Of a stretch of DNA of 64,000 nucleotides, positions 1 through 64,000 are shown piece by piece. The position numbers and the translations under genes were made by a program. The notes under the pieces are model-generated. The model searched no databases and was not told where the DNA came from. It saw only the letters and a program-made list of their open reading frames with translations. This DNA is from Actinomycetes bacterium (GTDB lineage Bacteria > Actinomycetota > Acidimicrobiia > Acidimicrobiales > Bog-793), in NCBI GenBank assembly GCA_021829645.1, contig JAKBPI010000001.1, positions 7,206 through 71,205 on the forward strand, in the 5' to 3' direction. Numbering within the stretch: position 1 is the stretch's first letter; the number at the start of each line of letters is the position of its first letter.

Positions 1-954
1 GGCTATCACCGGCACATCGGGTCTCCTGACTTTGCCTATTTCGGCTGGATCTATATCTACGTGGATGACTTTTGCCTTTGGAGCAAAAGCACTCACTTTG
101 CCAGTCACCCTGTCGTCAAAGCGCGCCCCAAAAGAAATGAGCAGATCTGATTTTTGTATTGCAGTTACCGCTGCATAGCTCCCATGCATGCCTGGCATAC
201 CTAAGTGCCTGGGGTCAGTGTCAGGGAAAGCTCCTCTGGCCATCAGAGTCGTAACGAGTGGGAAATCTGTCATCTCGATAAATTCGGTTAGCTCCTCCGT
301 GGCATTGGCTTTGATAACCCCTCCGCCCACGTAGACAACCGGTCTCTCGGCCTGATAGATCAGCTCCAAGGCTTTTTTAACTGCGGCCATGTCTGGCTGT
401 GCAGGAGGACGGTATCCCGGTAAGTCAACCTCGTCCGACCAAGACCACTCGGTTTTGGCGTTGGCCACATCCTTGGGAAAGTCCACCACTACAGGACCAG
501 GCCTGCCGGTTGTAGCCACATAAAAAGCTTCTCTAATGATTCTGGGGATCTCATCCGGATCAGTGACAAGCCAGTTGTGCTTTGTCACCCCCTGTGTTAT
601 GCCGGTAAAGTCGACTTCTTGGAAAGCATCCGTTCCGATAGCGGAAGTGGCTACCTGCCCCGAAATAACCACCAAAGGCACAGAGTCCATAAAGGCATCG
701 GCTAGAGGTGTGACTATGTTGGTCGCACCTGGTCCGCTTGTAACCATGGCAACGCCGGGTCGACCTGTCACATGAGCATAGCCTTCTGCAGCGTGTCCCG
801 CCCCTTGTTCGTGGCGCACTAAAATGTGTCGCATGGAAGACTCGATCAGCGGATCATAAACGGGCAGAATGGCTCCACCCGGAAGTCCGAATAAAACTTC
901 GACCCCGACTTGTTCCAAACTCTTAATCAACGATTGTGCTCCGGTGAGCTCCAT
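1..954 (-). CDS. ilvB: Acetolactate synthase (AHAS) large catalytic subunit, N-terminal 318 codons; gene runs off the left edge of the window
   Basis: Absent from the ORF track (no stop in window). Own minus-strand translation from ATG (cat at 952-954): [36 protein letters not shown]...[33 protein letters not shown]...GTDAFQEVD...GMPGMHG. This is the typical ThDP-enzyme/AHAS signature. SD-like GAAGGGGGA sits just upstream. Confidence 0.9.
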
Positions 955-1116
955 AGCTCCCCCTTCTTTACTCTTTCATTACCAACATTACAACAAAGGC
1001 CCGAAAAGTGTTTTTAGCACTAGCTGTTTGTCTGATAAGAAAACCCCTATCAGACTAATGAGCTACGTCTTAACATATGCTCATTACTTTCCCTCCGGCA
1101 ATTTCTTGACTTTGGG

Positions 1117-1147
1117 AAATAAAAAAGCCCTCCCAAAAGGGAAGGCT
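1117..1147 (-). terminator. Rho-independent terminator, read as the ilvB attenuator terminator (could also stop ilvD read-through)
   Basis: Minus strand: AGCCUUCCC-UUUU-GGGAGGGCU (9-bp stem with one G.U pair, 4-nt loop; 1126-1147), followed by UUUUUUAUUU (1117-1125). Confidence 0.6.
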
Positions 1148-1177
1148 GAAAGCGCACGTGCGAAAAATCGCCGTGCG

Positions 1178-1225
1178 CTAGATTACTACTACTAGTGTTG
1201 CAAACTTACGGGCTGTATATGCCAT
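1178..1225 (-). CDS. Putative ilvB leader peptide MAYTARKFATLVVVI (15 aa)
   Basis: Hand-translated minus-strand mini-ORF: ATG GCA TAT ACA GCC CGT AAG TTT GCA ACA CTA GTA GTA GTA ATC TAG. The Leu-Val-Val-Val-Ile run lies directly 5' of a GC-rich hairpin and a terminator, about 220 nt upstream of the ilvB ATG. CATAAT lies 6 nt upstream of its ATG and there is no SD, so the transcript may be leaderless. Confidence 0.5.
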   Translation of the reverse strand: MAYTARKFATLVVVI

Positions 1226-1300
1226 AAGCACATTATGCCAAAGAAACAGCCCAAAAGCAAGTCCTCATTTAAGATTTTTCATAAAACTTGGCAATCTTAG

Positions 1301-2986
1301 TTACGAACTGGTAATAGCGCCCAAATCTGCCCCGGAAACCAGTTTGGCATATTTGGCCAAAGCCCCAGTCTTATACCTTGGCTCTGGCGGTTGCCAGTCA
1401 CGGGCTCTCGCTTCCAATTCCTGTTCGTCGACCAAGAGGTCAATTTTCCCGGATTCAGCATCTATCGTGATTCTGTCACCGTCTCTCACGAAAGCTATGG
1501 GTCCCCTATCCATCGCTTCAGGAGCTACGTGTCCTATACAAAAACCGCGAGTACCGCCGGAGAACCGACCGTCGGTGATAAGAGCACAATCGCCGCCGCG
1601 GCCGGCTCCCGTCAGGGCTCCCGTAACAGCCAGCATTTCTCTCATACCGGGACCGCCCTTGGGGCCTTCATATCTGATCACCAGAACCGTACCGGGCTGT
1701 ATAGAGCCGGACAGAATCGCTTCCATAGCAGCGTCTTCACCATCAAAAACCCTTGCCACACCGTCAAAAGAACCAAAATCACTTCCCGCTATCTTGACAA
1801 CCGCACCTTTGGGAGCCAGGGATCCGTGTAAAACGGCTATTCCGCCGCGCGTGTGAATGGCCTTGGAGAGACTGTGCACAACGTCGTCATCCGGAGAGGG
1901 GGGTGATAGTAATTCCAGGTTTTTCGCCACGCTCAACCCGGTTACTGTCAGACAGTCCCCGTCAAGAAGACCGGCGGCAAGGAGTTCTTTTTGTACGACT
2001 GGCACCCCGCCTATACGATCCAGATCCGTCATATGATATTTCCCATGTGGCTTCATGTCCGCTATATGAGGAATTCGTCTACTAATTTTGTCAAAGTCAG
2101 CCATGGTTAGGTCTACGCCGGCTTCTTTGGCGATAGCCAAAAGATGCAAAACCGCATTTGTCGAACCCCCCAAAGCCATGACTACGGCTATGGCGTTTTC
2201 GAAGGCCGCTTTGGTCATGATATCTCTGGGAAATATCCTTTTTTCCAACATATTCATTACGGCGCGACCTGAATCAAAGGCCACATCGTCACGTCGGCGA
2301 TCGACGGCCGGAGGAGAAGCACTGCTCGGTAGAGCCATCCCTAGAGCTTCGGCTACGGCTGCCATGGTATTGGCCGTAAACATACCGGCACAGGCCCCCT
2401 CTGTCGGACAGGCATTTCGTTCAATGGCGTTCAACTCTTCTTCGGTAATCTCACCGGCAGACATGGCACCCACGGCTTCAAAAACACTCACTATATCCAG
2501 AGTCTTATTACCTATGTGGCCAGGTAGTATTGATCCGGCATACACAAAAGCCATGGGGAGATTAAGTCTGGCGGCGGCCATAAGCATTCCCGGCAGTGAT
2601 TTATCGCACCCGGCCAAACCCACAAAGGCGTCAAAACGCTCTGCGTGCATAACGATCTCCACAGAGTCAGCAATGATCTCTCTGGAGACCAGGGAAGCAC
2701 GCATACCTTCGTGCCCCATAGAAATACCGTCGGAAACCGATACGGCCACAAACTCAAAAGGCACTCCTCCGGCCGCCGATATGCCGGCTTTAGCCCGCTG
2801 AGCCAACCTGGATAAGGGCATGTTACACGGCGTGACTTCATTCCAAGTGGAAGCCACCCCTACCTGGGGTTTGGCGAAATCCTCGTCGTTTAGACCTACC
2901 GCTCGCAACATAGCCCTTGCCGGAGCGCGCCTTGGACCTTCCGTAACGTCTTGACTGTGAATTTTTAAACTGTCGCTCATTTTCAA
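1301..2986 (-). CDS. ilvD: Dihydroxy-acid dehydratase
   Basis: 561-aa ORF. Motifs: [33 protein letters not shown]. Full-length IlvD/Edd family architecture. Confidence 0.95.
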
Positions 2987-3118
2987 CCTCTACAAAACTC
3001 CATTTTTGACATAAAACCGATGCCCATTCTAGCTGTAAGATTTGTGCTATTTCAACAAGACCAAAAGCCATTGACAGAAAAGGTACGAACAGCACCTGCC
3101 AAAAAATCTAACCTTTGG

Positions 3119-4636
3119 TTACGCGCTCGGTAACTCGACTCTGAAACATGCCCCTCTTGCCAATTTGGAGTTAGCAACTGTAATAGTCCCGGCATGCAAT
3201 TCGACTATTTCTTTTACCAAGGCTAAACCAAGACCGGCACCCCCTTTGTCGTTCCCTCTGGCGTCGTCCAATCTGGTAAAGCGCTCAAAAATCATTTTTG
3301 CCGATTTTTCGTCAATACCCGGTCCGTCATCTCCAATTTCCAAGATGCTTTTATTGTTTTGAGAAAAAACAGCTACGTAGACAAAAGAGTTTGCATATTT
3401 ATATGCATTGTCTAACAAATTAGCAACCACTCTACGCAGTGAGTCTTTGTCACCCATCACCCTTCCCGCTGATAACTTGGATAGGTCGAGTGTCAATTTC
3501 TCTGGTTTCAAGTTAAAAGCCGTTTCTTCCAAAACCAAATCATCTAAATCAACTTGGGCAGCTTTGTCGAGTGCAAGTCTTCCTTCATCCATCTGAGCAA
3601 GAATTAATAACTCGTCAACGATACGGGCAAGGCGTCGTGCCGCACTTAAAGCATCCCGCAGTGTTTCTCCCGGACTGATGCTTTCTGGGTGCGTCACGGC
3701 AACGTCCAAACCGGCAGCCAGAGTTGCCAGAGGAGTGCGCAGCTCATGAGAAGCATCGGCGACAAATCTGCGTTGCTTCACTGCCGAAGACTCCAGTCTG
3801 TCCAAAACGTCGTTCATTGTTTTAGCCAGTTGTCCTATTTCATCGGAAGTGCCTGGCTCAGGCACACGCCTATGTAAATCATTCAGAGATATCTCGGCCA
3901 CTTCTTCTCTGATTGCCCTCACAGGTGCCAAGGCTTTCGCTGAAAGCCAGAAGACTATAATGGCAACGGTCAATACCAGTATGGGCACACCAATTAACAA
4001 AATACCTCTCAGCTGATCTACGGCATTCCAACCAGTGGCAAGAGAGACTGCAACAACTACATATACCACTCGCTTTGCCAGTGGTTTAGGTGCGGTAACC
4101 AAATACTGATCATAGCTATTCAAATAAATATTGTTTTTATTATGTAATTTATATTTACTAAGTCTATATGTTGCTTCAAAGTCTTTTGCAATGTGTTGAT
4201 CATGGAGAGGAATTCTTTCTTGGGTGGTCATTACTATATACGGACCGTCTGCATCCTGATGTTTATTTTGATCATTGTCTTGTATATTTATGGCATGATA
4301 AAAATTAATTTTATTGCCGCCAATAGAATTTTTACGTATCAGTAGCTGCTTAGGTGATATGTTTGGCGTACTTGATAATATAGTATTTTGTTCCGTGATC
4401 ACCTGAGCAAATAAATCTTGTTGTCCTACAGGCAGTAAAAATGGAATATCACCTTTTGATATGAGGGAATAAATAAGTTGTGTTTCCAATTTCGCAGCAG
4501 AGCGACCTTGATTTTCGACTGAACTTTTTAGGATGTATACTAAGCTGTAGGCGCTGGCAGACAGTGCTACAGCTACAACTACAGCAGCCAAAAAAGCCAT
4601 TTTCCCTTTTACGGAAAAATTTATATGCTTTGTCAA
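3119..4636 (-). CDS. Sensor histidine kinase (two TM helices flanking a ~170-aa Asn/Lys/Gln-rich extracytoplasmic domain, then HAMP, HisKA and HATPase domains)
   Basis: H-box SHELRTPLATL, N-box LLDNAYKY, G1 GDDGPGI, G2 GGAGLGLALV. It overlaps the response-regulator gene by 4 nt. Confidence 0.9.
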   Translation of the reverse strand: MTKHINFSVKGKMAFLAAVVVAVALSASAYSLVYILKSSVENQGRSAAKLETQLIYSLISKGDIPFLLPVGQQDLFAQVITEQNTILSSTPNISPKQLLIRKNSIGGNKINFYHAINIQDNDQNKHQDADGPYIVMTTQERIPLHDQHIAKDFEATYRLSKYKLHNKNNIYLNSYDQYLVTAPKPLAKRVVYVVVAVSLATGWNAVDQLRGILLIGVPILVLTVAIIVFWLSAKALAPVRAIREEVAEISLNDLHRRVPEPGTSDEIGQLAKTMNDVLDRLESSAVKQRRFVADASHELRTPLATLAAGLDVAVTHPESISPGETLRDALSAARRLARIVDELLILAQMDEGRLALDKAAQVDLDDLVLEETAFNLKPEKLTLDLSKLSAGRVMGDKDSLRRVVANLLDNAYKYANSFVYVAVFSQNNKSILEIGDDGPGIDEKSAKMIFERFTRLDDARGNDKGGAGLGLALVKEIVELHAGTITVANSKLARGACFRVELPSA

Positions 4637-5313
4637 TTTTGTACTACCAAGCGGTACCCTATACCGCGCACGGTTATAATACTGACTTGGCTAAAAGGTA
4701 CGTCAAGTTTTTTACGCAAATATGATACATACACCTCTACGATATTAGGATCCCCCATAAAGTTATCTCCCCAAACTTCATCAAGCAGTTCCCTTTTAGA
4801 AAAAGTCTCTCCTGGTTTTTGGGCCAACATTTCCAAAACAGAAAGCTCTCTGCCGGATAAAGAAATTTCTTCACCGGCAAGTATACATTTTCTCCCTCTG
4901 GGCTCGATAACTAGATTACCTACTTCAAGATAACCAAGCGCCGGAGATGACTGCTGTGAACGACGCATCAAAGCTCTGATCCTTGCGAGCAAGACTACAA
5001 ATGAGAACGGCTTACGCAAAAAGTCATCCGCCCCTGTGTCAAGAGACTCAGCTTCGTCATGTTCTCCCTGTTTGGCCGTCAGAATGAGAATGGGCGTCGT
5101 ATTGTTATCTTCTCTCAGGGTTTGACAAACTTTATAGCCGTTCATCTCAGGTAACAACAAGTCCAATATAATTACATCGTAATTGTTCTCTCTGGCCATC
5201 CATAAACCAGTGAGTCCGGAGTCAGCTATGTCAACTTCATAGCCTTCCGCTTTCAAACCATTTGCCATACTCTTTGCCAGTGCGGCTTCATCTTCGACAA
5301 TTAATATCTTCAT
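4633..5313 (-). CDS. OmpR-family response regulator (canonical receiver + winged helix)
   Basis: MKILIVEDE..., acceptor context DVIILDLLLP, LTAK, GADDFLRKPF, C-terminal TVRGIGYRL. Confidence 0.92.
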   Translation of the reverse strand: MKILIVEDEAALAKSMANGLKAEGYEVDIADSGLTGLWMARENNYDVIILDLLLPEMNGYKVCQTLREDNNTTPILILTAKQGEHDEAESLDTGADDFLRKPFSFVVLLARIRALMRRSQQSSPALGYLEVGNLVIEPRGRKCILAGEEISLSGRELSVLEMLAQKPGETFSKRELLDEVWGDNFMGDPNIVEVYVSYLRKKLDVPFSQVSIITVRGIGYRLVVQN

Positions 5314-5427
5314 TTTCTTACATTCTACCTGGAATCATTTTATGAACTTCACGAAGTTTTTTATTTATATACTGAAAGCAGGCAAATTTTCAGAATATTC
5401 TAAGCAAACGCCGGTCACAATATAAGT

Positions 5428-6861
5428 ATGCCAAAACAAAGCGCCAAACAAAAGCGTGCTCATAAACCGAGCACTGCCACTTCGCCATATTACCGAAATC
5501 AATCTACGACTCATGCCCGTCAAAAAAGCACCAAACCCCTTCCTCCGGTTTTATATAAAAGATCTTTTACGCCTGAGGTATTCTTGGCTTTAGTGGGTAT
5601 CGGGTTGGGGGCCACAGTCGGAATAGCCTTGACACCTGAAAGCCACAACGCTTTGGCAGCACCAGGCGGCATAGCCATGTTTCTGGGTAATATTACCGGT
5701 CTGGTAGGAACCTACCTCGCTCTCGTCATGGTACTGCTCGTGAGTCGCATCCCTTTTATCGAAAAAGTACTCGGCCAGGACGGTCTTGTCTCTTGGCATA
5801 AGAAATTAGCTCCTTGGCCGATTTCTCTTATTATTGCGCATGCCATACTGCTTACTATCGCCTACGCTCAAGCGGCAAAAACCGGACCGCTGCACGAATT
5901 GGGCACGCTCATTAACTCTTTCCCGGATATGCTGACGGCCACTGTGGGGTTTGTAATCATGGTGGTTATAGGGATCATATCCATACGCGCCATCCGTCAA
6001 CGCATAAAGAGAGAAACCTGGTGGACCATTCATCTCTACATCTATATCGCTTTGGCTTTGGCTTTTGCCCACGAAATAGTTTTGGGTCCTTCTTTTGTCG
6101 GTCATCCTTTGACGCAAATCATCTGGTCGGTAGCATGGGCCATGACAGCCGGACTGGTTCTTTTGTATCGCTTCATAACCCCAATAGTAAAAAGCACTTA
6201 CTACGGCCTCAGAGTGTATCAGGTGAGAAAAGAGACCGATGACACCATATCAATTATTCTCAAAGGTAAAAACATAGAAAAGATGAAAGTCCGCGGCGGG
6301 CAATTCTTTGAATGGCGATTCTTAAAAAAAGGTATGTGGTGGCAAGCACATCCCTTCTCTATTTCAGCCAAGCCGAGAGCGCCTTATATACGGATAACCG
6401 TCAAACAATTGGGTGACTTTACAACCCAACTCTCCTCACTTAAGCCCGGGGTAAAAGTTTTGATCGAAGGTCCTTATGGCGTCTTCACCAAAAACACTCT
6501 CCGCAAAAATAAAATCGCCCTGATCGCCGGGGGTATAGGGATAACTTCTGTCAGATCGCTCTTAGAAGATATATCTACTCCGAGTGACATAGTGACAATT
6601 TTACGTACAGCCTCAGAAAAGGACACCGCATTACACCAAGAAGTAAAAGATCTGGTCCACAAAAAAGGGGGAGTGGTGCATGAAATATTTGGTTCACGCC
6701 AAGAAATACCTTTAGAAAACATCGTGAGCAAAATAGAAGACATCAAACAGCGAGATGTCTTTATAGCGGGATCTGCCAATTTTGTGGAGAACCTGAAAAA
6801 AGTACTGCACGAAAAAGGTCTGAACTCAGAGCAAGTACACGCAGAGATATACGCTCTCTGA
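5428..6861 (+). CDS. NOX/FRE-type ferric-reductase-domain protein (6-TM bis-heme module fused to an FAD/NAD(P)H dehydrogenase domain)
   Basis: Two His pairs in TM helices are spaced 14 residues (WHKKLAPWPISLIIAH) and 13 residues (HLYIYIALALAFAH). FAD motif HPFS; NAD(P)H motif IAGGIGITS. Confidence 0.8.
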   Translation: MPKQSAKQKRAHKPSTATSPYYRNQSTTHARQKSTKPLPPVLYKRSFTPEVFLALVGIGLGATVGIALTPESHNALAAPGGIAMFLGNITGLVGTYLALVMVLLVSRIPFIEKVLGQDGLVSWHKKLAPWPISLIIAHAILLTIAYAQAAKTGPLHELGTLINSFPDMLTATVGFVIMVVIGIISIRAIRQRIKRETWWTIHLYIYIALALAFAHEIVLGPSFVGHPLTQIIWSVAWAMTAGLVLLYRFITPIVKSTYYGLRVYQVRKETDDTISIILKGKNIEKMKVRGGQFFEWRFLKKGMWWQAHPFSISAKPRAPYIRITVKQLGDFTTQLSSLKPGVKVLIEGPYGVFTKNTLRKNKIALIAGGIGITSVRSLLEDISTPSDIVTILRTASEKDTALHQEVKDLVHKKGGVVHEIFGSRQEIPLENIVSKIEDIKQRDVFIAGSANFVENLKKVLHEKGLNSEQVHAEIYAL

Positions 6862-6929
6862 AGTCTCATACAAACGCAACACATGACCAATAAAAAACTT
6901 ATAATTCATAGAAGAAAGGCAGCAAACAA

Positions 6930-7439
6930 ATGAAGCGCTATCCGATAGTCATCGCAGCAACTGCGGCAGGGCTTGGAACAGTCATGGGATTTCATCCGGC
7001 TTCGACTAATGTGGGAATTGCCCTGCAATCGAAATCCTCCTCTGTCTCCCAATCCACACCACCAAAAAACTCTTCTCCGAGTACCACCACCACCGGCCCT
7101 TCCTCACAAACCGCAAAAGTCTCACCCACGTCTACCACCACCAACCCGGCACCGGGAGGTGTGGCGAGCGCTACCGGGAACGTAGAGAATTACGGGTACG
7201 GACAACTTTCTGTGAAAGTAACTATTTCTAATCGTAAGATCACTGCCATCACCTTGGCACAGTTACAGGTCGCGGAATCTTATTCACAATCCATAGCACA
7301 ACAGGTAATCCCCCTTTTGAAAAATGAGGTTATGAAAGCACAAAGCCTCAACGTCAATGGCTTTACGGGTGCGACTTACACTACGGAGGCATACCTGTAT
7401 TCCCTGCAGTCTGCCTTAAATAAACTCCACTTTAAATAA
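6930..7439 (+). CDS. Membrane-anchored/secreted FMN-binding-domain protein with a Ser/Thr/Pro-rich linker
   Basis: N-terminal hydrophobic anchor (IVIAATAAGLGTVMGF) and an S/T/P-rich low-complexity stretch. The C-terminal domain ends in NGFTGATYTT, which matches the [ST]GA[ST] flavinylation motif (TGAT at 7365-7376). Confidence 0.75.
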   Translation: MKRYPIVIAATAAGLGTVMGFHPASTNVGIALQSKSSSVSQSTPPKNSSPSTTTTGPSSQTAKVSPTSTTTNPAPGGVASATGNVENYGYGQLSVKVTISNRKITAITLAQLQVAESYSQSIAQQVIPLLKNEVMKAQSLNVNGFTGATYTTEAYLYSLQSALNKLHFK

Positions 7440-7453
7440 AGCGGCTAACCGAT

Positions 7454-8236
7454 ATGGGTAGTGCACACGATCTTGAGGTCGTTACCGAAGAGGCCATGGG
7501 AACAGTATTTTCTTTCCATATCATACCCGGCAAGATAGCAATTCGTGATATTACACACGCTTTGGATGAGGCTAAGAAAACCTTACATCTCCACGATGAA
7601 ATATTTAGCACATATAAACCAGAAAGTCCAATATCACAGATACAAAAGGGTACTTTTTATTCTCGTGATGTGTCGAAATCAACCACGGATGACATAGAAG
7701 AAGTCATAACCTTATGTCGTAAGGCCAAAGACCTGACTAAAGGCTGGTTTGACCCATGGCATGGCCCGGTGGGATTTGATCCAACTGGTCTTGTCAAAGG
7801 TTGGTCTATTCAGAAAGTAGCACGGCTAATTTTTTCCTACGGACCTGATGCGGTATCGGTCAACGGGGGCGGAGATGTCTATTGTCTTGCCGGTGATCCG
7901 GAATACAAATGGAGGTTCGCCGTGGCTCATCCATGGAAGAAAGATGCCGTGGCGGGAATTGTTGAGACCGGTCATGCCGTAGCCACATCGGGAACGTATG
8001 AACGGGGCAACCATTTTTTTGACCCTCTAGGATATGTTGGCACCCCAATAATATCATCCACCGTAACGGGACCAGATCTGGCAATGGCAGATGCCTTTGC
8101 AACCGCTCTTGCCGTTGGAGGACTAGAGGCCGCAAAGGCATTGGATGAACTCCCGGAATACGGATACTATCTAATAGATAAGGACGGTAACGAAACATTT
8201 GGTAAAAGCATCGTTTTTGCTACCGATGACCCATAG
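7454..8236 (+). CDS. apbE: ApbE-family FAD:protein FMN transferase (short form, no recognisable signal peptide)
   Basis: AMGTVFSF near the N-terminus, ATSGTYERG, and MADAFATALAV near the C-terminus. It starts 14 nt after the FMN-binding gene. Confidence 0.85.
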   Translation: MGSAHDLEVVTEEAMGTVFSFHIIPGKIAIRDITHALDEAKKTLHLHDEIFSTYKPESPISQIQKGTFYSRDVSKSTTDDIEEVITLCRKAKDLTKGWFDPWHGPVGFDPTGLVKGWSIQKVARLIFSYGPDAVSVNGGGDVYCLAGDPEYKWRFAVAHPWKKDAVAGIVETGHAVATSGTYERGNHFFDPLGYVGTPIISSTVTGPDLAMADAFATALAVGGLEAAKALDELPEYGYYLIDKDGNETFGKSIVFATDDP

Positions 8237-8385
8237 CCATATCCTACATAACCAAGGTATCGCTACACTGGAATAACAGTTCAATTCTTTTCTCGTTTTG
8301 CCCTCTGTAGCCTCAATAAGGCAATCTAAAAAATTCCTCAATTTGACTTCACAACAGCCTAAATGGAAGTAATCTTCTTGATATT

Positions 8386-11052
8386 GTGGATACTTGCCTA
8401 AGTAGTTTTGACATTATCAATGCAGCTAAAAAATATTTGGAAAACGCCGATGTCGCTTCGCATACAGATACGATACTGGCTTGCACAACCATATCGTTCA
8501 ATCAAACATCTCACGCAAAAAGTCTCGCCGCATCAATGGCGATATGTCATCCTTCAGCCAAATTGGCTGTTCTACTGACAGACGAACAAATTGCAGACGC
8601 CGTCTTTGACGAATTACAAAATATAGTTTCTTTTCGACCGAACGATATAGGTATCAAAAAAGCAGACTTACACAAACTGATGCTGTTTGCCTCAGGAGAA
8701 GATTTAGCCACAAAGCTTGTACCGGCTTTTGGCCTTTTCACTTTAAACCTTCGACCCAACCAACCTCTTCTTCTTCTCTCCCCTGAAACCGCTGTAATTT
8801 CCTTAGTCAACAATTTGCTCACGCAAACAAACGAATGCGGTGTAGCCTTAGTGCCCTGGCAGACACAGTACTCCCCCGATAAAGACACTCATGGTTTTTT
8901 TGATGCAGAAACCGACGGTTTAACACCTGAAGCATTGGATGTCGATATTTCCGGCACCTTCAACCCCGGAATCGTTGGAGTCAAAGGGGACAAAGGGGCT
9001 GATTTTCTCCGCTGGTGGCACAATGCCGTAAAGCGCAACTTGGCTACTCCGGAAACTTCACAATCTTCAACAAATAAAACGCACCGGACCGCTGGAGCCA
9101 CGCTACTTTCCCAAAAAGTACTGCAGTCTCTTCCATATGCACAACCCTATCTAGACCAGGCAATGGCTCTTTTTTCTCCGGCTATCGTCACGGACCCCGG
9201 ATGTGGCATAGGATTTTGGAACCTGCACCAACGACCATTACACCTTACGGATAACGGTATTGTGACAACAGGAAACAGCCCGATTTCCCTGATGCATTTT
9301 GCCGGACTCGACCCTCATAAGCCTTATATCCTTTCTGCTGCCACATCTCATCATCCGAGGGTCTTGCTCAGCAAAGATCCCGTTCTCAGGCAGTTGTGCC
9401 AGGGTCAAATAGACCGACTCATCGGAGGAAAATTTGAATCGGCAGAAGACCTCACCAGTCAAACTACGTTCTGTGACGGCAATACCCTTGACGACAGAAT
9501 GCGCCGTCTATTACATAGAGCGATCCTCGAAGAAGGGTTTGACAACTTAACAGTAGGTGACCCGTTCAACCGAGAAGGCTTAGACGAATTTTATAGTTTC
9601 TTATCCGCAGCCGATCCCAAGAGAACCTCCGGACCGAGAGTACCGGGGTATTTACTGGAGATCTATGAAGAGCGAAAGGACTTAGCCCTCAACTTTCCCA
9701 GACTCACAACAGTAGATGCTTTACCATATAGAAACTGGGTAGCCTTTCATGGCGTCAAAGAAGAGGTGCCCCCGGGTAAGCTGAGAGAAATCCTGGCAGA
9801 AACACCTTGGTGGAAGTCGCCCACTTCCGTATTTTGTGCCGGAGCAGATGGGTTGCGAAAAGGCGTTGCACTCACCGGCTACTTGAGAGCAGAGGTTGGG
9901 GTTGGAGAAGCTGCACGACTTGTCTTAGACGCTTTGGTGGGAGCCAGAATCGAAGTGAGTCCCGTCAATGTAGAATTGCCCACTAGCAGACAAAATCACC
10001 CTCTGAACTCGGACGCCCAGATAGTTGACAGAAAAATCAACGTCATTTGGATGAATGCCGAACACTTACTCGGCTTTGCTGCTTTGGTCGGTCCGGAATT
10101 TTTTGAAGGCAGATATACCGTCGGGGGTTGGGCATGGGAAACAGAACGCCTACCGCAGCGCATGGCTGCCAACTCTGACTTGGTGGATGAAATTTGGGTA
10201 CCCAGTAAATACGTTATGAATGCCGTCGAGCCATATGTTGAATGCCCCGTATATACTTTCCCGCATCCGATAACCGAGCCACCCGTAGATCAGAATTTCG
10301 ACTTGGTTGGACTCCTTGAAAAAGAAGCTCAAAGTAGAAATTCTCTTGTAAGTCTTGACCCAAAAGAAGTTAAGTCAAGATTCAAGTTTTTATATACGTT
10401 TGACTTCAACTCATCCCTGCAACGAAAAAATCCTTTTGGTGTTATAGAAGCTTTTAAAAAAGCATTTCAGGAAAACGAAGGACCTATACTTATCCTCAAA
10501 AGCGTCAATGGTTATAAATGGCAAGCCGATCTAGAGAAATTAAAGTACGAAACTTTAGATAGGTCAGACATCATCATTCTGGATACTTATCTTTCTTCAG
10601 CAGAAAGAGGAGCGTTGCTGAACAGTTGTGACTGCTATGTTTCACTGCATAGGTCTGAAGGTTTTGGACTCGGTATGGCAGAAGCAATGACACTTGCCAA
10701 ACCGGTAATAGCGACTGGTTATTCCGGAAATCTAGAGTTTATGGACGATACCACCGCTTGGTTGGTATCGGCTGAAAAAGTGCCTGTTGGCTTTCTTGCC
10801 CCTCCTTATGACCCAGACGATCGTTGGGGAAATCCGAATTTGGATGAAGCAGCTCAATATATGAGAGATATTGTTTCCGATCCGAAATCCGCCCAACAAA
10901 AAGCTGACCGCGCTAAAATCAAAGTTCTAGCAGAACACGGGAGAGCAAAAGCCATTAAATTCTTGACAAACAGAATAGATGAAATAGCCAAATTAGAAGA
11001 AGCAGAGTACATAAGCCCGGCGGCAGCGGCTTTAAGAAAGCATTTACTTTAG
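8386..11052 (+). CDS. Two-domain glycosyltransferase: GT-A-like N-domain with a degenerate DxD, a conserved linker, and a GT4 (GT-B) C-domain
   Basis: Paralog of 12286..16284 over its whole length. GT4 motifs: RKNPFGVIEAF and SLHRSEGFGLGMAEAMTLAKPVIATGYSGN. GTG start as given by the track. Confidence 0.75.
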   Translation: MDTCLSSFDIINAAKKYLENADVASHTDTILACTTISFNQTSHAKSLAASMAICHPSAKLAVLLTDEQIADAVFDELQNIVSFRPNDIGIKKADLHKLMLFASGEDLATKLVPAFGLFTLNLRPNQPLLLLSPETAVISLVNNLLTQTNECGVALVPWQTQYSPDKDTHGFFDAETDGLTPEALDVDISGTFNPGIVGVKGDKGADFLRWWHNAVKRNLATPETSQSSTNKTHRTAGATLLSQKVLQSLPYAQPYLDQAMALFSPAIVTDPGCGIGFWNLHQRPLHLTDNGIVTTGNSPISLMHFAGLDPHKPYILSAATSHHPRVLLSKDPVLRQLCQGQIDRLIGGKFESAEDLTSQTTFCDGNTLDDRMRRLLHRAILEEGFDNLTVGDPFNREGLDEFYSFLSAADPKRTSGPRVPGYLLEIYEERKDLALNFPRLTTVDALPYRNWVAFHGVKEEVPPGKLREILAETPWWKSPTSVFCAGADGLRKGVALTGYLRAEVGVGEAARLVLDALVGARIEVSPVNVELPTSRQNHPLNSDAQIVDRKINVIWMNAEHLLGFAALVGPEFFEGRYTVGGWAWETERLPQRMAANSDLVDEIWVPSKYVMNAVEPYVECPVYTFPHPITEPPVDQNFDLVGLLEKEAQSRNSLVSLDPKEVKSRFKFLYTFDFNSSLQRKNPFGVIEAFKKAFQENEGPILILKSVNGYKWQADLEKLKYETLDRSDIIILDTYLSSAERGALLNSCDCYVSLHRSEGFGLGMAEAMTLAKPVIATGYSGNLEFMDDTTAWLVSAEKVPVGFLAPPYDPDDRWGNPNLDEAAQYMRDIVSDPKSAQQKADRAKIKVLAEHGRAKAIKFLTNRIDEIAKLEEAEYISPAAAALRKHLL

Positions 11053-11057
11053 ATATC

Positions 11058-12176
11058 GTGAATAAAACACAAACTGTCACTCCAGCCACATCCACATCCG
11101 GTGCTGTTACGGCAGTAATAGTTGTTTACACCGTCAGTAGATTAGCGCTTTTGCTAGCTGCTGATGCTATTTCATCTCTGCATACCAACTTGCCTATTCC
11201 AAGGGTGCTGGCACCATGGGATGGCACATACTACATAGGAATACTTAAATCAGGCTACCCCATACACGTCAATCCTGCGTCTGTCAATTCTGAACCCATT
11301 GCATTTTTTCCTTTCTACCCTCTTTTGGGTAAAGCAATTACCGTAATACTTTCTACACACGCCAGCATAACTCTTGAGGTTGTTGCCATGATAGCTGGAG
11401 GAATCGCATCTGTTTTTGCCACCCTCATAGCAAGAGAGTACAGTGACCCCACCACAGCAAGAAGGGCAGGAATTCTTTTTGCTCTTTTCCCGGGTTCTGT
11501 GATATCGGTAATGGCTTATGCGGATTCATTAGCCGTAATGTTTTCAGTAGCAGCAATTTTCTTTCTTATGCGGAAACGCTATATCGTAGCTGGCATTGCC
11601 GCAGGATTAGCCACTGCCACCTTGTCACTCATGTTATTGCCACTGTTGCTTTTCATTCTGATTTACGGCATTAGAAACAAGAGTTTCAAATCTTTAATTA
11701 CTCTTGTATTGACTGGATCTGGCGGAGGAGCCTACCTGCTCTACCTCTGGATCAGCACCGGTTCCCTTTTCACCTGGTCTAGAGTAGAAGCCGATCACTG
11801 GATGGTACGCTTGAGTTGGCCTTGGGAATTCCCCACGGCATTCTCGGCTTATGCTTTTACTTTTCAAGGATCCTATGTACTGACTGTTGCAAGCATTGTA
11901 GTAACGGCACTGGGACTGTATGCCCTATGGCGGATGAGAGCACCTATTGAATGGTTTATATTTTCCATTGCCATCATCTTTGCCATTACCTTTGACGGCG
12001 GAGCCTGGATCGCACCCAGATTTTTATACGACACCCCGCCTATGATCATCGCCCTTAGTATGTGGGGCGCTAGGAAAAATATTATATTCTTTCCTTTGTG
12101 CTTCATTTCCTTTTGCTGTTTGCTGGGACTCTTATTTGCCTATAGTCCCGGCAACATGGTATTTTTAAATCCATAA
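11058..12176 (+). CDS. Polytopic GT-C-type membrane glycosyltransferase, PIG-V/mannosyltransferase-like
   Basis: About 9-10 hydrophobic helices. The first-loop motif APWDGTYYIGILKSGY resembles the PIG-V-like family signature. It starts 5 nt after the upstream GT gene. Confidence 0.55.
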   Translation: MNKTQTVTPATSTSGAVTAVIVVYTVSRLALLLAADAISSLHTNLPIPRVLAPWDGTYYIGILKSGYPIHVNPASVNSEPIAFFPFYPLLGKAITVILSTHASITLEVVAMIAGGIASVFATLIAREYSDPTTARRAGILFALFPGSVISVMAYADSLAVMFSVAAIFFLMRKRYIVAGIAAGLATATLSLMLLPLLLFILIYGIRNKSFKSLITLVLTGSGGGAYLLYLWISTGSLFTWSRVEADHWMVRLSWPWEFPTAFSAYAFTFQGSYVLTVASIVVTALGLYALWRMRAPIEWFIFSIAIIFAITFDGGAWIAPRFLYDTPPMIIALSMWGARKNIIFFPLCFISFCCLLGLLFAYSPGNMVFLNP

Positions 12177-12285
12177 AGACGATAACCAATTTTTCCAGGT
12201 TAGGTCTTGTTATATGAAAGTTATCAATCTGTCAACAATTAAATGTTTTTATACAAAACAATCTGGTTATTGTTAGTCTGGAGAG

Positions 12286-15200
12286 GTGTTGTCTAATAAG
12301 TTATCGACTTATAAAAATCTTCATGCCTGTACCATCGTAGCTAAAAACTATTTGGCTGCGGCCAGAGTACTGGCAGAGTCTTTTTTAGCCATTCATGAAG
12401 GTGCTACTTTTACCACCCTTGTTTTAGATGACAGAGCAGGTACTATAGATTCCGCTCAGGAACCTTTCAGAGTCTTTGGCTTGGAGAATATAGGTCTCAG
12501 CCAAGAAGAAATCACTGAAATGACAGCCATCTATACCGTCATGGAACTAGCTACCGCTGTAAAACCTTGGTTACTGGAAACACTGCTAAATGAGGCAGAG
12601 GCTGTACTGTATCTGGATCCGGACATTAAGGTTTACTCTCCATTAGACGAATTGTTCATTGCGGCCAAAGAAGGCAAAATTGTATTGACCCCACACGCCG
12701 TCAAACCTATGCCTAGGGACAACAAAACAACTGATGAAACAGCTGTTTTATCGTCCGGTATTTACAACCTGGGCTTTATCGGGTTAGGTAAAGATAAGAA
12801 AAATGCCGACAAAGAAAAACCCTGTATAAAAGATTTTCTGGCCTTCTGGGAAGAAAGGCTCAAAAAAGAATGCTACGTAGACATAGCCAATATGCGCTTT
12901 GTGGATCAACGTTGGATTGATTTCGTGCCTGGAATATATGACGTAGCTATTATCAAAAATCCGGTCTATAACGTGGCTTATTGGAACTTGGACCACCGAG
13001 AAATAGGTTACGAAGATGGCCGTTACACAGTCAATGGTATGCCTTTGGCGTTTTTCCATTTTTCGGGATATAACCCGCATTTACCTCACCTACTTAGTAA
13101 ACACCAAGGGGAAAAACCCAGAATATTATTCTCTGAACATCCTCAGTTAAAAAAGCTTTGCGACGAATACGGACAAGATTTGATGGCACAAGGTTTTGAT
13201 AAGACCACCAAAGAGCCCTACCTTTATGACAGACTCGGCAATGGTATAAAACTGGATCAGTTTTCTAGGCGCCTTTACCGTGATGCTCTATTGAAAGCCT
13301 CAAATGAAAACCATGGGACACAAACCGAAACCCACTCTCCCCCCGGCCCTTTCTATAAAGATGGTAATGACTTTGTGATATGGCTTAATGAGCCACCGGA
13401 AGACCTTACGGCAAAAATGGCGTCGTCTGTTCATCAACCATCCCCAATACGTCTATACAACAACGCATACCCCAGCAGATACTTACTCGCCATTCATCAA
13501 GCAAGAGTCGATTTGCAAGCTGCTTTTCCAGACCCATTAGGCACCGACCAATATCGCTTGGTGGAATGGGCCGACAACGAAGCAATTTTGGGAAGACTCG
13601 ACCCGCGCTTGGTGCCCGGATCACCGGCTGCAAAAGAACTCCTAAAACTCGCATCCGGTAAGAGTTACAATCACCAATCTGCTACTACTGCAAATATCCC
13701 TTTGCCTCGATCACAAACTCGGGCAGGAGGACGGCATGACAAACCTATCTTAGCTGACTCCTCTGATCACCTCATACCCGGTATGCGTGTCACGGGTTAT
13801 TTCCAAGCAGAAACAGGCACCGGTGAGCACGCCCGTCTTGTTCTCTCGGCTGTTGAAAAAGCCGGGATTACCGCAGGTGCATACATAGACAACAATATGA
13901 TAAGTCGACAATCTCATACCTTTGACTATCCGGACAGAAATGACCTCAACACTAATGTGGTCTGCATAAATGCAGACCAGCTACCCCATTTTGCCGAAAA
14001 GGTAGGTAGGGAATTTTTTGAAGGTCGCTACAATATCGGTCTATGGGCATGGGAATTGGAAGAAATGCCTGAACACTTTGCAAAAGCCGCTTCGTGCTTG
14101 GATGAAATTTGGGCCAACAGTTCCTTTACGCAACAGGCTATTTCAAAAATTACTGACAAGCCGGTCTTTTCTTTTCCGCTGCCCGTGAAAGAACCGATCA
14201 TAACAAAAAAATTTGACCGGAAAAGATTGGGAATTGGCTCAGAACCAATGTTTCTCTTTTGCTTTGACCTAATGTCGGTGATGGAAAGGAAAAACCCACT
14301 GGGCCTCATTGAAGCTTTTTCTATGGCATTCCAAGACGGCGAAGGACCCAAGCTGGTCATAAAAGCCGTAGGGGGAGAGCATAAAATAGCCGACCTGGAG
14401 AAGCTGAAGTATGCAGCATCTAAACGCAGTGACATCATTATTTTTGATTCCTATCTTTCTTTTGAAGAAAATGCTGCCCTCATAGAATCGTGCGATTGCT
14501 ATGTCTCGCTGCACAGATCGGAGGGCTTTGGTTTGACATTAGCCGAAGCCATGGCACTGGCTAAGCCTGTAATATCCACTAAGTATTCCGGCAACTTGGA
14601 TTTTATGACACATGAAAATTCTTTTCTTGTCCCATTTGAACACGTCAACATACCTTCTGGTTGCGATCCATATCCATCTTCCATGAAGTGGGCTGATCCT
14701 GACCTAGAAATGGCGGCCGGCTTTATGCGTGACGTAGTAGAAAAACCGGATTTGGCTAAAGAAAAAGGCCTGCTCGCCAAAAGTCAGGTCTTACAAATGC
14801 ACGGCTTAGAAGCAAGGATTCAATTCATAAAAACTCGCTTTGATTTTGCACAAAACTACCTCTCGACGGAAGGAAATAAGGTGTCGGTACAAAAAATTAA
14901 TACGCCTCAGATCCCACAAGATCCACCCTTGATCGCTTTGGCAAAATCCACTCCCAACCTATCCACACCAAGCAAAAAAGGGGTTTTTGCCAAGGCCTAC
15001 AGAAAAGTACTGTATAAAGCGCTACGCCACCACGACGAACACCAACGACAGCTTGACATAGCAATGGCAGCCGGTATCGAACACGTAGCCCGACTCATAA
15101 CTGAATATGGGCAGGTCATTAATGACCTACAAACCAACATCAGTGAAATACGAAAGTCATTGACAGATGATGTTGAACCAAAGAGTGGTCATATAGAACT

Positions 15201-16284
15201 CAACACGAAACAGACTAAATCCAATTTGCAACGCATACATGATTTAGAAAAGCAACTCTTTGAAATTAGAGAATTAATTTATAGTCAAAAAACTGTCATC
15301 AAGTCTCAAGAAGATAGATTTGCCTCGGATATCAAAAAGTTCCTTACCATAAAAGACGAACTGGACGCTTTGGAAAGTCATTTTGAACGCCTAACAGAAG
15401 AGGTAAGTATCATTGACGGAAAAGAAAAGCGTCGTAAACTTTTAGAAATAGAAAAAATGCTTGAACAACTAAAAACCATGCCCCTCTCATCAATGTTTGA
15501 CAAACCTGAATACCTGATAAAAGGTGTTGACGGATTTTCAACTTTAGGCTACGACCTGGTTTTAGAAAAAAACGCCAAATCCTATTTAGAAATAATCGAT
15601 CAGCAAATATCGGCAGGGGACAAAAAGAAGACCCGCGGCAACGATAACTACACGACGCAGAGTGCCTTAGAATCGACATCCGACGAACAAGACTCTTCAC
15701 CTATTTGGAGTGCTAAATCCCTATGGGACACCAGTGACATGGTATCTGAAAGACAAAAATCATATCTAAAACTCCTCAGTGCCTATGAAGGTGTTGTCGA
15801 CTTGGGATGTGGGCGAGGTGAGTTATTGGAACTACTAAGAACTTTTGGGATAGCCGCAAAAGGTATCGAAAAAGATGCTGATTTAGTTCTCCTGTGCCAA
15901 AGAGCTGGCTTAGATGTTATTTGCCTTGACTTTCTGGATTACCTCTCCTCAATAAAAAAGAAGACAAAAAGCGCTATTGTGGCAGCCAGTATTGTTGAGT
16001 ATTTATCTGATTCCGACCTGACACGACTCATCAAATTGGCCTACAATGCTTTGTTGCCCGGGTCGATGCTGCTACTGGAAATGAAAAATCCATACCACAT
16101 AAAGTCCTTTGTCAATACTTGGACAGATCCAGACACGATAAGGCCTATTGCCCCGGAAGTATTACTCCTAAAATGTCATGAAACTGGTTTTCAACGAGCT
16201 GAACTATTTTTCCCACTCGGAACGGGGGAATACAAAAACGATCTGGCAGAGCAAGATTATTACGCAATCATTGCCTATGCGTAG
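12286..16284 (+). CDS. 1332-aa fusion: GT-A-like domain (DPD intact) + linker + GT4 domain + ~200-aa coiled coil + class I SAM methyltransferase
   Basis: YLDPDI (DPD at 12616-12624), FHFSGYNPHLPH, RKNPLGLIEAF, SLHRSEGFGLTLAEAM. A charged helical segment follows (..IHDLEKQLFEIRELIYSQ..LEIEKMLEQLK). Methyltransferase motif I is VVDLGCGRGELLELL. Confidence 0.75.
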   Translation: MLSNKLSTYKNLHACTIVAKNYLAAARVLAESFLAIHEGATFTTLVLDDRAGTIDSAQEPFRVFGLENIGLSQEEITEMTAIYTVMELATAVKPWLLETLLNEAEAVLYLDPDIKVYSPLDELFIAAKEGKIVLTPHAVKPMPRDNKTTDETAVLSSGIYNLGFIGLGKDKKNADKEKPCIKDFLAFWEERLKKECYVDIANMRFVDQRWIDFVPGIYDVAIIKNPVYNVAYWNLDHREIGYEDGRYTVNGMPLAFFHFSGYNPHLPHLLSKHQGEKPRILFSEHPQLKKLCDEYGQDLMAQGFDKTTKEPYLYDRLGNGIKLDQFSRRLYRDALLKASNENHGTQTETHSPPGPFYKDGNDFVIWLNEPPEDLTAKMASSVHQPSPIRLYNNAYPSRYLLAIHQARVDLQAAFPDPLGTDQYRLVEWADNEAILGRLDPRLVPGSPAAKELLKLASGKSYNHQSATTANIPLPRSQTRAGGRHDKPILADSSDHLIPGMRVTGYFQAETGTGEHARLVLSAVEKAGITAGAYIDNNMISRQSHTFDYPDRNDLNTNVVCINADQLPHFAEKVGREFFEGRYNIGLWAWELEEMPEHFAKAASCLDEIWANSSFTQQAISKITDKPVFSFPLPVKEPIITKKFDRKRLGIGSEPMFLFCFDLMSVMERKNPLGLIEAFSMAFQDGEGPKLVIKAVGGEHKIADLEKLKYAASKRSDIIIFDSYLSFEENAALIESCDCYVSLHRSEGFGLTLAEAMALAKPVISTKYSGNLDFMTHENSFLVPFEHVNIPSGCDPYPSSMKWADPDLEMAAGFMRDVVEKPDLAKEKGLLAKSQVLQMHGLEARIQFIKTRFDFAQNYLSTEGNKVSVQKINTPQIPQDPPLIALAKSTPNLSTPSKKGVFAKAYRKVLYKALRHHDEHQRQLDIAMAAGIEHVARLITEYGQVINDLQTNISEIRKSLTDDVEPKSGHIELNTKQTKSNLQRIHDLEKQLFEIRELIYSQKTVIKSQEDRFASDIKKFLTIKDELDALESHFERLTEEVSIIDGKEKRRKLLEIEKMLEQLKTMPLSSMFDKPEYLIKGVDGFSTLGYDLVLEKNAKSYLEIIDQQISAGDKKKTRGNDNYTTQSALESTSDEQDSSPIWSAKSLWDTSDMVSERQKSYLKLLSAYEGVVDLGCGRGELLELLRTFGIAAKGIEKDADLVLLCQRAGLDVICLDFLDYLSSIKKKTKSAIVAASIVEYLSDSDLTRLIKLAYNALLPGSMLLLEMKNPYHIKSFVNTWTDPDTIRPIAPEVLLLKCHETGFQRAELFFPLGTGEYKNDLAEQDYYAIIAYA

Positions 16285-16419
16285 GCTTAAAGACACCAAA
16301 AGGCATTTGTCCTACTAAATATTTCAAAAAATATTTGATTCGCACATAAAAACTTTATAGGCGTTTTACGATAGATTTGTTGTTTGTAAACATATTGGGT
16401 TTTACGGTAAGGGAAAAAA

Positions 16420-18135
16420 GTGGTCACAAGTCAGATATCACCGGAAGACATTAATCTGGGTCTTCCCATACCCAAAAATAGTAGGTTGCGCTTCATCAAA
16501 AAGGTAGTCGCCAAATTAAACTGGCCTTTCCTCTCACATCAGATTAAAATCAACAACAGTATTTTGTCGCAAATGAGCCAGCTGTCGGAGAATGAAGACA
16601 ACTTAACCCAAGCCGTAAACGGTATTTTGGGGACATTAGATCAAATTCAATTTTCCCTTGCTCATCATACTTCCGTCTTAGAGCGTTTTGAACAGACACT
16701 TTCCCGACATGACACGTTTATTCACCACAACGAAGAAATACTAACCGGCAATGCAAAAAATCTTGAGCACCATCAAGTAGTCCTAACCAGACTGGACAAA
16801 ACCGCCGAAGAATACGGTAGGGTTTTGCAACACCATGACGAAGTGTGTACGCGTCAAGATTTGACCTTAGAAAGCCACGAGAGCTATATATCGCATATCA
16901 AAGAGATCTCTGATCATTATGCCAGGTTGAGTATCCTGATTGAACTCGTACAGCAACAATCTTTTACAAGACTTCATGAAACACTTGGGCCACTTCAGGA
17001 AACACTTAACAGCCATGAGCGGCTGTTAAGTGAGCAATATGATGCGGTAAACACCAGGATTCAAGAACAATATGATGCGGTGAACACCAGGATTCAAGAA
17101 CAATATGATGCAGTAAACGGCAGGATTCAAGAGCAATATGATGCAGTAAACGGCAGGATTCAAGAGCAATATGATGCGGTGAACACCAGGATTCAAGAAC
17201 AATATGATGCAGTAAACGGCAGGATTCAAGAGCAATATGATGCAGTAAACGGCAGGATTCAAGAGCAATATGATGCGATGAATAACCTTACTGAGGTACA
17301 AAATCAAAAAACCCTCTCTACTGCTCAAAATGCTATTAATAAAGAAATAAAGTCGATCTGGCCGCGGTTAGCACAAGTAGATCTTTTCCTCAATGAGGTA
17401 AAGAGATCTCTACCTGCTCCTCCTACAAAAGAATCACTTGCAAAACTGCCTTCAGCATTTGAAGGACTTTACGCCGCATTCGAAGAGTCATTTAGAGGTC
17501 CAGAAACCCTAATCCAGTCGAGACTGGAGGTTTACTTACCATTTATTAACCAGATATCCAATCTTGGGCCCGTATTGGACATTGGCTGCGGTCGTGGAGA
17601 ATTTTTGGAGATGTGTGCTCAACACAAAATTAATGCATATGGCGTAGACTCTCTACAAGAAAATGTTGAACGCTGCAAACGAAAGGGGTTGACTGTTCAA
17701 TGGGAAGATGCCTTTGAGCACTTACAGTCTGTGAAACCTGATTCGCTTAGTGTAATAACGGCAATACACATCATTGAGCACCTGGATTTAGCCCATCAGA
17801 TAGAACTTATAGACAGGGCATTAGCAGCACTTGTGCCTGGCGGTATGCTCATCATTGAGACCCCAAACCCAGAAAACGTTTTAGTCGGAAGCTGCTACTT
17901 TTATATGGATCCAACACATGTAAAACCAATACCTCCGGCACTACTAGAATTTTTCCTCAACACAAGAGGATTTATAGATGTAGACATACTCCGACACGAC
18001 AGAGACTCGTTGATCGACACAATAGATGACATTGAACATAGCACAAATGACGGTATGTCTGCTATTACAGAAACGCTGTCAACATTATTTAATTCTGCGC
18101 CTGATTACGCTGTCATAGGAAAAAAGATTGCTTAG
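16420..18135 (+). CDS. Coiled-coil protein with a C-terminal class I SAM methyltransferase (paralog of the C-terminus of 12286..16284)
   Basis: The N-terminal ~330 aa are helical and repetitive, including 7 exact plus 1 degenerate 11-residue repeats. Methyltransferase motif I is VLDIGCGRGEFLEM; post-I/II regions align with the 1332-aa protein (..LVPGGMLIIETPNPEN vs ..LLPGSMLLLEMKNPYH). Confidence 0.75.
   Translation: MVTSQISPEDINLGLPIPKNSRLRFIKKVVAKLNWPFLSHQIKINNSILSQMSQLSENEDNLTQAVNGILGTLDQIQFSLAHHTSVLERFEQTLSRHDTFIHHNEEILTGNAKNLEHHQVVLTRLDKTAEEYGRVLQHHDEVCTRQDLTLESHESYISHIKEISDHYARLSILIELVQQQSFTRLHETLGPLQETLNSHERLLSEQYDAVNTRIQEQYDAVNTRIQEQYDAVNGRIQEQYDAVNGRIQEQYDAVNTRIQEQYDAVNGRIQEQYDAVNGRIQEQYDAMNNLTEVQNQKTLSTAQNAINKEIKSIWPRLAQVDLFLNEVKRSLPAPPTKESLAKLPSAFEGLYAAFEESFRGPETLIQSRLEVYLPFINQISNLGPVLDIGCGRGEFLEMCAQHKINAYGVDSLQENVERCKRKGLTVQWEDAFEHLQSVKPDSLSVITAIHIIEHLDLAHQIELIDRALAALVPGGMLIIETPNPENVLVGSCYFYMDPTHVKPIPPALLEFFLNTRGFIDVDILRHDRDSLIDTIDDIEHSTNDGMSAITETLSTLFNSAPDYAVIGKKIA
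17032..17295 (+). repeat. In-frame 33-bp tandem repeat, 7 near-identical units plus 1 degenerate unit, encoding EQYDAVN(T/G)RIQ
   Basis: Units start at 17032, 17065, 17098, 17131, 17164, 17197 and 17230. Units 2-4 and 5-7 form a 99-bp higher-order duplication that differs at one base. Unit 8 (17263-17295) is degenerate. Confidence 0.95.
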
Positions 18136-20500
18136 TGATTTAGCTAAACCAATAGCATTTTGGAGCCCACTGCCACCGGCAAAAAGTGGTATTTCAGATT
18201 ACAGCTTTGAACTTCTCGAGCACATGAAAAGAAAATGCTCACTCGTCGCCGTAATCGACGATCAGTACTACAAAAGTTGTAAACCACCGACCAATATAGA
18301 AATCATAAAGGCATCTTCCTATATCCATTCTGAATTTAGTACCAATATATTTCAACTCGGAAATCATTTTGGCTTTCATGGCTATATGTACAAGCCACTG
18401 CTAGAGTACGGCGGTATCACTGTATTACATGACTTATCGCTTTTCGACTTTCATGTATCGTTATGCAATAGCGTAGACTCTAGTATTTTAATGGAAGAAA
18501 TTCTTTTTGATTCTCCAGATCTCAAATCGTCAACTGATTTATATAAAAAATTAAGTGATTGTCAGCATGACCGCTTGGCTTACCCACTACTACGAAGAAT
18601 TGCAGATGCCAGTAATTTGATTATTGTGCACTCAAAATATGCCAAACAATTCATTGAAAAAAAGTACCGGACGGATGTTCGTCACATTCACCAAGGTATA
18701 TTGGGCTGCAATAATGTAGATGCAGAGAGTGGCGAGTTAAAAATAGTACTTGGGATGTTCGGTAGCATAGCTAAACACAAAAACACATTAGAAGTCTTAA
18801 AAGCTTTCATTAAAGCTCGTTCTAAAAATCACAATATAAAACTTCTTATTGCCGGCAGAGTAGATGATCCTAATATTTTAAATAGCATAAACCGCACAAT
18901 AGCGTCTTTGCCTACCTCCATCCAAGAAGATGTAGAAATACATACAAATCTTTCATACGACCAGTTGCAAAAGTGTATTGCCAGATGTGATTTGCAAATT
19001 CTTCTCCGTTGGCCCACAGCCGGAGAAACAAGTCGAGTATTGCTACATGGATTTACCATGGGGAAACCGGCTCTCATCTCCCCATTGCCACAATGGTTAG
19101 AATACCCAAATGAGTTTTGCTGGCCTATAGGGAATGATCCAAGGACTACTACAGTCGAAGATATAGCCGATAAAATACTTGAGGCAACATCAGATAAGAA
19201 AAAACTCCTGAAGTCTGGAGTTTTAGCAAAACAATGGGCAGAAGACAACCTGGATTGGGATGCCATTTCATCACAGCTTTTGAAATATACAAGATCTAAT
19301 AGTATTGCTGTCTTGAATAAAGTAGAAAAAAATACTCTGGAAACACCCGATCTAAATAATGGCATAAACGTTATAGCTGCTTTGGATGCAAGCACCGGAT
19401 TAGCAGAAGCAGCCAGACGTTCCATAAAAGCTCTTTACCAATCAGGCATTCCTCTATCTGTGTCCAATTATGATCTGGGGGTACCTACCAATAGTAAAAA
19501 TGTTCCTAGCGAAATTGCAAATCTCAAACGAGGACTTATATTTCCAGACATCAATATATGTTACTTAAATATCAATGAACTACATTGTTTAGATAAATCA
19601 CTATTTTTCACAACCAGAAAAGGACAAAAACTCATTACATCTTGGTGGTGGGAAGCAACACAAATACCCAATGGCCTCATCCAACTTATTACCGAATTAC
19701 ATCCTGATGCAATAACAGTAGGTAGTAATTTTGTTAAAGATATCCTAATGACGTTTTTCCCTTTTCCTACTTACGTAGTTCCACCGGTAGTCAACGTAGA
19801 ATACGATTCCGCGATCAAAAAGCAAAGATTTGGAATCCCAGAAAACAAACTCGTTTATCTGGTATCTTTTGATGCCAACTCCTCGTTCCAACGAAAAAAT
19901 CCTATTGGAGCCATTGAGGCATACAAAAGAGCTTCTCTTGAACACATTACAGACTCTGTATTGGTAGTCAAGGCAAGTAACTTAGAAAAATACCCTGAAG
20001 CCAGGCAAATAATTCAAGCGAAGCTAGCTAGCGTGAATGGAGTGCTGATTGAAGACCATATAACAGCCAAGGAAATGGGGTCCCTACTTTCTTTAGCGGA
20101 CATCTACATATCCCTCCATCGTTCCGAAGGCTTTGGTCTTGGCATGGCGGAGTCTATGTATCTAGGCAAACCTGTAATAGGCACATCATACTCAGGAAAC
20201 ATAGATTTCCTAAATAACGATACCGGATGTCCTGTCAGCTATAAGCTTGTCGAAATCAACCGAGGAGATTTGTACCTTAATTCTTATCTTGATTACGCAG
20301 AATTACAAGCTCCAAAGGGTAAGCACTCTTATTGGGCAGAGCCGAATTTAGATGATGCCACAAAGTGGATTCAAGAATTAGCGCGTTCTGAATCACTCAG
20401 AGAAAAGCTTGGTAAAGCTGGCAAACAGTTTATTGTGAATAATTACAATAGTAAAATTCACGCTGAAAAAATACACCACATTATTAAGCAAATAATGTAG
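18128..20500 (+). CDS. Double GT4 glycosyltransferase (two GT-B modules in one 790-aa protein)
   Basis: The C-terminal half carries the same module as the two upstream GTs (FQRKNPIGAIEAY, SLHRSEGFGLGMAESMYLGKPVIGTSYSGN). The N-terminal half is a second GT4-like module. The TTG start overlaps the stop of the methyltransferase gene by 8 nt. Confidence 0.8.
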   Translation: MLSDLAKPIAFWSPLPPAKSGISDYSFELLEHMKRKCSLVAVIDDQYYKSCKPPTNIEIIKASSYIHSEFSTNIFQLGNHFGFHGYMYKPLLEYGGITVLHDLSLFDFHVSLCNSVDSSILMEEILFDSPDLKSSTDLYKKLSDCQHDRLAYPLLRRIADASNLIIVHSKYAKQFIEKKYRTDVRHIHQGILGCNNVDAESGELKIVLGMFGSIAKHKNTLEVLKAFIKARSKNHNIKLLIAGRVDDPNILNSINRTIASLPTSIQEDVEIHTNLSYDQLQKCIARCDLQILLRWPTAGETSRVLLHGFTMGKPALISPLPQWLEYPNEFCWPIGNDPRTTTVEDIADKILEATSDKKKLLKSGVLAKQWAEDNLDWDAISSQLLKYTRSNSIAVLNKVEKNTLETPDLNNGINVIAALDASTGLAEAARRSIKALYQSGIPLSVSNYDLGVPTNSKNVPSEIANLKRGLIFPDINICYLNINELHCLDKSLFFTTRKGQKLITSWWWEATQIPNGLIQLITELHPDAITVGSNFVKDILMTFFPFPTYVVPPVVNVEYDSAIKKQRFGIPENKLVYLVSFDANSSFQRKNPIGAIEAYKRASLEHITDSVLVVKASNLEKYPEARQIIQAKLASVNGVLIEDHITAKEMGSLLSLADIYISLHRSEGFGLGMAESMYLGKPVIGTSYSGNIDFLNNDTGCPVSYKLVEINRGDLYLNSYLDYAELQAPKGKHSYWAEPNLDDATKWIQELARSESLREKLGKAGKQFIVNNYNSKIHAEKIHHIIKQIM

Positions 20501-20531
20501 ATATAAAATATTTCTATAATTTAATTATCTA

Positions 20532-22433
20532 CTATCTTTTTCTTATAACCCATAGGTCGATACCATAAGCATGTGCTCTAGGTTTGCCATAGTCGCGAGT
20601 AATATACTTAGTAACTAGTTTTGCATTAGAAGCCTCTGTGTTCACCAATATAGCTTGAACATGATTTTTATCTACGAATTCTTTTATACTATTGAATGCT
20701 GATTTGGATGGAGGTGAATTCAAAGGAAACGTTTCGTAGTCAGCAAAATACGAAAATGCTGATTCGACATTACTTGGCATCAGCACCGCCGGAAGGCCTG
20801 ATGGATAACCTGGTGGAATTGTGAACAGGTCATAGCCGCCCAGCAAGCGAAAATGCATATTTGCTAACAATTGCCATACCATAGCTTCATTATCTGCCAT
20901 AATTGGATAGGGGTATGCTAGTGTGACTGCTCCGGTCGGTATATAATTTAAATCACTTGTGGTAAAAAAGTGCGAGTAAGAATTTGACATTTCTCCATTT
21001 GAAAGCTGATATGGCCAATTCGGAATTAAGCTTATAATAATAACGCCGATTACGGCTACAACAGCCAAAATCTTAGCGTAAGCTTTTATTGATAATCTTT
21101 TTATAGACTGAACAAAATTGTTAGTTTTATCACGTAGTTCAGATAAATATATGTTTATAAGATAATCTATAATAAATCCTACCAGAATTGCCATAAATAG
21201 GTCAGTATACATTGCTATGCGGGATGCCAAAATATTATCTAGTATTGGAACGTGCTGAAATAAGTCAAATGGCAGGGGTATAGAATAATTTTTATTATCA
21301 ATTGTCAGATATGGTCCTAACGACAATAAAAATGCAAAAAATGCCATGACTGTACATAGCTGAACCCACTTATTTTTTCGTAATCGATACACACCAATTG
21401 CTAAACCTAGCAGAAGAGGCGCCCCAACGTAACTACCATTTTCAATCCAATCGCCCGCTAAAAAAGATGTCCCTATATTTTTCCAGCTTTGTGGATAAAG
21501 CAATTGACCAACGTTTGGTACTACTATTCCTAGAAGATCTGCATGAAATTGGTTATTCCACGTATGTATCATAGCTATAAGATGATTAGGACCGTAGATA
21601 GAATAATATATTGGATAACCTAAGACAACCACAGAGATACCTACAGTTACAAGCAAATTAGGTAAGTTGTTCCACAATCTCCTAATGGATTCCTTTGGGT
21701 ATGCTATGAAAAGCATACCGCAGCCACCAAGAGCGATAATAGCAGTCGTAGCCAGTATCTCACTTGACATCATATATTGGAATATTATTAATATTGCTAG
21801 TAGAATCGCTAAGCGGTATTTGTGATTACTTTCAGTACAAAACATCTTATATAAAACATAAAAAATTAGAGGAGGGAAAGGTATAAAAATTAAATTTAGA
21901 TGCCCTGTACCCTCTGAAATCATATACGGGGAAAAGCCATAAAAAAGCCCGGCAAGAAAAGGGGGTAAAAATTTATGAGTTATATGAGGTATTTTGCTCA
22001 CAACATAGAACATTGCAGTAGCTGATAGCACAAATGAGGACCATAACAATAAATTGTATGTTGCAATCGCATTTATCAGATAGGTAATGGGGGATAATAT
22101 TATTGCATATAAAAAGTAACTAGAACTAATTGCTAAGTTCGCTCCTGCTGGGTAATTCAGCCAATTGGTGCTATAAGGATTAATTCCATGAAATACAGCA
22201 AAAGGAGACCATGACAGAAACCATGCCGACTGAGCTACATCACCACAACCACAATTAGGCAACTGGCTTGGATCTAAAGGGTATCCTGGTAAATAAGCTA
22301 CGAGGGCTAGCAGACCAAAAATAACTCCCGCAAGCAGTATTCTCTTATATTTTTTATAAAAGGGGTAAAAAAATAACTTCTTATTTGTATTTTTAGGTAG
22401 CATCAACAATTTTCCATAATTTTTACGCTTCAA
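20532..22433 (-). CDS. Large polytopic membrane protein, probable GT-C-fold glycosyltransferase; the most AT-rich gene in the window
   Basis: 633 aa with more than 10 hydrophobic helices and a C-terminal soluble domain. It is convergent with the GT cluster and lies 49 nt downstream of gatB on the same strand. A sampled line (21301-21360) has 21/60 G+C. Confidence 0.5.
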   Translation of the reverse strand: MKRKNYGKLLMLPKNTNKKLFFYPFYKKYKRILLAGVIFGLLALVAYLPGYPLDPSQLPNCGCGDVAQSAWFLSWSPFAVFHGINPYSTNWLNYPAGANLAISSSYFLYAIILSPITYLINAIATYNLLLWSSFVLSATAMFYVVSKIPHITHKFLPPFLAGLFYGFSPYMISEGTGHLNLIFIPFPPLIFYVLYKMFCTESNHKYRLAILLAILIIFQYMMSSEILATTAIIALGGCGMLFIAYPKESIRRLWNNLPNLLVTVGISVVVLGYPIYYSIYGPNHLIAMIHTWNNQFHADLLGIVVPNVGQLLYPQSWKNIGTSFLAGDWIENGSYVGAPLLLGLAIGVYRLRKNKWVQLCTVMAFFAFLLSLGPYLTIDNKNYSIPLPFDLFQHVPILDNILASRIAMYTDLFMAILVGFIIDYLINIYLSELRDKTNNFVQSIKRLSIKAYAKILAVVAVIGVIIISLIPNWPYQLSNGEMSNSYSHFFTTSDLNYIPTGAVTLAYPYPIMADNEAMVWQLLANMHFRLLGGYDLFTIPPGYPSGLPAVLMPSNVESAFSYFADYETFPLNSPPSKSAFNSIKEFVDKNHVQAILVNTEASNAKLVTKYITRDYGKPRAHAYGIDLWVIRKR

Positions 22434-22482
22434 TAGGTTATATATAAACTAATAGTAAATTTCTATAATAAATACTTTATTC

Positions 22483-23946
22483 TCAGTTGCTTAATTGTTT
22501 GCCGGCAAAAATCTGCATAACTTCTTTGCCATTTGCACGACCTTTTGTAGAACGCATAACTTGTCCAAGTAAAAACTGCACAACTTTATCATCTCCTGCA
22601 AGATACCTTTCCCATTCTGCAGGATTGTTCGCGATCACTTCATCGATTACTTTATATATCTCGTTAGCATCTATCTGCTCATAACCAAGACGCTTAGCTA
22701 TCTCAACTGGCTTTCCCCCTGAGCTAAGCATCTCCTGCAAAACGGCTTTTGACTGAGTAGCGCTCAATTTATTGGTAGCTTCCAGAGAAATCAACTCGAC
22801 AAAACCTTCTATAGAAATTTGCTTAGCTTGTTCTATATCTCTAGCCAGTTCATTTATAACACGATTGACAACCAATCTAGAATCTGCACCTGCTTCAATC
22901 GACTTATAGGCAAACTCATCTAAACCAATTCCAACTAACAGGGCAGCCTGTGACGAGTATTCTTCTCCTAAAAGAGCCTCTAAGTTCTTTCTCTTGGTAA
23001 TGGGAAGCAGGGCTACAACGTCTGCCGTCGATGCTTCAATCCAAGCAGTATCTGGATCTAAGGGCACCAGATCCGGTTCCGGAAAATACCTATAGTCATT
23101 GGCTTCTTCTTTAGAGCGCATAGAAGAAGTTCTGCCACTGTTTTCGTCAAAGTGACGTGTTTCCTGAGAAACTGATTTTCCCTCTTTGATTAGTTCGGCC
23201 TGTCTTCTCGCCTCGTATTCGATAGCAAGACCAAGAGATCTGAGCGAATTCAAATTCTTTATTTCGCACCTCGTACCAAATACCTCAGAGCCCTTTGGCT
23301 TTATGGAAACGTTTGCGTCAACACGCAAAGAACCTTCCTCCATGCGACCGTCGGAGGCACCTATAGCGACAAGTATCTGGCGCAATTCTTGTACATAATC
23401 TTTGGCCTGCTGGGAAGAATAAATTTCAGGTTCGGACACTATCTCCACCAGAGGCACACCGGCCCGGTTATAGTCCACTAAAGAATTACTGGCTTCGGCA
23501 ATCCTACCGCTTCCACCTAAATGCATAGACTTACCGGTATCTTCTTCTATATGGGCTCTGGTGATACCGACTCTCGATCTGTCAGGTAACTCCAAATAGC
23601 CGTTGGCATTGATGGGCATATCGTATTGACTGATCTGGAAATCTTTTGGCATGTCAGGATAAAAGTAATTCTTTCTGTGGAAAGTTGAAGGCAACACTTC
23701 ACAATTTAAGGCTTTGCCTATCCGCATTGCCAACTCTACCGCCCGCTTGTTGATAACGGGCAGTGACCCCGGTAACCCGAGACAAACCGGACAAATGTTT
23801 GTATTGGGCTCATCACCGAATTGATTTTTACAAGCGCAAAAAAGCTTTGTCTTTGTCAGAAGTTCACAATGAACCTCCAAGCCTATGATAATTTCAAAAC
23901 CTTCCAAAACATCCGTTTTATTTACCTCGGATATTTCTTGTGACAT
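22483..23946 (-). CDS. gatB: Asp/Glu-tRNA(Asn/Gln) amidotransferase subunit B
   Basis: GLEVHCEL, CPVCLGLPG, RHFDE, C-terminal YqeY-like tail; follows gatA. Confidence 0.97.
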   Translation of the reverse strand: MSQEISEVNKTDVLEGFEIIIGLEVHCELLTKTKLFCACKNQFGDEPNTNICPVCLGLPGSLPVINKRAVELAMRIGKALNCEVLPSTFHRKNYFYPDMPKDFQISQYDMPINANGYLELPDRSRVGITRAHIEEDTGKSMHLGGSGRIAEASNSLVDYNRAGVPLVEIVSEPEIYSSQQAKDYVQELRQILVAIGASDGRMEEGSLRVDANVSIKPKGSEVFGTRCEIKNLNSLRSLGLAIEYEARRQAELIKEGKSVSQETRHFDENSGRTSSMRSKEEANDYRYFPEPDLVPLDPDTAWIEASTADVVALLPITKRKNLEALLGEEYSSQAALLVGIGLDEFAYKSIEAGADSRLVVNRVINELARDIEQAKQISIEGFVELISLEATNKLSATQSKAVLQEMLSSGGKPVEIAKRLGYEQIDANEIYKVIDEVIANNPAEWERYLAGDDKVVQFLLGQVMRSTKGRANGKEVMQIFAGKQLSN

Positions 23947-23975
23947 AGCGGAATCCTTTTTACTAGAAAGACTGA

Positions 23976-25430
23976 TTATCTTTTTTCAAGCAGTTTTGCC
24001 ACTTGAATTAACACGGACTCAGAAAGCGCCGGACCAAGAATTTGTAGTCCTACCGGCATATTGTCTTCACCCGTGCCATAGGGGATGCTGATGGCCGGAT
24101 GTCCTGCTAAATTGGTGGGAATCGTATATAGATCAGATAAATACATACTAAGCGGATCGGCAACCTTAGCACCAAGAGGAAATGCCACACTCGGACTGGT
24201 CGGTGACAGCAATACATCGTAGCTTTCATAAGCTTTATTAAAAGCTTCCTGCACTAAGGTACGTATTTTTTGTGCTTTTAGGTAGTACGCGTCATAATAA
24301 CCGGCTGAAAGAGCATAAGTACCCAGCATAATACGTCTTTTTACTTCTCTACCAAAGCCTTCGGTACGTGTTGTCACATTCATCTCTTCCACATCTTTTC
24401 CGTCCGCCCTGAGCCCATAGCGTACGCCGTCAAAACGAGCCAGATTGGAAGAAGCTTCTGCGGGAGCAATAATATAGTAAGCAGCTATGCCATAGTCCAA
24501 TTCCGGAATTTCGGTTTCTTCCACTTTTGCTCCGAGACCAGATAAAAACTCTCCTGCATTAATAACTGCATTGCGGCATGACTCATCTGCATTTGGCAAA
24601 AAGTTCTTAATAATGCCGACTTTCAAAGCAGACGTCTCTGACGGTGATTTTTCCAAACTATACATAGTCCCTGGCAGCGAAGTAGAGTCTTTCGCATCAT
24701 GAAATGCCAGCACCCCAAGTAGAAGTTCGGCGTCTTCCACGGATGCGGCAAAAGGCCCTATCTGATCCAGGGAACTGGCAAAAGCAACAAGACCGTACCT
24801 GGAAACAAGCCCATAAGTTGGCTTTATACCCACCACACCGCACAGAGAGGCCGGTTGTCGTATGGAACCTCCGGTGTCGGATCCCAAAGCAAGAGGCACC
24901 ATACCGGCCGCAACGGCTGCAGCAGAACCGCCTGATGAGCCGCCAGGTACTCTTTTGGTATCCCAAGGGTTTTTGGTGGAACCAAAGAATGAAGTCTCCG
25001 TGGAAGACCCCATGGCAAACTCATCCATATTGGTTTTACCTACTATGATGGCGCCTTCCTGTTTTAGCTGTGTAATAACGGAGGCTTCATAGGGTGGTTT
25101 CCAATTTTGCAGTATGTGCGAAGAACAGGTTGTGGGAATACCTCTCATACAGATATTGTCTTTGATGGCTATAGGAACACCGGCTAAACGCCCGCCATAT
25201 CCGCCCTTGGCTATCAAATTATCAAGGTTTCTTGACTCTTCCATGGCTTGCTCAACCAGAACTGTATTAAAACCATTTATCTCAGAGTCTCGGGAAGAAA
25301 TGTTTGCCAAACTGGCTTCTGTCACTTCTTCTGCCTTGAGCTCTCCATTCCGGACTAACTTTGCTATCTCGCAGGCACTGGATGGAAGTGAGCCTCCTCC
25401 AAAAGCCTCCGGCTGTTTTCCTAAACTCAT
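23976..25430 (-). CDS. gatA: Asp/Glu-tRNA(Asn/Gln) amidotransferase subunit A (amidase signature)
   Basis: Amidase signature GGSSGGSAAAVAAG and DTGGSIRQPA; overlaps gatC by 4 nt. Confidence 0.97.
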   Translation of the reverse strand: MSLGKQPEAFGGGSLPSSACEIAKLVRNGELKAEEVTEASLANISSRDSEINGFNTVLVEQAMEESRNLDNLIAKGGYGGRLAGVPIAIKDNICMRGIPTTCSSHILQNWKPPYEASVITQLKQEGAIIVGKTNMDEFAMGSSTETSFFGSTKNPWDTKRVPGGSSGGSAAAVAAGMVPLALGSDTGGSIRQPASLCGVVGIKPTYGLVSRYGLVAFASSLDQIGPFAASVEDAELLLGVLAFHDAKDSTSLPGTMYSLEKSPSETSALKVGIIKNFLPNADESCRNAVINAGEFLSGLGAKVEETEIPELDYGIAAYYIIAPAEASSNLARFDGVRYGLRADGKDVEEMNVTTRTEGFGREVKRRIMLGTYALSAGYYDAYYLKAQKIRTLVQEAFNKAYESYDVLLSPTSPSVAFPLGAKVADPLSMYLSDLYTIPTNLAGHPAISIPYGTGEDNMPVGLQILGPALSESVLIQVAKLLEKR

Positions 25431-25732
25431 GGTGCTTCCCTAATGATTCTGGGTACTAAAAATCTGTTTTCACTGACAGCCGGAGCGCATGACAACACTT
25501 CGTCTCTGTCTAAAGAATCTCTGATGACATCTGGTCTCAAAACATTGGTGATGTCCATGGCATGAGCCATGGGAGCAGTTCCAGTAGTCTCAGCGCTTTG
25601 CATAACACCAAAGTGCTCAAGCACTCCCGAAAGCTCAGACGACAGTTGCTCTGCTTCACTGTTGTCAAAGGAAAGCCTAGCCAGCTTAGCTATACGTAAA
25701 ACTTCTTCTTTCCCTATTAAATTTTCACTCAT
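25427..25732 (-). CDS. gatC: Asp/Glu-tRNA(Asn/Gln) amidotransferase subunit C
   Basis: 101 aa; VLRIAKLARLSF...LRPD motif; position at the head of the gatCAB operon. Confidence 0.9.
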   Translation of the reverse strand: MSENLIGKEEVLRIAKLARLSFDNSEAEQLSSELSGVLEHFGVMQSAETTGTAPMAHAMDITNVLRPDVIRDSLDRDEVLSCAPAVSENRFLVPRIIREAP

Positions 25733-25973
25733 ACGAACTTATCCTCATAACTCACCTAAAACAATATCCGATCAGTCGTTGGCATGCAGGCATATGACTG
25801 TATGTTCTCTCCGCAAACATGACGATACAGACATGCCACCGGGCAAATACTCTTACCCAATAAGATTACTTCACCAAATCTTCACATGTATCTAAATCCC
25901 GCTATGGCCTGAATGCAATTTTTTTACTAAAATAAGCCATGCTTACCAGTAATACTGAAATTTTGGGAGGAAT

Positions 25974-26168
25974 ATGAGAAAAAAATCTGGTTCAAAATCA
26001 AAATTTATCAAAATCGTGCCACCGGCATCAGCGGCAGCCCTTCATTTCCTGTCATCGCGAAAAGGACTCTATAAGTGTTCGAAGTCTGATTGCGACGGCA
26101 GGCTGGACATCACGTTTACCTGCAATAAATGCGGACAGCGCTCAATACCCAAAATGAAGAGTTCTTAG
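25974..26168 (+). CDS. Small basic protein with a CX4C-X9-CX2C zinc-ribbon-like motif (hypothetical)
   Basis: Strong SD GGGAGG 5 nt upstream of the ATG; Lys-rich N-terminus; four Cys in ribbon spacing. No family recognised. Confidence 0.35.
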   Translation: MRKKSGSKSKFIKIVPPASAAALHFLSSRKGLYKCSKSDCDGRLDITFTCNKCGQRSIPKMKSS

Positions 26169-26309
26169 CCGGCCGAACTGTATTTTGCGACAAAAGCAGA
26201 GATACTCTATTTTTAGTATTTTGTAAAATTACTCATCTAAAAATATGATTTTTTAACTTTATTTTGAGTTTTCCCCGCACAGAACAAAAAACTATCGTAT
26301 CTTACCGAC

Positions 26310-26717
26310 ATGGCAAAACATGAATTTTTGAGTTCAGAGTGGATAACTGCAGCTAAAGCAATCCAAAATACTTATAGCGACCAAGTAGCTGAAGCCCCGT
26401 TGGAAGTCACAATGAATTTGACAGTGACTGACACACCTTTCCAAGAAGGCAAAGTTGAGGCTTATCTGGATGCGCGTCATGGCAAATTAGCCATTGTCCT
26501 TGGACAGTTGGAATCATCCGATGTCACAGTGACTATTGACTATGAAACCTGCAAAGCCGTTCTGATAGAGGGCAACGGAGACGCTGCCCTGCAGGCTTTT
26601 ATGACCGGAAAAATAGCCGTAGAGGGAGACGTCGCCAAGTTGCTCGCTTACCAAACAACCCCTCCAAGCGCTTTGCAGTTAGAAATTACAGAAAAGCTAA
26701 AAGAAATTACCGCATAA
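26310..26717 (+). CDS. SCP2 (sterol-carrier-protein-2-like) domain protein
   Basis: 135 aa; the C-terminal FMTGKIAVEGDVAKLLAY is typical of the SCP2 fold. Confidence 0.65.
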   Translation: MAKHEFLSSEWITAAKAIQNTYSDQVAEAPLEVTMNLTVTDTPFQEGKVEAYLDARHGKLAIVLGQLESSDVTVTIDYETCKAVLIEGNGDAALQAFMTGKIAVEGDVAKLLAYQTTPPSALQLEITEKLKEITA

Positions 26718-26728
26718 GAACTGCACGG

Positions 26729-28702
26729 TCAGCTTACATACAAAGTCACGGAGGTCCCGGGTCTCACCTCAGTACCGGGAGCCGGACTTGTTGTGGACGC
26801 CGTCGTAGCAAAAGGTGGTCCTATCTGCTCTGTAACCTGCAGTCCTGCGTTGTCTATAGCCGTTATGGCTTCTTTTATCGTCATACCTGCCACGCTTGGC
26901 ACGGCCACCAAGAGAGGACCTTTGGAAACGCTGACAGTAACTTTTGATCCCACCACAACACCTTTTGTCCCAGCAGTCGGAGAGGTTGCAATCACTTCTC
27001 CGGTGGCAACGGTGTAAGAATAGTTGAGGACCTCCACCGGTACCAGACCCAGTTTTGTAAGACGTTGCGATGCTCCGGTCCACCCGTCACCGTAAAGGGA
27101 AGGTATTGTTCTGGGATGTGGGCCTTTGGAACTGATCACTTTCACTTGGGAGTCGAATTTAATGAGACCTTTATCGGGAATAGTTTTTACAACTTCTCCG
27201 GTCGGTACTTTATTTTGATACTCTGCGCTCACCAGGGGTTTTAGACCAACGTGTTCAAGAAGTGATACTACCTGCGATACCTTTTTTCCACTTAAATTTG
27301 TTGGCAAGCTCACGGGGGCATGTCCCAGTGAAAGTACTACTTTAACTAAATCGTTCTTTGCCAACTTAGTCCCTGCTTTTGGCGACTGTTGTATCACTGC
27401 GCCTGAAACATAAATACTTGAATACGCCTTACCGGTCACATCGGCTTTCAGCTTACTTTTCGTGATCAGGGCGACAGCCGTACTGTAACTTTTGCCAATC
27501 ACAGGCGGCACTGTTTGTTTGGGATGCAGTTTAAAGTAGGCATAGTAGCCGCCGCCAGCTATAAGAAGAACTATGACCATCAGAAGTACCGACACCTTGA
27601 CTTTTGATTTTTTTCCGGAATCGGTGTTTTTTTCATTGACAGATTCTGTCAAATTGCTTTCTGCCACGTTGGCAATCGTTTGATATCTGTCAAATCCCCC
27701 ATGGGTAGGTTGTACTGTTCTTTCTTTGATAAAACCGTTGGCGATGAGCTCTTTGGCCGGGTCTTCTTCCTCTTGAAGTAAAACCCGCTTTTGATCCGGT
27801 TCGGCTTGTTCTAATACAGGCTTTTGTGGTTTGATAGGCAATGCTTCCGGCTTTTGTAGGTAGGACTTCAGCAGTTCTAAGTCTTTGACTAAACCGTTGG
27901 AATCCAACCTGGCTAAAGGTTCACTAATAGCGGCCTGAGCCAAAATGGGCATCAACGGACCGAGTTCGGTGGTCTTTGGCAAAACGGCTCCGACTCTGGC
28001 GGTAAGGGTTGCCAAAGTGGTGTCTTTCAAAAAAGGCACCTTTCCTGTCACCGCTTCGTATAGCACAATAGCCAGGGAATAGACATCGGAACGCTCATCA
28101 GTGGCCAGTCCTTCCGCTTGCTCCGGTGAGGCATAACGGGCGGTGGCCAGTTGCCCTCCCACCGGCTCGGTTGCAGAAGCCACGGCAAGCGCCTTAGCCA
28201 AACCGAAATCGGCTATTTTGGCAACTCCGTCTTCTGTGAACAATATATTGGCAGGTTTAATGTCTCTATGGACAAAGCCGCGCCTATGGGCGTACTCTAG
28301 GCCTTTGGCTACTTCTAAACCCAGCGCACAGGCCTGTGGAACGCTGCAACGAAATTCCCTATCCAACAGGGAGGCCAAAGAGCCTCCTACCAAATACTCA
28401 AGTACCAGATAAGAGTTGTCCCCCTCGGTTACACAGTCATAAACCTGAACTATGTTCGGATGGTTCAGGGCTGCTACGGCATGGGCTTCTCTTAACAACA
28501 GTTTGGCAAAATGCTTATCCCCTCCCAGTCCCGGGTGAAGTAACTTGATGGCTACCGTTCTCCGAAGTGTTACGTCCGTAGCAGCATATACGTGAGCAGA
28601 AGAACCGCTTCCTATCGGTTTCATCAGGCGGTATCTACCGCTCAACACTTTACCTACATGCTCATCGATTAAAGCCATAGTTACAAAAAAATCCTTTGCC
28701 AA
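26729..28702 (-). CDS. pknB: Ser/Thr protein kinase with one TM helix and four extracellular PASTA repeats
   Basis: Hanks kinase motifs (GSGSSAHVY, AIK, HRDIKPANIL, DFGLA, SPEQ), then a TM helix, then 4 repeats of ~65 aa of PASTA type. The track start is TTG; ATG at 28678 (MALIDEHVGKVLSGRYRL) is the more likely start. Confidence 0.9.
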   Translation of the reverse strand: MAKDFFVTMALIDEHVGKVLSGRYRLMKPIGSGSSAHVYAATDVTLRRTVAIKLLHPGLGGDKHFAKLLLREAHAVAALNHPNIVQVYDCVTEGDNSYLVLEYLVGGSLASLLDREFRCSVPQACALGLEVAKGLEYAHRRGFVHRDIKPANILFTEDGVAKIADFGLAKALAVASATEPVGGQLATARYASPEQAEGLATDERSDVYSLAIVLYEAVTGKVPFLKDTTLATLTARVGAVLPKTTELGPLMPILAQAAISEPLARLDSNGLVKDLELLKSYLQKPEALPIKPQKPVLEQAEPDQKRVLLQEEEDPAKELIANGFIKERTVQPTHGGFDRYQTIANVAESNLTESVNEKNTDSGKKSKVKVSVLLMVIVLLIAGGGYYAYFKLHPKQTVPPVIGKSYSTAVALITKSKLKADVTGKAYSSIYVSGAVIQQSPKAGTKLAKNDLVKVVLSLGHAPVSLPTNLSGKKVSQVVSLLEHVGLKPLVSAEYQNKVPTGEVVKTIPDKGLIKFDSQVKVISSKGPHPRTIPSLYGDGWTGASQRLTKLGLVPVEVLNYSYTVATGEVIATSPTAGTKGVVVGSKVTVSVSKGPLLVAVPSVAGMTIKEAITAIDNAGLQVTEQIGPPFATTASTTSPAPGTEVRPGTSVTLYVS

Positions 28703-29006
28703 AAAGCATCACTCGTGCCAACTGAAATACTACTTGATTACCGACGAGAATGCAGTATTTCAGGTCTGTTCGGGCTCACAGATTACCAAAAGCCTGAAAA
28801 AGGTAAATCGGCACACGAAAATACCTGTTCTCTTTTTATCCAAAGTAATTCTTCGAAAAATTGCTTTCACTTTTTGCAACTGCATAGCACGACTGATAAA
28901 AAAGCAAACGAAGTGAGGATCATAGAAATATTTTATCAATACTTTAAAAATTTCTGTGAATTATTTTTACAATTGATCCTGTAAGTTTAGCGTTTTTATC
29001 TGCAAG

Positions 29007-31481
29007 TTGTCAAAAAAACAACTAATGTTCATTACTATGTCAAAGCGGTCCTACAAGAAGAAAAAGCCTGCGGCGCCTCAAGCCGGCAACCGTCAAAGCC
29101 CCAAAGCCAGCACCGGACCCGTTACCGGTACACCTAAGCAAAAACCAAGAATCAGTAATATAGGCAAAACCAAGTCTGAAGACTCACAACCCAGTAGAGC
29201 TGTTACCCTCATCAACCGGTTTGGACCGCTCGTGCTGGTTGCCATAGCGGTTGGCTTTGGACTGAAAGAGCTTTGGCCCGAAACCTCGACCGTAGCCTAT
29301 ATAGACGATGCATCCGTGCACGCCCAGATGGCCCGCTGGGCTGCTTCACAGATGACGCACGGACACCTCCCTCTGGACGGTTGGTGGCCTTACCTACAGC
29401 TTGGATCTCCGCAATTTTTGCACTACCAGAGCCTCTCCTCAATAGTCACCGGAGCGGTGGGACTGGTATTCGGTCAAGCACAATCTTTTGCCTGGTTGCT
29501 TTATCTTTTGCTGGCCACTTGGCCGATTAGTATTTATATTTCCGCCAGGCTGTTTCGCTTCCCTCGATGGGTGGCAGGGGCTGCAGCTTTGGTTTCACCT
29601 CTTCTCATGAGCAACATGAACATCGGCTATGAAGAGCAGACCTACATCTGGATAGGATACGGCCTCACAACTCAGCTCTGGGGCATGTGGTTTTTACCAC
29701 TCGCTTGGGGGTTTACCCACAGAGCAATGGAGTCTTGGAAAAAGTTGCTCCCCGCAGCTATTTTCATCACCCTCACCACGGCTTTTCACTTTATGACCGG
29801 CTATTTGGCCCTGCTGCCGATCGTGTTATTCCCCTGGCTTGTGCCAGCTGATTTAAAAGAAAGACTGAAGAGGGCCTTTGCGCTTCTCATCGGTACCGGT
29901 CTATGTCTGGGATTTGTTGTCATACCGGTACTACAATATAAACACTGGGCAGCAGTCAACGAATTGCTGGCACCTACGCCTATCTCGCAATCATATGGGG
30001 CACGCCCCGTCATCAGGTGGTTCTTTGACGGTCAGCTGCTTGACTACGGTCACTTTCCGATAATTACCATTTTGGCCATCATAGGTATTGTCTTTTCGTT
30101 GATAAAAATCTACAGCGACATAAGATTTCGACCTATCGTCGTGATGTTTTTTGTTTCCGCTTTCCTGATGTTCGGAAAACCTTTTTGGGGCCCGCTGCTT
30201 CGCCTGATACCGGGAAGCGAAGATCTCTTTTTGCGTAGATTCTTGATGGGTGTGCAATTGACATCAATTTTCTTTGCCGGCATCGCCGCCTATACTACAG
30301 GTTACTACACACTTATACTGTTCAGAAAGGTTATCAAATGGGCAGATCTGAATGGTATCTATAGCTTGCAGTCGACCATAAGATCCGGTTTCTCAGCTCT
30401 GCTCGGTTGTGCACTGCTCGTCATTGCCCTTACGCCGGCTTGGCAAGCGGTAAGTGCGCATGATGCCCTCAACTCACAGGATATTTCTACCCAAGTACAG
30501 GCAGACTCTTTTTACAGCCAGTTCTTGATGCCCATGGTAAACAAAATGAAAAAACTGGGCGGCGGCCGCCTTTACGCCGGCACACAGGAACTGACAAGCG
30601 TCAATTACGCGACGTGTTACAACGCAAACGATATACCAGACCCAAAACTCTCACAGGAAAATCAGTCTACCGCTATTGCTTATGTGGGTACTCTGGATTT
30701 ACCGGTATATAAGTGGATAGAACAGTACAATATCCCGGAAGTCGGCTATACCATGCGTACGGCAGCATTGATGTCCAATCCCGAACAGAACTTTGACCAG
30801 TGCAACCCGGGAGACTACTCCATGTTCGGCGTCAGATACATCATCCTGTCACCGTCAACCCTTGCCATCAATGCACTGCCGGTACATGCCAAGCTGATCA
30901 TGCAAAACACCTACTACTCCCTTTACGAAATACCATCTAACAGCTACGTTCAGGTTGTCAACACCCAAGGTACAATCGACGAAAACAGAACCGATATAGG
31001 AGCACAATCCCTGTCGTTCATCGACAGCAACTTGCCCTATAAGAAAATATATCCGACCGTCTCCTACGCCGGAGCCCCGGCTGCCCAACCTACGCTCGCC
31101 CCCGGAGAGCACCCCCATGGCTCACCCGGCTATGTGATAAACGAACGTCCCGATTTGGTAGAAGGAGAACTTACCACTAAAGTCCATCTCAATAGGCGTG
31201 CAGTGGTGCTTTTATCTGCTTCATATGACCCGGGGTGGACGGTCACGGTCAACGGTAAACCCGCTCAAACGGAGATGGTAGCCCCGGCTCTTGTAGGCGT
31301 CACACTCAATAAAGGTACCTATACCGTACGCTTTTTATATCAGGCAGATCCTTACTACCCGGAATTTTTCGGCATGCTGGCGGTTGGAATCTTGGGCCTT
31401 GGTTTTGGTCCCGGTGTATACGAACGCTATCAAAACAAGAAAAAAGTAGGCAACACAAAAGAAACGGCTGATGCTGTCTAA
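29007..31481 (+). CDS. Large polytopic membrane protein with a C-terminal extracytoplasmic domain and a terminal TM helix (YfhO-like GT-C glycosyltransferase candidate)
   Basis: Basic N-terminus, more than 10 TM helices, first-loop YIDDASVH, a ~300-aa soluble region, and a final TM helix FFGMLAVGILGLGF. The likely start is ATG at 29037. Confidence 0.5.
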   Translation: MSKKQLMFITMSKRSYKKKKPAAPQAGNRQSPKASTGPVTGTPKQKPRISNIGKTKSEDSQPSRAVTLINRFGPLVLVAIAVGFGLKELWPETSTVAYIDDASVHAQMARWAASQMTHGHLPLDGWWPYLQLGSPQFLHYQSLSSIVTGAVGLVFGQAQSFAWLLYLLLATWPISIYISARLFRFPRWVAGAAALVSPLLMSNMNIGYEEQTYIWIGYGLTTQLWGMWFLPLAWGFTHRAMESWKKLLPAAIFITLTTAFHFMTGYLALLPIVLFPWLVPADLKERLKRAFALLIGTGLCLGFVVIPVLQYKHWAAVNELLAPTPISQSYGARPVIRWFFDGQLLDYGHFPIITILAIIGIVFSLIKIYSDIRFRPIVVMFFVSAFLMFGKPFWGPLLRLIPGSEDLFLRRFLMGVQLTSIFFAGIAAYTTGYYTLILFRKVIKWADLNGIYSLQSTIRSGFSALLGCALLVIALTPAWQAVSAHDALNSQDISTQVQADSFYSQFLMPMVNKMKKLGGGRLYAGTQELTSVNYATCYNANDIPDPKLSQENQSTAIAYVGTLDLPVYKWIEQYNIPEVGYTMRTAALMSNPEQNFDQCNPGDYSMFGVRYIILSPSTLAINALPVHAKLIMQNTYYSLYEIPSNSYVQVVNTQGTIDENRTDIGAQSLSFIDSNLPYKKIYPTVSYAGAPAAQPTLAPGEHPHGSPGYVINERPDLVEGELTTKVHLNRRAVVLLSASYDPGWTVTVNGKPAQTEMVAPALVGVTLNKGTYTVRFLYQADPYYPEFFGMLAVGILGLGFGPGVYERYQNKKKVGNTKETADAV

Positions 31482-31491
31482 AATCTCTTGC

Positions 31492-31800
31492 TTATAGTTT
31501 TTGATAGCTTTTATGCCGATCGGTGTCGCGCACGATTGGCTCCAAAGCTCTGAATAATAGGTCCCAGACTCCCAATTTTTTGCGCGGGAATTCGGATACT
31601 TTTTCTTTCACCACGGCTCCGGCCCAAGGGTTATACGGCGGGGGGTCATACAAACTGATATCATAACAAGCCGATTCCTCAGAACCAGTTTTGTCGTTCT
31701 GCATCACGGCCCAAGCGATATCGGTATGAGGTCTTGAGCGTTCTCTGGGGTCTTCTATATCGGCACCGTCCGGCCACTGTTCTATTTTTACAACGATCAC
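31492..31800 (-). CDS. Hypothetical protein (102 aa)
   Basis: Only ORF of this size in the gap, with codon composition like its neighbours. No motif recognised. Confidence 0.4.
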   Translation of the reverse strand: MIVVKIEQWPDGADIEDPRERSRPHTDIAWAVMQNDKTGSEESACYDISLYDPPPYNPWAGAVVKEKVSEFPRKKLGVWDLLFRALEPIVRDTDRHKSYQKL

Positions 31801-31870
31801 TTAAATTACCTCACTTACCTCTGACTATCCAAATTATCGTATTTAGAACACTTTTTGTCTTCTTATCGAT

Positions 31871-32695
31871 TTAATAGATACTTATTCCAAGTTCTGCGAT
31901 AGGCGCGTCCAGCACTGGACTACTCAACGGATAACTCTTGTTGACTTGCGACAGATGGCAGTTGCCCTCATCTGTCAAAGTCATAAAATTAAAGCCTATC
32001 CCCTGGTAACCTCGCAAAAAGTCCTCTGGAGACATGGGGTCAATTTGGTATGCAGTTGAAGAAGCCACGATGACTTTTGCTCCGCAAAAGTCAGAGAATA
32101 CGAAATGGTGATAGTGACCAGCTAAAATAAACCGGACATTACCAGCGGCAAGCGCCGAGGATAGTAAATCTTTATTTCGAAAACCTATTTTACTCATGCC
32201 AACAGTCGGTGAGTCAATAGGCGGGTGGTGCATAACCAGAGCAGAGTGTCTGGATGTTGAATTCCTCAGCACATTTTCCAGCCATTCCGCCTGGGATAAG
32301 GTCATTTCCCCATAGTCATGCCCTTCTGCCAAAGTATCCAGTCCAATAAATTGCCAATCACCCAATTCCAATTGCTGATCCATGCGACCCGTTATCCCAT
32401 TTTGGACTCCGGGGAATACAGCCGAAAAGTTCTTCCTGTTGTCATGATTACCCGGCACGGCGAGGAGTGCGCAGCCCAGCGCACTGACCAGATTTTCTAA
32501 TGTGAAATACAACTTTTCATAAGCCTCCGACTCACCCGAGTTGGCTAAATCCCCCGATACGACTACGAGATCTACCTTTTTGCCACTCTCCGATAAACCT
32601 TTCAGAGCCGCAGAAAAAGTTTTCCCCGTATCAATAACACCATGCAAAAGCCCTTCTGCCATGATGTGTGGGTCAGAAAAGTGGACGATATTCAT
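31871..32695 (-). CDS. Metallophosphoesterase, CpdA/GpdQ-like class III phosphodiesterase
   Basis: Ordered motifs: HFSDPH, SGDLANSG, PGNHD, MHHPP, GHYHH. Confidence 0.8.
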   Translation of the reverse strand: MNIVHFSDPHIMAEGLLHGVIDTGKTFSAALKGLSESGKKVDLVVVSGDLANSGESEAYEKLYFTLENLVSALGCALLAVPGNHDNRKNFSAVFPGVQNGITGRMDQQLELGDWQFIGLDTLAEGHDYGEMTLSQAEWLENVLRNSTSRHSALVMHHPPIDSPTVGMSKIGFRNKDLLSSALAAGNVRFILAGHYHHFVFSDFCGAKVIVASSTAYQIDPMSPEDFLRGYQGIGFNFMTLTDEGNCHLSQVNKSYPLSSPVLDAPIAELGISIY

Positions 32696-32754
32696 AGATA
32701 ACCTCTCTTACTGCCGGCTAGAGTAACTAACCGCTGATTTTAGCTTCGAAAAAA

Positions 32755-33678
32755 TTATTGCAAACCAAAAACGGCGTCAGCTCGTATAAGGTCTTTGGTA
32801 TAGGAATCTTTAGGATCGTCGATGACTTCGGCTAAAGGACCGTAATCTACGATTTTTCCATTATGCAATACCGCTATCTTGCTACATAAGTATCTGATTG
32901 TACTCAAGTCATGGGCGATAAAAATCAGACTTTTCTCAGCAAAAGTGTGAAGAAAAAGATCAGAAATCTCTTTTCGCCTGAAAGGATCCAATGCACTCAG
33001 CATCTCATCGGCAACGACAAGTTTTGGTTCGGATATGATGGCTCTGGCTATGGCCGCCCGCTGCAGTTGACCGCCGGAAAGCTGATGCGGATAGTAGTCT
33101 TGCAGCGATGGGTGCAAACCCACTTTCACAAAAACCTGTTCCACGGCTTCCCTGGATATATCGCCTTTCCCGCTTCCGCGGCGGGCAAGGGCGACAAGGG
33201 GTTCAGCCACAGAGGCAAACAGGGTCGCTTTCGGATCAAAAGAACTGCGTGGATCCTGCAAAATCAGTCGTGCTTCTTTTCTAATCCTGGCCAAAGCCTC
33301 GTCTTGCGGGGCACGGCTCATCTTGATTCCGGCATACAGGATCTCCCCCGAAGAAGGCCTTTCCATACCAAACAGCATTTTGACCAAAGTGCTTTTCCCG
33401 GCGGCTGACGCACCCACCAAAGCCAGCCTGTCTCCGGCGTCCAAAACAAGGTTTACTCCATCAAGGACCGTCTTCTTTGCATGTCGTTTACTGCCGGTCA
33501 GACCTATCTCAGATAGAGAGCCCCGCTTTTTACTATATCTGGCAGTGCCGAGGAAAGGGACGGGGTATTGCTTAGTAACGTTTCTCATTTCCAACATATG
33601 TTCGTCCAAAGCGCACCCTTCTTCCGTGGACATTGCTTGCAAGTGCTGCTTTTCTCCGTCACTTGCCAACTGCAACAC
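32755..33678 (-). CDS. ABC transporter ATP-binding protein (DppF/OppF-like)
   Basis: Walker A GASAAGKST, signature LSGGQLQR, Walker B VVADE. The N-terminal extension in the track is doubtful; MLEMRNVTKQY at 33597 is a possible start. Confidence 0.88.
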   Translation of the reverse strand: MLQLASDGEKQHLQAMSTEEGCALDEHMLEMRNVTKQYPVPFLGTARYSKKRGSLSEIGLTGSKRHAKKTVLDGVNLVLDAGDRLALVGASAAGKSTLVKMLFGMERPSSGEILYAGIKMSRAPQDEALARIRKEARLILQDPRSSFDPKATLFASVAEPLVALARRGSGKGDISREAVEQVFVKVGLHPSLQDYYPHQLSGGQLQRAAIARAIISEPKLVVADEMLSALDPFRRKEISDLFLHTFAEKSLIFIAHDLSTIRYLCSKIAVLHNGKIVDYGPLAEVIDDPKDSYTKDLIRADAVFGLQ

Positions 33679-34446
33679 TTAAAAATACTCGGTAAGCAAA
33701 GACTTCGTCACATCCGCCTGCGGAGCGGATAGCACGGCAGCAAAATCCCCGGATTCCACAATTCTCCCATGATGCAACACAGCTATTTTTTCACACAAAA
33801 AGCTGGCCGCTTTGATCTCATGGGTCACCATCAGCAAAGCCGTCCCCGTCTTTTTCGTCATCGCGGCTAAAAGTTCCACAATCTGGAGTTTGGTAATAGG
33901 GTCTAAGGAGGCTGTGGGTTCGTCCGCTATCAGCAACTCCGGTTCACAAATAAGAGCCTGTGCTATGAGAACACGCTGTCGCTCCCCTCCGGAAAGTTGA
34001 TGCGGAAACGCAAACGCCTTTCTTTCCGGATTATCTATACCTACCTCTGCCAGAGCCGCCAAGACCTTTTCTTTGGCCTGCTTTGCCTTAGCCAGTTTAT
34101 GAATCAATAGAGGTTCGGCGATTTGTTTATAGATGGGCATCAGTGGATTCAACGAAGTGAGTGGCTCCTGAAAAATAATGGACGCTTTTCTTCCCCTGAC
34201 GGAAGCCAGCTCTTTCTTTTTTATCTTAAATACGTCTTTCCCAAAAAGCTTTACTTCCCCTTCCAGCAAAGCGTTGTGCGGTGCAAAACCAAGCAGGGCT
34301 GCGGATAAAAGAGTTTTCCCAGCCCCTGACTCACCAACGAGTGCTACAGCGTCCCCACTGGTAAGTGATAAGTTCACTTCGTCCAATAAAACTTTGCCGG
34401 ATACGCTAAGAGACATCCCGTCGACTTCGCAAATCAGCGACATCAC
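33679..34446 (-). CDS. ABC transporter ATP-binding protein (DppD/OppD-like)
   Basis: Walker A GESGAGKT, signature LSGGERQR, Walker B LIADEPT. Confidence 0.9.
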   Translation of the reverse strand: MMSLICEVDGMSLSVSGKVLLDEVNLSLTSGDAVALVGESGAGKTLLSAALLGFAPHNALLEGEVKLFGKDVFKIKKKELASVRGRKASIIFQEPLTSLNPLMPIYKQIAEPLLIHKLAKAKQAKEKVLAALAEVGIDNPERKAFAFPHQLSGGERQRVLIAQALICEPELLIADEPTASLDPITKLQIVELLAAMTKKTGTALLMVTHEIKAASFLCEKIAVLHHGRIVESGDFAAVLSAPQADVTKSLLTEYF

Positions 34447-35342
34447 ATGTTCCTCACGTCTGCTTTTGCCAAGATGCCTTCGGCAAGCAGGTTAAACCCT
34501 AAGACCGTTAAGGCAATAGCTAATGTGGGCCAAAGTACCAACAAGGGATCGGTAAGAATAACGCTTTGTGCTTCGCTCAGCATATCGCCCCACGCAGGAG
34601 AGGGAGGGGGTGTTCCTAAACCCAAGTAAGACAGTCCCGACTCGGATAAAACAGCCACAGAAAATAAAAGCATCGCCTGGATCGAAAGCTGCGGAAATAC
34701 GTTCGGCAATACATGTTTCTTGAGAATCATCACCTTACCCAAACCGTAAGTCTTAGCTGTCAAAACATAGTCCGACTTATATACTTTGATAACGCTCACC
34801 CTAGTGAAGCGCATCACATAAGGCACGAAGGCGATACCTATAGCCAAAACTGCCGTGATCGTAGAACTCCCATACCGCACAGATACAAGAGTGGCTATCA
34901 ATAAAGCGGGAAACGCTAGCAAAAGGTCGCCAAAGCGCATAACCACCTCCGTAATAGCTGATTTGCCAATCGCTGAATAAACACCCAGCAGCGTGCCCAA
35001 GAAAACACCGATCAAAGTGGCCAACATACCCGAATAAACAGTTATCCACGCCCCCGCCATAAGTCTGGACAATTCGTCTCGCCCCTCCTGATCAGTCCCC
35101 AGAGGATGAGACGCCGTAGACCCCTGTAGGATGTGGGGCGAAATGTAATTTATGGGATTATAGGGTGTCCAGAAAACAGAAACGATGCCCGCCGCCGCCA
35201 CTAAAAGCACCATTGACAACCCGAGCCATAAAGTCACGTTAGAGCTTCTCTTTGGTCGAGCAGCGGATCTAAATATATATCCTTTAGCCGAGCCAGGCAT
35301 AGAAATTTTGTCGTCAGGCTGCCCAAAATCATGCATAATCAA
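34443..35342 (-). CDS. ABC transporter permease (DppC/OppC-like)
   Basis: 6-TM BPD_transp_1-type permease with the N-terminal extension typical of the DppC family; 4-nt overlap with the ATPase gene. Confidence 0.88.
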   Translation of the reverse strand: MIMHDFGQPDDKISMPGSAKGYIFRSAARPKRSSNVTLWLGLSMVLLVAAAGIVSVFWTPYNPINYISPHILQGSTASHPLGTDQEGRDELSRLMAGAWITVYSGMLATLIGVFLGTLLGVYSAIGKSAITEVVMRFGDLLLAFPALLIATLVSVRYGSSTITAVLAIGIAFVPYVMRFTRVSVIKVYKSDYVLTAKTYGLGKVMILKKHVLPNVFPQLSIQAMLLFSVAVLSESGLSYLGLGTPPPSPAWGDMLSEAQSVILTDPLLVLWPTLAIALTVLGFNLLAEGILAKADVRNM

Positions 35343-36282
35343 AGACTCTCGGGTCTATGGCGTGGTAAGCGAGGTCAACAAGAAAATTCATGGCCAAAAC
35401 GATACCCACTAACATAAGACAGATATCACGTAATAACGATAAATCCCGATTGTTGATGGCCGTAATCAGTAAAGTTCCCATGCCCGGCAAAGAAAAAACG
35501 GATTCTACAATTACAGCGCCTACAATCAAGGCTATTACCTGCATACCAAATACGGTGAGCACCTCTACGGCTATATTGCGTCTGCCGTGACGCCACAACG
35601 CCCCGGGAGGAGTCAACCCTTTGGCCAAAGCACTTCTATAGTAATTAGAATTCAAAACGTCTATGAGAGCCGTTCTGATGTATCTTGACAAAAAGCAGCC
35701 CTCCGCTATAGCCAAAGAAAGTGAAGGTAAGATAAGAGATTTTAGAGAACCACCTACGCTAGAAGACCAGCCGGGAAAACCCGTAGCGGGTAAAAGGTTT
35801 AACTTGAGCGCGATAAGGACTATCAAAAACATAGCAGCCACAAAACTCGGTACAGAAATACCTATTTGTGACACGGCTAATAATGCCGTGCCCAGCTTGG
35901 TTCGATGCGAAAGTCCTCCGGCAACTGCCAAAATAGAAGCTATGACAAATGCAAACAGCATTGCCATCGCCACAAGAGGAAACGTTACGGCTGCCGAGGA
36001 AGCTATTTCACTACCCAAGCTTTGCCCGGATACGTATGAATTTCCCCAATGCAGAGTGAAAAGACCTGTAATCCAATGCCAATATTGCCAATATGGCGGA
36101 TGGTCAAAACCAAGTTTTGCATTCAAAGCAGCCAAGGAAGCTTTACTGGCTTGAGTACCCAGGATCACCTCTGCCGGTGATCCCGGTAGCATATCAACCA
36201 GAACAAATATAATGACTGATGAGAGTATGAACGATATAAGTAAGTAGGCAAAGTGCCTATACAAATAGCGGATCATCACCAT
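35329..36282 (-). CDS. ABC transporter permease (DppB/OppB-like)
   Basis: MIRYL..., DPR C-terminus and a 6-TM layout typical of DppB; 14-nt overlap with the next permease gene. Confidence 0.88.
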   Translation of the reverse strand: MVMIRYLYRHFAYLLISFILSSVIIFVLVDMLPGSPAEVILGTQASKASLAALNAKLGFDHPPYWQYWHWITGLFTLHWGNSYVSGQSLGSEIASSAAVTFPLVAMAMLFAFVIASILAVAGGLSHRTKLGTALLAVSQIGISVPSFVAAMFLIVLIALKLNLLPATGFPGWSSSVGGSLKSLILPSLSLAIAEGCFLSRYIRTALIDVLNSNYYRSALAKGLTPPGALWRHGRRNIAVEVLTVFGMQVIALIVGAVIVESVFSLPGMGTLLITAINNRDLSLLRDICLMLVGIVLAMNFLVDLAYHAIDPRVFDYA

Positions 36283-36325
36283 TTAGATTAGTACCGATGC
36301 ATGGCTTTTTAAGATAAAGCGGCTA

Positions 36326-37945
36326 TTATCTTGTCGAATAGCCTTGACTGATGAGATTTTTCGTCAGCTTACCCCCGAAAGACACGTGCGTCAGATCAAA
36401 AGATTCCGAGTAGCCATACCTAGGAAGTCCTATAATGCCTTTGTCGTGGACTTCTATCACCGGTAATACATAAAGCCAAACGTTTACTGCGGCAGCGGTA
36501 ATTTCTTCCAGGATTTGATGCATGCCTTTTACCCAACCTGTTTTGGTGGGAGATGCATTTGCCTGAGCCAGTTGTTGTGCTACTTTGGCACTCCCCGCAA
36601 AATGCCAGTAATACTTGGAATTCGCGTAATTGGCTACGTCTCTGGCTTCCGCGTGATCGATGATGGTCAAGTCGAAATTCCCGCCGTAAAAGACTTTACT
36701 GAGCCATAATGGCCAGGATACCTGTTGAATATGAACTGTAACCCCGATGGCAGCAAGTTCCTGTTGGATAATCGGCCCGGCCAACTGAGCATAGTAATAA
36801 GGGGGCAGAGTCAGGGTTGTAGAAAACCCATTTGGGTATCCGGCTTGGTTCAGTAGAGCTTTGGCTTTAGTCACGTCATATTTGTAATAATTGGCCAGAT
36901 TTATGTAGTATGGATCAGCCGGTACGGAGTCGCTTCCGATGGCTATGCTTTTACCTCCGGCAGCTACGTCTATGACCTCTTGCTTGTTAATGGCATACTC
37001 CAAAGCTTGCCTTACCAATTTGTTTTTAAAAGGCCCGACTGCGTTGTTGATAGTCAATTGGACCTTGCCGTTGGAAAGCCCGCTGATCAATACGTATTTT
37101 TTTGGATTAGAAGAGAAAAGTGAAATATCAGAAGGCGTTGCCAAATCGTCTATCACATTAATTTGGCCCGTCAAAAGAGCCGTGTCTTCTGTAGCGGGAT
37201 TGGAAAAATAGCGAAACTCAACCCCGCCTACATTCGGAAGTTCTCCGAAATATCTGTGGTTAATCCCCAAAGAAACACTGTAGTTATTGACTTCCCCGGT
37301 AACGACATAAGGACCGGTTCCTATTGGATCCGTGGCTAGAGTCTTGACGGTAGGGGGATCCAGGATGACACCATTGGAATAAGCCGCCATGTCAAATAAG
37401 AACGACCAGCTCTTTTTAATGAGACGCACAGCTACTTCGTCACTACCGACGACTTTGGCACTTTTGACATCAAAGATGTCCCTGTACGGATAAGACGGGT
37501 CTTTCAATACTCTGTCGATGCTGAAAACTACGTCGGCAGGCGTCAATAAATCTCCGTTAGAAAAGTGTACGCCTTGTCGAACGGTGAAAGTATAAAGGGT
37601 GCCGTTGTCAGAAGTCTTCCACTTGCTGGCCAAGACGGGAACAATCGTGCCGTTTGGAGCAAGCTCTACCAAATGCTGCAATACGTTATAGTCTATTACC
37701 TCGTCAATAGCCTGAGCGGCATTAGCCGTAGGGTCTAAGGTGGGAGGAAAAACTGAAGATCCAATGAACAATTTTTTTTTGCTGCTCCCGGTTGTTTTCC
37801 GATCGAATGTCAACCTAGGCGCAGGTTTATAAAAACTTACCCTGCCGGGCCCCGAAGTACGTTCACCGGCTAAAACCGCCATACCGCTTACCAGGCAAAA
37901 GATTAATGCAATTTTCAACGTTTGGCGTAAGGCATTTTTGTACAT
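36326..37945 (-). CDS. Family-5 extracellular solute-binding protein (peptide/nickel/opine type)
   Basis: 539 aa with a signal anchor; family-5 SBP size and motifs (..VHFSNGD.LTA.DVVFS..). First gene of the ABC operon. Confidence 0.85.
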   Translation of the reverse strand: MYKNALRQTLKIALIFCLVSGMAVLAGERTSGPGRVSFYKPAPRLTFDRKTTGSSKKKLFIGSSVFPPTLDPTANAAQAIDEVIDYNVLQHLVELAPNGTIVPVLASKWKTSDNGTLYTFTVRQGVHFSNGDLLTPADVVFSIDRVLKDPSYPYRDIFDVKSAKVVGSDEVAVRLIKKSWSFLFDMAAYSNGVILDPPTVKTLATDPIGTGPYVVTGEVNNYSVSLGINHRYFGELPNVGGVEFRYFSNPATEDTALLTGQINVIDDLATPSDISLFSSNPKKYVLISGLSNGKVQLTINNAVGPFKNKLVRQALEYAINKQEVIDVAAGGKSIAIGSDSVPADPYYINLANYYKYDVTKAKALLNQAGYPNGFSTTLTLPPYYYAQLAGPIIQQELAAIGVTVHIQQVSWPLWLSKVFYGGNFDLTIIDHAEARDVANYANSKYYWHFAGSAKVAQQLAQANASPTKTGWVKGMHQILEEITAAAVNVWLYVLPVIEVHDKGIIGLPRYGYSESFDLTHVSFGGKLTKNLISQGYSTR

Positions 37946-38117
37946 TTATATTTTCCCACCTGTTTTATATAAAAAGCTTATTAGTCAGCATCCGGCATTC
38001 AATTGCATCTAAAATCCCTTATACGAGAACTGCAGTGTACTAAATGCTGTAACACAACTGCAATATTGCCACAATAGAACCCTCCGGTCAAGAAAATCGA
38101 CAAAAACTTAACAGAAT

Positions 38118-39254
38118 ATGACACCGCATAACGAGATGAAAACAAAAATTGACACTTCCCGTAACCAATACGGCTCCCTTACGGACATAGAAGGGCTCTT
38201 GCTCGGACAAAGGGAAGTGGGCGAGAAATTGCCAATTACGGGAGTCACCGCCGTCTTGGCGCCGGAGGGAGCCGCGGCTGGCTTTGAGTGCCGCGGCGGT
38301 GCACCGGCTACCCATGAAACAGACTTACTCAGATGCGGTAATTTGGTCGAGCGTGTTCAGGGTGTCGTACTGACCGGAGGCAGCAGTTTCGGCCTTATCA
38401 GTGCATGCGGCGTACAGCAGTATCTGGCGGAACAGCACTTAGGATGGAGGGTAGGTACTTCGCCTGAAGAAGTCGTGCCTATAGTTCCGGCAGCGGCTAT
38501 TTTTGATTTAGGAAGAAGTAACTCCTTTACGACAAGACCCACTTTTCAACTCGGCTATGAAACAGCGGCTGCTGCCGGCAGAGGTTACGTCGGAGAGGGA
38601 TCTCGAGGAGCGGGTAGCGGGGCCGAAGTCGGAGGTCTTTTGGGCCCCGGATTAGTGGGGGGAATCGGCACCGGGTGCGTTAAAACAGAGGATGGGATAT
38701 CGGTTGCGGCCATTGTCGTAGTCAATTCAGCCGGTCTGCCGATTGACATCGAAACCGGAGAGTTACTAGGCAACGCTCATCTTAACAGTGTTTTCTGTCG
38801 AGCCGAGTTAGTAACGAAGATTGCAGCCCCCACACAAAAAGAAATTTCTCATTGGCAAGCCTATGTTGCTGCCGAAACCAACCGGGGAAAACACCAAGGA
38901 ACTCCCGGAAATACCAATACGGTCATCGGTATTATTGCCACCAATGTCGACCTGCGTCGAGACGAACTCACCAGAATGGCCAAGGTTGCTCATAACGGGT
39001 TAGCCAGATCTATTTCACCGATTCATACCCTCTTTGACGGGGATACGCTATTTTCACTTTCCACAGCTCAGCTCAACCTAGGCAATGACCTGCACGCTCC
39101 GCTTACGGCAGAAAGAGCCCTCGCCTTGAGTAGAGTATATGAATGCGGTGCGACTGCTGTCACCAGGGCTGTCGTCAGAGCAGTAGCAACAGCCCACTCC
39201 AAAGGAGGATTGCCTTGCTACCGAGACTTTTTCCCCAGTCTTTACGATAATTGA
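38118..39254 (+). CDS. DmpA/P1 (S58) family Ntn-hydrolase aminopeptidase
   Basis: GVTAVL, GVVLTGGSSFGL, and GNTNTVIGIIATNVDL (Asn/Thr self-cleavage-site-like) followed by HTLFDGDTLFSLST. Confidence 0.78.
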   Translation: MTPHNEMKTKIDTSRNQYGSLTDIEGLLLGQREVGEKLPITGVTAVLAPEGAAAGFECRGGAPATHETDLLRCGNLVERVQGVVLTGGSSFGLISACGVQQYLAEQHLGWRVGTSPEEVVPIVPAAAIFDLGRSNSFTTRPTFQLGYETAAAAGRGYVGEGSRGAGSGAEVGGLLGPGLVGGIGTGCVKTEDGISVAAIVVVNSAGLPIDIETGELLGNAHLNSVFCRAELVTKIAAPTQKEISHWQAYVAAETNRGKHQGTPGNTNTVIGIIATNVDLRRDELTRMAKVAHNGLARSISPIHTLFDGDTLFSLSTAQLNLGNDLHAPLTAERALALSRVYECGATAVTRAVVRAVATAHSKGGLPCYRDFFPSLYDN

Positions 39255-39263
39255 AACAACTTT

Positions 39264-40355
39264 TTAATTGATTCGAGCAAGCTCAAATAGCAAAGAAGTA
39301 AGGAGAAGTTCTTCGTTTGGATTGCGATTCAGAGCGAGGGAAGCTTCCTCCAACAATTGGACACGTTGCCAAGCGATGTCAACTTCACCGCTCTCATAGC
39401 TTGTATCTATTTTTTGATAATAACTGTGAATCAGCTCGGAAAAACCGGACTTTAATTCGTCAGTGCGGACTCTTCTGATTTTTCTTTTATTTCTTTCTTC
39501 TATACCCTGTCTGTTGAAAGCCGATAAACCTCCGGCAGAGGATTCCAAAGCCGCCAATTCACTTTTACCTTCTTCGACGAGATGCTCAACTAGGACATCG
39601 AGTGAAGCCGCTATGCCATCCACTATTCCTGCGATGACAGAACCTTCTGCCTTGAGTCTGTTGGGTATATCGTGCCAAATTTGGCGCCTTGGTAAAAAAC
39701 TTTCGTCTTCCAGCAGTAGGTGAGCTCTGGCCAAACTGCCTCTGGAAAACAAAGCTATTTCGTGCGCCAATTGGGTATCAACACCTCGGGTGACGAGCAT
39801 CTGCTCGATTATCTCCTCGGCCACTGGGTTGAACTGGATTTGCACACATCTGGAAGCCACAGTAATAAGATGCGGCGTTACTTCTTCGGTCAAAACGATA
39901 AACACAGTGCTCTCTGGCGGCTCTTCTATGGTTTTAAGAAGAGCGGCAGCGGCTTCTTCTGCCAAATGAAAATCACACAGGATGATCACCTGTCTTTTGG
40001 CAACACTGGGAGAACGCTGAGCCAAAGCTACAACATTTCTCGCAGCATCTACCGAGATTTGTGATCCTTCGCGTTCTATGACCACCAAATCTCTGTGGAT
40101 CCCAGCCATGGCATCGGCACAATGCGGACAGGAACCACATCCAAAATTGTCACATAGCAACGAGGCGGCAAACGCCAAAGCAGCGTTCTTCTTGCCGACC
40201 CCGGCCGGACCGATAAACATGTAAGCGTGAACCGGAGAATGTAAAGAAGCCCTGAGAAGTTTCTTAGCTGCATCTTGTCCTAAGATATTCTCCAGGTTCG
40301 AGGCATAATTACTACTTTGATTCCCGGTATCGTTTAGCGACATTTCAATCACCAA
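39264..40355 (-). CDS. holB: DNA polymerase III delta-prime subunit
   Basis: HAYMFIGPAGVGKKN, zinc module CGSCPHC, and an SRC motif (VASRCVQIQF); follows tmk with an 11-nt overlap. Confidence 0.85.
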   Translation of the reverse strand: MVIEMSLNDTGNQSSNYASNLENILGQDAAKKLLRASLHSPVHAYMFIGPAGVGKKNAALAFAASLLCDNFGCGSCPHCADAMAGIHRDLVVIEREGSQISVDAARNVVALAQRSPSVAKRQVIILCDFHLAEEAAAALLKTIEEPPESTVFIVLTEEVTPHLITVASRCVQIQFNPVAEEIIEQMLVTRGVDTQLAHEIALFSRGSLARAHLLLEDESFLPRRQIWHDIPNRLKAEGSVIAGIVDGIAASLDVLVEHLVEEGKSELAALESSAGGLSAFNRQGIEERNKRKIRRVRTDELKSGFSELIHSYYQKIDTSYESGEVDIAWQRVQLLEEASLALNRNPNEELLLTSLLFELARIN

Positions 40356-40956
40356 GACGCGGTAACACCAGTGAATTTACTGTTTCGGCTGTTTCAGCTA
40401 TACTTCTCGATGCATCTACTACCACCCACGATGCGGGATTGTCACTTGCCAAACGACGGAAACCTTCCAATACTCTTTCATGAAAAGATTGCCCCTCGTC
40501 CTCTATGCGATCACCCCCTAAAGACTTTCTTGTCAGTGCCACCTCCAGGCTGATGTCCAATAAAACATAGATATCTGGTTCCAGTCCATATGAAGCAAAA
40601 CCCACAACTTCTTCTACCTCATCTATAGGAAGTCTTCGACCAAAACCTTGATAAGCAAGGGTTGATGCCGAATATCGATCACAGACTACATTACGGCCCT
40701 GCTCAAGTGCAGGCTCTATGACTTCTTTTACATGCTGCGCCCTGGCAGCAGCCATCAAAAAGAGTTCGGCTTTTGGCATAAGCAAAACATCTCCGTCTGG
40801 GACAAGCAACAGAGATCTGATGCGCTCACCCAATTTGGTTCCTCCGGGCTCGCGCGTCAAAAGAGCATTTACTTTTGCCGCAAACAGTTCGGCTTGTGTA
40901 GATTTACCGGCGGCATCTCCGCCTTCAAAAACTATAAATTTGCCCCTTTTGTTCAT
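40345..40956 (-). CDS. tmk: Thymidylate kinase
   Basis: P-loop FIVFEGGDAAGKST, TREPGGT, DRY motif (CDRYSAST). Confidence 0.92.
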   Translation of the reverse strand: MNKRGKFIVFEGGDAAGKSTQAELFAAKVNALLTREPGGTKLGERIRSLLLVPDGDVLLMPKAELFLMAAARAQHVKEVIEPALEQGRNVVCDRYSASTLAYQGFGRRLPIDEVEEVVGFASYGLEPDIYVLLDISLEVALTRKSLGGDRIEDEGQSFHERVLEGFRRLASDNPASWVVVDASRSIAETAETVNSLVLPRLGD

Positions 40957-40992
40957 AGATCAAGATCCCTTCCGGAAAAAGTACGGTGCATG

Positions 40993-43806
40993 CTATAAAG
41001 CCGCACTCTTCTTGACGGGTGATTTTTTAGCTACAGTCTTTGCCGCAGTAGCGGATGTCTTTTTGGCAGAAGTTTTCTTGGCAACACTCTTCTTGACGGG
41101 TGATTTTTTAGCTACAGTCTTTGCCGCAGTAGCGGATGTCTTTTTGGCAGAAGTTTTCTTGGCCGCGCTCTTCTTCTTTTGATCACCTTGGGAAGCCAGT
41201 AAGATTCTTCTGTCAGCCAAAAGCTCTAAAGCCCGCTCAGTGGTCAGCGACGACTGGTCATCCCCCCTACGAAGCGAGGCGTTAATTTCTCCGTCTGTTA
41301 CATAAGGCCCAAATCTTCCCGTCTTGAGCAAAATCTTTTTTCCGGTTTCCGGATCAGTTCCCACCTCTGTAGCCTGAGAAGAGCCTCTGGCTGATCTCCT
41401 CTCTTTTGGCTTAGCCAACAAATCCAAGGCCTCTTGGAGGGTAACGGTAAAAATACGTTCTTCGCTCTCTAGACTTCTGGAGTCTTTGTCTCTTTGGATA
41501 TAAGGACCGTAGCGACCGTTTTTCGCCCAAATTTCAATTCCCGTTTCTGGATCTTTTCCCAGTAATCTGGGCAAAGATAAAAGTTGCAGTGCTTCGTCTA
41601 GACTGAGAGCAGAAGACGACATGTAGGTAAGCAGGGAAGCCGCTTTAGATTTGTCCGGGTCGTCCGCATCGATCAATTGTACGTAAGGCCCGAATCGCCC
41701 TTTTTTCAAAAAAACATCCTGCTGCGTTACCGGGTCCTTACCCAAAAGACGTTCTTCGGGAATAGCCTCCAAGAGTTCTGTGGCTTTTTCCACATTCAGT
41801 TCATCCGGAGCCAAGTCTTCAGGTATGGAAACACGCTGCTCTCCGCATTCCAGATAAGGTCCGTAACGTCCTACCCTGGCCACTATCGCCTGTCCGGAGT
41901 CATTGACGCCTATCGGAATGGAGTTGATTTCACGGGCGTCTATCATGGCCAGTCGCGTCGCAATGAGATTCTTTAATCCGGTCTCCTGATCCTCTATATA
42001 CTCTTTGTCATCGCCGGTATCTGATTTTTTGCCGCTCCCAAAATAAAATTTTTCCAACCAAGGCAGCATCTCTTCTTCGCCGTTGGCTATGGCATCCAAG
42101 TCATTTTCCATGGAAGCGGTAAAACTGTAATCAACCAGCTTGGTGAAATATCTTTCCAGCAGTGAGACCACCGCAAAAGCCAGAAATGTCGGCACCAAAG
42201 CGGTACCTTTCTTCCAAACGTATCCTCTCTCCTGAATTGTTTGCAGCATAGAAGCATAGGTAGAAGGCCTACCCACCCCGAGTTCTTCTACTTTCTTCAC
42301 CAGGGAGGCCTCTGTATAGCGAGCAGGCGGCTTGGTTTGATGACCCGCCGGGATAATTTCTTCCGGAGTGAGTAAATCTCCTTTGTTTAGCTGAGGCAAC
42401 ATTACCTGATCGGAATCTTCTTCGGAATCAGTATCTTCCTTATAGACTTGCAAAAAGCCGGGAGACGTAATCACGGTTCCAGAAGCCGAAAACTCCAAAA
42501 ATGACCCCTGTGGAAATCTGCCGGCGTCTTCTAAAAGAACAGATTTAATTCTGACTTTTACCGTTTTTCCAACAGCATCGGTCATCTGAGAAGCCATGGT
42601 TCTTTTATAAATTAACTCATAAAGTTTGGCTTCGTCCGAAGTCAGTTTTTTGGCCAAAGCAGCCGGTTCGTGGAACTTATCCCCAGCCGGTCGAATCGCT
42701 TCGTGAGCTTCTTGGGCATTTTTGACTTTCTTCAAATACACTCTGGGCTGTTTTGGCACGCTTTGATTGCCGAATAAGTTCGCAATTGTTCTCCGAATTT
42801 CCGATAATGCGGCTTCCGATAAATTGGTGGAGTCCGTTCTCATATAGGTTATAAAACCCTGTTCGTAGAGACGTTGCGCAATCTGCATAGTTCTTTGTGC
42901 TGAAAATTTTAACTTGCGCCCCGCCTCCTGCTGGAGAGTGGAGGTAATAAAAGGAGGGGCCGGTGAACGCCTATACGGTCTTTCCTCCGTGCCAACAACT
43001 TCAAATTGTCCTTTTGCCAATACTTCGCTCAGGACAACGGCTGTTTTTTCATCCAGTAGCTCCAATTGTGCTTCCGTGGATGTCGCCCCCGAGGAATCAA
43101 AAGAGGAACCTTCGGCGACTTTTACGTCATTTATTTTCGTGAGCGAAGCGGAAAATCTTTGCTCCCCTTCTGTCAGCAGTTTGGCTGAGATATCCCACCA
43201 ATTTGCCGATACGAATTTTATTCTTTCGCGCTCGCGCTCAACTACGATCCTGGTAAATACGCTCTGTACCCGACCGGCAGAAAGGCCTTGCATAACTTTT
43301 TTCCAAAGTACCGGCGATACTTCATACCCGTACAGTCGGTCCAGGATTCTTCTGGCCTCCTGGGCGTTAACCAAGTTCGCGTCAACTTCCCTGGGATGTT
43401 GAATAGCATATTCTATGGCACTTCCCGTTATTTCATGAAACACCATCCGCTTGACGGGAACTTTTGGCTGAAGAACTTCAAACAAATGCCAGGCTATGGA
43501 TTCCCCTTCTCGGTCTTCATCCGTAGCGAGGTATATTTCACTGGCAGAGGCCAGTAACTTTTTCAACTTATTTACTTGGTCCCGTTTGGAGGACGGCACG
43601 ACATAAAGGGGCCTGAAGTTGTGCTCTACGTCAACTCCGAGTCTGGCCCATGGTTCCTTTTTGACTTCTTGCGGAATTTCCGCTGCCGACTTGGGTAGGT
43701 CACGGATGTGTCCTATAGATGACTCCACTAGAAAATCAGAACCCAAAAAGTCGCCAATGGTTTTTGCTTTGGCCGGTGACTCTACAATCACTAAAGGTTT
43801 TGCCAT
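40993..43806 (-). CDS. topA: DNA topoisomerase I with a Lys/Ala-rich C-terminal tail
   Basis: Toprim LVIVESPAKAKTI, active-site region YITYMRTDS, repeated GRFGPY/GRYGPY C-terminal domains, AKK-rich tail. ATG at 43806 (MAKPLVIVESP) is preferred over the track's TTG at 43824. Confidence 0.95.
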   Translation of the reverse strand: MAKPLVIVESPAKAKTIGDFLGSDFLVESSIGHIRDLPKSAAEIPQEVKKEPWARLGVDVEHNFRPLYVVPSSKRDQVNKLKKLLASASEIYLATDEDREGESIAWHLFEVLQPKVPVKRMVFHEITGSAIEYAIQHPREVDANLVNAQEARRILDRLYGYEVSPVLWKKVMQGLSAGRVQSVFTRIVVERERERIKFVSANWWDISAKLLTEGEQRFSASLTKINDVKVAEGSSFDSSGATSTEAQLELLDEKTAVVLSEVLAKGQFEVVGTEERPYRRSPAPPFITSTLQQEAGRKLKFSAQRTMQIAQRLYEQGFITYMRTDSTNLSEAALSEIRRTIANLFGNQSVPKQPRVYLKKVKNAQEAHEAIRPAGDKFHEPAALAKKLTSDEAKLYELIYKRTMASQMTDAVGKTVKVRIKSVLLEDAGRFPQGSFLEFSASGTVITSPGFLQVYKEDTDSEEDSDQVMLPQLNKGDLLTPEEIIPAGHQTKPPARYTEASLVKKVEELGVGRPSTYASMLQTIQERGYVWKKGTALVPTFLAFAVVSLLERYFTKLVDYSFTASMENDLDAIANGEEEMLPWLEKFYFGSGKKSDTGDDKEYIEDQETGLKNLIATRLAMIDAREINSIPIGVNDSGQAIVARVGRYGPYLECGEQRVSIPEDLAPDELNVEKATELLEAIPEERLLGKDPVTQQDVFLKKGRFGPYVQLIDADDPDKSKAASLLTYMSSSALSLDEALQLLSLPRLLGKDPETGIEIWAKNGRYGPYIQRDKDSRSLESEERIFTVTLQEALDLLAKPKERRSARGSSQATEVGTDPETGKKILLKTGRFGPYVTDGEINASLRRGDDQSSLTTERALELLADRRILLASQGDQKKKSAAKKTSAKKTSATAAKTVAKKSPVKKSVAKKTSAKKTSATAAKTVAKKSPVKKSAAL
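41004..41165 (-). repeat. 81-bp (27-aa) tandem duplication inside the topA tail (79 bp of each unit identical)
   Basis: 41004-41082 is identical to 41085-41163. It encodes AKKTSAKKTSATAAKTVAKKSPVKKS(V/A) twice. Confidence 0.9.
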
Positions 43807-43930
43807 TTTAAATATTACTTTCAATCATAGATTGACTTCTTACCCATATCGTCTTTACAGCCAAAACTATAGCCAACCATGAAATCATCTGTTGTCCTAA
43901 AAAATAACATACGTCGATATTAATGCCGAA

Positions 43931-46348
43931 TTACCCCTCATTGCCGTCGGCCCCCTGCAAAATTGTGTAAGAAGGGTTTATCATTGCTTTGCGCTTATAT
44001 CTGTCGCCCACTATACCTTCAGCAACAATGATTGCCCCAGGCTCCACTCCCGGCAAAGTTCTTCTCCCTTGAAATATCAACAACATTTGGCCAGTACTGT
44101 CAACCAAAACGCATTCCAGACTGGATATACCGCCGGCCGGTTGAATCCTTACTGATTTTATCCTACCTACCACTCTGGCGTGGCGTCTCCAAACTGTATT
44201 CTGAATCGGCACAGCACCGTTCACGGAAGAAAAAGCCGGGGGTAGTACGTCATCTGCATGGTCATCCGATTGAATTTCTATTTCCGTGGTGGTCTGCCTG
44301 GTTGTAACTTCCGGAAGGGTGATTCTCTTGCGCTTCCCAAGCGGATAAGCAATGATGGTAGCACTGGCATTAGGTATCTCGTTCACCATAGAGGAAAGGC
44401 GCTCACTGGCTCTGTCGTGTACTATTCGCCTGAGTAAACCGCTGTAAACAGCTCTTGGTAGCAAAACGCTTACTTCCGTTTCCCCGTCGCAGGCGGCTTC
44501 TGCCACGTGTTCCATCACAGCCCTACCCAACCTGCGATCTTGGCACTCAATGACTTCCAAAGAAACCCCGTCGATGCCCAAGTCAGACCATATTTCTTCC
44601 AGTTCGTGGGCCACTTGGGTGTCTAGGAGAAAGTGTACCGCTCTAACCTCTGTACTGAGAGTCCTCGCATACTGCAACGCCCTGGCAGCCGCCAAGTCGA
44701 ACCTGTCGATCAGAACCATCACCACATGTCTTCTTAAAATAGGTGCTTCTACAGCCTTTTTAACGTTTTGCTCTAGCTCTTTTTGGGTATCGACATAAGT
44801 CGCATGGAGTTTAATCAAGAACCAAACCAGCACCGGGAAAAGGACCACAACTGCCCATGCCCCTTGAGTAAATTTGGTGACGGCAAAAATGATCACCACC
44901 AGGAAAGCGAGAACAGCAGCGAATCCATTGATGACAATTTTTCTCTTATAGTTCTTTTCACGGAAAGTCACGTGGTGTTTTACCATCCCGGAGCCGGCGA
45001 TGGTAAATCCCGTAAACACACCTATAGCATAAACGGCTACCAATGCATCCACCTGGGCTCTTGTGACAATCAAAAGAGCGCATGCCGCCACTGTCAAAAT
45101 TAGTATTCCGTTGGAAAAGACTAGGCGGTGGCCTCTCTTAGTCAGCGCTTTTGGCAAAAAGGCATCTTTAGCGACAAAGCTTGCTAGGTTGGGAAAACCG
45201 TTGAAACTGGTGTTGGCCCCCGTATAGAGGATGAGCATGGTAACAGCTTGGATAAAGTAGAAACATATTTTTCCGAAAAGGTTGGTGCCAAAAACGTATT
45301 TTGCCTCTTGGGACAGAACAGTAGGACTGCCCAATACATACGGTACGGCATGGGTTTTCCAAGCCAGAAAGGAAACTCCCAAAACCAAAAATCCCAACAC
45401 GGAAGACATAGATACCAGAGTCTTTCTGGCATTTCTTCCCTCAGGCTGCCGGAAATTGGCGACACCGTTAGAGATGGCTTCCAGCCCCGTGAGCGAAGAG
45501 CCTCCGTTGGCAAAAGCCTTGAGCACTATGAAAAGACTTGCCCCTGCAAAGATACCTGACGTAACGTGATCAGGACCAGATAGTGCCCCTTGTACATTGA
45601 TTGTATGAGCTGAGAGTTGCCCCAAGAGACTTCTGATACCCCCTACGATCACCATGGCACCCAGACCTACGATAAAAAGGTAGGTTGGAATGGCAAAAGT
45701 TTTACCGGCCTCCCTAATACCTCTCAGATTCCCGTAACAGATAATCAAGACTACAGCCAAAGTGATCGGCAACTGGTAGGGAACAAGAAGCGGGAAAGCC
45801 GACGTAAGTGCATCAGTGCCGGCCGCTGTTTGAACGGCAACAGTCACTGTATAGTCAATGATGAGAGCCACTGCTGCCACTTGGGCAAATTTCGGTCCGA
45901 AATTTTCCCTGGCTACCACGTAGCTTCCGCCAGCCTTGGTATAGATCATCACGACTTCACGATAAGAAAGTGTGACAAAAAACAACACGGCAACAACGGC
46001 AAAGGTTATTGGCATGATAAGCCCAAAAGCAGCTATACCGATGGCCGGTACCAACTGTGTCAGAATTTCCTCTGTTCCGTATGCCGTGGAAGAAATACAG
46101 TCCGGAGAAAGTACGCCAAGAGCTATGAAATTACTCAATCTCTGTTCGGAAAGCTTTTCCGTAATAAGAGGCGGCCCAAGAAGTCTTTTTTTCAACCTAT
46201 AGGTCAGAGACTCCGGAATCTCGATTTTCACTGTCACCGGCTTGGGTCCGGAAAAAGGTTGAGAGGCTTTATCTAAAGCAGCAGATGTGTGCGCATCTTG
46301 CTTTATGTTGCCCGGTAGGACATTACCGGTATCGGATAAGTCGGTCAC
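43931..46348 (-). CDS. APC-superfamily permease fused to a C-terminal cytoplasmic extension ending in an OB-fold-like domain
   Basis: The first ~520 aa have 12+ TM helices of amino-acid/polyamine permease type. The tail ..VVGRIKSVRIQPAGGISSLECVLVDSTGQMLLIFQGRR..VAEGIV.. looks like an OB-fold barrel. Confidence 0.75.
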   Translation of the reverse strand: MTDLSDTGNVLPGNIKQDAHTSAALDKASQPFSGPKPVTVKIEIPESLTYRLKKRLLGPPLITEKLSEQRLSNFIALGVLSPDCISSTAYGTEEILTQLVPAIGIAAFGLIMPITFAVVAVLFFVTLSYREVVMIYTKAGGSYVVARENFGPKFAQVAAVALIIDYTVTVAVQTAAGTDALTSAFPLLVPYQLPITLAVVLIICYGNLRGIREAGKTFAIPTYLFIVGLGAMVIVGGIRSLLGQLSAHTINVQGALSGPDHVTSGIFAGASLFIVLKAFANGGSSLTGLEAISNGVANFRQPEGRNARKTLVSMSSVLGFLVLGVSFLAWKTHAVPYVLGSPTVLSQEAKYVFGTNLFGKICFYFIQAVTMLILYTGANTSFNGFPNLASFVAKDAFLPKALTKRGHRLVFSNGILILTVAACALLIVTRAQVDALVAVYAIGVFTGFTIAGSGMVKHHVTFREKNYKRKIVINGFAAVLAFLVVIIFAVTKFTQGAWAVVVLFPVLVWFLIKLHATYVDTQKELEQNVKKAVEAPILRRHVVMVLIDRFDLAAARALQYARTLSTEVRAVHFLLDTQVAHELEEIWSDLGIDGVSLEVIECQDRRLGRAVMEHVAEAACDGETEVSVLLPRAVYSGLLRRIVHDRASERLSSMVNEIPNASATIIAYPLGKRKRITLPEVTTRQTTTEIEIQSDDHADDVLPPAFSSVNGAVPIQNTVWRRHARVVGRIKSVRIQPAGGISSLECVLVDSTGQMLLIFQGRRTLPGVEPGAIIVAEGIVGDRYKRKAMINPSYTILQGADGNEG

Positions 46349-46565
46349 GATACAAAAATTTAGCAGAACAAGATAGGTCCTATCAGAATAAAGCGGCTTA
46401 CATCTTAAATAGCCGGAAAAATAGGCTTGTCTAAGAAGAAACTTCGATAAAAACCGGTTTTATGATCTGAATAAGTGAGTCTCTCAAGTAAAAAGGTATA
46501 CTGATGATAGAAAAGATAAGTTGATAACTTATCTTGATTCCATTTAAAAAGAGTATTGATTAAAT

Positions 46566-47240
46566 ATGAGAACAATTGTAGTAGGGTGCGGCAGAGTCGG
46601 ATCGGGGTTAGCGGTGGCATTGGTATCACACGGCCACCAAGTGACCCTCATTGACCGCAACCCCAATTCCTTTCGCCGTATGCCGGCTGGGTGGGGTGGT
46701 ATCGAAATAGTGGGTTCTGGATTTGACAAAACCACTTTGGCAGAAGCCGGTGCCACACAAGCTTATGCCTTAGCCGCCGTTACCAGCGGAGATAACTCCA
46801 ACATCTTAACGGCCCGCATAGCAAGAGAGGACTTTGCTATTCAACACGTGGTAGCCAGGATTTACGACCCCAGACGAGCTGAAATTTACTCAAGACTTGG
46901 TATACCTACCATTGCTACAGTCACTTGGACGATACAGCGTGTCATTGACAAATTGTTTCCTGAAGAAAAACCTTACGCCTGGGAAGACCCTTTTGGCACT
47001 CTCCGAGTGGTAGAAAGAAACCTACCCAATCGTTTATGCGGGAAAAAGCTTGAGACACTGGAAAAGGAAACGGGAGGCAGAATAGTCGCCGTCTCCAGAG
47101 GGCAAAAGTCTCTCATGTTTAGCAGTGACTTAATCGGGCAGGAAGGTGATTTAATTCATATAACGGTGGACGAAAACGCCCAGAAACTGCTTGACGAAAT
47201 ACTTAGCGACGACAAAGGTAAAAGGCAAGACGGTAAATGA
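46566..47240 (+). CDS. trkA: TrkA-type K+ transport regulatory protein (RCK: NAD-binding + TrkA_C)
   Basis: Rossmann motif IVVGCGRVGSGLA; C-terminal RCK_C; ATGA overlap with the next gene. Confidence 0.9.
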   Translation: MRTIVVGCGRVGSGLAVALVSHGHQVTLIDRNPNSFRRMPAGWGGIEIVGSGFDKTTLAEAGATQAYALAAVTSGDNSNILTARIAREDFAIQHVVARIYDPRRAEIYSRLGIPTIATVTWTIQRVIDKLFPEEKPYAWEDPFGTLRVVERNLPNRLCGKKLETLEKETGGRIVAVSRGQKSLMFSSDLIGQEGDLIHITVDENAQKLLDEILSDDKGKRQDGK

Positions 47241-47908
47241 AAGTTATCATAGCGGGAGCGGGAGCAGTAGGGGCTTTCTTGGCCGAGGACTTGGCTAATG
47301 CCGGTCACATTGTGACTCTTATCGAAAAAAATATCTCTCAAACCGAGCGCATACCGACAGCAGACAACCTTAAATTGATGGAGTCCGATGCCTGTGAAGT
47401 AGACACCCTCCAGAGAGCGGATTTGGTAAATGCTGACGTAGTGGTGGCGACCACCGGTGACGACGAAGACAATTTGGTGATTTTTCTACTGGCCAAACAA
47501 GAATTTGCCGTGCCAAGGGTCATAGCAAGAGTCAACAATCCGGCCAACCACTGGATGTTCAACCAAAGCTGGGGAGTCGATATAGCTGTTTCAACGCCTC
47601 ACCTTCTGTCGGCTTTGGTTCAGGAAGCCGTTTCTGTGGGATCCTTGGTAAAACTTTTTCAGTTCGACAAAGGAAATGCACACCTTATCGAAGTGACCTT
47701 GGCGGAGCAGTCTCCGGCTATTGGCATGGCACTGACAGACATGACTTTACCCAGACGAGCAACCGTAGTAGCAATTATACGAGATGGCCAGGTTATAGTC
47801 CCCAGAGGAGATACAGTACTCAACGCCGGAGACGAAGTCATGCTTTTGGCAATGGGAAACTGTGAAGATGAAGTGAGGGAAATGCTTGTCGGAACGGATG
47901 AGCGCTAA
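47237..47908 (+). CDS. trkA: TrkA-type K+ transport regulatory protein, second copy
   Basis: Rossmann motif IIAGAGAVGAFLA; C-terminal RCK_C. Confidence 0.9.
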   Translation: MKVIIAGAGAVGAFLAEDLANAGHIVTLIEKNISQTERIPTADNLKLMESDACEVDTLQRADLVNADVVVATTGDDEDNLVIFLLAKQEFAVPRVIARVNNPANHWMFNQSWGVDIAVSTPHLLSALVQEAVSVGSLVKLFQFDKGNAHLIEVTLAEQSPAIGMALTDMTLPRRATVVAIIRDGQVIVPRGDTVLNAGDEVMLLAMGNCEDEVREMLVGTDER

Positions 47909-48809
47909 ATCAACAGAGAATAGCAATCCAACGACGGATACCCCAGAAAAGAAAATCGCGGCTTTTTTCGATTTGGATAGGACGATCATAGCAAAAGCAG
48001 CGATGAGCGCTTTTAAAAGTCCTTTGCACTCACACGGCCTCTTATCCAAAAGATCGGTTCTTTCAATTGTCATAGGTGAACTGATCTACTTGCACTTGGG
48101 CGCCACCAGAGCTCGTATAGAAAAATTTGGCCGATCGGGAGCGAGACTGGTTAAAGGGAAGAATAAATCCGAAATTTGTCAAATTATCGAAGAGGCAGTA
48201 CATCAAGTTGTCGACCCCATCATCTACTCAGAAGCTCTAAAACTGATCGAATTTCATAAAAGCCAAAACCACCTGATAGTCTTGGTCTCCGCTTCTCCTG
48301 AAGAAATAGTCCAGCCACTGGCAAAACTGCTAAATGCGGACCTTGTCATTGCATCCAAAGCTGATACGGATCAAACGGGTCGCTATACCGGAAATATAGA
48401 ATTCCTAGCTGTAGGGACTAAAAAGGCAGATGCAATAGTGCAATTGGCTCAAAACATGAACATTGATCTTGCACAGTCATATGCTTTCACAGACTCCATT
48501 ACAGACATACCGATGCTCGAAATTGTGGGACACCCTACGGCCATCAACCCTGACCGAGCCCTGGAAAAATTGGCAGAGATCAGAGGGTGGGATATAGATG
48601 AATTTGTTGAGCCAATTAATTTGTCCGTAAGGATTAAAAACGTCAAAAAGACCGTTACAGATAGATACAGCAAACCAACGGCAATACTCTCATTACTGCC
48701 AACCATAACAATACTGGCAATTTGTGCTTTCATTTACGTGCTTTCCCGCAGTAAAGCACAGGAGCGAAAATATTTACACCAATCGCCGTCAGATATTGTA
48801 ATTTTTTAA
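47898..48809 (+). CDS. HAD-IB family hydrolase (SerB-like) with a C-terminal TM helix
   Basis: Motif I FFDLDRTII, motif II VSASP, motif III/IV region FTDSITDIPML. ATG at 47898 is preferred over the track's TTG at 47886; it overlaps the trkA stop. Confidence 0.8.
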   Translation: MSAKSTENSNPTTDTPEKKIAAFFDLDRTIIAKAAMSAFKSPLHSHGLLSKRSVLSIVIGELIYLHLGATRARIEKFGRSGARLVKGKNKSEICQIIEEAVHQVVDPIIYSEALKLIEFHKSQNHLIVLVSASPEEIVQPLAKLLNADLVIASKADTDQTGRYTGNIEFLAVGTKKADAIVQLAQNMNIDLAQSYAFTDSITDIPMLEIVGHPTAINPDRALEKLAEIRGWDIDEFVEPINLSVRIKNVKKTVTDRYSKPTAILSLLPTITILAICAFIYVLSRSKAQERKYLHQSPSDIVIF

Positions 48810-48814
48810 AATAC

Positions 48815-48848
48815 AAATAGACCCGGCTCGTAAGAGCCGGGTCTATTT
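48815..48848. terminator. Perfect 15-bp hairpin with a GUAA loop; candidate bidirectional terminator between the HAD and sigma-factor transcription units
   Basis: aaatagacccggctc-gtaa-gagccgggtctattt; T-rich flank on the minus-strand side (GTATTTTAAAAAA). Confidence 0.6.
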
Positions 48849-49033
48849 ACTCTCCCTTGATACGCTTTACTGCTATAAAAGCCAAACCGCCAAGTAATAA
48901 TAGCAAAAACAGTTTTTTCAGCATGTTTTAGAATATACAGCAATTCTTTGCTGTTCGCAAAAATTATTTTGCTTTAGTGTTCTAGCCTCACCAGAGAGCT
49001 GTTAGGAGACCACCAAACTCTGGAAAAGCTGAG

Positions 49034-49972
49034 CTAAACGGACAGCAGATCTCTGGCGCCTGTGTCGCTTGAAGGATGGCGGAGCTTAGACATCGCTCTG
49101 GCCTCAATTTGACGGATTCTCTCTCTGGTCAAGTTGAAGTACTCGCCGACTTCCTCTAGCGTTCTTGGTTCACCTCTGTCAAGTCCGAATCTGAGCTGAA
49201 GGATTTCTCTTTCGCGTTCATCCAGTGGGGCAAGTAGCCTGGTGATTTCCATGGGCAAAATGGAAGTTGCTGCTTCCTCAAAAGGCGATCCTGCAGAACG
49301 ATCTTCTACTACGTCTCCCAACTCAGCGTCTCCGTCTTCGCGCAGAGGCTCAGACAAAGAGAGGGGCTCGGAGCGAAAACGCAAAGCTTCTATCAACTTG
49401 TCCTCGGGTAACTCTACTTCTTCACCCAATTCAGCCAAAGTGGCGGGTCTGCCATATTTGAGTTCTAAACGCGCCTGAGCTTTTTGCACTCTGGCCAGCG
49501 TATCTCCAGCGTGTACAGGAAGTCTAATTGTGCGTCCGGTGTTAGCTATACCGCGCGTTATAGCCTGTCGTATCCACCACGTGGCGTAGGTAGAAAATTT
49601 AAACCCTTTTCGCCAATCAAACTTCTCTACGGCATGCATAAGACCTAGGTTTCCTTCTTGGATAAGGTCAAGAAGCGGAAGACCGGAAGCCTGATACTTT
49701 TTAGCTATCGAAACCACCAAGCGTAGATTGGACTGGACAAAAGCTCTTTGTGCTTCGTCTGCATGGCGTATCATTCTCTTGAGCTCCCTTTTGCGAGTGG
49801 GAGTCATATCGGGAGCCGCATTGCGCAACTCTTCTTCGGCTTGATGCCTTTTTTCTATGTCTTGGGCCAGCCGTACTTCGTCATCTTTTGACAGCAGAGG
49901 ATACTGACCTATGTCGGTAAGGTACAGCCTTATTAGGTCTTCTTCGTCCCGTTCTACTCTTTCTTTAGCCAA
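49034..49972 (-). CDS. Sigma-70 family factor, group 1/2 (HrdB/SigB-like, no region 1.1)
   Basis: Region 2 is DLIQEGNLGLMHAVEKFDWRKGFKFSTYATWWIRQAITR; region 4.2 is TLEEVGEYFNLTRERIRQIEARAMSKLRH. TTG start with GGAGGA 9 nt upstream. Confidence 0.92.
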   Translation of the reverse strand: MAKERVERDEEDLIRLYLTDIGQYPLLSKDDEVRLAQDIEKRHQAEEELRNAAPDMTPTRKRELKRMIRHADEAQRAFVQSNLRLVVSIAKKYQASGLPLLDLIQEGNLGLMHAVEKFDWRKGFKFSTYATWWIRQAITRGIANTGRTIRLPVHAGDTLARVQKAQARLELKYGRPATLAELGEEVELPEDKLIEALRFRSEPLSLSEPLREDGDAELGDVVEDRSAGSPFEEAATSILPMEITRLLAPLDEREREILQLRFGLDRGEPRTLEEVGEYFNLTRERIRQIEARAMSKLRHPSSDTGARDLLSV

Positions 49973-50131
49973 GTTTTAAAATCCTCCATAACTTTTTGAT
50001 TGTTGCTTCGGTAAAATAAATTACTACTATAAAAGTTACATATATGTATATCTAACTGGAAATCTGGTTTTCCTCCATTTTTTGGGTTTTATATTAACAG
50101 TGTACAGGTTGCGTCAAGACTTCAGGCACGC

Positions 50132-50788
50132 TCATCGGGCACTGGGCAATAATTGTCTTAAAAGAGTAACAATTCTTTCATCGACAATTTCCGTTGACGT
50201 AGCACCGTCTGATACCTCCAAAATAAGGTTTCCGTCATATATGACCTCTTCCAGATCTGCTTTTACCCGTTGAAAAACCCTTTTCGCCGCCATATCCGCC
50301 GGTGAGCAACACAACTGCAACCGTTCTTCATAGACCAAGAGAAGAGTGGGGTAGATCTTCCTCAATAAAGCAGTGAGTAATCCGGCGGCACTCTCTTCCT
50401 CCCCCAAGTGAACAAGCAGCCGGTCAAATTCGGGATTAAAAGACTCAATCAACTCATCTCTGCTTTCCAAACCAACCGAGACTGGCAAAAGATCAAAAAG
50501 TTGCTGGCTTCTCCAAGCGTGAGCGGCGCTGGCTGAAGATAAAAATATCTGTTGATACTCTTGGTCTATCAGTGTTGACATTTTAGCCAGAACGGAACAT
50601 AACTGCAATTCCACGTATGAGATCTTTCCGACAAAACGCGCTGACTCTGCCAGTGTGAGAGGTGTCACCAAATTATTTCCCATCGCAAAAAGTTTGAACC
50701 GATCTGTGTGCTTCACATCAGCACAACGTGTTTCCATTATATAGGACAAGACAATCTTTCCGGATTTCTCCGCATGATATATATCCAT
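50132..50788 (-). CDS. Hypothetical protein (218 aa)
   Basis: Long ORF with no competing frame, helical/acidic composition, divergent from glnA. No motif recognised. Confidence 0.45.
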   Translation of the reverse strand: MDIYHAEKSGKIVLSYIMETRCADVKHTDRFKLFAMGNNLVTPLTLAESARFVGKISYVELQLCSVLAKMSTLIDQEYQQIFLSSASAAHAWRSQQLFDLLPVSVGLESRDELIESFNPEFDRLLVHLGEEESAAGLLTALLRKIYPTLLLVYEERLQLCCSPADMAAKRVFQRVKADLEEVIYDGNLILEVSDGATSTEIVDERIVTLLRQLLPSAR

Positions 50789-50900
50789 AAATTAATAGAC
50801 GTGTCAACAATTTTTTCTTTACAGCAAAGAAAGTCTTTAAACACCTTAAGTCTGAACGAAAAGTATGTTATAGATGATACTTTATGCGAGGTATTTCATT

Positions 50901-52250
50901 GTGAGTATCGTTTCTAACAAGGATCAAATCAACTACGTTTTGCGCAGTGTCGAGGAACGCAAGGTACGTTTTATCCAGCTGTGGTTTACCGATATTTTGG
51001 GAACCCCAAAATCATTTTCCATTACACCGGCGGAATTAGAAAATGCCCTTGAAGAAGGCATGACTTTCGACGGATCCGCCATAGACGGCTTCAGTCGCGT
51101 TCAAGAAAGCGACGTCTTAGCATTTCCCGATCCAAAGACTTTCCAGATCTTGCCTTTCCAAAAAGGCAACTCTGAACTCGCCAGAATTTTCTGTGATATT
51201 TACAACTTAGACCAGACCCCTTTTGAGGGCTGTCCCAGACACGTTCTAAAGCGCACACTTACCAAAGCACACGAGCTCAACTATAACTTTTTTGCTTCAC
51301 CGGAAATTGAATATTTTTACTTCGCCAAACAAGATGGGAGAGGACTTCCCCAGCCGTTGGATAACGGTTCGTATTTTGAATTGACCGTTGCCGACCTATC
51401 GTCTGATCTACGAAAACGGACGGTTTTGGCACTGGAAGAAATAGGCATTCCCGTTGAATACGCCCAACACGAAGACGCCCCTAGTCAGCATGAAATTGAC
51501 TTGAGATATACTGATGCTCTGACAATGGCCGATACCATTATGACAGTTCGCCTCGCCATTAAGGAAGTTGCCCAAGACAACAACGTCTACGCATCGTTCA
51601 TGCCAAAGCCCCTTGAAGGAGTGCAGGGTTCTGGTATGCACACTCACTTTTCTCTTTTCCAAGGGGACCAAAACGTATTTTATGATCCGGATTCCGAAAA
51701 ATTCCTTTCCAAAACAGCCCGGCACTTTATCGCCGGGCTCCTATATCACGCCCATGAAATAACGGCTATCACCAACCAATGGGTCAATTCTTACAAACGC
51801 CTCGTATCCGGTTATGAAGCGCCTATCCACATCTCTTGGGCTCACAATAACCGCTCAGCACTAGTCAGAGTGCCTGTTACAAAAACCTCTCATCCCGAAG
51901 CCACCAGAATAGAATACCGGGCACCGGATCCGGCTTGTAACCCATACCTGTGCTTCGCTGTTATCCTTGCTGCCGGATTAGATGGCATTGCAAATACCAT
52001 CGAATTGCCCAAAGAAGCAAACAATAACTTGTTCGAGATGAGTGACAAAGAACTGAAAAAAGCGGGAATACGCCCGTTGCCCATGACGTTAGAGGCAGCT
52101 TTAGCGGAAATGGAAAAATCAGAACTCGTAGCAGAGACTCTCGGAGAACACGTATTTGAATGGTTTCTCAGAAACAAATACTACGAATGGAACGAGTACA
52201 GCCGTCATATCAGCAATTACGAGTTGACCAGATACTTCCCGACCCTATAG
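50901..52250 (+). CDS. glnA: Glutamine synthetase type I, alpha-like (no adenylylation Tyr)
   Basis: FIQLWFTDILG, GSGMHTHFS, SYKRL, NRSALVR. GTG at 50901 (VSIVSNKDQINYVL, GAGG upstream) is preferred over the track's ATG at 50874. The adenylylation position reads NLFEMS (Phe codon 52032-52034). Confidence 0.9.
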   Translation: MSIVSNKDQINYVLRSVEERKVRFIQLWFTDILGTPKSFSITPAELENALEEGMTFDGSAIDGFSRVQESDVLAFPDPKTFQILPFQKGNSELARIFCDIYNLDQTPFEGCPRHVLKRTLTKAHELNYNFFASPEIEYFYFAKQDGRGLPQPLDNGSYFELTVADLSSDLRKRTVLALEEIGIPVEYAQHEDAPSQHEIDLRYTDALTMADTIMTVRLAIKEVAQDNNVYASFMPKPLEGVQGSGMHTHFSLFQGDQNVFYDPDSEKFLSKTARHFIAGLLYHAHEITAITNQWVNSYKRLVSGYEAPIHISWAHNNRSALVRVPVTKTSHPEATRIEYRAPDPACNPYLCFAVILAAGLDGIANTIELPKEANNNLFEMSDKELKKAGIRPLPMTLEAALAEMEKSELVAETLGEHVFEWFLRNKYYEWNEYSRHISNYELTRYFPTL

Positions 52251-52254
52251 ACAC

Positions 52255-52929
52255 GTGAAAACATTTCTTTGCTTCCCGAAGGATACTCCATCCAACATCA
52301 CAGAGATAATTACAGAACTTGGCTACGAAACCAAGTGCACAGATGAATTCGACCTTTTCACCGACGTGGAATCACCAGAAGGCTTCTTGGGTGTTTTAGT
52401 AACGGCAGGGCAAAACGAACAAAAGGCGATAGATTTGTGCCGGGAAATACGAAGTCGCGAAACACCGCTTTCCCCCGTTATTTTGGTAGTCCAGTTGGGT
52501 CTCATGTCAAAATTGGATCAGTTGGACGACCTCTTTGACGAATGTATTATCGAAGATGCTACAGCCCAAGAGATCAAATTTAGAATCATCAGATCTCTCA
52601 AGAGATTCGGTAAAAACCTGAACTCACCTGTCATCTCTTACGGCCCCCTTGCTCTAAATCTCGAAACCTACCAGGCCGTTGTGGAGAAAAAACCGTTGGA
52701 TCTGACCTATATGGAGTATGAACTGCTCAGATTTTTAGTCCAAAATCCGGGGAAAGTATTCACCAGAGATACCCTTTTAACCAGAGTCTGGGGATACGAA
52801 TACTTCGGCGGGGCCAGAACAGTGGACGTGCATATCCGAAGATTGAGAGCAAAATTAGGCGAAGAGCACGCCGGTTTGATAGAAACTGTTAGGAGCGTTG
52901 GCTACCGCTTTGGCAGAATCCACTGGTAA
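52255..52929 (+). CDS. OmpR-type winged-helix regulator with a degenerate (pseudo-)receiver domain; GlnR-like by context
   Basis: The C-terminal wHTH is canonical (LTYMEYELLRFL..., VDVHIRRLRAKL, TVRSVGYRF). The receiver lacks the acidic pair (FLCFPKD), the acceptor Asp (GVLVTAG) and the conserved Lys (ECIIEDA). GTG start 4 nt after the glnA stop. Confidence 0.7.
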   Translation: MKTFLCFPKDTPSNITEIITELGYETKCTDEFDLFTDVESPEGFLGVLVTAGQNEQKAIDLCREIRSRETPLSPVILVVQLGLMSKLDQLDDLFDECIIEDATAQEIKFRIIRSLKRFGKNLNSPVISYGPLALNLETYQAVVEKKPLDLTYMEYELLRFLVQNPGKVFTRDTLLTRVWGYEYFGGARTVDVHIRRLRAKLGEEHAGLIETVRSVGYRFGRIHW

Positions 52930-52990
52930 TACAATATAAGCCGGCACTTTGGTATTTACAAAACCTAAATCGTTGACTTCATAGTGTTAC

Positions 52991-53347
52991 CTATGAAATA
53001 TGAGCTATAGCCTCAATTTCCACAAGAGCACCCCTGGGAAGTTCTTTTACGATAACGCTACTTCTAGCCGGCAACGACTCTGGAAAATAACTTACATATA
53101 TTTCGTTCATCCTGGAAAAATTCTCCGCGTCTACTAAAAACACGGTTGCCTTTACTATATTCGCCATCGAACATCCGGCTTCTGCCAGCACCGATGACAA
53201 ATTAGTCATGGCTTGGTCGAATTGAGCTTCGAAACTTTCCAGTAACTCGGCATTTTCCCCAATACCCAACTGCCCTGAGCAAAATACAAAATCGCCGGCT
53301 CGCACATATGGACTATAGAACTTCAGAGGTAAGGACATGTTCTTCAA
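52991..53347 (-). CDS. ridA: RidA/YjgF-family reactive-intermediate deaminase
   Basis: 118 aa; GDFVFCSGQ, ARSSV.VKELPRGALVEIEAIA. Confidence 0.85.
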   Translation of the reverse strand: MKNMSLPLKFYSPYVRAGDFVFCSGQLGIGENAELLESFEAQFDQAMTNLSSVLAEAGCSMANIVKATVFLVDAENFSRMNEIYVSYFPESLPARSSVIVKELPRGALVEIEAIAHIS

Positions 53348-53356
53348 AAGATCTTA

Positions 53357-53725
53357 CTAGCTAAACGAAGATCCGCACCCACAGGTTTTCGTTGCGTTAG
53401 GATTCGTGATGTGGAAGCCGGCCCCTTGCAATCCACCGGAGTAGTCCAAGGTGGACCCCTCGATGAGACTGGCTGATTCTGAATCTACCACAACTTTGAT
53501 AGAACCAAAAGTCCTGACTATGTCGTCTGCCTCGATGTCAGAGTCAAAGTACATGTCATAGCTGTATCCCGAGCAACCTCCTGGTTTTACCGCTACTCGC
53601 AAAGCCAAAGAGTCAGAACCCTGTTCTTCGGCAATCAGTTGCGTTAGCTGCTCAATGGCAGAATCGGTAAGAGTAACAGGAGCCGGTTTTTTTCCTATGG
53701 CAACACCTGTAGCAATTGTAGACAT
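53357..53725 (-). CDS. HesB/IscA/ErpA-type iron-sulfur cluster insertion protein
   Basis: GGCSGYSY and C-terminal CGCGSSF. Confidence 0.85.
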   Translation of the reverse strand: MSTIATGVAIGKKPAPVTLTDSAIEQLTQLIAEEQGSDSLALRVAVKPGGCSGYSYDMYFDSDIEADDIVRTFGSIKVVVDSESASLIEGSTLDYSGGLQGAGFHITNPNATKTCGCGSSFS

Positions 53726-53923
53726 TTGGTTTCTCCTACTTTGATGGATAAAACTTTAGGTAAGCTTTATTTATAATTTAGCAATTAACCGGATTGATAG
53801 CGTCATATTTTTTAGAAAATAAAGCTTCACAATCGGTTTTTCAGATAATGTTTATTTGCCAATAACTAACGTTGATCACAACGGGATATACTGCTTATAA
53901 AAGCAGCCAAACTGGATCACAAA

Positions 53924-55087
53924 ATGACCGAAAGCCACAGCGAAATACCCCAGCAAATCGATGGTGATGACTTTTCACGCTCCGTATACGATCGCCTTTC
54001 GGAGGTCCTGGATCCAGAATTACACGCAAGCATCACAGAACTCGGCATGGTGGGCAGCATAACAGTTGATTCCAATGTACTCGAAATAGAAGTAGCCCTC
54101 ACTATTGCCGGTTGTCCCCTCAAGGAACAAATCAGGGGCGATGTTGTCAAAGTCGTTTCCGACCTGGCAGGCACACGACAGATACACGTAAAAACAAAAG
54201 TTTTGTCGCCAATTGAAAAAGCCAGACTCATGGAAAAAGCTCGTATCCTCAACCAAAAAAGGGTCAGCACCGCCATATCCACACGCACAAAAGTATTTGC
54301 TGTTGCCTCCGGAAAAGGTGGCGTAGGAAAATCTTCCGTGGCGGTCAATCTGGCTCTGTCTCTATGCGCTTCGGGGCAAAAAGTGGGCCTATTGGACGCC
54401 GACATCTGGGGGTTTTCAGTTCCGGAGCTACTTGGCGTGCATCAGGATTTGCAAGTCAAAAACGCCAAAATAGAGCCGGTGGAAATACCGGTCGGTCCGG
54501 GTTTGCTGCAGGTTATTTCCATGGGATTTTTGGCCAACTCCCAAGAAGCAATTATGTGGCGCGGATTGGTTTTAAGTAGAGCACTGCAGCACTTTTTAGA
54601 AGACGTCAATTGGTTACAAAACCTAGAGTATTTGATTATAGATCTGCCTCCTGGGACAGGTGATATTCAAATGGCTTTGGCCAGAATGCTACCGGAAACA
54701 CAATTGCTTCTTGTAACGACTCCGTCTAGTTATGTGGAACACATAGCCGCTCGAGCAGCCGATATGGCAAGGAAGAGCCACATAAGAATATTCGGCGTTA
54801 TTGAAAACATGAGTTCGTTCCGATGCGAACACGGCGTTCAATACCCCATATTCGGTCAAGGAGGGGGTAGTCGCTTGGCTCAATTCCTACACGTCCCGCT
54901 ACTGGCCTCGATACCCATTGACGCCGGCGTCCAGAATAACCCGCGGCGCTCACAACTGGCTCATCCGACAAATCAAGCTTTTGCCGAGCTCTCAAGCACA
55001 ATTATGGATATGTGCGTAAGTCAAGAAGGCATGTCCGGCTGCAGCGCCCGCATGCTCGAAGCCATAGAGCACTCTTTGGAAAGCTGA
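53924..55087 (+). CDS. mrp: Mrp/ApbC/NBP35-family Fe-S cluster carrier ATPase with an N-terminal DUF59-like domain
   Basis: DPELHASITELGMV (DUF59-like), deviant Walker A ASGKGGVGKSSV, DLPPGTGD. Confidence 0.9.
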   Translation: MTESHSEIPQQIDGDDFSRSVYDRLSEVLDPELHASITELGMVGSITVDSNVLEIEVALTIAGCPLKEQIRGDVVKVVSDLAGTRQIHVKTKVLSPIEKARLMEKARILNQKRVSTAISTRTKVFAVASGKGGVGKSSVAVNLALSLCASGQKVGLLDADIWGFSVPELLGVHQDLQVKNAKIEPVEIPVGPGLLQVISMGFLANSQEAIMWRGLVLSRALQHFLEDVNWLQNLEYLIIDLPPGTGDIQMALARMLPETQLLLVTTPSSYVEHIAARAADMARKSHIRIFGVIENMSSFRCEHGVQYPIFGQGGGSRLAQFLHVPLLASIPIDAGVQNNPRRSQLAHPTNQAFAELSSTIMDMCVSQEGMSGCSARMLEAIEHSLES

Positions 55088-55089
55088 GA

Positions 55090-55356
55090 TCAAATTGCGC
55101 TGCGTTGCACAAGCCTGCGACGCTCGCTTTCGTTCATACCACCCCAAATGCCGTGAGGTTCCGGAATGGACAGGGCGTATTCCAGACATTCTTGGCGAAC
55201 AGGACATGAAGAACATATCGATTTAGCCAGTCTCTCTCTGCGCGCTCTCATTTCTCTCCTCTCGGATTGGAAAGGTGGAGCAAAGAAAGAAACCAGATTC
55301 TCTCCCCGACAAGCAGCTTTGGTGTGCCAAGCTTCTTTTGTTGTGGAAAAAATCAT
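55090..55356 (-). CDS. whiB: WhiB-family [4Fe-4S] transcription factor
   Basis: Four Cys (C-X..-C-X2-C-X5-C: AACRGE...CSSCPVRQEC), GIWGG turn and a basic tail. ATG at 55356 with AAGGAGGA 8 nt upstream is preferred over the track start at 55383. Confidence 0.85.
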   Translation of the reverse strand: MIFSTTKEAWHTKAACRGENLVSFFAPPFQSERREMRARRERLAKSICSSCPVRQECLEYALSIPEPHGIWGGMNESERRRLVQRSAI

Positions 55357-55704
55357 TTTAAAAGTCCTCCTTGGGTATAGCATTTTTCGTACTACTTATA
55401 GTGTTGATAAGCGTTATTTACGTCAGATAAAAAACCTTATTCTGTGACGATAGCGCTACTTCGAGTAAAAAATCAAGTGAAATTGTCTTGTGAAAAATTA
55501 TTTAACAATTACCAAACTATATACCGGAGAAACGACATCCAAGTAATCCCTGACTGCTTGGTAAATCGCAACTAGACAAACGTTCGATCTCAAATCAGAA
55601 GTATATTTATTTTACCCGGGACAGCTCACCATACTTGGCTTTAGAGGTCTGGCTGACCTTTCCGAACTTTTTATACCATGATTCCAACTGGGACATCGCG
55701 ATGC

Positions 55705-58332
55705 TTAACCGCCTTTTCGCATCAAAAGATTTGCCACCAGTCCGGTCCAGCCGGTCTGGTGTGAGGCACCCAGCCCATGACCGTCATCGCCATGAAAGTA
55801 TTCGTGGAAAAAAATCATATCGGTGCCGGGTTGTGATTGAAAGAACTCATATTCGCCAAATACAGGTCTGCGCCCGTTAGTGTCTTGGCGGAAAATAGAT
55901 ATGAGGCGCTCCGAGATGACATTGGCGACTTGTCGCAGTGACATCTCTTGTCCTGAACCCGTGGGACATTCAACCAAAAAGTCGTCTCCCAAATACGCGT
56001 AAAAACGCTCCAGAGCCTCTATTAGCAAGAAATTGATAGGGAACCATATAGGACCGCGCCAATTGGAGTTTCCTCCAAAAAGGCCTGAAACGGATTCCCC
56101 GGGTTCGTAATCGACGACAGCGATTAGGTTTTCTATTTCCAGTCTGAAAGGGTGGTCTTTGTGGTATCTGGAAACACTACGCAACCCGTATGGAGAAAGA
56201 AACTCTTCTTCATCAAGCATAATCTTTAACAGGTTTTTTAGCTTTTCCGGTTCCACTATGGAAAACAACTTAAAAGCATCTTTTTGCTTCCCGTGATTGC
56301 GTACCACATGCTGTGTCAATTCCGGTTTACGCTCAATAAACCATTCCATGTAAGCCGCAAAAGAATGCTCGTTTAGCTCAATCATCTCCGCCAAAGTCGA
56401 CGTTGCGCATAGAGGTATGAGACCCACTAGAGATTTTACTTTCAGTGGAATGTTTTCTCCGGAATCCAGACATAGCAGGTCATAATAGAAATTGTCTTCT
56501 TCGTTCCAAAGTCCCTGAGCATAAACTGCGCTGCCGATGTAGCCGAAGTGTTCAAAAAACTTTACCGCTACATCCTCGTAAATTATGTCCTTGCCGGCCA
56601 ATATAAGGGATATTTCCAACAAATTGAGACAGTACATGGCCATCCAAGAGGTCCCGTCTGATTGCTCCAAGATGCCGTTCATGGGTAACTGAGCAGAGCG
56701 ATCTATGGGGCCTATATTGTCAAGGCCCAAAAACCCTCCTTCAAATACGTTATTGCCCGCAGCGTCTTTTCTGTTTACCCACCAGGTAAAGTTAATAGTC
56801 AACTTGATGAGTATTTTTTCCAAAAAAGCGTAGTCTTGGGATCCGTCTATTTTAAAAATCTGCAAAGCAGCCCAGGCCTGTACCGGCGGGTTGACGTCGG
56901 AAAAAGCCCATTCATAAGCGGGCAGCTGCCCATTGGGATGCATATACCACTCGCGACAGAGCAATATAAGTTGTTCTTTGGCAAACTCGGGGTCGACATA
57001 GGCCAATGTTGCACAATGGAATGCCAGATCCCAAGCAGCGAACCAAGGGTATTCCCATTTATCGGGCATGGCTAAAATATCTTTGCTGTCCAAATGGCGC
57101 CACCCGGAATTACGGCCTTCTTTTCTACCCTCTGCAGGCGGTGGCTGGCCAGGGTCCCCATCCAGCCATTCCGCCACGTCGTAGTGATAATATTGTTTGG
57201 ACCATAGCATGGATGAAAATGCCCTTCGCAAGATAGACTTTTCATCTTCACTTAATGCGGGTGGCGTAAGGGCTGCATAAAATTCATCGGCATCCAATAA
57301 AGCCGAGCTCATAGTGTCATCCCAGTCTTTTCCTAAGTCGCACGATTGAGAATCAGACAACCTTACTTTGATACAAAGAGTTTCATGTGCCGGAATTTCC
57401 AATTTATACAAGAAACCCGCCTTAGTACCGGAATTCCTCTCTTCGAAATCTTTATCGCCCAGAAGATAGTCATTAAAGTAATCTTTAAAGGGACCTTCTT
57501 TTTCTACCTCGAATAGCTTGGGGTAATTTGTTTCGTTTTCCGTCATCAGAAGCGTCGGCGAGCCATCCGCAATAAGATACATATCACCTAGGTAAATATG
57601 ATTTGCCTTTAGCTTACTCTCATCAATTTTCTCGATAATCGGTTTTCGCGAGTCTCTTCCGTATGACCAAGTATTTCTGAACCAAAGAGTGGGGATGACG
57701 TCAATAGTCGCCGCTTCATCTGAGGGATTTGTGATGAGAAGTTTAATACAGTAGTCCGTAGGTGATTTTTTGGCATATTCGGCTACTATGTCAAAATAAC
57801 GGTTATTGTCCAGCACATGGGTATCGACAAGTTCATACTCTTTTTGCAGCTTACCCCTGGTGCGATTGACATCGACTAAATCTTCGTAGGGGAAGGCCTC
57901 CATAGGGTAGATGTAACGCCATTTCATATAAGAATGGGTGGGTGTGGAGTCAAGGTACCACCAATATTCTTTGGCGTCTTCACCGTGATTTCCCTCGTTC
58001 CCAGTCAGACCGAATATTCTCTCTTTGATGATCGGGTCTTTACCGTTCCAAAACGCAAACCCAAAACATAGGAATTGATGATCGTCACATATGGCACCCA
58101 ATCCATCTTCACTCCACCTATAAGCCCTAGATCTGGCGTGATCATGGGGAAAATAGTCCCAAGCCGTACCCCCATCGCTATAGTCTTCCCTTACCGTGCC
58201 CCAAGCTCTTTCTGAGACGTAAGGCCCCCACTTCTTCCAGAGTTCCCCGTTGTCTCTAAGTCTGCCATGTTCTTTAGAAGAAAGATTACGGACTTCTTGT
58301 CTTGTATTTTTTATAGGTGTATCTTTAGCCAT
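55705..58332 (-). CDS. Large GH63-like (alpha/alpha)6 glucosidase family protein
   Basis: WEYPWFAAWDLAFH, HPNGQLPAYEW, GGFLGLDNIG, EQSDGTSWMAMY. Start trimmed to ATG at 58332 (MAKDTPIKN) so that it does not overlap the divergent gene. Confidence 0.7.
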   Translation of the reverse strand: MAKDTPIKNTRQEVRNLSSKEHGRLRDNGELWKKWGPYVSERAWGTVREDYSDGGTAWDYFPHDHARSRAYRWSEDGLGAICDDHQFLCFGFAFWNGKDPIIKERIFGLTGNEGNHGEDAKEYWWYLDSTPTHSYMKWRYIYPMEAFPYEDLVDVNRTRGKLQKEYELVDTHVLDNNRYFDIVAEYAKKSPTDYCIKLLITNPSDEAATIDVIPTLWFRNTWSYGRDSRKPIIEKIDESKLKANHIYLGDMYLIADGSPTLLMTENETNYPKLFEVEKEGPFKDYFNDYLLGDKDFEERNSGTKAGFLYKLEIPAHETLCIKVRLSDSQSCDLGKDWDDTMSSALLDADEFYAALTPPALSEDEKSILRRAFSSMLWSKQYYHYDVAEWLDGDPGQPPPAEGRKEGRNSGWRHLDSKDILAMPDKWEYPWFAAWDLAFHCATLAYVDPEFAKEQLILLCREWYMHPNGQLPAYEWAFSDVNPPVQAWAALQIFKIDGSQDYAFLEKILIKLTINFTWWVNRKDAAGNNVFEGGFLGLDNIGPIDRSAQLPMNGILEQSDGTSWMAMYCLNLLEISLILAGKDIIYEDVAVKFFEHFGYIGSAVYAQGLWNEEDNFYYDLLCLDSGENIPLKVKSLVGLIPLCATSTLAEMIELNEHSFAAYMEWFIERKPELTQHVVRNHGKQKDAFKLFSIVEPEKLKNLLKIMLDEEEFLSPYGLRSVSRYHKDHPFRLEIENLIAVVDYEPGESVSGLFGGNSNWRGPIWFPINFLLIEALERFYAYLGDDFLVECPTGSGQEMSLRQVANVISERLISIFRQDTNGRRPVFGEYEFFQSQPGTDMIFFHEYFHGDDGHGLGASHQTGWTGLVANLLMRKGG

Positions 58333-58360
58333 TGTTACAGTCTTGCAAAACGGAGAGCTC

Positions 58361-60301
58361 ATGACAAGAGGAATTGTATTCGGAAGACAAATTTGTGGAA
58401 ATTTAGAAGAATCTTCCGCAAGAGAGTGGTTGTGCACAGACGCTCTTGGGGGGTTTGCTTTCGGCACTGTAGCAGGTCTTAGAACCAGACGCTACCATGG
58501 ACTCCTCATAGCGGCAAACGAAACTGCCAGCAGCAGAAATCTGGCTTTGGCCGCCTTGGATTTAACCGTAAAAATAAACGATAAGCCCTTTCAAATGGCC
58601 ACACACGAATGGGCCAACGGAGTTATCAGCCCCACCGGTTATATTTACCTGGAACGCTTCGAAATACAAGAAGGCATCCCGAAGTGGTACTTCAATATCG
58701 GTGAAGTGACGTTAACAGTTGAGGTAGCCATGGATTACGGCAACCCGGCCGTAGAGGTGTCTTATTGCCTAGAGCATTCTCCGGATCCTCTTGAAATCGA
58801 AATAAAGCCTCTCTGCACTTGGCGTAATGCTGACCAAGAAAGATTCGGCACGCAAACACCCAAGATAGACAAATACGGGGAAGGCTTTGTCTTTGAAGAT
58901 GCTTTTTTTGTAGAAGGACCTGGTTATCTACAAAACGGATTGGATTGGTATAGAGGGGTCTATTATCGAGTTGAAGAGGCAAGAGGTCTTCCGCCCACGG
59001 AAGACCTCTTTTGTGCAGGAACTTTTCATAAAGTGCTTTCCCCCGGCGAAACAACTTATGTACAGGCTTGGGCAAAAGCAACCGGGAAAAAACCGGAACC
59101 GAATTTGGCTGAGAGATCGCGCAGACGCCGAACCGGTCTGTATGTCCAAGCCAAAGCCAACACAGATACCGCCAAACTCCTCTCCGGAGCCGCTGATCAA
59201 TTCATCATCAAAGGCCCTAACGTTATAGCGGGCTATCCTTGGTTTGGGGTATGGTCACGCGACGCCTTAATTAGCTATCCCGGTCTCTTTCTTAGCACAA
59301 GGCGCTTCACAGAAGGTCGGGCTTTTCTGAAGCAAATGTGTAATGAGATTGTGGACGGTCTTTTACCCAACACCACCATCGGCCAAGACAGGATGTATAA
59401 CAGCGTAGATGCTCCCCTCTGGCTCATCCAAGCCGTATTTTCCCACTACAGAGTAACGAGAGACAAGGACTTACTAAACGAGGTTCTTCCAAGTTTGACC
59501 GGTATCGTTACGAACTATACAAACGGCACAAAATACAACATCGGGCTTGACCAAAACGACTTCTTAATTTCTTGTGGCACCACAAATACTGCTCTTACGT
59601 GGATGGACGCCAGAATCAATGACGTTCCGGTCACCATGCGAGCCGGTAAACCAGTCGAAGTAAACGCCCTTTGGGTAAATGGTTTACAGATTATGGAGAC
59701 AATAGCTTCTTTGTGTGGACAGAGTAATGCGACATTTGGTTCTCTCTACAACAAAGCATTGGCAAGTTTCCAAAAGCGCTACCCTAACCCCAATAAAGCC
59801 GGTTTGTATGACGTTGTAGACTCTTATGAAGATCCGACGACTTCCACAAAGCGAAACGACGACAGTTGCAGGCCAAATCAATTGTTGGCCCTCGCATTGG
59901 GATTGTTTGACGACCATATAGGTACAAAAGATCCATATCACATCATGGAAAGCGTCGCACCGCTAGTTACTCATCTGGGACTTAGAACGCTCTCGCCTTT
60001 GGATCCAAGATATATGGGTCAACACAGAGGTAACCAATATCAAAGGGATATGGCCTACCACCAGGGAACTATCTGGCCATATCTCTTGGAGCACTATACC
60101 ATAGGACTACAAAAAACTAACAGGGCATACGATATCTTCAGAGATGCCCTGGAAAACCACCTTTTTGATTATGGTCTTGGATCTATATCGGAAACGCTAG
60201 AAGGGGATCCCCCTCATGTGGCAACAGGGTGCCCTTTCCAGGCTTGGTCTGTCGCAGCGTTCTTCAAAATATTCAACGAAAAAGATATAGCAAAACTATA
60301 A
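58361..60301 (+). CDS. Glycogen-debranching-enzyme-type amylo-alpha-1,6-glucosidase (bacterial GDE_N + GDE_C)
   Basis: REWLCTDALGGFAFGTVAGLRTRRYHGLL (N-domain), GYPWFGVWSRDALISYPGL, YHQGTIWPY, CPFQAWSVAA. ATG at 58361 with GGAGAG upstream is preferred over the track start at 58250. Confidence 0.8.
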   Translation: MTRGIVFGRQICGNLEESSAREWLCTDALGGFAFGTVAGLRTRRYHGLLIAANETASSRNLALAALDLTVKINDKPFQMATHEWANGVISPTGYIYLERFEIQEGIPKWYFNIGEVTLTVEVAMDYGNPAVEVSYCLEHSPDPLEIEIKPLCTWRNADQERFGTQTPKIDKYGEGFVFEDAFFVEGPGYLQNGLDWYRGVYYRVEEARGLPPTEDLFCAGTFHKVLSPGETTYVQAWAKATGKKPEPNLAERSRRRRTGLYVQAKANTDTAKLLSGAADQFIIKGPNVIAGYPWFGVWSRDALISYPGLFLSTRRFTEGRAFLKQMCNEIVDGLLPNTTIGQDRMYNSVDAPLWLIQAVFSHYRVTRDKDLLNEVLPSLTGIVTNYTNGTKYNIGLDQNDFLISCGTTNTALTWMDARINDVPVTMRAGKPVEVNALWVNGLQIMETIASLCGQSNATFGSLYNKALASFQKRYPNPNKAGLYDVVDSYEDPTTSTKRNDDSCRPNQLLALALGLFDDHIGTKDPYHIMESVAPLVTHLGLRTLSPLDPRYMGQHRGNQYQRDMAYHQGTIWPYLLEHYTIGLQKTNRAYDIFRDALENHLFDYGLGSISETLEGDPPHVATGCPFQAWSVAAFFKIFNEKDIAKL

Positions 60302-61128
60302 CTTATTAATACTCACCCATTTAGTAGGGACTTTTATAGTGGATGCTTTGTTCCAATCAGAAAAGCTCATAACGGTATTAAATTCTTTTTTGGTTAGCAC
60401 AATTTTGATGGGCAAGTAACTGCGTGTAGATATGTAAAAATTCTCAGTCGCGTACGTAGGCGAGGAGGCAGAGCCAACATTCACTTTGATCGATATATCA
60501 TAAGCAACAGTCTTGTCAATCACAACGTTCTTACCCAAATGTGAAGCTTTGGGAGAGAGGTTTAGGGAAGATAAAAAAGGAGCTATTTCCATACCAGATG
60601 ATGCGCTTACATACAGCGGATTATTACGACTTATTGCCACCCACCTATTTTTCGCTCTGCCTGCCTGAGTTACACTCAAGTCACAAAAAGTTCCCATAAA
60701 CAGCATGTTGCCACTACAATACACCACACCATAACTTAGAATCACCCTTCCGGATCCTAACTCATGGTTGATAACTATTGACCCATGTGTGTCTCAGAGT
60801 TTTTACCTAAAACTCCTTGAATATTCATAGAAACATCCTCACCACTCACGATACCGCTACTCGTCTCATCCAGCACCACAGATCGCTTACGGGAGGCATC
60901 TTGGCGGAGTCGATCTAAGATAGTAGTCAGTGTAATTTTAGTTTTCTTTAAAGAGGTACTTCGCAAATTTAATTTATCGCCCTTAGGTGCCACTAAGGCA
61001 TTAGAGTTGCCCTGGAACTCAATTTTTCTCGCCATACTATCGGCACCGGCTGCCGTAGCGTTAAACCACCCCAAAAGCAAGAAGCATACTCCCAAAATAG
61101 GCATCAAAATAAAGCTTCTATCTCTCAA
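60296..61128 (-). pseudogene. Frameshifted member of the local secreted-protein paralog family (two ORFs, 60775..61128 and 60296..60745, that join after a -2/+1 shift near 60786-60792)
   Basis: The upstream ORF matches the signal peptide plus N-terminal half of the paralogs at 61592 and 62987, and the downstream ORF matches their C-terminal half. Removing one AC unit from the acacaca tract gives ..SETHGSIVINHELGSGRVILSYGVVYCSG.., which aligns without gaps to ..VIVGKKSGHLTQILSNGVAYCKG.. Confidence 0.55.
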
Positions 61129-61591
61129 AGCCTTCTCCTTCTTAAGCGATTACCACAGTACAAAAATTTTTATCTGATCTGATAACAAATAGTAGTTGCT
61201 TTACGTAGGCAATGCTAGTTTACTTAATGCTTTGCGTCAATCCTACTTTTTAGATACCTTCTCTATATCTTACTGCTTGAGTTTACCTATTTACAATGAC
61301 CTTCAGAGATAACTTTTTATTCACTATTTCGAGCAATCAATGCATAATTTCAGTTTTTTAGCAAGAGGTAGCAGAAATGCTTATCTACAAGCGTCAGTTG
61401 CTAAAAAGGAAAACATAAGTTAAAAGTTTCTATTTTGGCTCATTTACACTTGGACATTTACATCAGAAAGAATAATCTGTCCCAAGGTAGCCATAAAATA
61501 TATATCCTCTGATAGCAATATTCTTCATTTTATGAAGACTCTCTATACCGAGAGCATAGACTAAGATTTGCCTATATCAAAGCATATTTAT

Positions 61592-62467
61592 TTACAATTG
61601 ATATATACTAACAACTTTCTTGGGAGCCTTGAAAACATGACGCCTGTTCCAATCGACAAAAGTAACTTTTTCCGTAATTCCTCTTGCACCAATCGTTAAC
61701 ATTACCGGTAAATAGCTTCCATTGGTAGCTACATATACATTCTCATCTAGGCCCTTAGGAAACACCGCGCTTACACTGCGTGCAAGAGTCCCCCTTATGT
61801 CGTAGGTCATAATGCCTTTAACCATAGCAGTCTTAGCTATATGGGGATTTTGGAAAGCATTTAGGATATCCGTAAAAAATAATGAGTGCATTGTCGTGCC
61901 ATTTTTTATGGCAGAATAAAGTGCATTGTTTCTTGGAACCCTAACCCAGTTATTAAGAGCCGCTTCTGCTTCGGTAGAATTAAAACCACAGGAGTTTTCC
62001 AAGCCTAAAATTCCGCCTTTACAATATAAAGCACTTGATTTAAGTATTAGAGTTACACGACTTGATTTTGCTCCGACGCGCACAATCGCCTTTATCTCGG
62101 CACTACTTTTTCCAATATTTCGCCTACTCCGGATATATGCATTGACATTGCCTATCACAAGATGTATTGTTCCCTCCGTGGTAACAGATTGTTCTGTGGC
62201 AAGCGTTTTGCGAAGCATACCCCATACATAACCGATACTTTCAATACCTTGGCCCTTGCTGGAATCGATACTGGTATTTTGCATACCTGATTCACTATAC
62301 AGCATTGAATTCGAGCCAAAAAAAGTGCCCTTGGATGTAGTATCCCTCATGCTAATATTGACAGCGCCCGCTGTTTGGGAAACAAGTGAAAAGAGCACTA
62401 AACAAGTAGCTACTACACCTGTTAGGGCTCCTATTTTATATTTCTTGTAATTGGTTTTATCTAACAC
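61592..62467 (-). CDS. Secreted protein of unknown function, paralog family member
   Basis: Signal peptide (..LVSQTAGA/VN). Conserved YCKGG.LGLE..CG, NGSYLP and C-terminal FVDWN....FKAPKKVVSIYQL shared with 62987..63856 and the split copy. Confidence 0.6.
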   Translation of the reverse strand: MLDKTNYKKYKIGALTGVVATCLVLFSLVSQTAGAVNISMRDTTSKGTFFGSNSMLYSESGMQNTSIDSSKGQGIESIGYVWGMLRKTLATEQSVTTEGTIHLVIGNVNAYIRSRRNIGKSSAEIKAIVRVGAKSSRVTLILKSSALYCKGGILGLENSCGFNSTEAEAALNNWVRVPRNNALYSAIKNGTTMHSLFFTDILNAFQNPHIAKTAMVKGIMTYDIRGTLARSVSAVFPKGLDENVYVATNGSYLPVMLTIGARGITEKVTFVDWNRRHVFKAPKKVVSIYQL

Positions 62468-62703
62468 ATATTCTCCATTTGCCCGTTACGATATTTATCT
62501 ACAAATATATATAGCACAGAATCTTTAATTGCCAATACTTAGTAGTGATGAAAAATACTTTTCACTACGAATTGGAAACATTAGAAAATGATTGCTACTT
62601 CAACCAAACAGCAAAAGATCATGCATTACTGAGAATGTTGTACTGTGTTCTACTTATTCGCGAATTCTACTTCATTAGCTGTTTCAAGTTGTCATACCGT
62701 GAA

Positions 62704-62737
62704 GAATACAGGAGTACTAAGAATACAGGAGTACTAA
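62704..62737. repeat. 17-bp exact tandem direct repeat (gaatacaggagtactaa x2) in an AT-rich spacer
   Basis: 62704-62720 is identical to 62721-62737. Confidence 0.9.
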
Positions 62738-62986
62738 AGCCATACTATCTACTAGCAATATAGATTACGATTTGCCGAGTAGCAAAGCTCCACTACTCAT
62801 TGATGCTCTTTTCTGGGCGCGTGCTTCTGCAGTAAAATTCACATTCCATAAAGTCATCTTTTTTGATAGCGTCTTTCCTGGTTAGCCATTATTGCTGAGG
62901 CACCTGTACTTAGTTGATAATAACTATGCCGGGGCCGCTTAGGCTAAACCGGTGGCCCTATAAAAGCATAATGAGCAGGTATAGTA

Positions 62987-63856
62987 CTACAACTTATTTA
63001 TACTTGTAGATTTCGTAGGTGCTTTGGGTGTTGCAGCCTTACCCCAATTCGAGAAATCAACTACTTCAGCCACACCTTGTGTGCTTAGTTCTACTTTTTG
63101 CGGTAAGTAGCTTCCATTAGCTGCCACATAAAAATTTTCACTGACTCCCTTGGGCAAAGTTGAACTTATGGTTCCTGGCACAGTACCGTATATATAATAA
63201 GATGTAACTTTGTTGACCACCGCGTTTTTACCCAAACGATAAGACGTAAGAGAAGACGGAAACATACTGGAAAAGGCCGCGCTGATCGTCATGTCACCGG
63301 CAGCATTTTTATACAGTATGTTGCTCTTAGGTATCGCTATCCAGCCATTTTTTGCTTTATTTGCTTGGCTTGTGTTCAGTCCGCAACCGTACTCCAATCC
63401 TATAACGTCACCTTTACAATAGGCAACACCGTTGCTAAGTATTTGAGTTAGATGTCCCGATTTCTTTCCCACTATCACCAAGTCTTCTAATTCCCCGGCA
63501 TTTTTTGTGATATTGCCTTGGGAGTGCTCGAGTATGTGCCCGTTGGCAACCCCAAAGCTGGCACCAATTTTGACTGAAACAGAGCTTTCTGCAGCAACTT
63601 TTTTGCGTGCTGCACTCAAAATATTTGACAGTCTTTCAATATTTTGATTTGAGCTATTTTTTGTCTTTTTCGGATTTAACTTGTGTGCTTTGTTAGGTTC
63701 AACGCTAAAGTGTGCACCTCTTGAATCAGTGTTTTTAACACTGAAGCCGGCGGCGCCTGCTTCAGAAATAAAAAACACTGAAGAAGCAAGTAGTGCTCCT
63801 GTAACGCTCAGTAACAGGAGGGTCTTGTATGTATGACTTTGCAATCGATTTTTCAC
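62987..63856 (-). CDS. Secreted protein of unknown function, paralog family member
   Basis: Signal peptide (..FFISEAGA/AG). YCKGDVIGLEYGCG, NGSYLP, C-terminal FSNWGKAATPKAPTKSTSINKL. Confidence 0.6.
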   Translation of the reverse strand: MKNRLQSHTYKTLLLLSVTGALLASSVFFISEAGAAGFSVKNTDSRGAHFSVEPNKAHKLNPKKTKNSSNQNIERLSNILSAARKKVAAESSVSVKIGASFGVANGHILEHSQGNITKNAGELEDLVIVGKKSGHLTQILSNGVAYCKGDVIGLEYGCGLNTSQANKAKNGWIAIPKSNILYKNAAGDMTISAAFSSMFPSSLTSYRLGKNAVVNKVTSYYIYGTVPGTISSTLPKGVSENFYVAANGSYLPQKVELSTQGVAEVVDFSNWGKAATPKAPTKSTSINKL

Positions 63857-64000
63857 GCATTCTCCAAAATTTGATTGAGATAAATCACTACCTCTTCAAA
63901 CAGTATATTACCTAGCAGACGTATCGATAGCCGGTTTTGTCATAACTAAACATTCCATAAAGCATCATGCTCACAATTCATTTTGTTCATAAAATCTTGA

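Follow-up and report, generated by a model that had tools for sequence, protein, structure and literature searches.

What is made by a compact island that joins glycosyltransferases (GTs), long helices and methyltransferases in an actinobacterium? The island lies in a 64-kb stretch of DNA (the window) as five plus-strand open reading frames in a tight array. An actinobacterial host, proposed from the letters alone, agrees with TopA, whose nearest named relatives (57-63% identity) are almost all MAGs of Acidimicrobiales/Actinomycetota. The host is low-GC, Acidimicrobiia-like and monoderm; a literature search on Acidimicrobiia glycans found nothing relevant. Polymerase-spacer-terminator logic is familiar from the O-antigen and S-layer glycan pathways that depend on ABC transporters. 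The best explanation, with a probability of about 0.6, is that the island follows this logic, with termination at the non-reducing end, as cytoplasmic, membrane-peripheral machinery making a polyprenol-linked cell-envelope polysaccharide. The domains, their paralogy, the predicted long helices, the fusion and fission of parts, and, in relatives, the neighboring wzm/wzt and gmd genes support it. The sugar would plausibly be a GDP-mannose-derived hexose or 6-deoxyhexose. The features are as follows.

8386-11052, plus strand: g1, 888 aa, GTG start; GT8-like GT-A domain, degenerate (about aa 30-345), then a helical linker and an intact GT4 domain (about aa 503-865)
11058-12176, plus strand: g2, 372 aa; polytopic membrane protein
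12286-16284, plus strand: g3, 1332 aa; GT8-like GT-A domain, helical linker, GT4 domain, helical spacer, class I methyltransferase
12319-13320, plus strand: g3 GT-A-like domain, aa 12-345; invariant YLDPD (DxD) motif
13774-14865, plus strand: g3 GT4 domain (GT-B fold), aa 497-860; Pfam Glycos_transf_1, E 2e-15
14983-15471, plus strand: g3 helical spacer, aa 900-1062
15568-16284, plus strand: SAM methyltransferase domain (class I) of g3, aa ~1095-1332, which has diverged in this lineage
16420-18135, plus strand: g4, 571 aa; a single long helix over aa 24-330, then a class I methyltransferase over aa 337-569
17032-17282, plus strand: 33-bp tandem repeat, 7.4 copies (TRF); 11-aa unit RIQEQYDAVN(G/T) within the g4 helix
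18128-20500, plus strand: g5, 790 aa, TTG start; double GT4 (aa 1-400 and aa 412-790)
20532-22433, minus strand: 633-aa polytopic membrane protein of an unnamed family; about 10 hydrophobic segments

The sequence-only reading had described five packed same-strand genes of these sizes, and the coordinates are confirmed. Its domain assignments hold by Pfam scan, with g2 the marginal case. Glycos_transf_1 matches g1, g3 and g5 above threshold (43.4, 57.2 and 70.6 bits; cutoff 26.4), in g5 in two stretches, and class I methyltransferase families match g3 aa 1162-1270 and g4 aa 381-485. A SEGFGLxxAE motif of the EX7E type can be read directly in the GT4 sequences of the island. The proposal that one GT4 module occurs three times survives as paralogy of g1, g3 and g5; the FFEGRY motif that it cited is missing from g5, whose N-terminal GT4 has a non-canonical motif. 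No transmembrane segments are found in g1, g3, g4 or g5. Scans for Rfam families and tRNAs found nothing in the window, and a promoter/terminator scan was not enriched over shuffled sequence. An anti-phage "GT4-conflict" role was considered and rejected, as its Pfam matches are weak and overlap those of Glycos_transf_1.

The g3 protein unites two GT modules, helices and a methyltransferase in one polypeptide. Its GT-A-like domain is modeled by AlphaFold2 with pLDDT ~90 and alternating beta/alpha elements, and retains 103 of 107 family-conserved positions. Pfam Glyco_transf_8 falls below threshold on the g3 N terminus (16.5 bits versus a cutoff of 24.3, E 0.0065). Foldseek with a 1160-aa g3 model returned GT4 enzymes only (best matches TreT, BshA, GlgM and PimB', E 1e-13 to 1e-10); because this search is blind to the GT-A-like domain, a profile-to-PDB search was used for classification. 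The family profile finds GT8 structures only, weakly (3tzt, E 0.017; LgtC, E 0.46) and aligned via the DxD, which is invariant across the family and absent from g1. These alignments point to a GT8-like fold in a domain that is not a GT8 member. The GT-A-like family is very large, with 6956 clusters at 50% identity (E<=1e-3), and no Pfam model reaches threshold on it. Among the matches listed, very many proteins share the full g3 architecture, in Actinomycetota as well as in other phyla; the window's own clade is absent among the matches listed in the contig scan for this architecture.

An extended helix in g3, expected near 14990-15620, is recovered in the monomer model at aa 900-1062 as helices 900-960, 968-1038 and 1047-1062 (pLDDT 61-76), about 140-160 helical residues. 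All AlphaFold2 runs were on monomers, with pLDDT of 50-87 in the helices, and hydrophobic periodicity over the g3 and g4 helices ranges from 5 to 18-19x background. In g3 it is 3.5 residues (heptad) at aa 904-1050, 5-11x background. A cationic amphipathic helix is predicted at the spacer start (aa 901-918; hydrophobic moment 0.58, charge +3). The spacer is present in all 26 family members compared, at 128-272 aa, and is constant at 235-236 aa within g3's own clade. The break at aa 961-967 of the model could be a hairpin that halves the reach. As a working model, g3 would be a self-contained module in which two retaining GT domains (GT8-like GT-A and GT4) lengthen the chain, while the spacer keeps the SAM methyltransferase distant from them.

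The methyltransferases of g3 and g4 are paralogs (34% identity, E 5e-24; hhalign between the g3 domain and the g4 family, E 1.5e-54), as had been proposed; hhalign of the two families aligns the methyltransferase only and not the spacers. Their fates appear to differ. The g3 domain (PDB 3dli, E 6e-21) retains motif I (DLGCGRGE), yet 24 of 61 family-conserved positions have changed, including FRG>LWD, EH>EY and TH>DT, and the domain may no longer function as a terminator in this lineage. The g4 domain (Pfam Methyltransf_23, E 8e-16; 3dli, E 3e-35) retains all family-invariant residues. Because g3 has lost such residues, g4 is probably the working terminator of the lineage. The earlier suggestion that two rulers specify two length classes is weakened for the same reason.

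Selective degeneration also marks g1, which aligns with g3 aa 1-853 at 32% identity (E 6e-131). The two proteins share domain order, as first described, but the GT-A copy in g1 is not a working one: it keeps 38 of 78 family-conserved positions and loses 40, the DxD motif among them (D111>S, D113>E; also D207>N, R209>P and W210>Y). The g1 GT4 domain (Pfam Glycos_transf_1, E 3.5e-11) retains 77 of 84. This pattern suggests a paralog of the g3 core in which only the GT4 activity would survive.

The g4 protein supplies the longest helix, ~307 residues in one piece in the AlphaFold2 monomer; long helices are predicted in both g3 and g4, where the reading from the letters alone had placed coiled coils. 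Its periodicity is 3.5 residues at aa 36-180 and 3.67 residues (hendecad) at aa 183-300, the latter 17-19x background. A cationic amphipathic segment is predicted at aa 23-40 (hydrophobic moment 0.44, net charge +4). Matches to apolipoprotein, perilipin and phasin Pfam models all lie below threshold and reflect the 11-residue periodicity. Many g4 homologs carry the JGI label "O-antigen chain-terminating methyltransferase". Next to g4, g5 begins at a TTG that, as first noted, runs into the stop of g4; the overlap is 8 nt, with AGGA 7 nt upstream. The C-terminal half of g5 resembles the g3 GT4 (27% identity, E 3e-34). By analogy, g4 and g5 can be regarded as a WbdD/WbdA-like pair, a translationally coupled, split form of the g3 design in which g4 would carry the methyltransferase on its helix and g5 would be a double-GT4 polymerase.

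Under the best explanation, the cationic amphipathic helices at the spacer base would pin the GT end to the membrane, and a chain would reach the distal methyltransferase only when long enough, then to be O-methylated, terminated and marked for export. Methylation would be terminal rather than internal and the spacer would serve as a ruler, with this orientation at the membrane and an exporter likewise presumed. Two polytopic membrane proteins may act on the other side, decorating or transferring the glycan outside the membrane. The first, g2, has ~8 hydrophobic segments and is a PIG-V-like candidate GT-C by a marginal match to Mannosyl_trans2/PIG-V (25.5 bits versus a cutoff of 22.4; profile positions 58-205, 148 of 443); it is kept in relatives of 66% identity, but of the 80 distant loci just one has it. 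The second is the 633-aa protein, probably the sixth gene of the island. Among the 80 distant loci, 9 have a homolog adjoining the GT core (7 detected by BLAST with the window protein, 2 more by clustering), and its gene is missing in the 66%-identity relatives. The only Pfam signal in its family is a weak PTPS_related match in 2 of 8 members. GC around the gene is 37-38%.

The tie to ABC-transporter-dependent, terminator-capped assembly comes from relatives and not from the window. The caveat that the window contains no exporter (wzm/wzt), priming transferase or NDP-sugar gene stands, and none lies within 10 kb in the 66%-identity relatives, which argues against the best explanation. Across 80 related loci with the same GT core, each viewed in a 10-kb neighborhood, Wzt adjoins the core in 15 (Pfam ABC_tran in 14 of these, Wzt_C in 7), Wzm (ABC2_membrane) is present in 6, and GDP-mannose 4,6-dehydratase (Gmd) adjoins the core in 16. 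Exporter genes are thus within 10 kb in only about a fifth of related loci. A Walker-A/LSGGQ regular expression for ABC ATPases was dropped, having found 3 where clustering and Pfam found 14-15. In two loci wzt lies close upstream of a g3-like gene (L027, gap 112 bp; L033, gap 384 bp). A g4-homolog operon in the cyanobacterium Mastigocladopsis (L088) contains wzm, wzt (Wzt_C), an acetyltransferase, a methyltransferase and a double GT4 with stop/start overlap. The g5 similarity to that double GT4 is weak (20% identity, E 1e-5), so the likeness is one of architecture, not orthology. The order methyltransferase then double GT4 is repeated in L006, L008, L010, L030, L088 and L089.

The relatives also recombine the parts. 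The core is fused to a g3-type methyltransferase in 30 of the 80 loci (2 of these matched by one of two probes), whereas in L060, L064, L072 and L079 the gene for a separate protein of 421-436 aa, made up of spacer and methyltransferase, begins in overlap with the core gene's stop. Other domains stand 190-290 aa past the GT4: FkbM-type (L022, L026, L047), Methyltransf_11 (L025, L080) and DUF4915 (L014, L017). By these domain matches, the position after the spacer appears to be filled by at least three other Pfam methyltransferase families.

Comparison with characterized systems shows both the likeness and its limits. WbdD, WbbB and O7 ORF6 are published precedents (PMC11231755, PMC3482155). 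As in WbdD/WbdA of Escherichia coli O8/O9a and Klebsiella pneumoniae O5/O3, g4 places a methyltransferase on a helical spacer beside the multi-GT4 g5, and homologs of the pair occur in wzm-wzt(Wzt_C) operons. An extended coil-like helix separates the catalytic from the far end of g4 (aa 24-330, monomer model), and an amphipathic helix is predicted at the spacer end opposite the catalytic domain, the end at which WbdD has a membrane-binding amphipathic helix and a site that recruits the polymerase. In contrast to WbdD, the methyltransferase is C-terminal rather than N-terminal, Pfam finds no kinase domain in g4, the host is monoderm, and the window lacks wzm/wzt. Nor are the methyltransferases similar in sequence or fold to WbdD, which the first description had named as a known terminator. 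The best PDB match of the g3 and g4 methyltransferases is 3dli, an uncharacterized archaeal methyltransferase, followed by generic small-molecule enzymes, and no WbdD structure appears among the best 60 profile matches or the best 50 Foldseek matches of the g4 domain, for which WbdD is no nearer, as far as these searches detect, than generic class I enzymes are. This resemblance counts against the best explanation, although Foldseek and profile searches with g4 did not separate "capping" from "small-molecule" methyltransferases.

The claim that polymerase, ruler and cap form one polypeptide fits the domain layout of g3, but the design is already published in K. pneumoniae O12 WbbB and O7 ORF6 (PMC11231755). 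Like g3, WbbB (K. pneumoniae O12/Raoultella terrigena) and ORF6 combine two GT modules, a spacer and a terminating-type enzyme, in ORF6 a methyltransferase whose nearest structure, CgnL (7pd7), weakly matches g3 and g4 (PMC11231755). They differ in having GT102/103 or GT2 modules instead of GT8-like and GT4; WbbB is not among the PDB sequence matches of g3, whose GT modules are not GT99/102/103 or GT2. The domain order of g3 is reversed, it has no Kdo transferase, kinase or CBM, and its methyltransferase is perhaps inactive in this lineage. The Pseudomonas common polysaccharide antigen (CPA) loci (P. syringae TET; P. aeruginosa PA5457/PA5459) share gmd, wzm, wzt, a methyltransferase and a GT4 polymerase with relatives of the island. 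Some P. syringae isolates have fused GT-methyltransferase genes in the TET operon (PMC7820976), and P. aeruginosa has two partly redundant methyltransferases. The Pseudomonas methyltransferases have no long spacer (PMC3560663), a GT8-like domain is missing from these systems, and their product is an LPS-linked D-rhamnan in a diderm.

The CPA system also lends weight to an alternative in which the product is still an envelope glycan, but the helices are scaffolds for oligomerization or membrane tethering, the methyltransferases act internally or do not set length, and length follows from stoichiometry or export. This is unlikely, though it survives best among the alternatives. The P. aeruginosa methyltransferases, related to WbdD(O8), are not classical chain-length regulators (PMC3560663), which also counts against the best explanation; the g3 methyltransferase is degenerate though the clade's spacer length is fixed; and recognizable Wzt_C is found in only 7 neighborhood Wzt proteins. 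Against mere scaffolding, a long coiled coil on a terminating enzyme is a ruler in every characterized system (PMC11231755), differing methyltransferase families all stand behind a long spacer, and the g4 helix varies in length by in-frame 11-aa units with identical flanks.

A poorer candidate is an intracellular polymethylated polysaccharide of the mycobacterial MMP/MGLP type, with GT and methyltransferase alternating, most or all residues methylated, a cytoplasmic product and helices as mere scaffolds. Such alternation suits a GT-methyltransferase fusion, the host belongs to the actinobacteria, there are GH63/MGH1-like and GDE genes at a distance of 35 kb, and the lack of exporter, primer and sugar-nucleotide genes in the window and close relatives would be expected. 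Pfam and NCBIfam scans named no ManT, MeT1, MeT3, MmpH or Rv3030-Rv3032. Methylation of every residue ill fits a conserved spacer of 128-307 residues between GTs and methyltransferase, and distant relatives of the core in wzm-wzt(Wzt_C)-gmd loci, together with membrane GT-C-like genes in or adjoining the island, also count against this reading.

WsaE of Geobacillus stearothermophilus is a methyltransferase-GT fusion in a monoderm, acting on a capped, ABC-transporter-dependent S-layer glycan. Compared by description, g3 is likewise such a fusion in a monoderm; the WsaE methyltransferase is N-terminal and its rhamnosyltransferases are GT2-type, unlike g3, and we know of no report of a long coiled coil in WsaE. 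A protein-linked S-layer-type glycan, which departs from the best explanation in acceptor only, is improbable: the monoderm host, three GT-C-like membrane proteins nearby and a methyltransferase/double-GT4 pair near a CW_binding_2 protein in L089 are compatible with it, but no S-layer protein or oligosaccharyltransferase is recognized in the window and no direct evidence was found.

The g4 repeat allows a more speculative extension of the best explanation. Otherwise identical proteins or assemblies carry 8, 5 or 4 repeat units, and a 99-bp deletion in the repeat is the sole indel between the window and L087 over 7.7 kb. The copy number could be an assembly artifact because contigs L002 and L003 end within the array. 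We regard it as doubtful, but worth stating, that the g4 helix acts as a ruler that can be tuned genetically: in-frame gain or loss of 33-bp units (11 residues each, ~16 Å in an extended helix) would make strains of one population differ in the modal length of their methyl-capped envelope glycan. On this reading, 11-residue repeats of their own would have arisen independently at this position in related lineages. If true, this would be natural, repeat-driven variation of surface-polysaccharide length in a monoderm actinobacterium, with a very large, uncharacterized glycosyltransferase family as its foundation.

To our knowledge, the few systems in which a coiled coil has been demonstrated to act as a ruler of polysaccharide length are all O-antigen systems of enterobacteria. 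The island and its relatives suggest the same logic in Actinomycetota, Acidobacteriota, Verrucomicrobiota, Dormibacterota (a candidate phylum), Gemmatimonadota and Cyanobacteria, in largely uncultured taxa, with thousands of relatives using a GT-A-like family that Pfam does not reach and interchangeable methyltransferase families. The locus also holds natural experiments, namely helix alleles that differ by whole 11-residue units and paralogs with selectively degenerate domains, which could serve as a source of parts for glycan-length engineering and make the ruler hypothesis directly testable beyond Enterobacteriaceae.

The five plus-strand genes g1 to g5 are best read as encoding polymerase, spacer, and terminator parts that together assemble a polyprenol-linked glycan of the envelope. 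They lie where the sequence-only reading had placed them:

8386-11052, plus strand: g1, 888 aa
11058-12176, plus strand: g2, 372 aa
12286-16284, plus strand: g3, 1332 aa
16420-18135, plus strand: g4, 571 aa
18128-20500, plus strand: g5, 790 aa, TTG start

The stop of g4 and the TTG start of g5 overlap by 8 nt, with an AGGA upstream of the g5 start. Pfam detects Glycos_transf_1 above threshold once in g1, once in g3, and twice in g5, and the C-termini of g3 and g4 match class I methyltransferase families. The PIG-V match of g2 is marginal. Residues 1-853 of g3 are paralogous to g1 (E 6e-131), the g3 GT4 domain to the C-terminal half of g5 (E 3e-34), and the g3 methyltransferase to that of g4 (E 5e-24). 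These three similarities are far beyond chance. The reported ORFs, domains, and paralogies are confirmed as a whole.

The g3 protein combines two glycosyltransferase (GT) domains, a helical spacer, and the methyltransferase, and AlphaFold2 models it up to aa 1160:

Domains of g3 in the AlphaFold2 model of aa 1-1160 (mean pLDDT 77)
aa 12-345: alpha/beta domain, confident
aa 357-457: helical linker domain
aa 460-493: disordered stretch
aa 497-860: GT-B domain
aa 900-960, 968-1038, and 1047-1062: spacer helices, pLDDT 61-76

By Foldseek, the GT-B part resembles GT4 enzymes. The N-terminal domain has no Pfam model above threshold, the GT8 match included, and the only PDB structures that its profile retrieves are GT8. 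Since those matches are weak and aligned through an invariant YLDPD motif, the domain is termed GT8-like rather than GT8. Its family comprises 6956 clusters at 50% identity (E≤1e-3). Fourier analysis reveals heptad periodicity of hydrophobic positions in the spacer at aa 904-1050.

Conservation is uneven among the paralogs. Both GT domains of g3 are well preserved (103 of 107 family-conserved positions in the GT-A-like domain, 102 of 113 in GT4). The g3 methyltransferase (15568-16284) retains SAM-binding motif I and, in the window's clade only, is changed at 24 of 61 conserved positions (FRG to LWD, EH to EY, TH to DT). One of the changed positions is a His that all g4-family members and almost all distant g3-type fusions share. 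In the GT-A-like domain of g1 (8473-9405), 40 of 78 family-conserved positions are no longer kept, the DxD motif among them, and the domain is probably a pseudo-glycosyltransferase; the g1 GT4 domain is intact and keeps 77 of 84.

For the g4 protein, AlphaFold2 (mean pLDDT 76) predicts a single helix at aa 24-330, with a confidently modeled methyltransferase domain behind it; g4 retains all invariant residues of its family. Hydrophobic positions of the helix follow a heptad at aa 36-180 and a hendecad (3.67-residue periodicity) at aa 183-300 in Fourier analysis. Regularly spaced His/His-His motifs (HHTSVLERF, HHNEEIL, HHQVVL, HHDEVC) occur in the heptad part (16660-16960, aa ~80-180) and are invariant among relatives of 53-61% identity. 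Within the helix lies a 33-bp tandem repeat (17032-17282), present in 8, 5, or 4 units among g4 proteins that are otherwise 100% identical. The locus is also present in the MAGs GCA_027323855.1 and GCA_027408045.1; against the latter, the window shows 5 mismatches and just one deletion, of 99 bp, over 7.7 kb. Other 11-mer repeats occupy the same spot in relatives of 53-61% identity. The variation in unit number may be either a real polymorphism or an assembly collapse; assembly error is a possibility because two contigs (L002 and L003) terminate inside the array. No transmembrane segments are found in g1, g3, g4, or g5. A cationic amphipathic helix is predicted at the GT-proximal base of the spacer in both g3 and g4.

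Related loci provide several lines of evidence on function. A scan of species-representative genomes found the core, a GT8-like domain plus GT4, at no fewer than 80 loci; the taxa represented among those listed are Acidimicrobiia, Thermoleophilia, Frankiales, an Acidothermaceae isolate, Acidobacteriota, Chthoniobacterales, the candidate phylum Dormibacterota, Gemmatimonadales, and one cyanobacterium. The core is fused to a g3-type methyltransferase in 30 of the 80 loci listed, and across 26 fused members the spacer measures 128-272 residues. Four listed loci instead encode spacer and methyltransferase as a separate 421-436-aa ORF overlapping the stop of the core gene. In seven others (L014, L017, L022, L025, L026, L047, and L080), an FkbM-type, Methyltransf_11, or DUF4915 domain replaces the g3-type methyltransferase after a spacer of ~190-290 residues behind GT4.

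Neighboring ORFs of the listed loci were clustered and the clusters annotated with Pfam. Of the 80 loci listed, 15 have a member of a Wzt cluster (ABC_tran in 14 of the 15 proteins, Wzt_C in 7), 16 have GDP-mannose 4,6-dehydratase, and six neighbors are ABC-2 permeases (Wzm). Two loci (L027 and L033) have wzt shortly upstream of the g3-like gene, 112 and 384 bp away; in a third (L024), wzt and the start of a core gene without the methyltransferase overlap. The Mastigocladopsis repens locus with a g4 homolog encodes wzm, wzt (Wzt_C), an acetyltransferase, a methyltransferase, and a double GT4 protein, with the same stop/start overlap as g4/g5. Many g4 homologs carry the JGI label "O-antigen chain-terminating methyltransferase." The GT core beside Wzt and GDP-mannose 4,6-dehydratase in part supports the earlier interpretation of a capped glycan. 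Its caveat holds: among the scanned ORFs of the 64-kb window, no wzm/wzt, priming transferase, or sugar-nucleotide gene was found.

The window has a GC content of ~45% and contains mostly housekeeping genes, among them ilvD, gatCAB, holB, tmk, topA, and glnA with a GlnR-like regulator, along with genes for a PknB-PASTA kinase and a sigma-70 factor. Among named TopA relatives, the nearest (57-63% identity) belong almost entirely to Acidimicrobiales/Actinomycetota MAGs, with one labeled Polyangiaceae; the host is therefore taken as a low-GC, Acidimicrobiia-like, presumably monoderm actinobacterium. Relatives with g3 66% identical keep the g1-g5 order and flank the island with apbE and gatB. A MAG with a 66%-identical g3 is named "Firmicutes bacterium," and NCBI labels the syntenic relatives GCA_027407925.1 and GCA_023475605.1 (L004 and L005) "Firmicutes/Bacillota bacterium"; these names are probably taxonomic mislabels, as the window TopA is closest to Acidimicrobiales MAG proteins.

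Other genes adjoin or lie near the island. Directly 5' of g1 (5428-8236), a ferric-reductase-like protein with FAD_binding_8, an FMN_bind protein, and an ApbE flavin transferase, kept in relatives, probably make up a flavinylation system that acts outside the cytoplasm and has no relation to the glycan genes. On the opposite strand to g1-g5, a 633-aa membrane protein (20532-22433, minus strand) has ~10 hydrophobic segments and matches no Pfam family. Of the 80 distant loci listed, 9 have a homolog adjoining the GT core, 7 of them recovered by BLAST with the window protein and a further 2 by clustering. The gene is missing from the 66%-identity relatives, and local GC drops to 37-38%. Another large polytopic membrane protein (29007-31481, plus strand, 824 aa), the third in a span of 20 kb, has a YfhO match at its C-terminus (E 3.9e-8). 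It is a GT-C candidate; enzymes of the YfhO type add sugars to teichoic acids. Farther away, a 920-aa GH63/MGH1-like hydrolase (minus strand) is divergent from a 683-aa glycogen-debranching-type enzyme (plus strand) at 55705-60301. The two ORFs share 58250-58467 at their 5' ends and show no linkage to the island; the enzymes may be relevant to the metabolism of glucosylglycerate or alpha-glucans. At 60000-64000, where GC is ~40%, two minus-strand ORFs of ~290 aa (61592-62467 and 62987-63856) have no Pfam match.

The polymerase-ruler-terminator principle and its formats are already published. WbdD acts with WbdA, WbbB holds all parts within one polypeptide, and Klebsiella pneumoniae O7 ORF6 joins a methyltransferase-kinase and a coiled coil to two GT2 modules (PMC11231755, PMC3482155). 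A fused polypeptide of this kind is not new. Pseudomonas loci encode wzm, wzt, a methyltransferase, and GT4, the last two sometimes fused, and two methyltransferases there are redundant in part (PMC7820976, PMC3560663). In contrast, the island pairs an unnamed GT8-like family with GT4, reverses the domain order, resides in a presumably monoderm host, and includes selectively degenerate paralogs and a hypervariable hendecad repeat; its methyltransferases resemble generic class I enzymes at least as closely as they do WbdD.

In the proposed polymerase-spacer-terminator mechanism, GT modules located at the membrane would extend the chain, and the distal methyltransferase would cap only chains that reach far enough. 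The cap would then license export via Wzm/Wzt encoded elsewhere in the genome, and g2 and the 633-aa protein would work outside the membrane. The g3 protein would represent the fused format and g4 plus g5 the split format, with g1 a sub-functionalized remnant and the g3 methyltransferase possibly likewise. The suggestion that two rulers specify two length classes is weakened by the changes in the g3 methyltransferase. If fully extended at ~1.5 Å per residue, the g4 helix would reach ~450 Å and that of g3 ~200 Å, and each 11-residue unit of the repeat would add ~16 Å.

Follow-up and report, generated by a model that had tools for sequence, protein, structure and literature searches.

The 64-kb window, the whole stretch of DNA analysed here, contains a same-strand cluster of glycosyltransferase (GT) genes, one of which encodes a 571-aa protein built of a long predicted helical stalk and a C-terminal methyltransferase (MT) domain. 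Within the stalk lies a tandem array of 33-bp units. Coordinates of the array, its host gene and the neighboring genes are given in Table 1.

Table 1. Features of the stalk-methyltransferase (stalk-MT) locus, in coordinates of the window.
Feature	Position	Strand	Remarks
Upstream same-strand genes: 888-aa GT4 protein; 372-aa polytopic PIG-V-like (GT-C type) membrane protein	8386..12176	+	
1332-aa multidomain protein: weak GT8-like N-terminus, GT4, helical region, second methyltransferase	12286..16284	+	
Host gene, 571-aa stalk-MT, GTG start	16420..18135	+	gene callers give the same start in L001 and L093
Basic amphipathic segment, aa 21-38, SRLRFIKKVVAKLNWPFL	16480..16533	+	mean H 0.59, net charge +5, HeliQuest D 1.95
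Heptad-phase helical segment, aa ~44-180	16549..16959	+	3.5-residue periodicity
Hendecad-phase helical segment, aa ~180-330	16957..17409	+	3.67 periodicity, constant phase
33-bp tandem array, 8 in-frame units (A B C D B' C D E)	17032..17295	+	aa 205-292
Second copy of 99-bp block (units 5-7)	17164..17262	+	missing from the 5-unit allele in L001
Class I SAM-dependent methyltransferase domain, aa 345-571	17452..18132	+	Methyltransf_23; closest structure 3DLI
790-aa protein, two GT4 modules (dual-GT4)	18128..20500	+	start overlaps the stalk-MT stop by 8 nt
633-aa polytopic membrane protein, ~11 TM-like segments, no Pfam match	20532..22433	-	

Domain organization of the stalk-methyltransferase

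The first 50 aa of the protein are strongly conserved across orthologues and include the basic segment at aa 21-38, which its HeliQuest score places as a lipid-binding helix and by which the stalk may bind a membrane or a partner. The stalk proper is predicted to comprise ~300 helical residues, modeled by AF2 as helices 23-135 and 139-330. Its heptad-phase segment shows His-rich g/a columns; the phase of the hendecad segment is constant over aa ~184-331, past the exact repeats on both sides. In the AF2 monomer model the helix is broken at 136-138 and pLDDT is low at 132-141; within the array region pLDDT is 44-48 at aa 221-235 and 76-91 at aa 241-290. The methyltransferase domain is modeled with pLDDT mostly >90 and matches Pfam Methyltransf_23 at aa 381-485 (58.6 bits). 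Among orthologues, conservation is strong at the two ends of the stalk and the middle is variable.

The repeat array

In the array, a single hendecad of the hendecad-phase stalk segment has been multiplied. Written out in register, units 1-7 read EQYDAVN[T/G]RIQ and the degenerate unit 8 is GAGCAATATGATGCGATGAATAACCTTACTGAG (EQYDAMNNLTE); all units share the frame of ORF 16420-18135, so that the count of seven full units and one degenerate unit in the first-pass annotation is borne out. The unit consensus proposed there holds as a pattern, except that it left out a synonymous variable site, GA(G/A) in codon 1; GCG/GCA and GTA/GTG are likewise synonymous, and the only nonsynonymous difference among full units is ACC/GGC (Thr/Gly). 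Tandem Repeats Finder reports both a 33-bp period (17032-17276; 7.4 copies, 91% matches, score 392) and a 99-bp period (17032-17282; 2.5 copies, 96% matches, score 467), and no other tandem repeat in the window is nearly as strong. The 99-bp period reflects a duplication, also recognized at first pass, of units 2-4 (17065-17163) as units 5-7, the two blocks differing at one base (17067 A vs 17166 G), which supports the earlier proposal of a recent expansion. Unit B', the first of the second block, is a hybrid in which the GAG head of D/E is fused to the tail of B. A reverse-strand ORF of 100 aa (17026-17328) also spans the array and is regarded here as a side effect of the repetition.

The hydrophobic positions of the unit (Y3, V6, and I10; spacing 3-4-4) had been read as the hendecad pattern of a coiled coil, and this is confirmed by their arrangement as an a/d/h seam and by the hydrophobicity spectrum of aa 205-300, which peaks at 3.67 residues (power 3.24 vs 0.02 at 3.5). 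The seam is narrow, spanning 65 degrees on an 11/3 wheel; the array has a net charge of -10 and no Lys. The prediction of a helix across 139-330 agrees with the earlier view of the segment as helical, not disordered.

Copy-number variation in near-identical DNA

Alleles of eight and five units are found together within single samples, on DNA that is otherwise near-identical. Contig L001 is 99.96-99.99% identical to the window over 22 kb and has exactly one 99-bp block fewer; the 571-aa (8-unit) form is read on five contigs and the 538-aa (5-unit) form on five others. A single unequal exchange, between B and E, separates the 8-unit array from the 5-unit array. Copy number was assessed from short-read assemblies together with Logan 31-mer unitig depths in four mine-drainage read sets (runs X1-X4). 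A unitig specific to the 8-unit form (17149-17196) has a depth of 83 against 163 in the flank in run X1 (51%) and of 124 against 204 in run X4 (61%), and the depths of the remaining unitigs match the multiplicities expected for a mixture with ~50-60% of the 8-unit allele. In runs X2 and X3 none of the 8-unit-specific 31-mers occurs, in one of them at a depth of 166x.

Two further alleles were considered. A 4-unit form (P0124) is weak, its sole contig (L092) being chimeric with ends inverted relative to the window; a 6-unit form in run X3 was dropped, the depth ratios of 1.43 and 2.89 (expected 1 and 2) being suggestive but mutually inconsistent.

Stalk plasticity in orthologues and the wider family

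Variation by single hendecads is seen in a sister species, whose orthologue (53% identical) occurs in forms of 530, 519, and 508 aa with three, two, and one copies of DTKYSLAKELS. This unit is also 33 bp long, with copies 98% identical, and is unrelated to the EQYDAVN[T/G]RIQ unit. Still other 11-aa repeats occupy this stalk position in P0002 and P0004; the amplification of different 11-residue units in the hendecad segment, always as 33-bp units, has been independent among orthologues. Invariance of copy number, which the first-pass annotation had named as evidence against its reading, is contradicted by the eight and five units, by their mixing within samples, and by the three, two, or one copies of the orthologue.

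Among 118 homologues, recent tandem stalk duplications with copies at least 80% identical are present in 21 (18%), compared with 0 in the methyltransferase domain and 0 in shuffles. The N-terminal (stalk) part ranges from 94 to 655 aa, and the repeat periods are mixed (11, 14, 16, 17, 19, 20, and other numbers of residues). P0004 also has a 7-residue insertion exactly at the AF2 break at 136-138. The family extends over cyanobacteria, proteobacteria, and monoderm-type lineages; relatives are labelled 'O-antigen chain-terminating methyltransferase' by JGI. A search of the literature on natural repeat variation in glycan rulers, or on the stalk-MT family, found nothing relevant.

Gene neighborhood

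The pairing of the stalk-MT with the dual-GT4 gene is kept in L001, L002, L005, L008, L011-L019, L033, and L080, which include distant loci. An adjacent multi-module GT4 protein, the neighbor feature of a WbdA-like system, is present; the dual-GT4 protein is a putative polymerase, and a PDB search with it brought up nothing more informative than trehalose synthase GT4 folds. Homologues of the 633-aa membrane protein adjoin the stalk-MT/dual-GT4 pair in L012 and L033. The second methyltransferase, in the 1332-aa protein, shares 34% identity with its counterpart in the 571-aa protein.

Neither wzm nor wzt was detected in the window (Pfam search of ORFs of at least 150 aa; tblastn with Mastigocladopsis Wzm and Wzt), whose sole ABC system, at 32.7-37.9 kb, is of the Opp/Dpp importer type. 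They lie near the stalk-MT gene at 0 loci of the closest sub-clade and within 10 kb at 12 of the 23 well-flanked loci of the family; the Mastigocladopsis locus (L009), for example, has the order wzm, wzt (with Wzt_C), acetyltransferase, stalk-MT, dual GT4, and three GT4 genes. In the present organism wzm and wzt could lie elsewhere in the source genome. The host is probably of a monoderm-type lineage, given a PASTA kinase and the labelling of the metagenome-assembled genomes of relatives as Actinomycetes or Bacillota.

Comparison with known length-determining proteins

The precedent for a coiled-coil molecular ruler is WbdD (PMC11231755, PMC5082667), and a coiled coil is regarded as a marker of terminator proteins (PMC11231755). 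The stalk-MT resembles WbdD of E. coli O9a and K. pneumoniae O3 and O5, a chain terminator that acts together with the WbdA polymerase, in carrying a methyltransferase on one end of a long coiled-coil-like stalk, in having on the opposite end a segment that is membrane-amphipathic or partner-binding (predicted here), and in the multi-GT4 partner encoded next door, as with WbdA, with family relatives located beside wzm and a wzt that has Wzt_C. It differs in its inverted order, with the anchor N-terminal and the enzyme C-terminal; in the lack of the kinase of the WbdD methyltransferase(-kinase); in the length of the stalk, reported as ~20 nm for WbdD and estimated here as ~45 nm (~300 predicted-helical residues x 0.15 nm); in a hendecad segment that carries a natural variable-number tandem repeat (VNTR); and in a 64-kb neighborhood devoid of wzm/wzt in a probably monoderm-type host.

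Kinship by descent with WbdD was rejected, since phmmer, profile, and Foldseek searches gave generic class I methyltransferases and 3DLI. The methyltransferase domain matched no WbdD chain at E<=0.01 (phmmer against PDB), and WbdD was absent from the best 60 PDB chains listed in a search with a 74-sequence profile and from the 50 best Foldseek matches listed. The closest solved structure among the matches listed is 3DLI, a SAM-dependent methyltransferase of Archaeoglobus fulgidus (phmmer E 3e-35 over aa 350-569; Foldseek E 5e-22, TM(target) 0.86, 34% identity), which has no stalk and is uncharacterized in function and substrate, so that no function can be transferred from it.

In WbbB of K. 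pneumoniae O12 and ORF6 of O7 the terminator, coiled coil, and GT modules are fused in one polypeptide. The 1332-aa neighbor of the stalk-MT is likewise a predicted fusion of GT modules, a helical region, and a methyltransferase, but in the reverse order: GTs are N-terminal and the methyltransferase C-terminal, whereas WbbB and ORF6 have the terminator N-terminal and the GTs C-terminal.

The YscP needle ruler, the stalks of trimeric autotransporter adhesins, and streptococcal M proteins are repeat-bearing proteins that determine length or form stalks. As in the stalk-MT, tandem duplications in an extended helical protein alter its physical length and alleles vary from strain to strain; unlike these secreted or surface proteins, the stalk-MT is predicted to be a glycan-assembly enzyme of the cytoplasmic face, and its unit is a strict hendecad. 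The 11/33-mer helices of perilipin-4 and apolipoproteins share with the array the 11-residue periodicity and a 33-residue super-unit, and give weak profile matches; the array differs in being acidic, in its narrow seam, and in failing the lipid-binding discriminant.

Function of the variable stalk

The array is a real VNTR in a WbdD-like but non-homologous, topologically inverted stalk-methyltransferase. On balance it is probably best understood as a coding VNTR in the helical stalk of a glycan-modifying methyltransferase, with the stalk, by analogy to WbdD, acting as a putative ruler of glycan length. The stalk would form a homo-oligomeric coiled coil whose N-terminal end is located at the membrane, on the translationally coupled dual-GT4 polymerase, or on both. 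Each unit gained or lost would shift the length by ~1.6 nm (~4.9 nm for the 99-bp block) with no rotation of the enzyme relative to the anchor, because 11 residues make three turns of an 11/3 helix. The methyltransferase would cap chains that reach it, as in WbdD, so that stalk alleles would give different modal glycan lengths.

A ruler is supported by the conserved dual-GT4 neighbor, by the wzm/wzt with Wzt_C in the family, and by the lipid-binding score of the N-terminal helix; it is weakened by the lack of WbdD homology, the inverted domain order, and the absence of wzm/wzt from the window and the closest sub-clade, so that neither an export route nor, with it, a requirement for a terminator is established here. 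The operon has a second stalk-like methyltransferase module, in the 1332-aa protein, and either of the two, or neither, may do the capping. A more tentative proposal, possible though rather doubtful, is that of a naturally segregating, quantised ruler, in which recombination of the VNTR would generate co-existing length alleles (8, 5, possibly others) within one mine-drainage population, each specifying one glycan length class, with duplication of helix-compatible stalk units as a family-wide strategy. Glycan length would then be able to change quickly in evolution, like a contingency trait, under pressures such as phage or grazing.

The copy-number differences themselves are scarcely likely to be artefacts of metagenome assembly, by collapse or expansion of the repeat. 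All sources are indeed short-read assemblies, Logan unitigs break within the array, one contig (P0122/P0123) stops inside the array, and the 4-unit contig is chimeric; against this, the longest exact repeat inside the array, at 111 bp, is shorter than the k of 141 that the assembler would have used, going by the 'k141_' record names of the ENA contigs with the 8-unit array, and the 8-unit junction is present in read-derived 31-mers at 83x and 124x in two runs while absent at high depth in another. These two points largely answer the first-pass caveat of mis-assembly, and each form recurs on several contigs. An unlikely but substantial alternative accepts the VNTR as real and holds it to be neutral: the helix would oligomerize or scaffold the methyltransferase with glycosyltransferases, and alleles would drift in a hendecad segment that tolerates 11-residue indels. 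The missing wzm/wzt and the undetected WbdD homology suit this explanation, as do the heterogeneous repeat periods of the family, which are expected if any helix-compatible duplication is tolerated, and the WbdD-like methyltransferases PA5457 and PA5459 of P. aeruginosa, which lack a clear terminator phenotype (PMC3560663). It accounts less well for the confinement of duplications to the stalk in 18% of homologues, whose N-terminal lengths vary so widely, for the independent amplification of the same segment by orthologues in 33-bp units, and for strongly conserved stalk ends around a variable middle, which together make up the pattern of a spacer that matters by its length and not by its sequence.

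Two other geometries would change what the array does. In an intramolecular antiparallel hairpin, with helix 23-135 packed on 139-~250, the array would still set a spacing, though on another scale: in place of a parallel coiled coil, it would lengthen or shorten a lone helix or overhang that joins the hairpin to the enzyme. The AF2 helix break with its low pLDDT, and the insertion in P0004 exactly at that break, favor a hairpin, and the low pLDDT at 221-235 is compatible with one; it is nevertheless improbable, as the heptads keep their phase on both sides of the break (94, 108, 97, 103 degrees), the P0004 insertion is exactly one heptad, and indels of 33 and 11 aa occur with no compensating change in helix 1. 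Moreover, monomer predictions often fold long coiled-coil helices back on themselves. It is very improbable that the array is an amphipathic 3-11 helix of the perilipin, apolipoprotein, or phasin kind, lying flat on membrane or lipid, in which added units would strengthen binding and not extend a ruler. Residues 185-320 give Pfam matches to Phasin (22.5 bits; cutoff 28.8), Apolipoprotein (18.5; 90), and Perilipin (16.9; 33), and a profile gives weak matches to apolipoprotein A-I and A-IV chains, but every Pfam match is under its curated cut-off and 11-residue periodicity alone would produce them. The acidic, Lys-free array has a hydrophobic seam only three residues wide, and its mean hydrophobicity of 0.09 and HeliQuest D of ~-0.63 lie far under the lipid-binding range, in contrast to the N-terminal segment at 1.95.

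Significance

To our knowledge, coiled-coil polysaccharide rulers have been established for only a few enterobacterial O antigens, solely through engineered insertions and deletions. If the reading of the stalk as a ruler is correct, nature runs the same experiment, in that the stalks of near-clonal environmental bacteria are exactly three hendecads apart in length and those of related species one or two, and unequal exchange in a 33-bp repeat would be linked, directly and testably, to a quantitative trait of the cell envelope. The strict 11-residue indels mark the step that a hendecad segment tolerates, which helps in understanding non-heptad coiled coils, and the natural length series would be ready for use in glycoengineering. 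The large, uncharacterized family of stalk-first, methyltransferase-last proteins would then be probable chain terminators.

The 33-bp array and its alleles

The 33-bp array is the strongest tandem repeat of the entire 64-kb window and is recovered by Tandem Repeats Finder at periods of both 33 and 99 bp, in agreement with the first-pass annotation, which had read it as seven in-frame units plus a degenerate one, including a 99-bp block duplicated with a single base difference. In register, eight units (A B C D B' C D E) indeed span 17032-17295, in frame with the open reading frame of the stalk-methyltransferase protein, of which they encode residues 205-292; seven specify EQYDAVN(T/G)RIQ, and the eighth, E, has degenerated to EQYDAMNNLTE. 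Unit-to-unit differences are synonymous except ACC/GGC (Thr/Gly), and the sole difference between units 2-4 and 5-7 lies at 17067/17166 (GAA versus GAG).

Features of the window discussed in the text
Feature	Position	Strand	Description
Array, period 33	17032-17276		7.4 copies, 91% matches
Array, period 99	17032-17282		2.5 copies, 96%
Stalk-methyltransferase	16420-18135		571 aa
His-rich heptads	16660-16930		stalk-methyltransferase residues 82-170
1332-aa protein	12286-16284		GT domains followed, in one chain, by a second stalk-plus-methyltransferase module
Low-GC stretch	18000-22000		GC 0.37-0.38 over dual-GT4 and 633-aa genes; 0.44-0.49 in most of window
633-aa protein	20532-22433	minus	~11 TM-like segments, C-terminal soluble domain; convergent, downstream of cluster
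824-aa protein	29007-31481		membrane protein, weak YfhO (GT-C type) match; ~7 kb from cluster
topA	40993-43824	minus	
81-bp repeat	41004-41175		2.1 copies, 96% identical; 3' end of topA
17-bp repeat	62702-62737		perfect, 2.1 copies; low-GC, close to window end

The array is an in-frame VNTR with real allelic variation. The best database match, P0001 (538 aa), is the same outside the array and exactly 33 residues shorter; the 238-kb MAG contig encoding it (L001) is 99.96-99.99% identical to window positions 6420-28135, with one missing 99-bp block (array A B C D E) as the single structural difference, so that repeat number, which the first-pass annotation had proposed to compare among relatives, is not invariant. 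Unit B' is a hybrid, with the GAG head that D and E share and the tail of unit B, so that, on our reading, a single unequal exchange of B with E interconverts the 8- and 5-unit alleles.

Five of the contigs read carry the 571-aa form and five the 538-aa form. ENA contigs bear 'k141_' names, apparently denoting k=141, longer than the 111-bp longest exact repeat inside the array; the records leave assembler and read length unstated. That the copy-number differences are an assembly artefact is hardly credible given the depths of read-derived 31-mer unitigs, which are independent of assembled contigs: in the mine-drainage runs X1 and X4 the 8-unit-specific unitig (17149-17196) has depths of 83 and 124, against flank depths of 163 and 204, while in X3 and X2 (flank depths 166 and 7) it is absent. 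The remaining unitig depths agree with the multiplicities calculated on the assumption that the 8-unit allele makes up roughly 50-60% of the mix, so the two alleles co-occur inside single samples. A 4-unit form (P0124), whose sole source is a chimeric contig, makes a weak case; the only 4-unit contig, L092 (ENA k141_1165008, 4049 bp), runs opposite to the window over its first 949 bp and its last 97 bp and looks like an assembly chimera. Mine-tailings populations in runs X6 and X7 carry an extra hybrid unit after unit D, with G>A at 17166 and 17181, giving GAACAATATGATGCGGTA..., which implies that a slightly divergent strain has further versions of the array. Elsewhere in the window, the 81-bp repeat within the Lys-rich C-terminal tail of topA is another recent in-frame (27-aa) duplication.

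Stalk and enzyme

The 571-aa protein runs from a basic amphipathic end through a predicted stalk of ~300 residues to a methyltransferase. Pfam places Methyltransf_23 (class I SAM methyltransferase) at aa 381-485, and the nearest solved structure belongs to an uncharacterised methyltransferase from Archaeoglobus, 3DLI (phmmer E 3e-35 over aa 350-569; Foldseek TM(target) 0.86). An AlphaFold2 model built from a 74-sequence alignment (mean pLDDT 78.7) has helices at 23-135 and 139-330, with a confidently predicted Rossmann-type domain after them. The array is predicted to be helical rather than disordered (pLDDT 76-91 at aa 241-290), notwithstanding values of 44-48 at aa 221-235.

The hydrophobic pattern repeats every 3.5 residues over aa 50-205 and every 3.67 over aa 205-300. 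Phase tracking gives an unbroken heptad register from ~aa 44 to 175, including the AlphaFold2 kink, and, bearing out the hendecad pattern of the first-pass annotation, an unbroken hendecad register from ~aa 184 to 331. As the latter reaches past the exact repeats on both sides, the array amplifies one unit of an already existing hendecad segment. V6, I10 and Y3 lie inside a 65-degree arc of an 11/3 wheel. In the His-rich heptads, HH, RH or SH recurs in two fixed columns (g/a) for ~12 heptads in a row, kept in orthologues P0002-P0004; metal or pH sensitivity of the stalk is possible.

Among the orthologues, each lineage has enlarged the same segment independently, always in 11-residue steps. 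Proteins of 530, 519 and 508 aa in a sister lineage (53% identity) contain three, two and one copies of DTKYSLAKELS, a different and unrelated hendecad (33-bp DNA copies 98% identical); P0004 has EMNEFKHTVKD twice, and P0002 has older TQQEAIAEGLR-type units (period-33 array at 77%). Across 118 homologues the N-terminal part is 94 to 655 aa long. Tandem duplications of at least 80% identity occur within the N-terminal helical region in 21 of them, against none in the methyltransferase domain and none in shuffled controls; their periods run from 11 to 35 residues and are not exclusively multiples of 11.

Gene neighbourhood

The same-strand cluster encodes, in order, an 888-aa GT4, a 372-aa PIG-V-like polytopic protein, the 1332-aa protein, the stalk-methyltransferase and the adjacent 790-aa dual-GT4 protein, whose start overlaps the preceding stop by 8 nt. 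This arrangement is kept entire in a 61% orthologue, and the last pair recurs in distant loci. The 1332-aa protein begins with a weakly GT8-like N-terminus and continues through GT4 and a helical region to a methyltransferase 34% identical to that of the 571-aa protein, so the operon has fused and free-standing versions; its helical region starts with a motif like the 571-aa N-terminus (KGVFAKAYRKVLYKALRHHDEHQRQLD versus SRLRFIKKVVAKLNWPFLSHQIKIN). The 633-aa protein has no Pfam match even at E<=1; its homologues adjoin the stalk-methyltransferase/dual-GT4 pair in two loci (L012, L033), and it may serve the pathway as a membrane glycosyltransferase or exporter of uncharacterised type. The low GC here would be in keeping with horizontal exchange of glycan genes. 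A YfhO gene also adjoins a family member in locus L010.

The Mastigocladopsis locus runs wzm, wzt (with Wzt_C), acetyltransferase, stalk-methyltransferase, dual GT4 and three GT4 genes. In 12 of the 23 family loci flanked on each side by 6 kb or more, wzm/wzt lie within 10 kb; none of the 12 belongs to the sub-clade closest to the 571-aa protein.

A possible glycan ruler

The likeness to WbdD would be one of proposed working, not of descent: membership of that family is rejected, with no match by sequence and none among the profile and Foldseek structural matches listed. Unlike WbdD, the protein has inverted domain order, no kinase, and no wzm/wzt nearby, the 64-kb window containing neither gene. 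By analogy with WbdD and WbbB, for which capping of chains that reach the enzyme has been demonstrated (PMC5082667, PMC11231755), stalk-length alleles would rather plausibly, though by a narrow measure, give differing modal glycan lengths. The stalk would be a homo-oligomeric coiled coil attached by its N-terminal end to membrane or polymerase, with the methyltransferase capping chains on arrival; each added unit would lengthen it by ~1.6 nm (~4.9 nm per 99-bp block) and leave the enzyme unrotated, because eleven residues make three turns.

A neutral VNTR in a scaffold tolerant of indels is a less probable account of the alleles, unlikely yet worth keeping in mind, and a hairpin geometry of the stalk is more doubtful again. 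A perilipin-like lipid-binding helix is very improbable, since the array has a net charge of -10 and did not pass as lipid-binding by discriminant (D about -0.63); for the conserved segment SRLRFIKKVVAKLNWPFL at the N-terminus, D is 1.95 and the net charge +5.

The literature searched yielded no account of a glycan ruler whose repeat number varies naturally. The array is of moderate interest at present, and would be of considerably more if the link between stalk length and phenotype were demonstrated.
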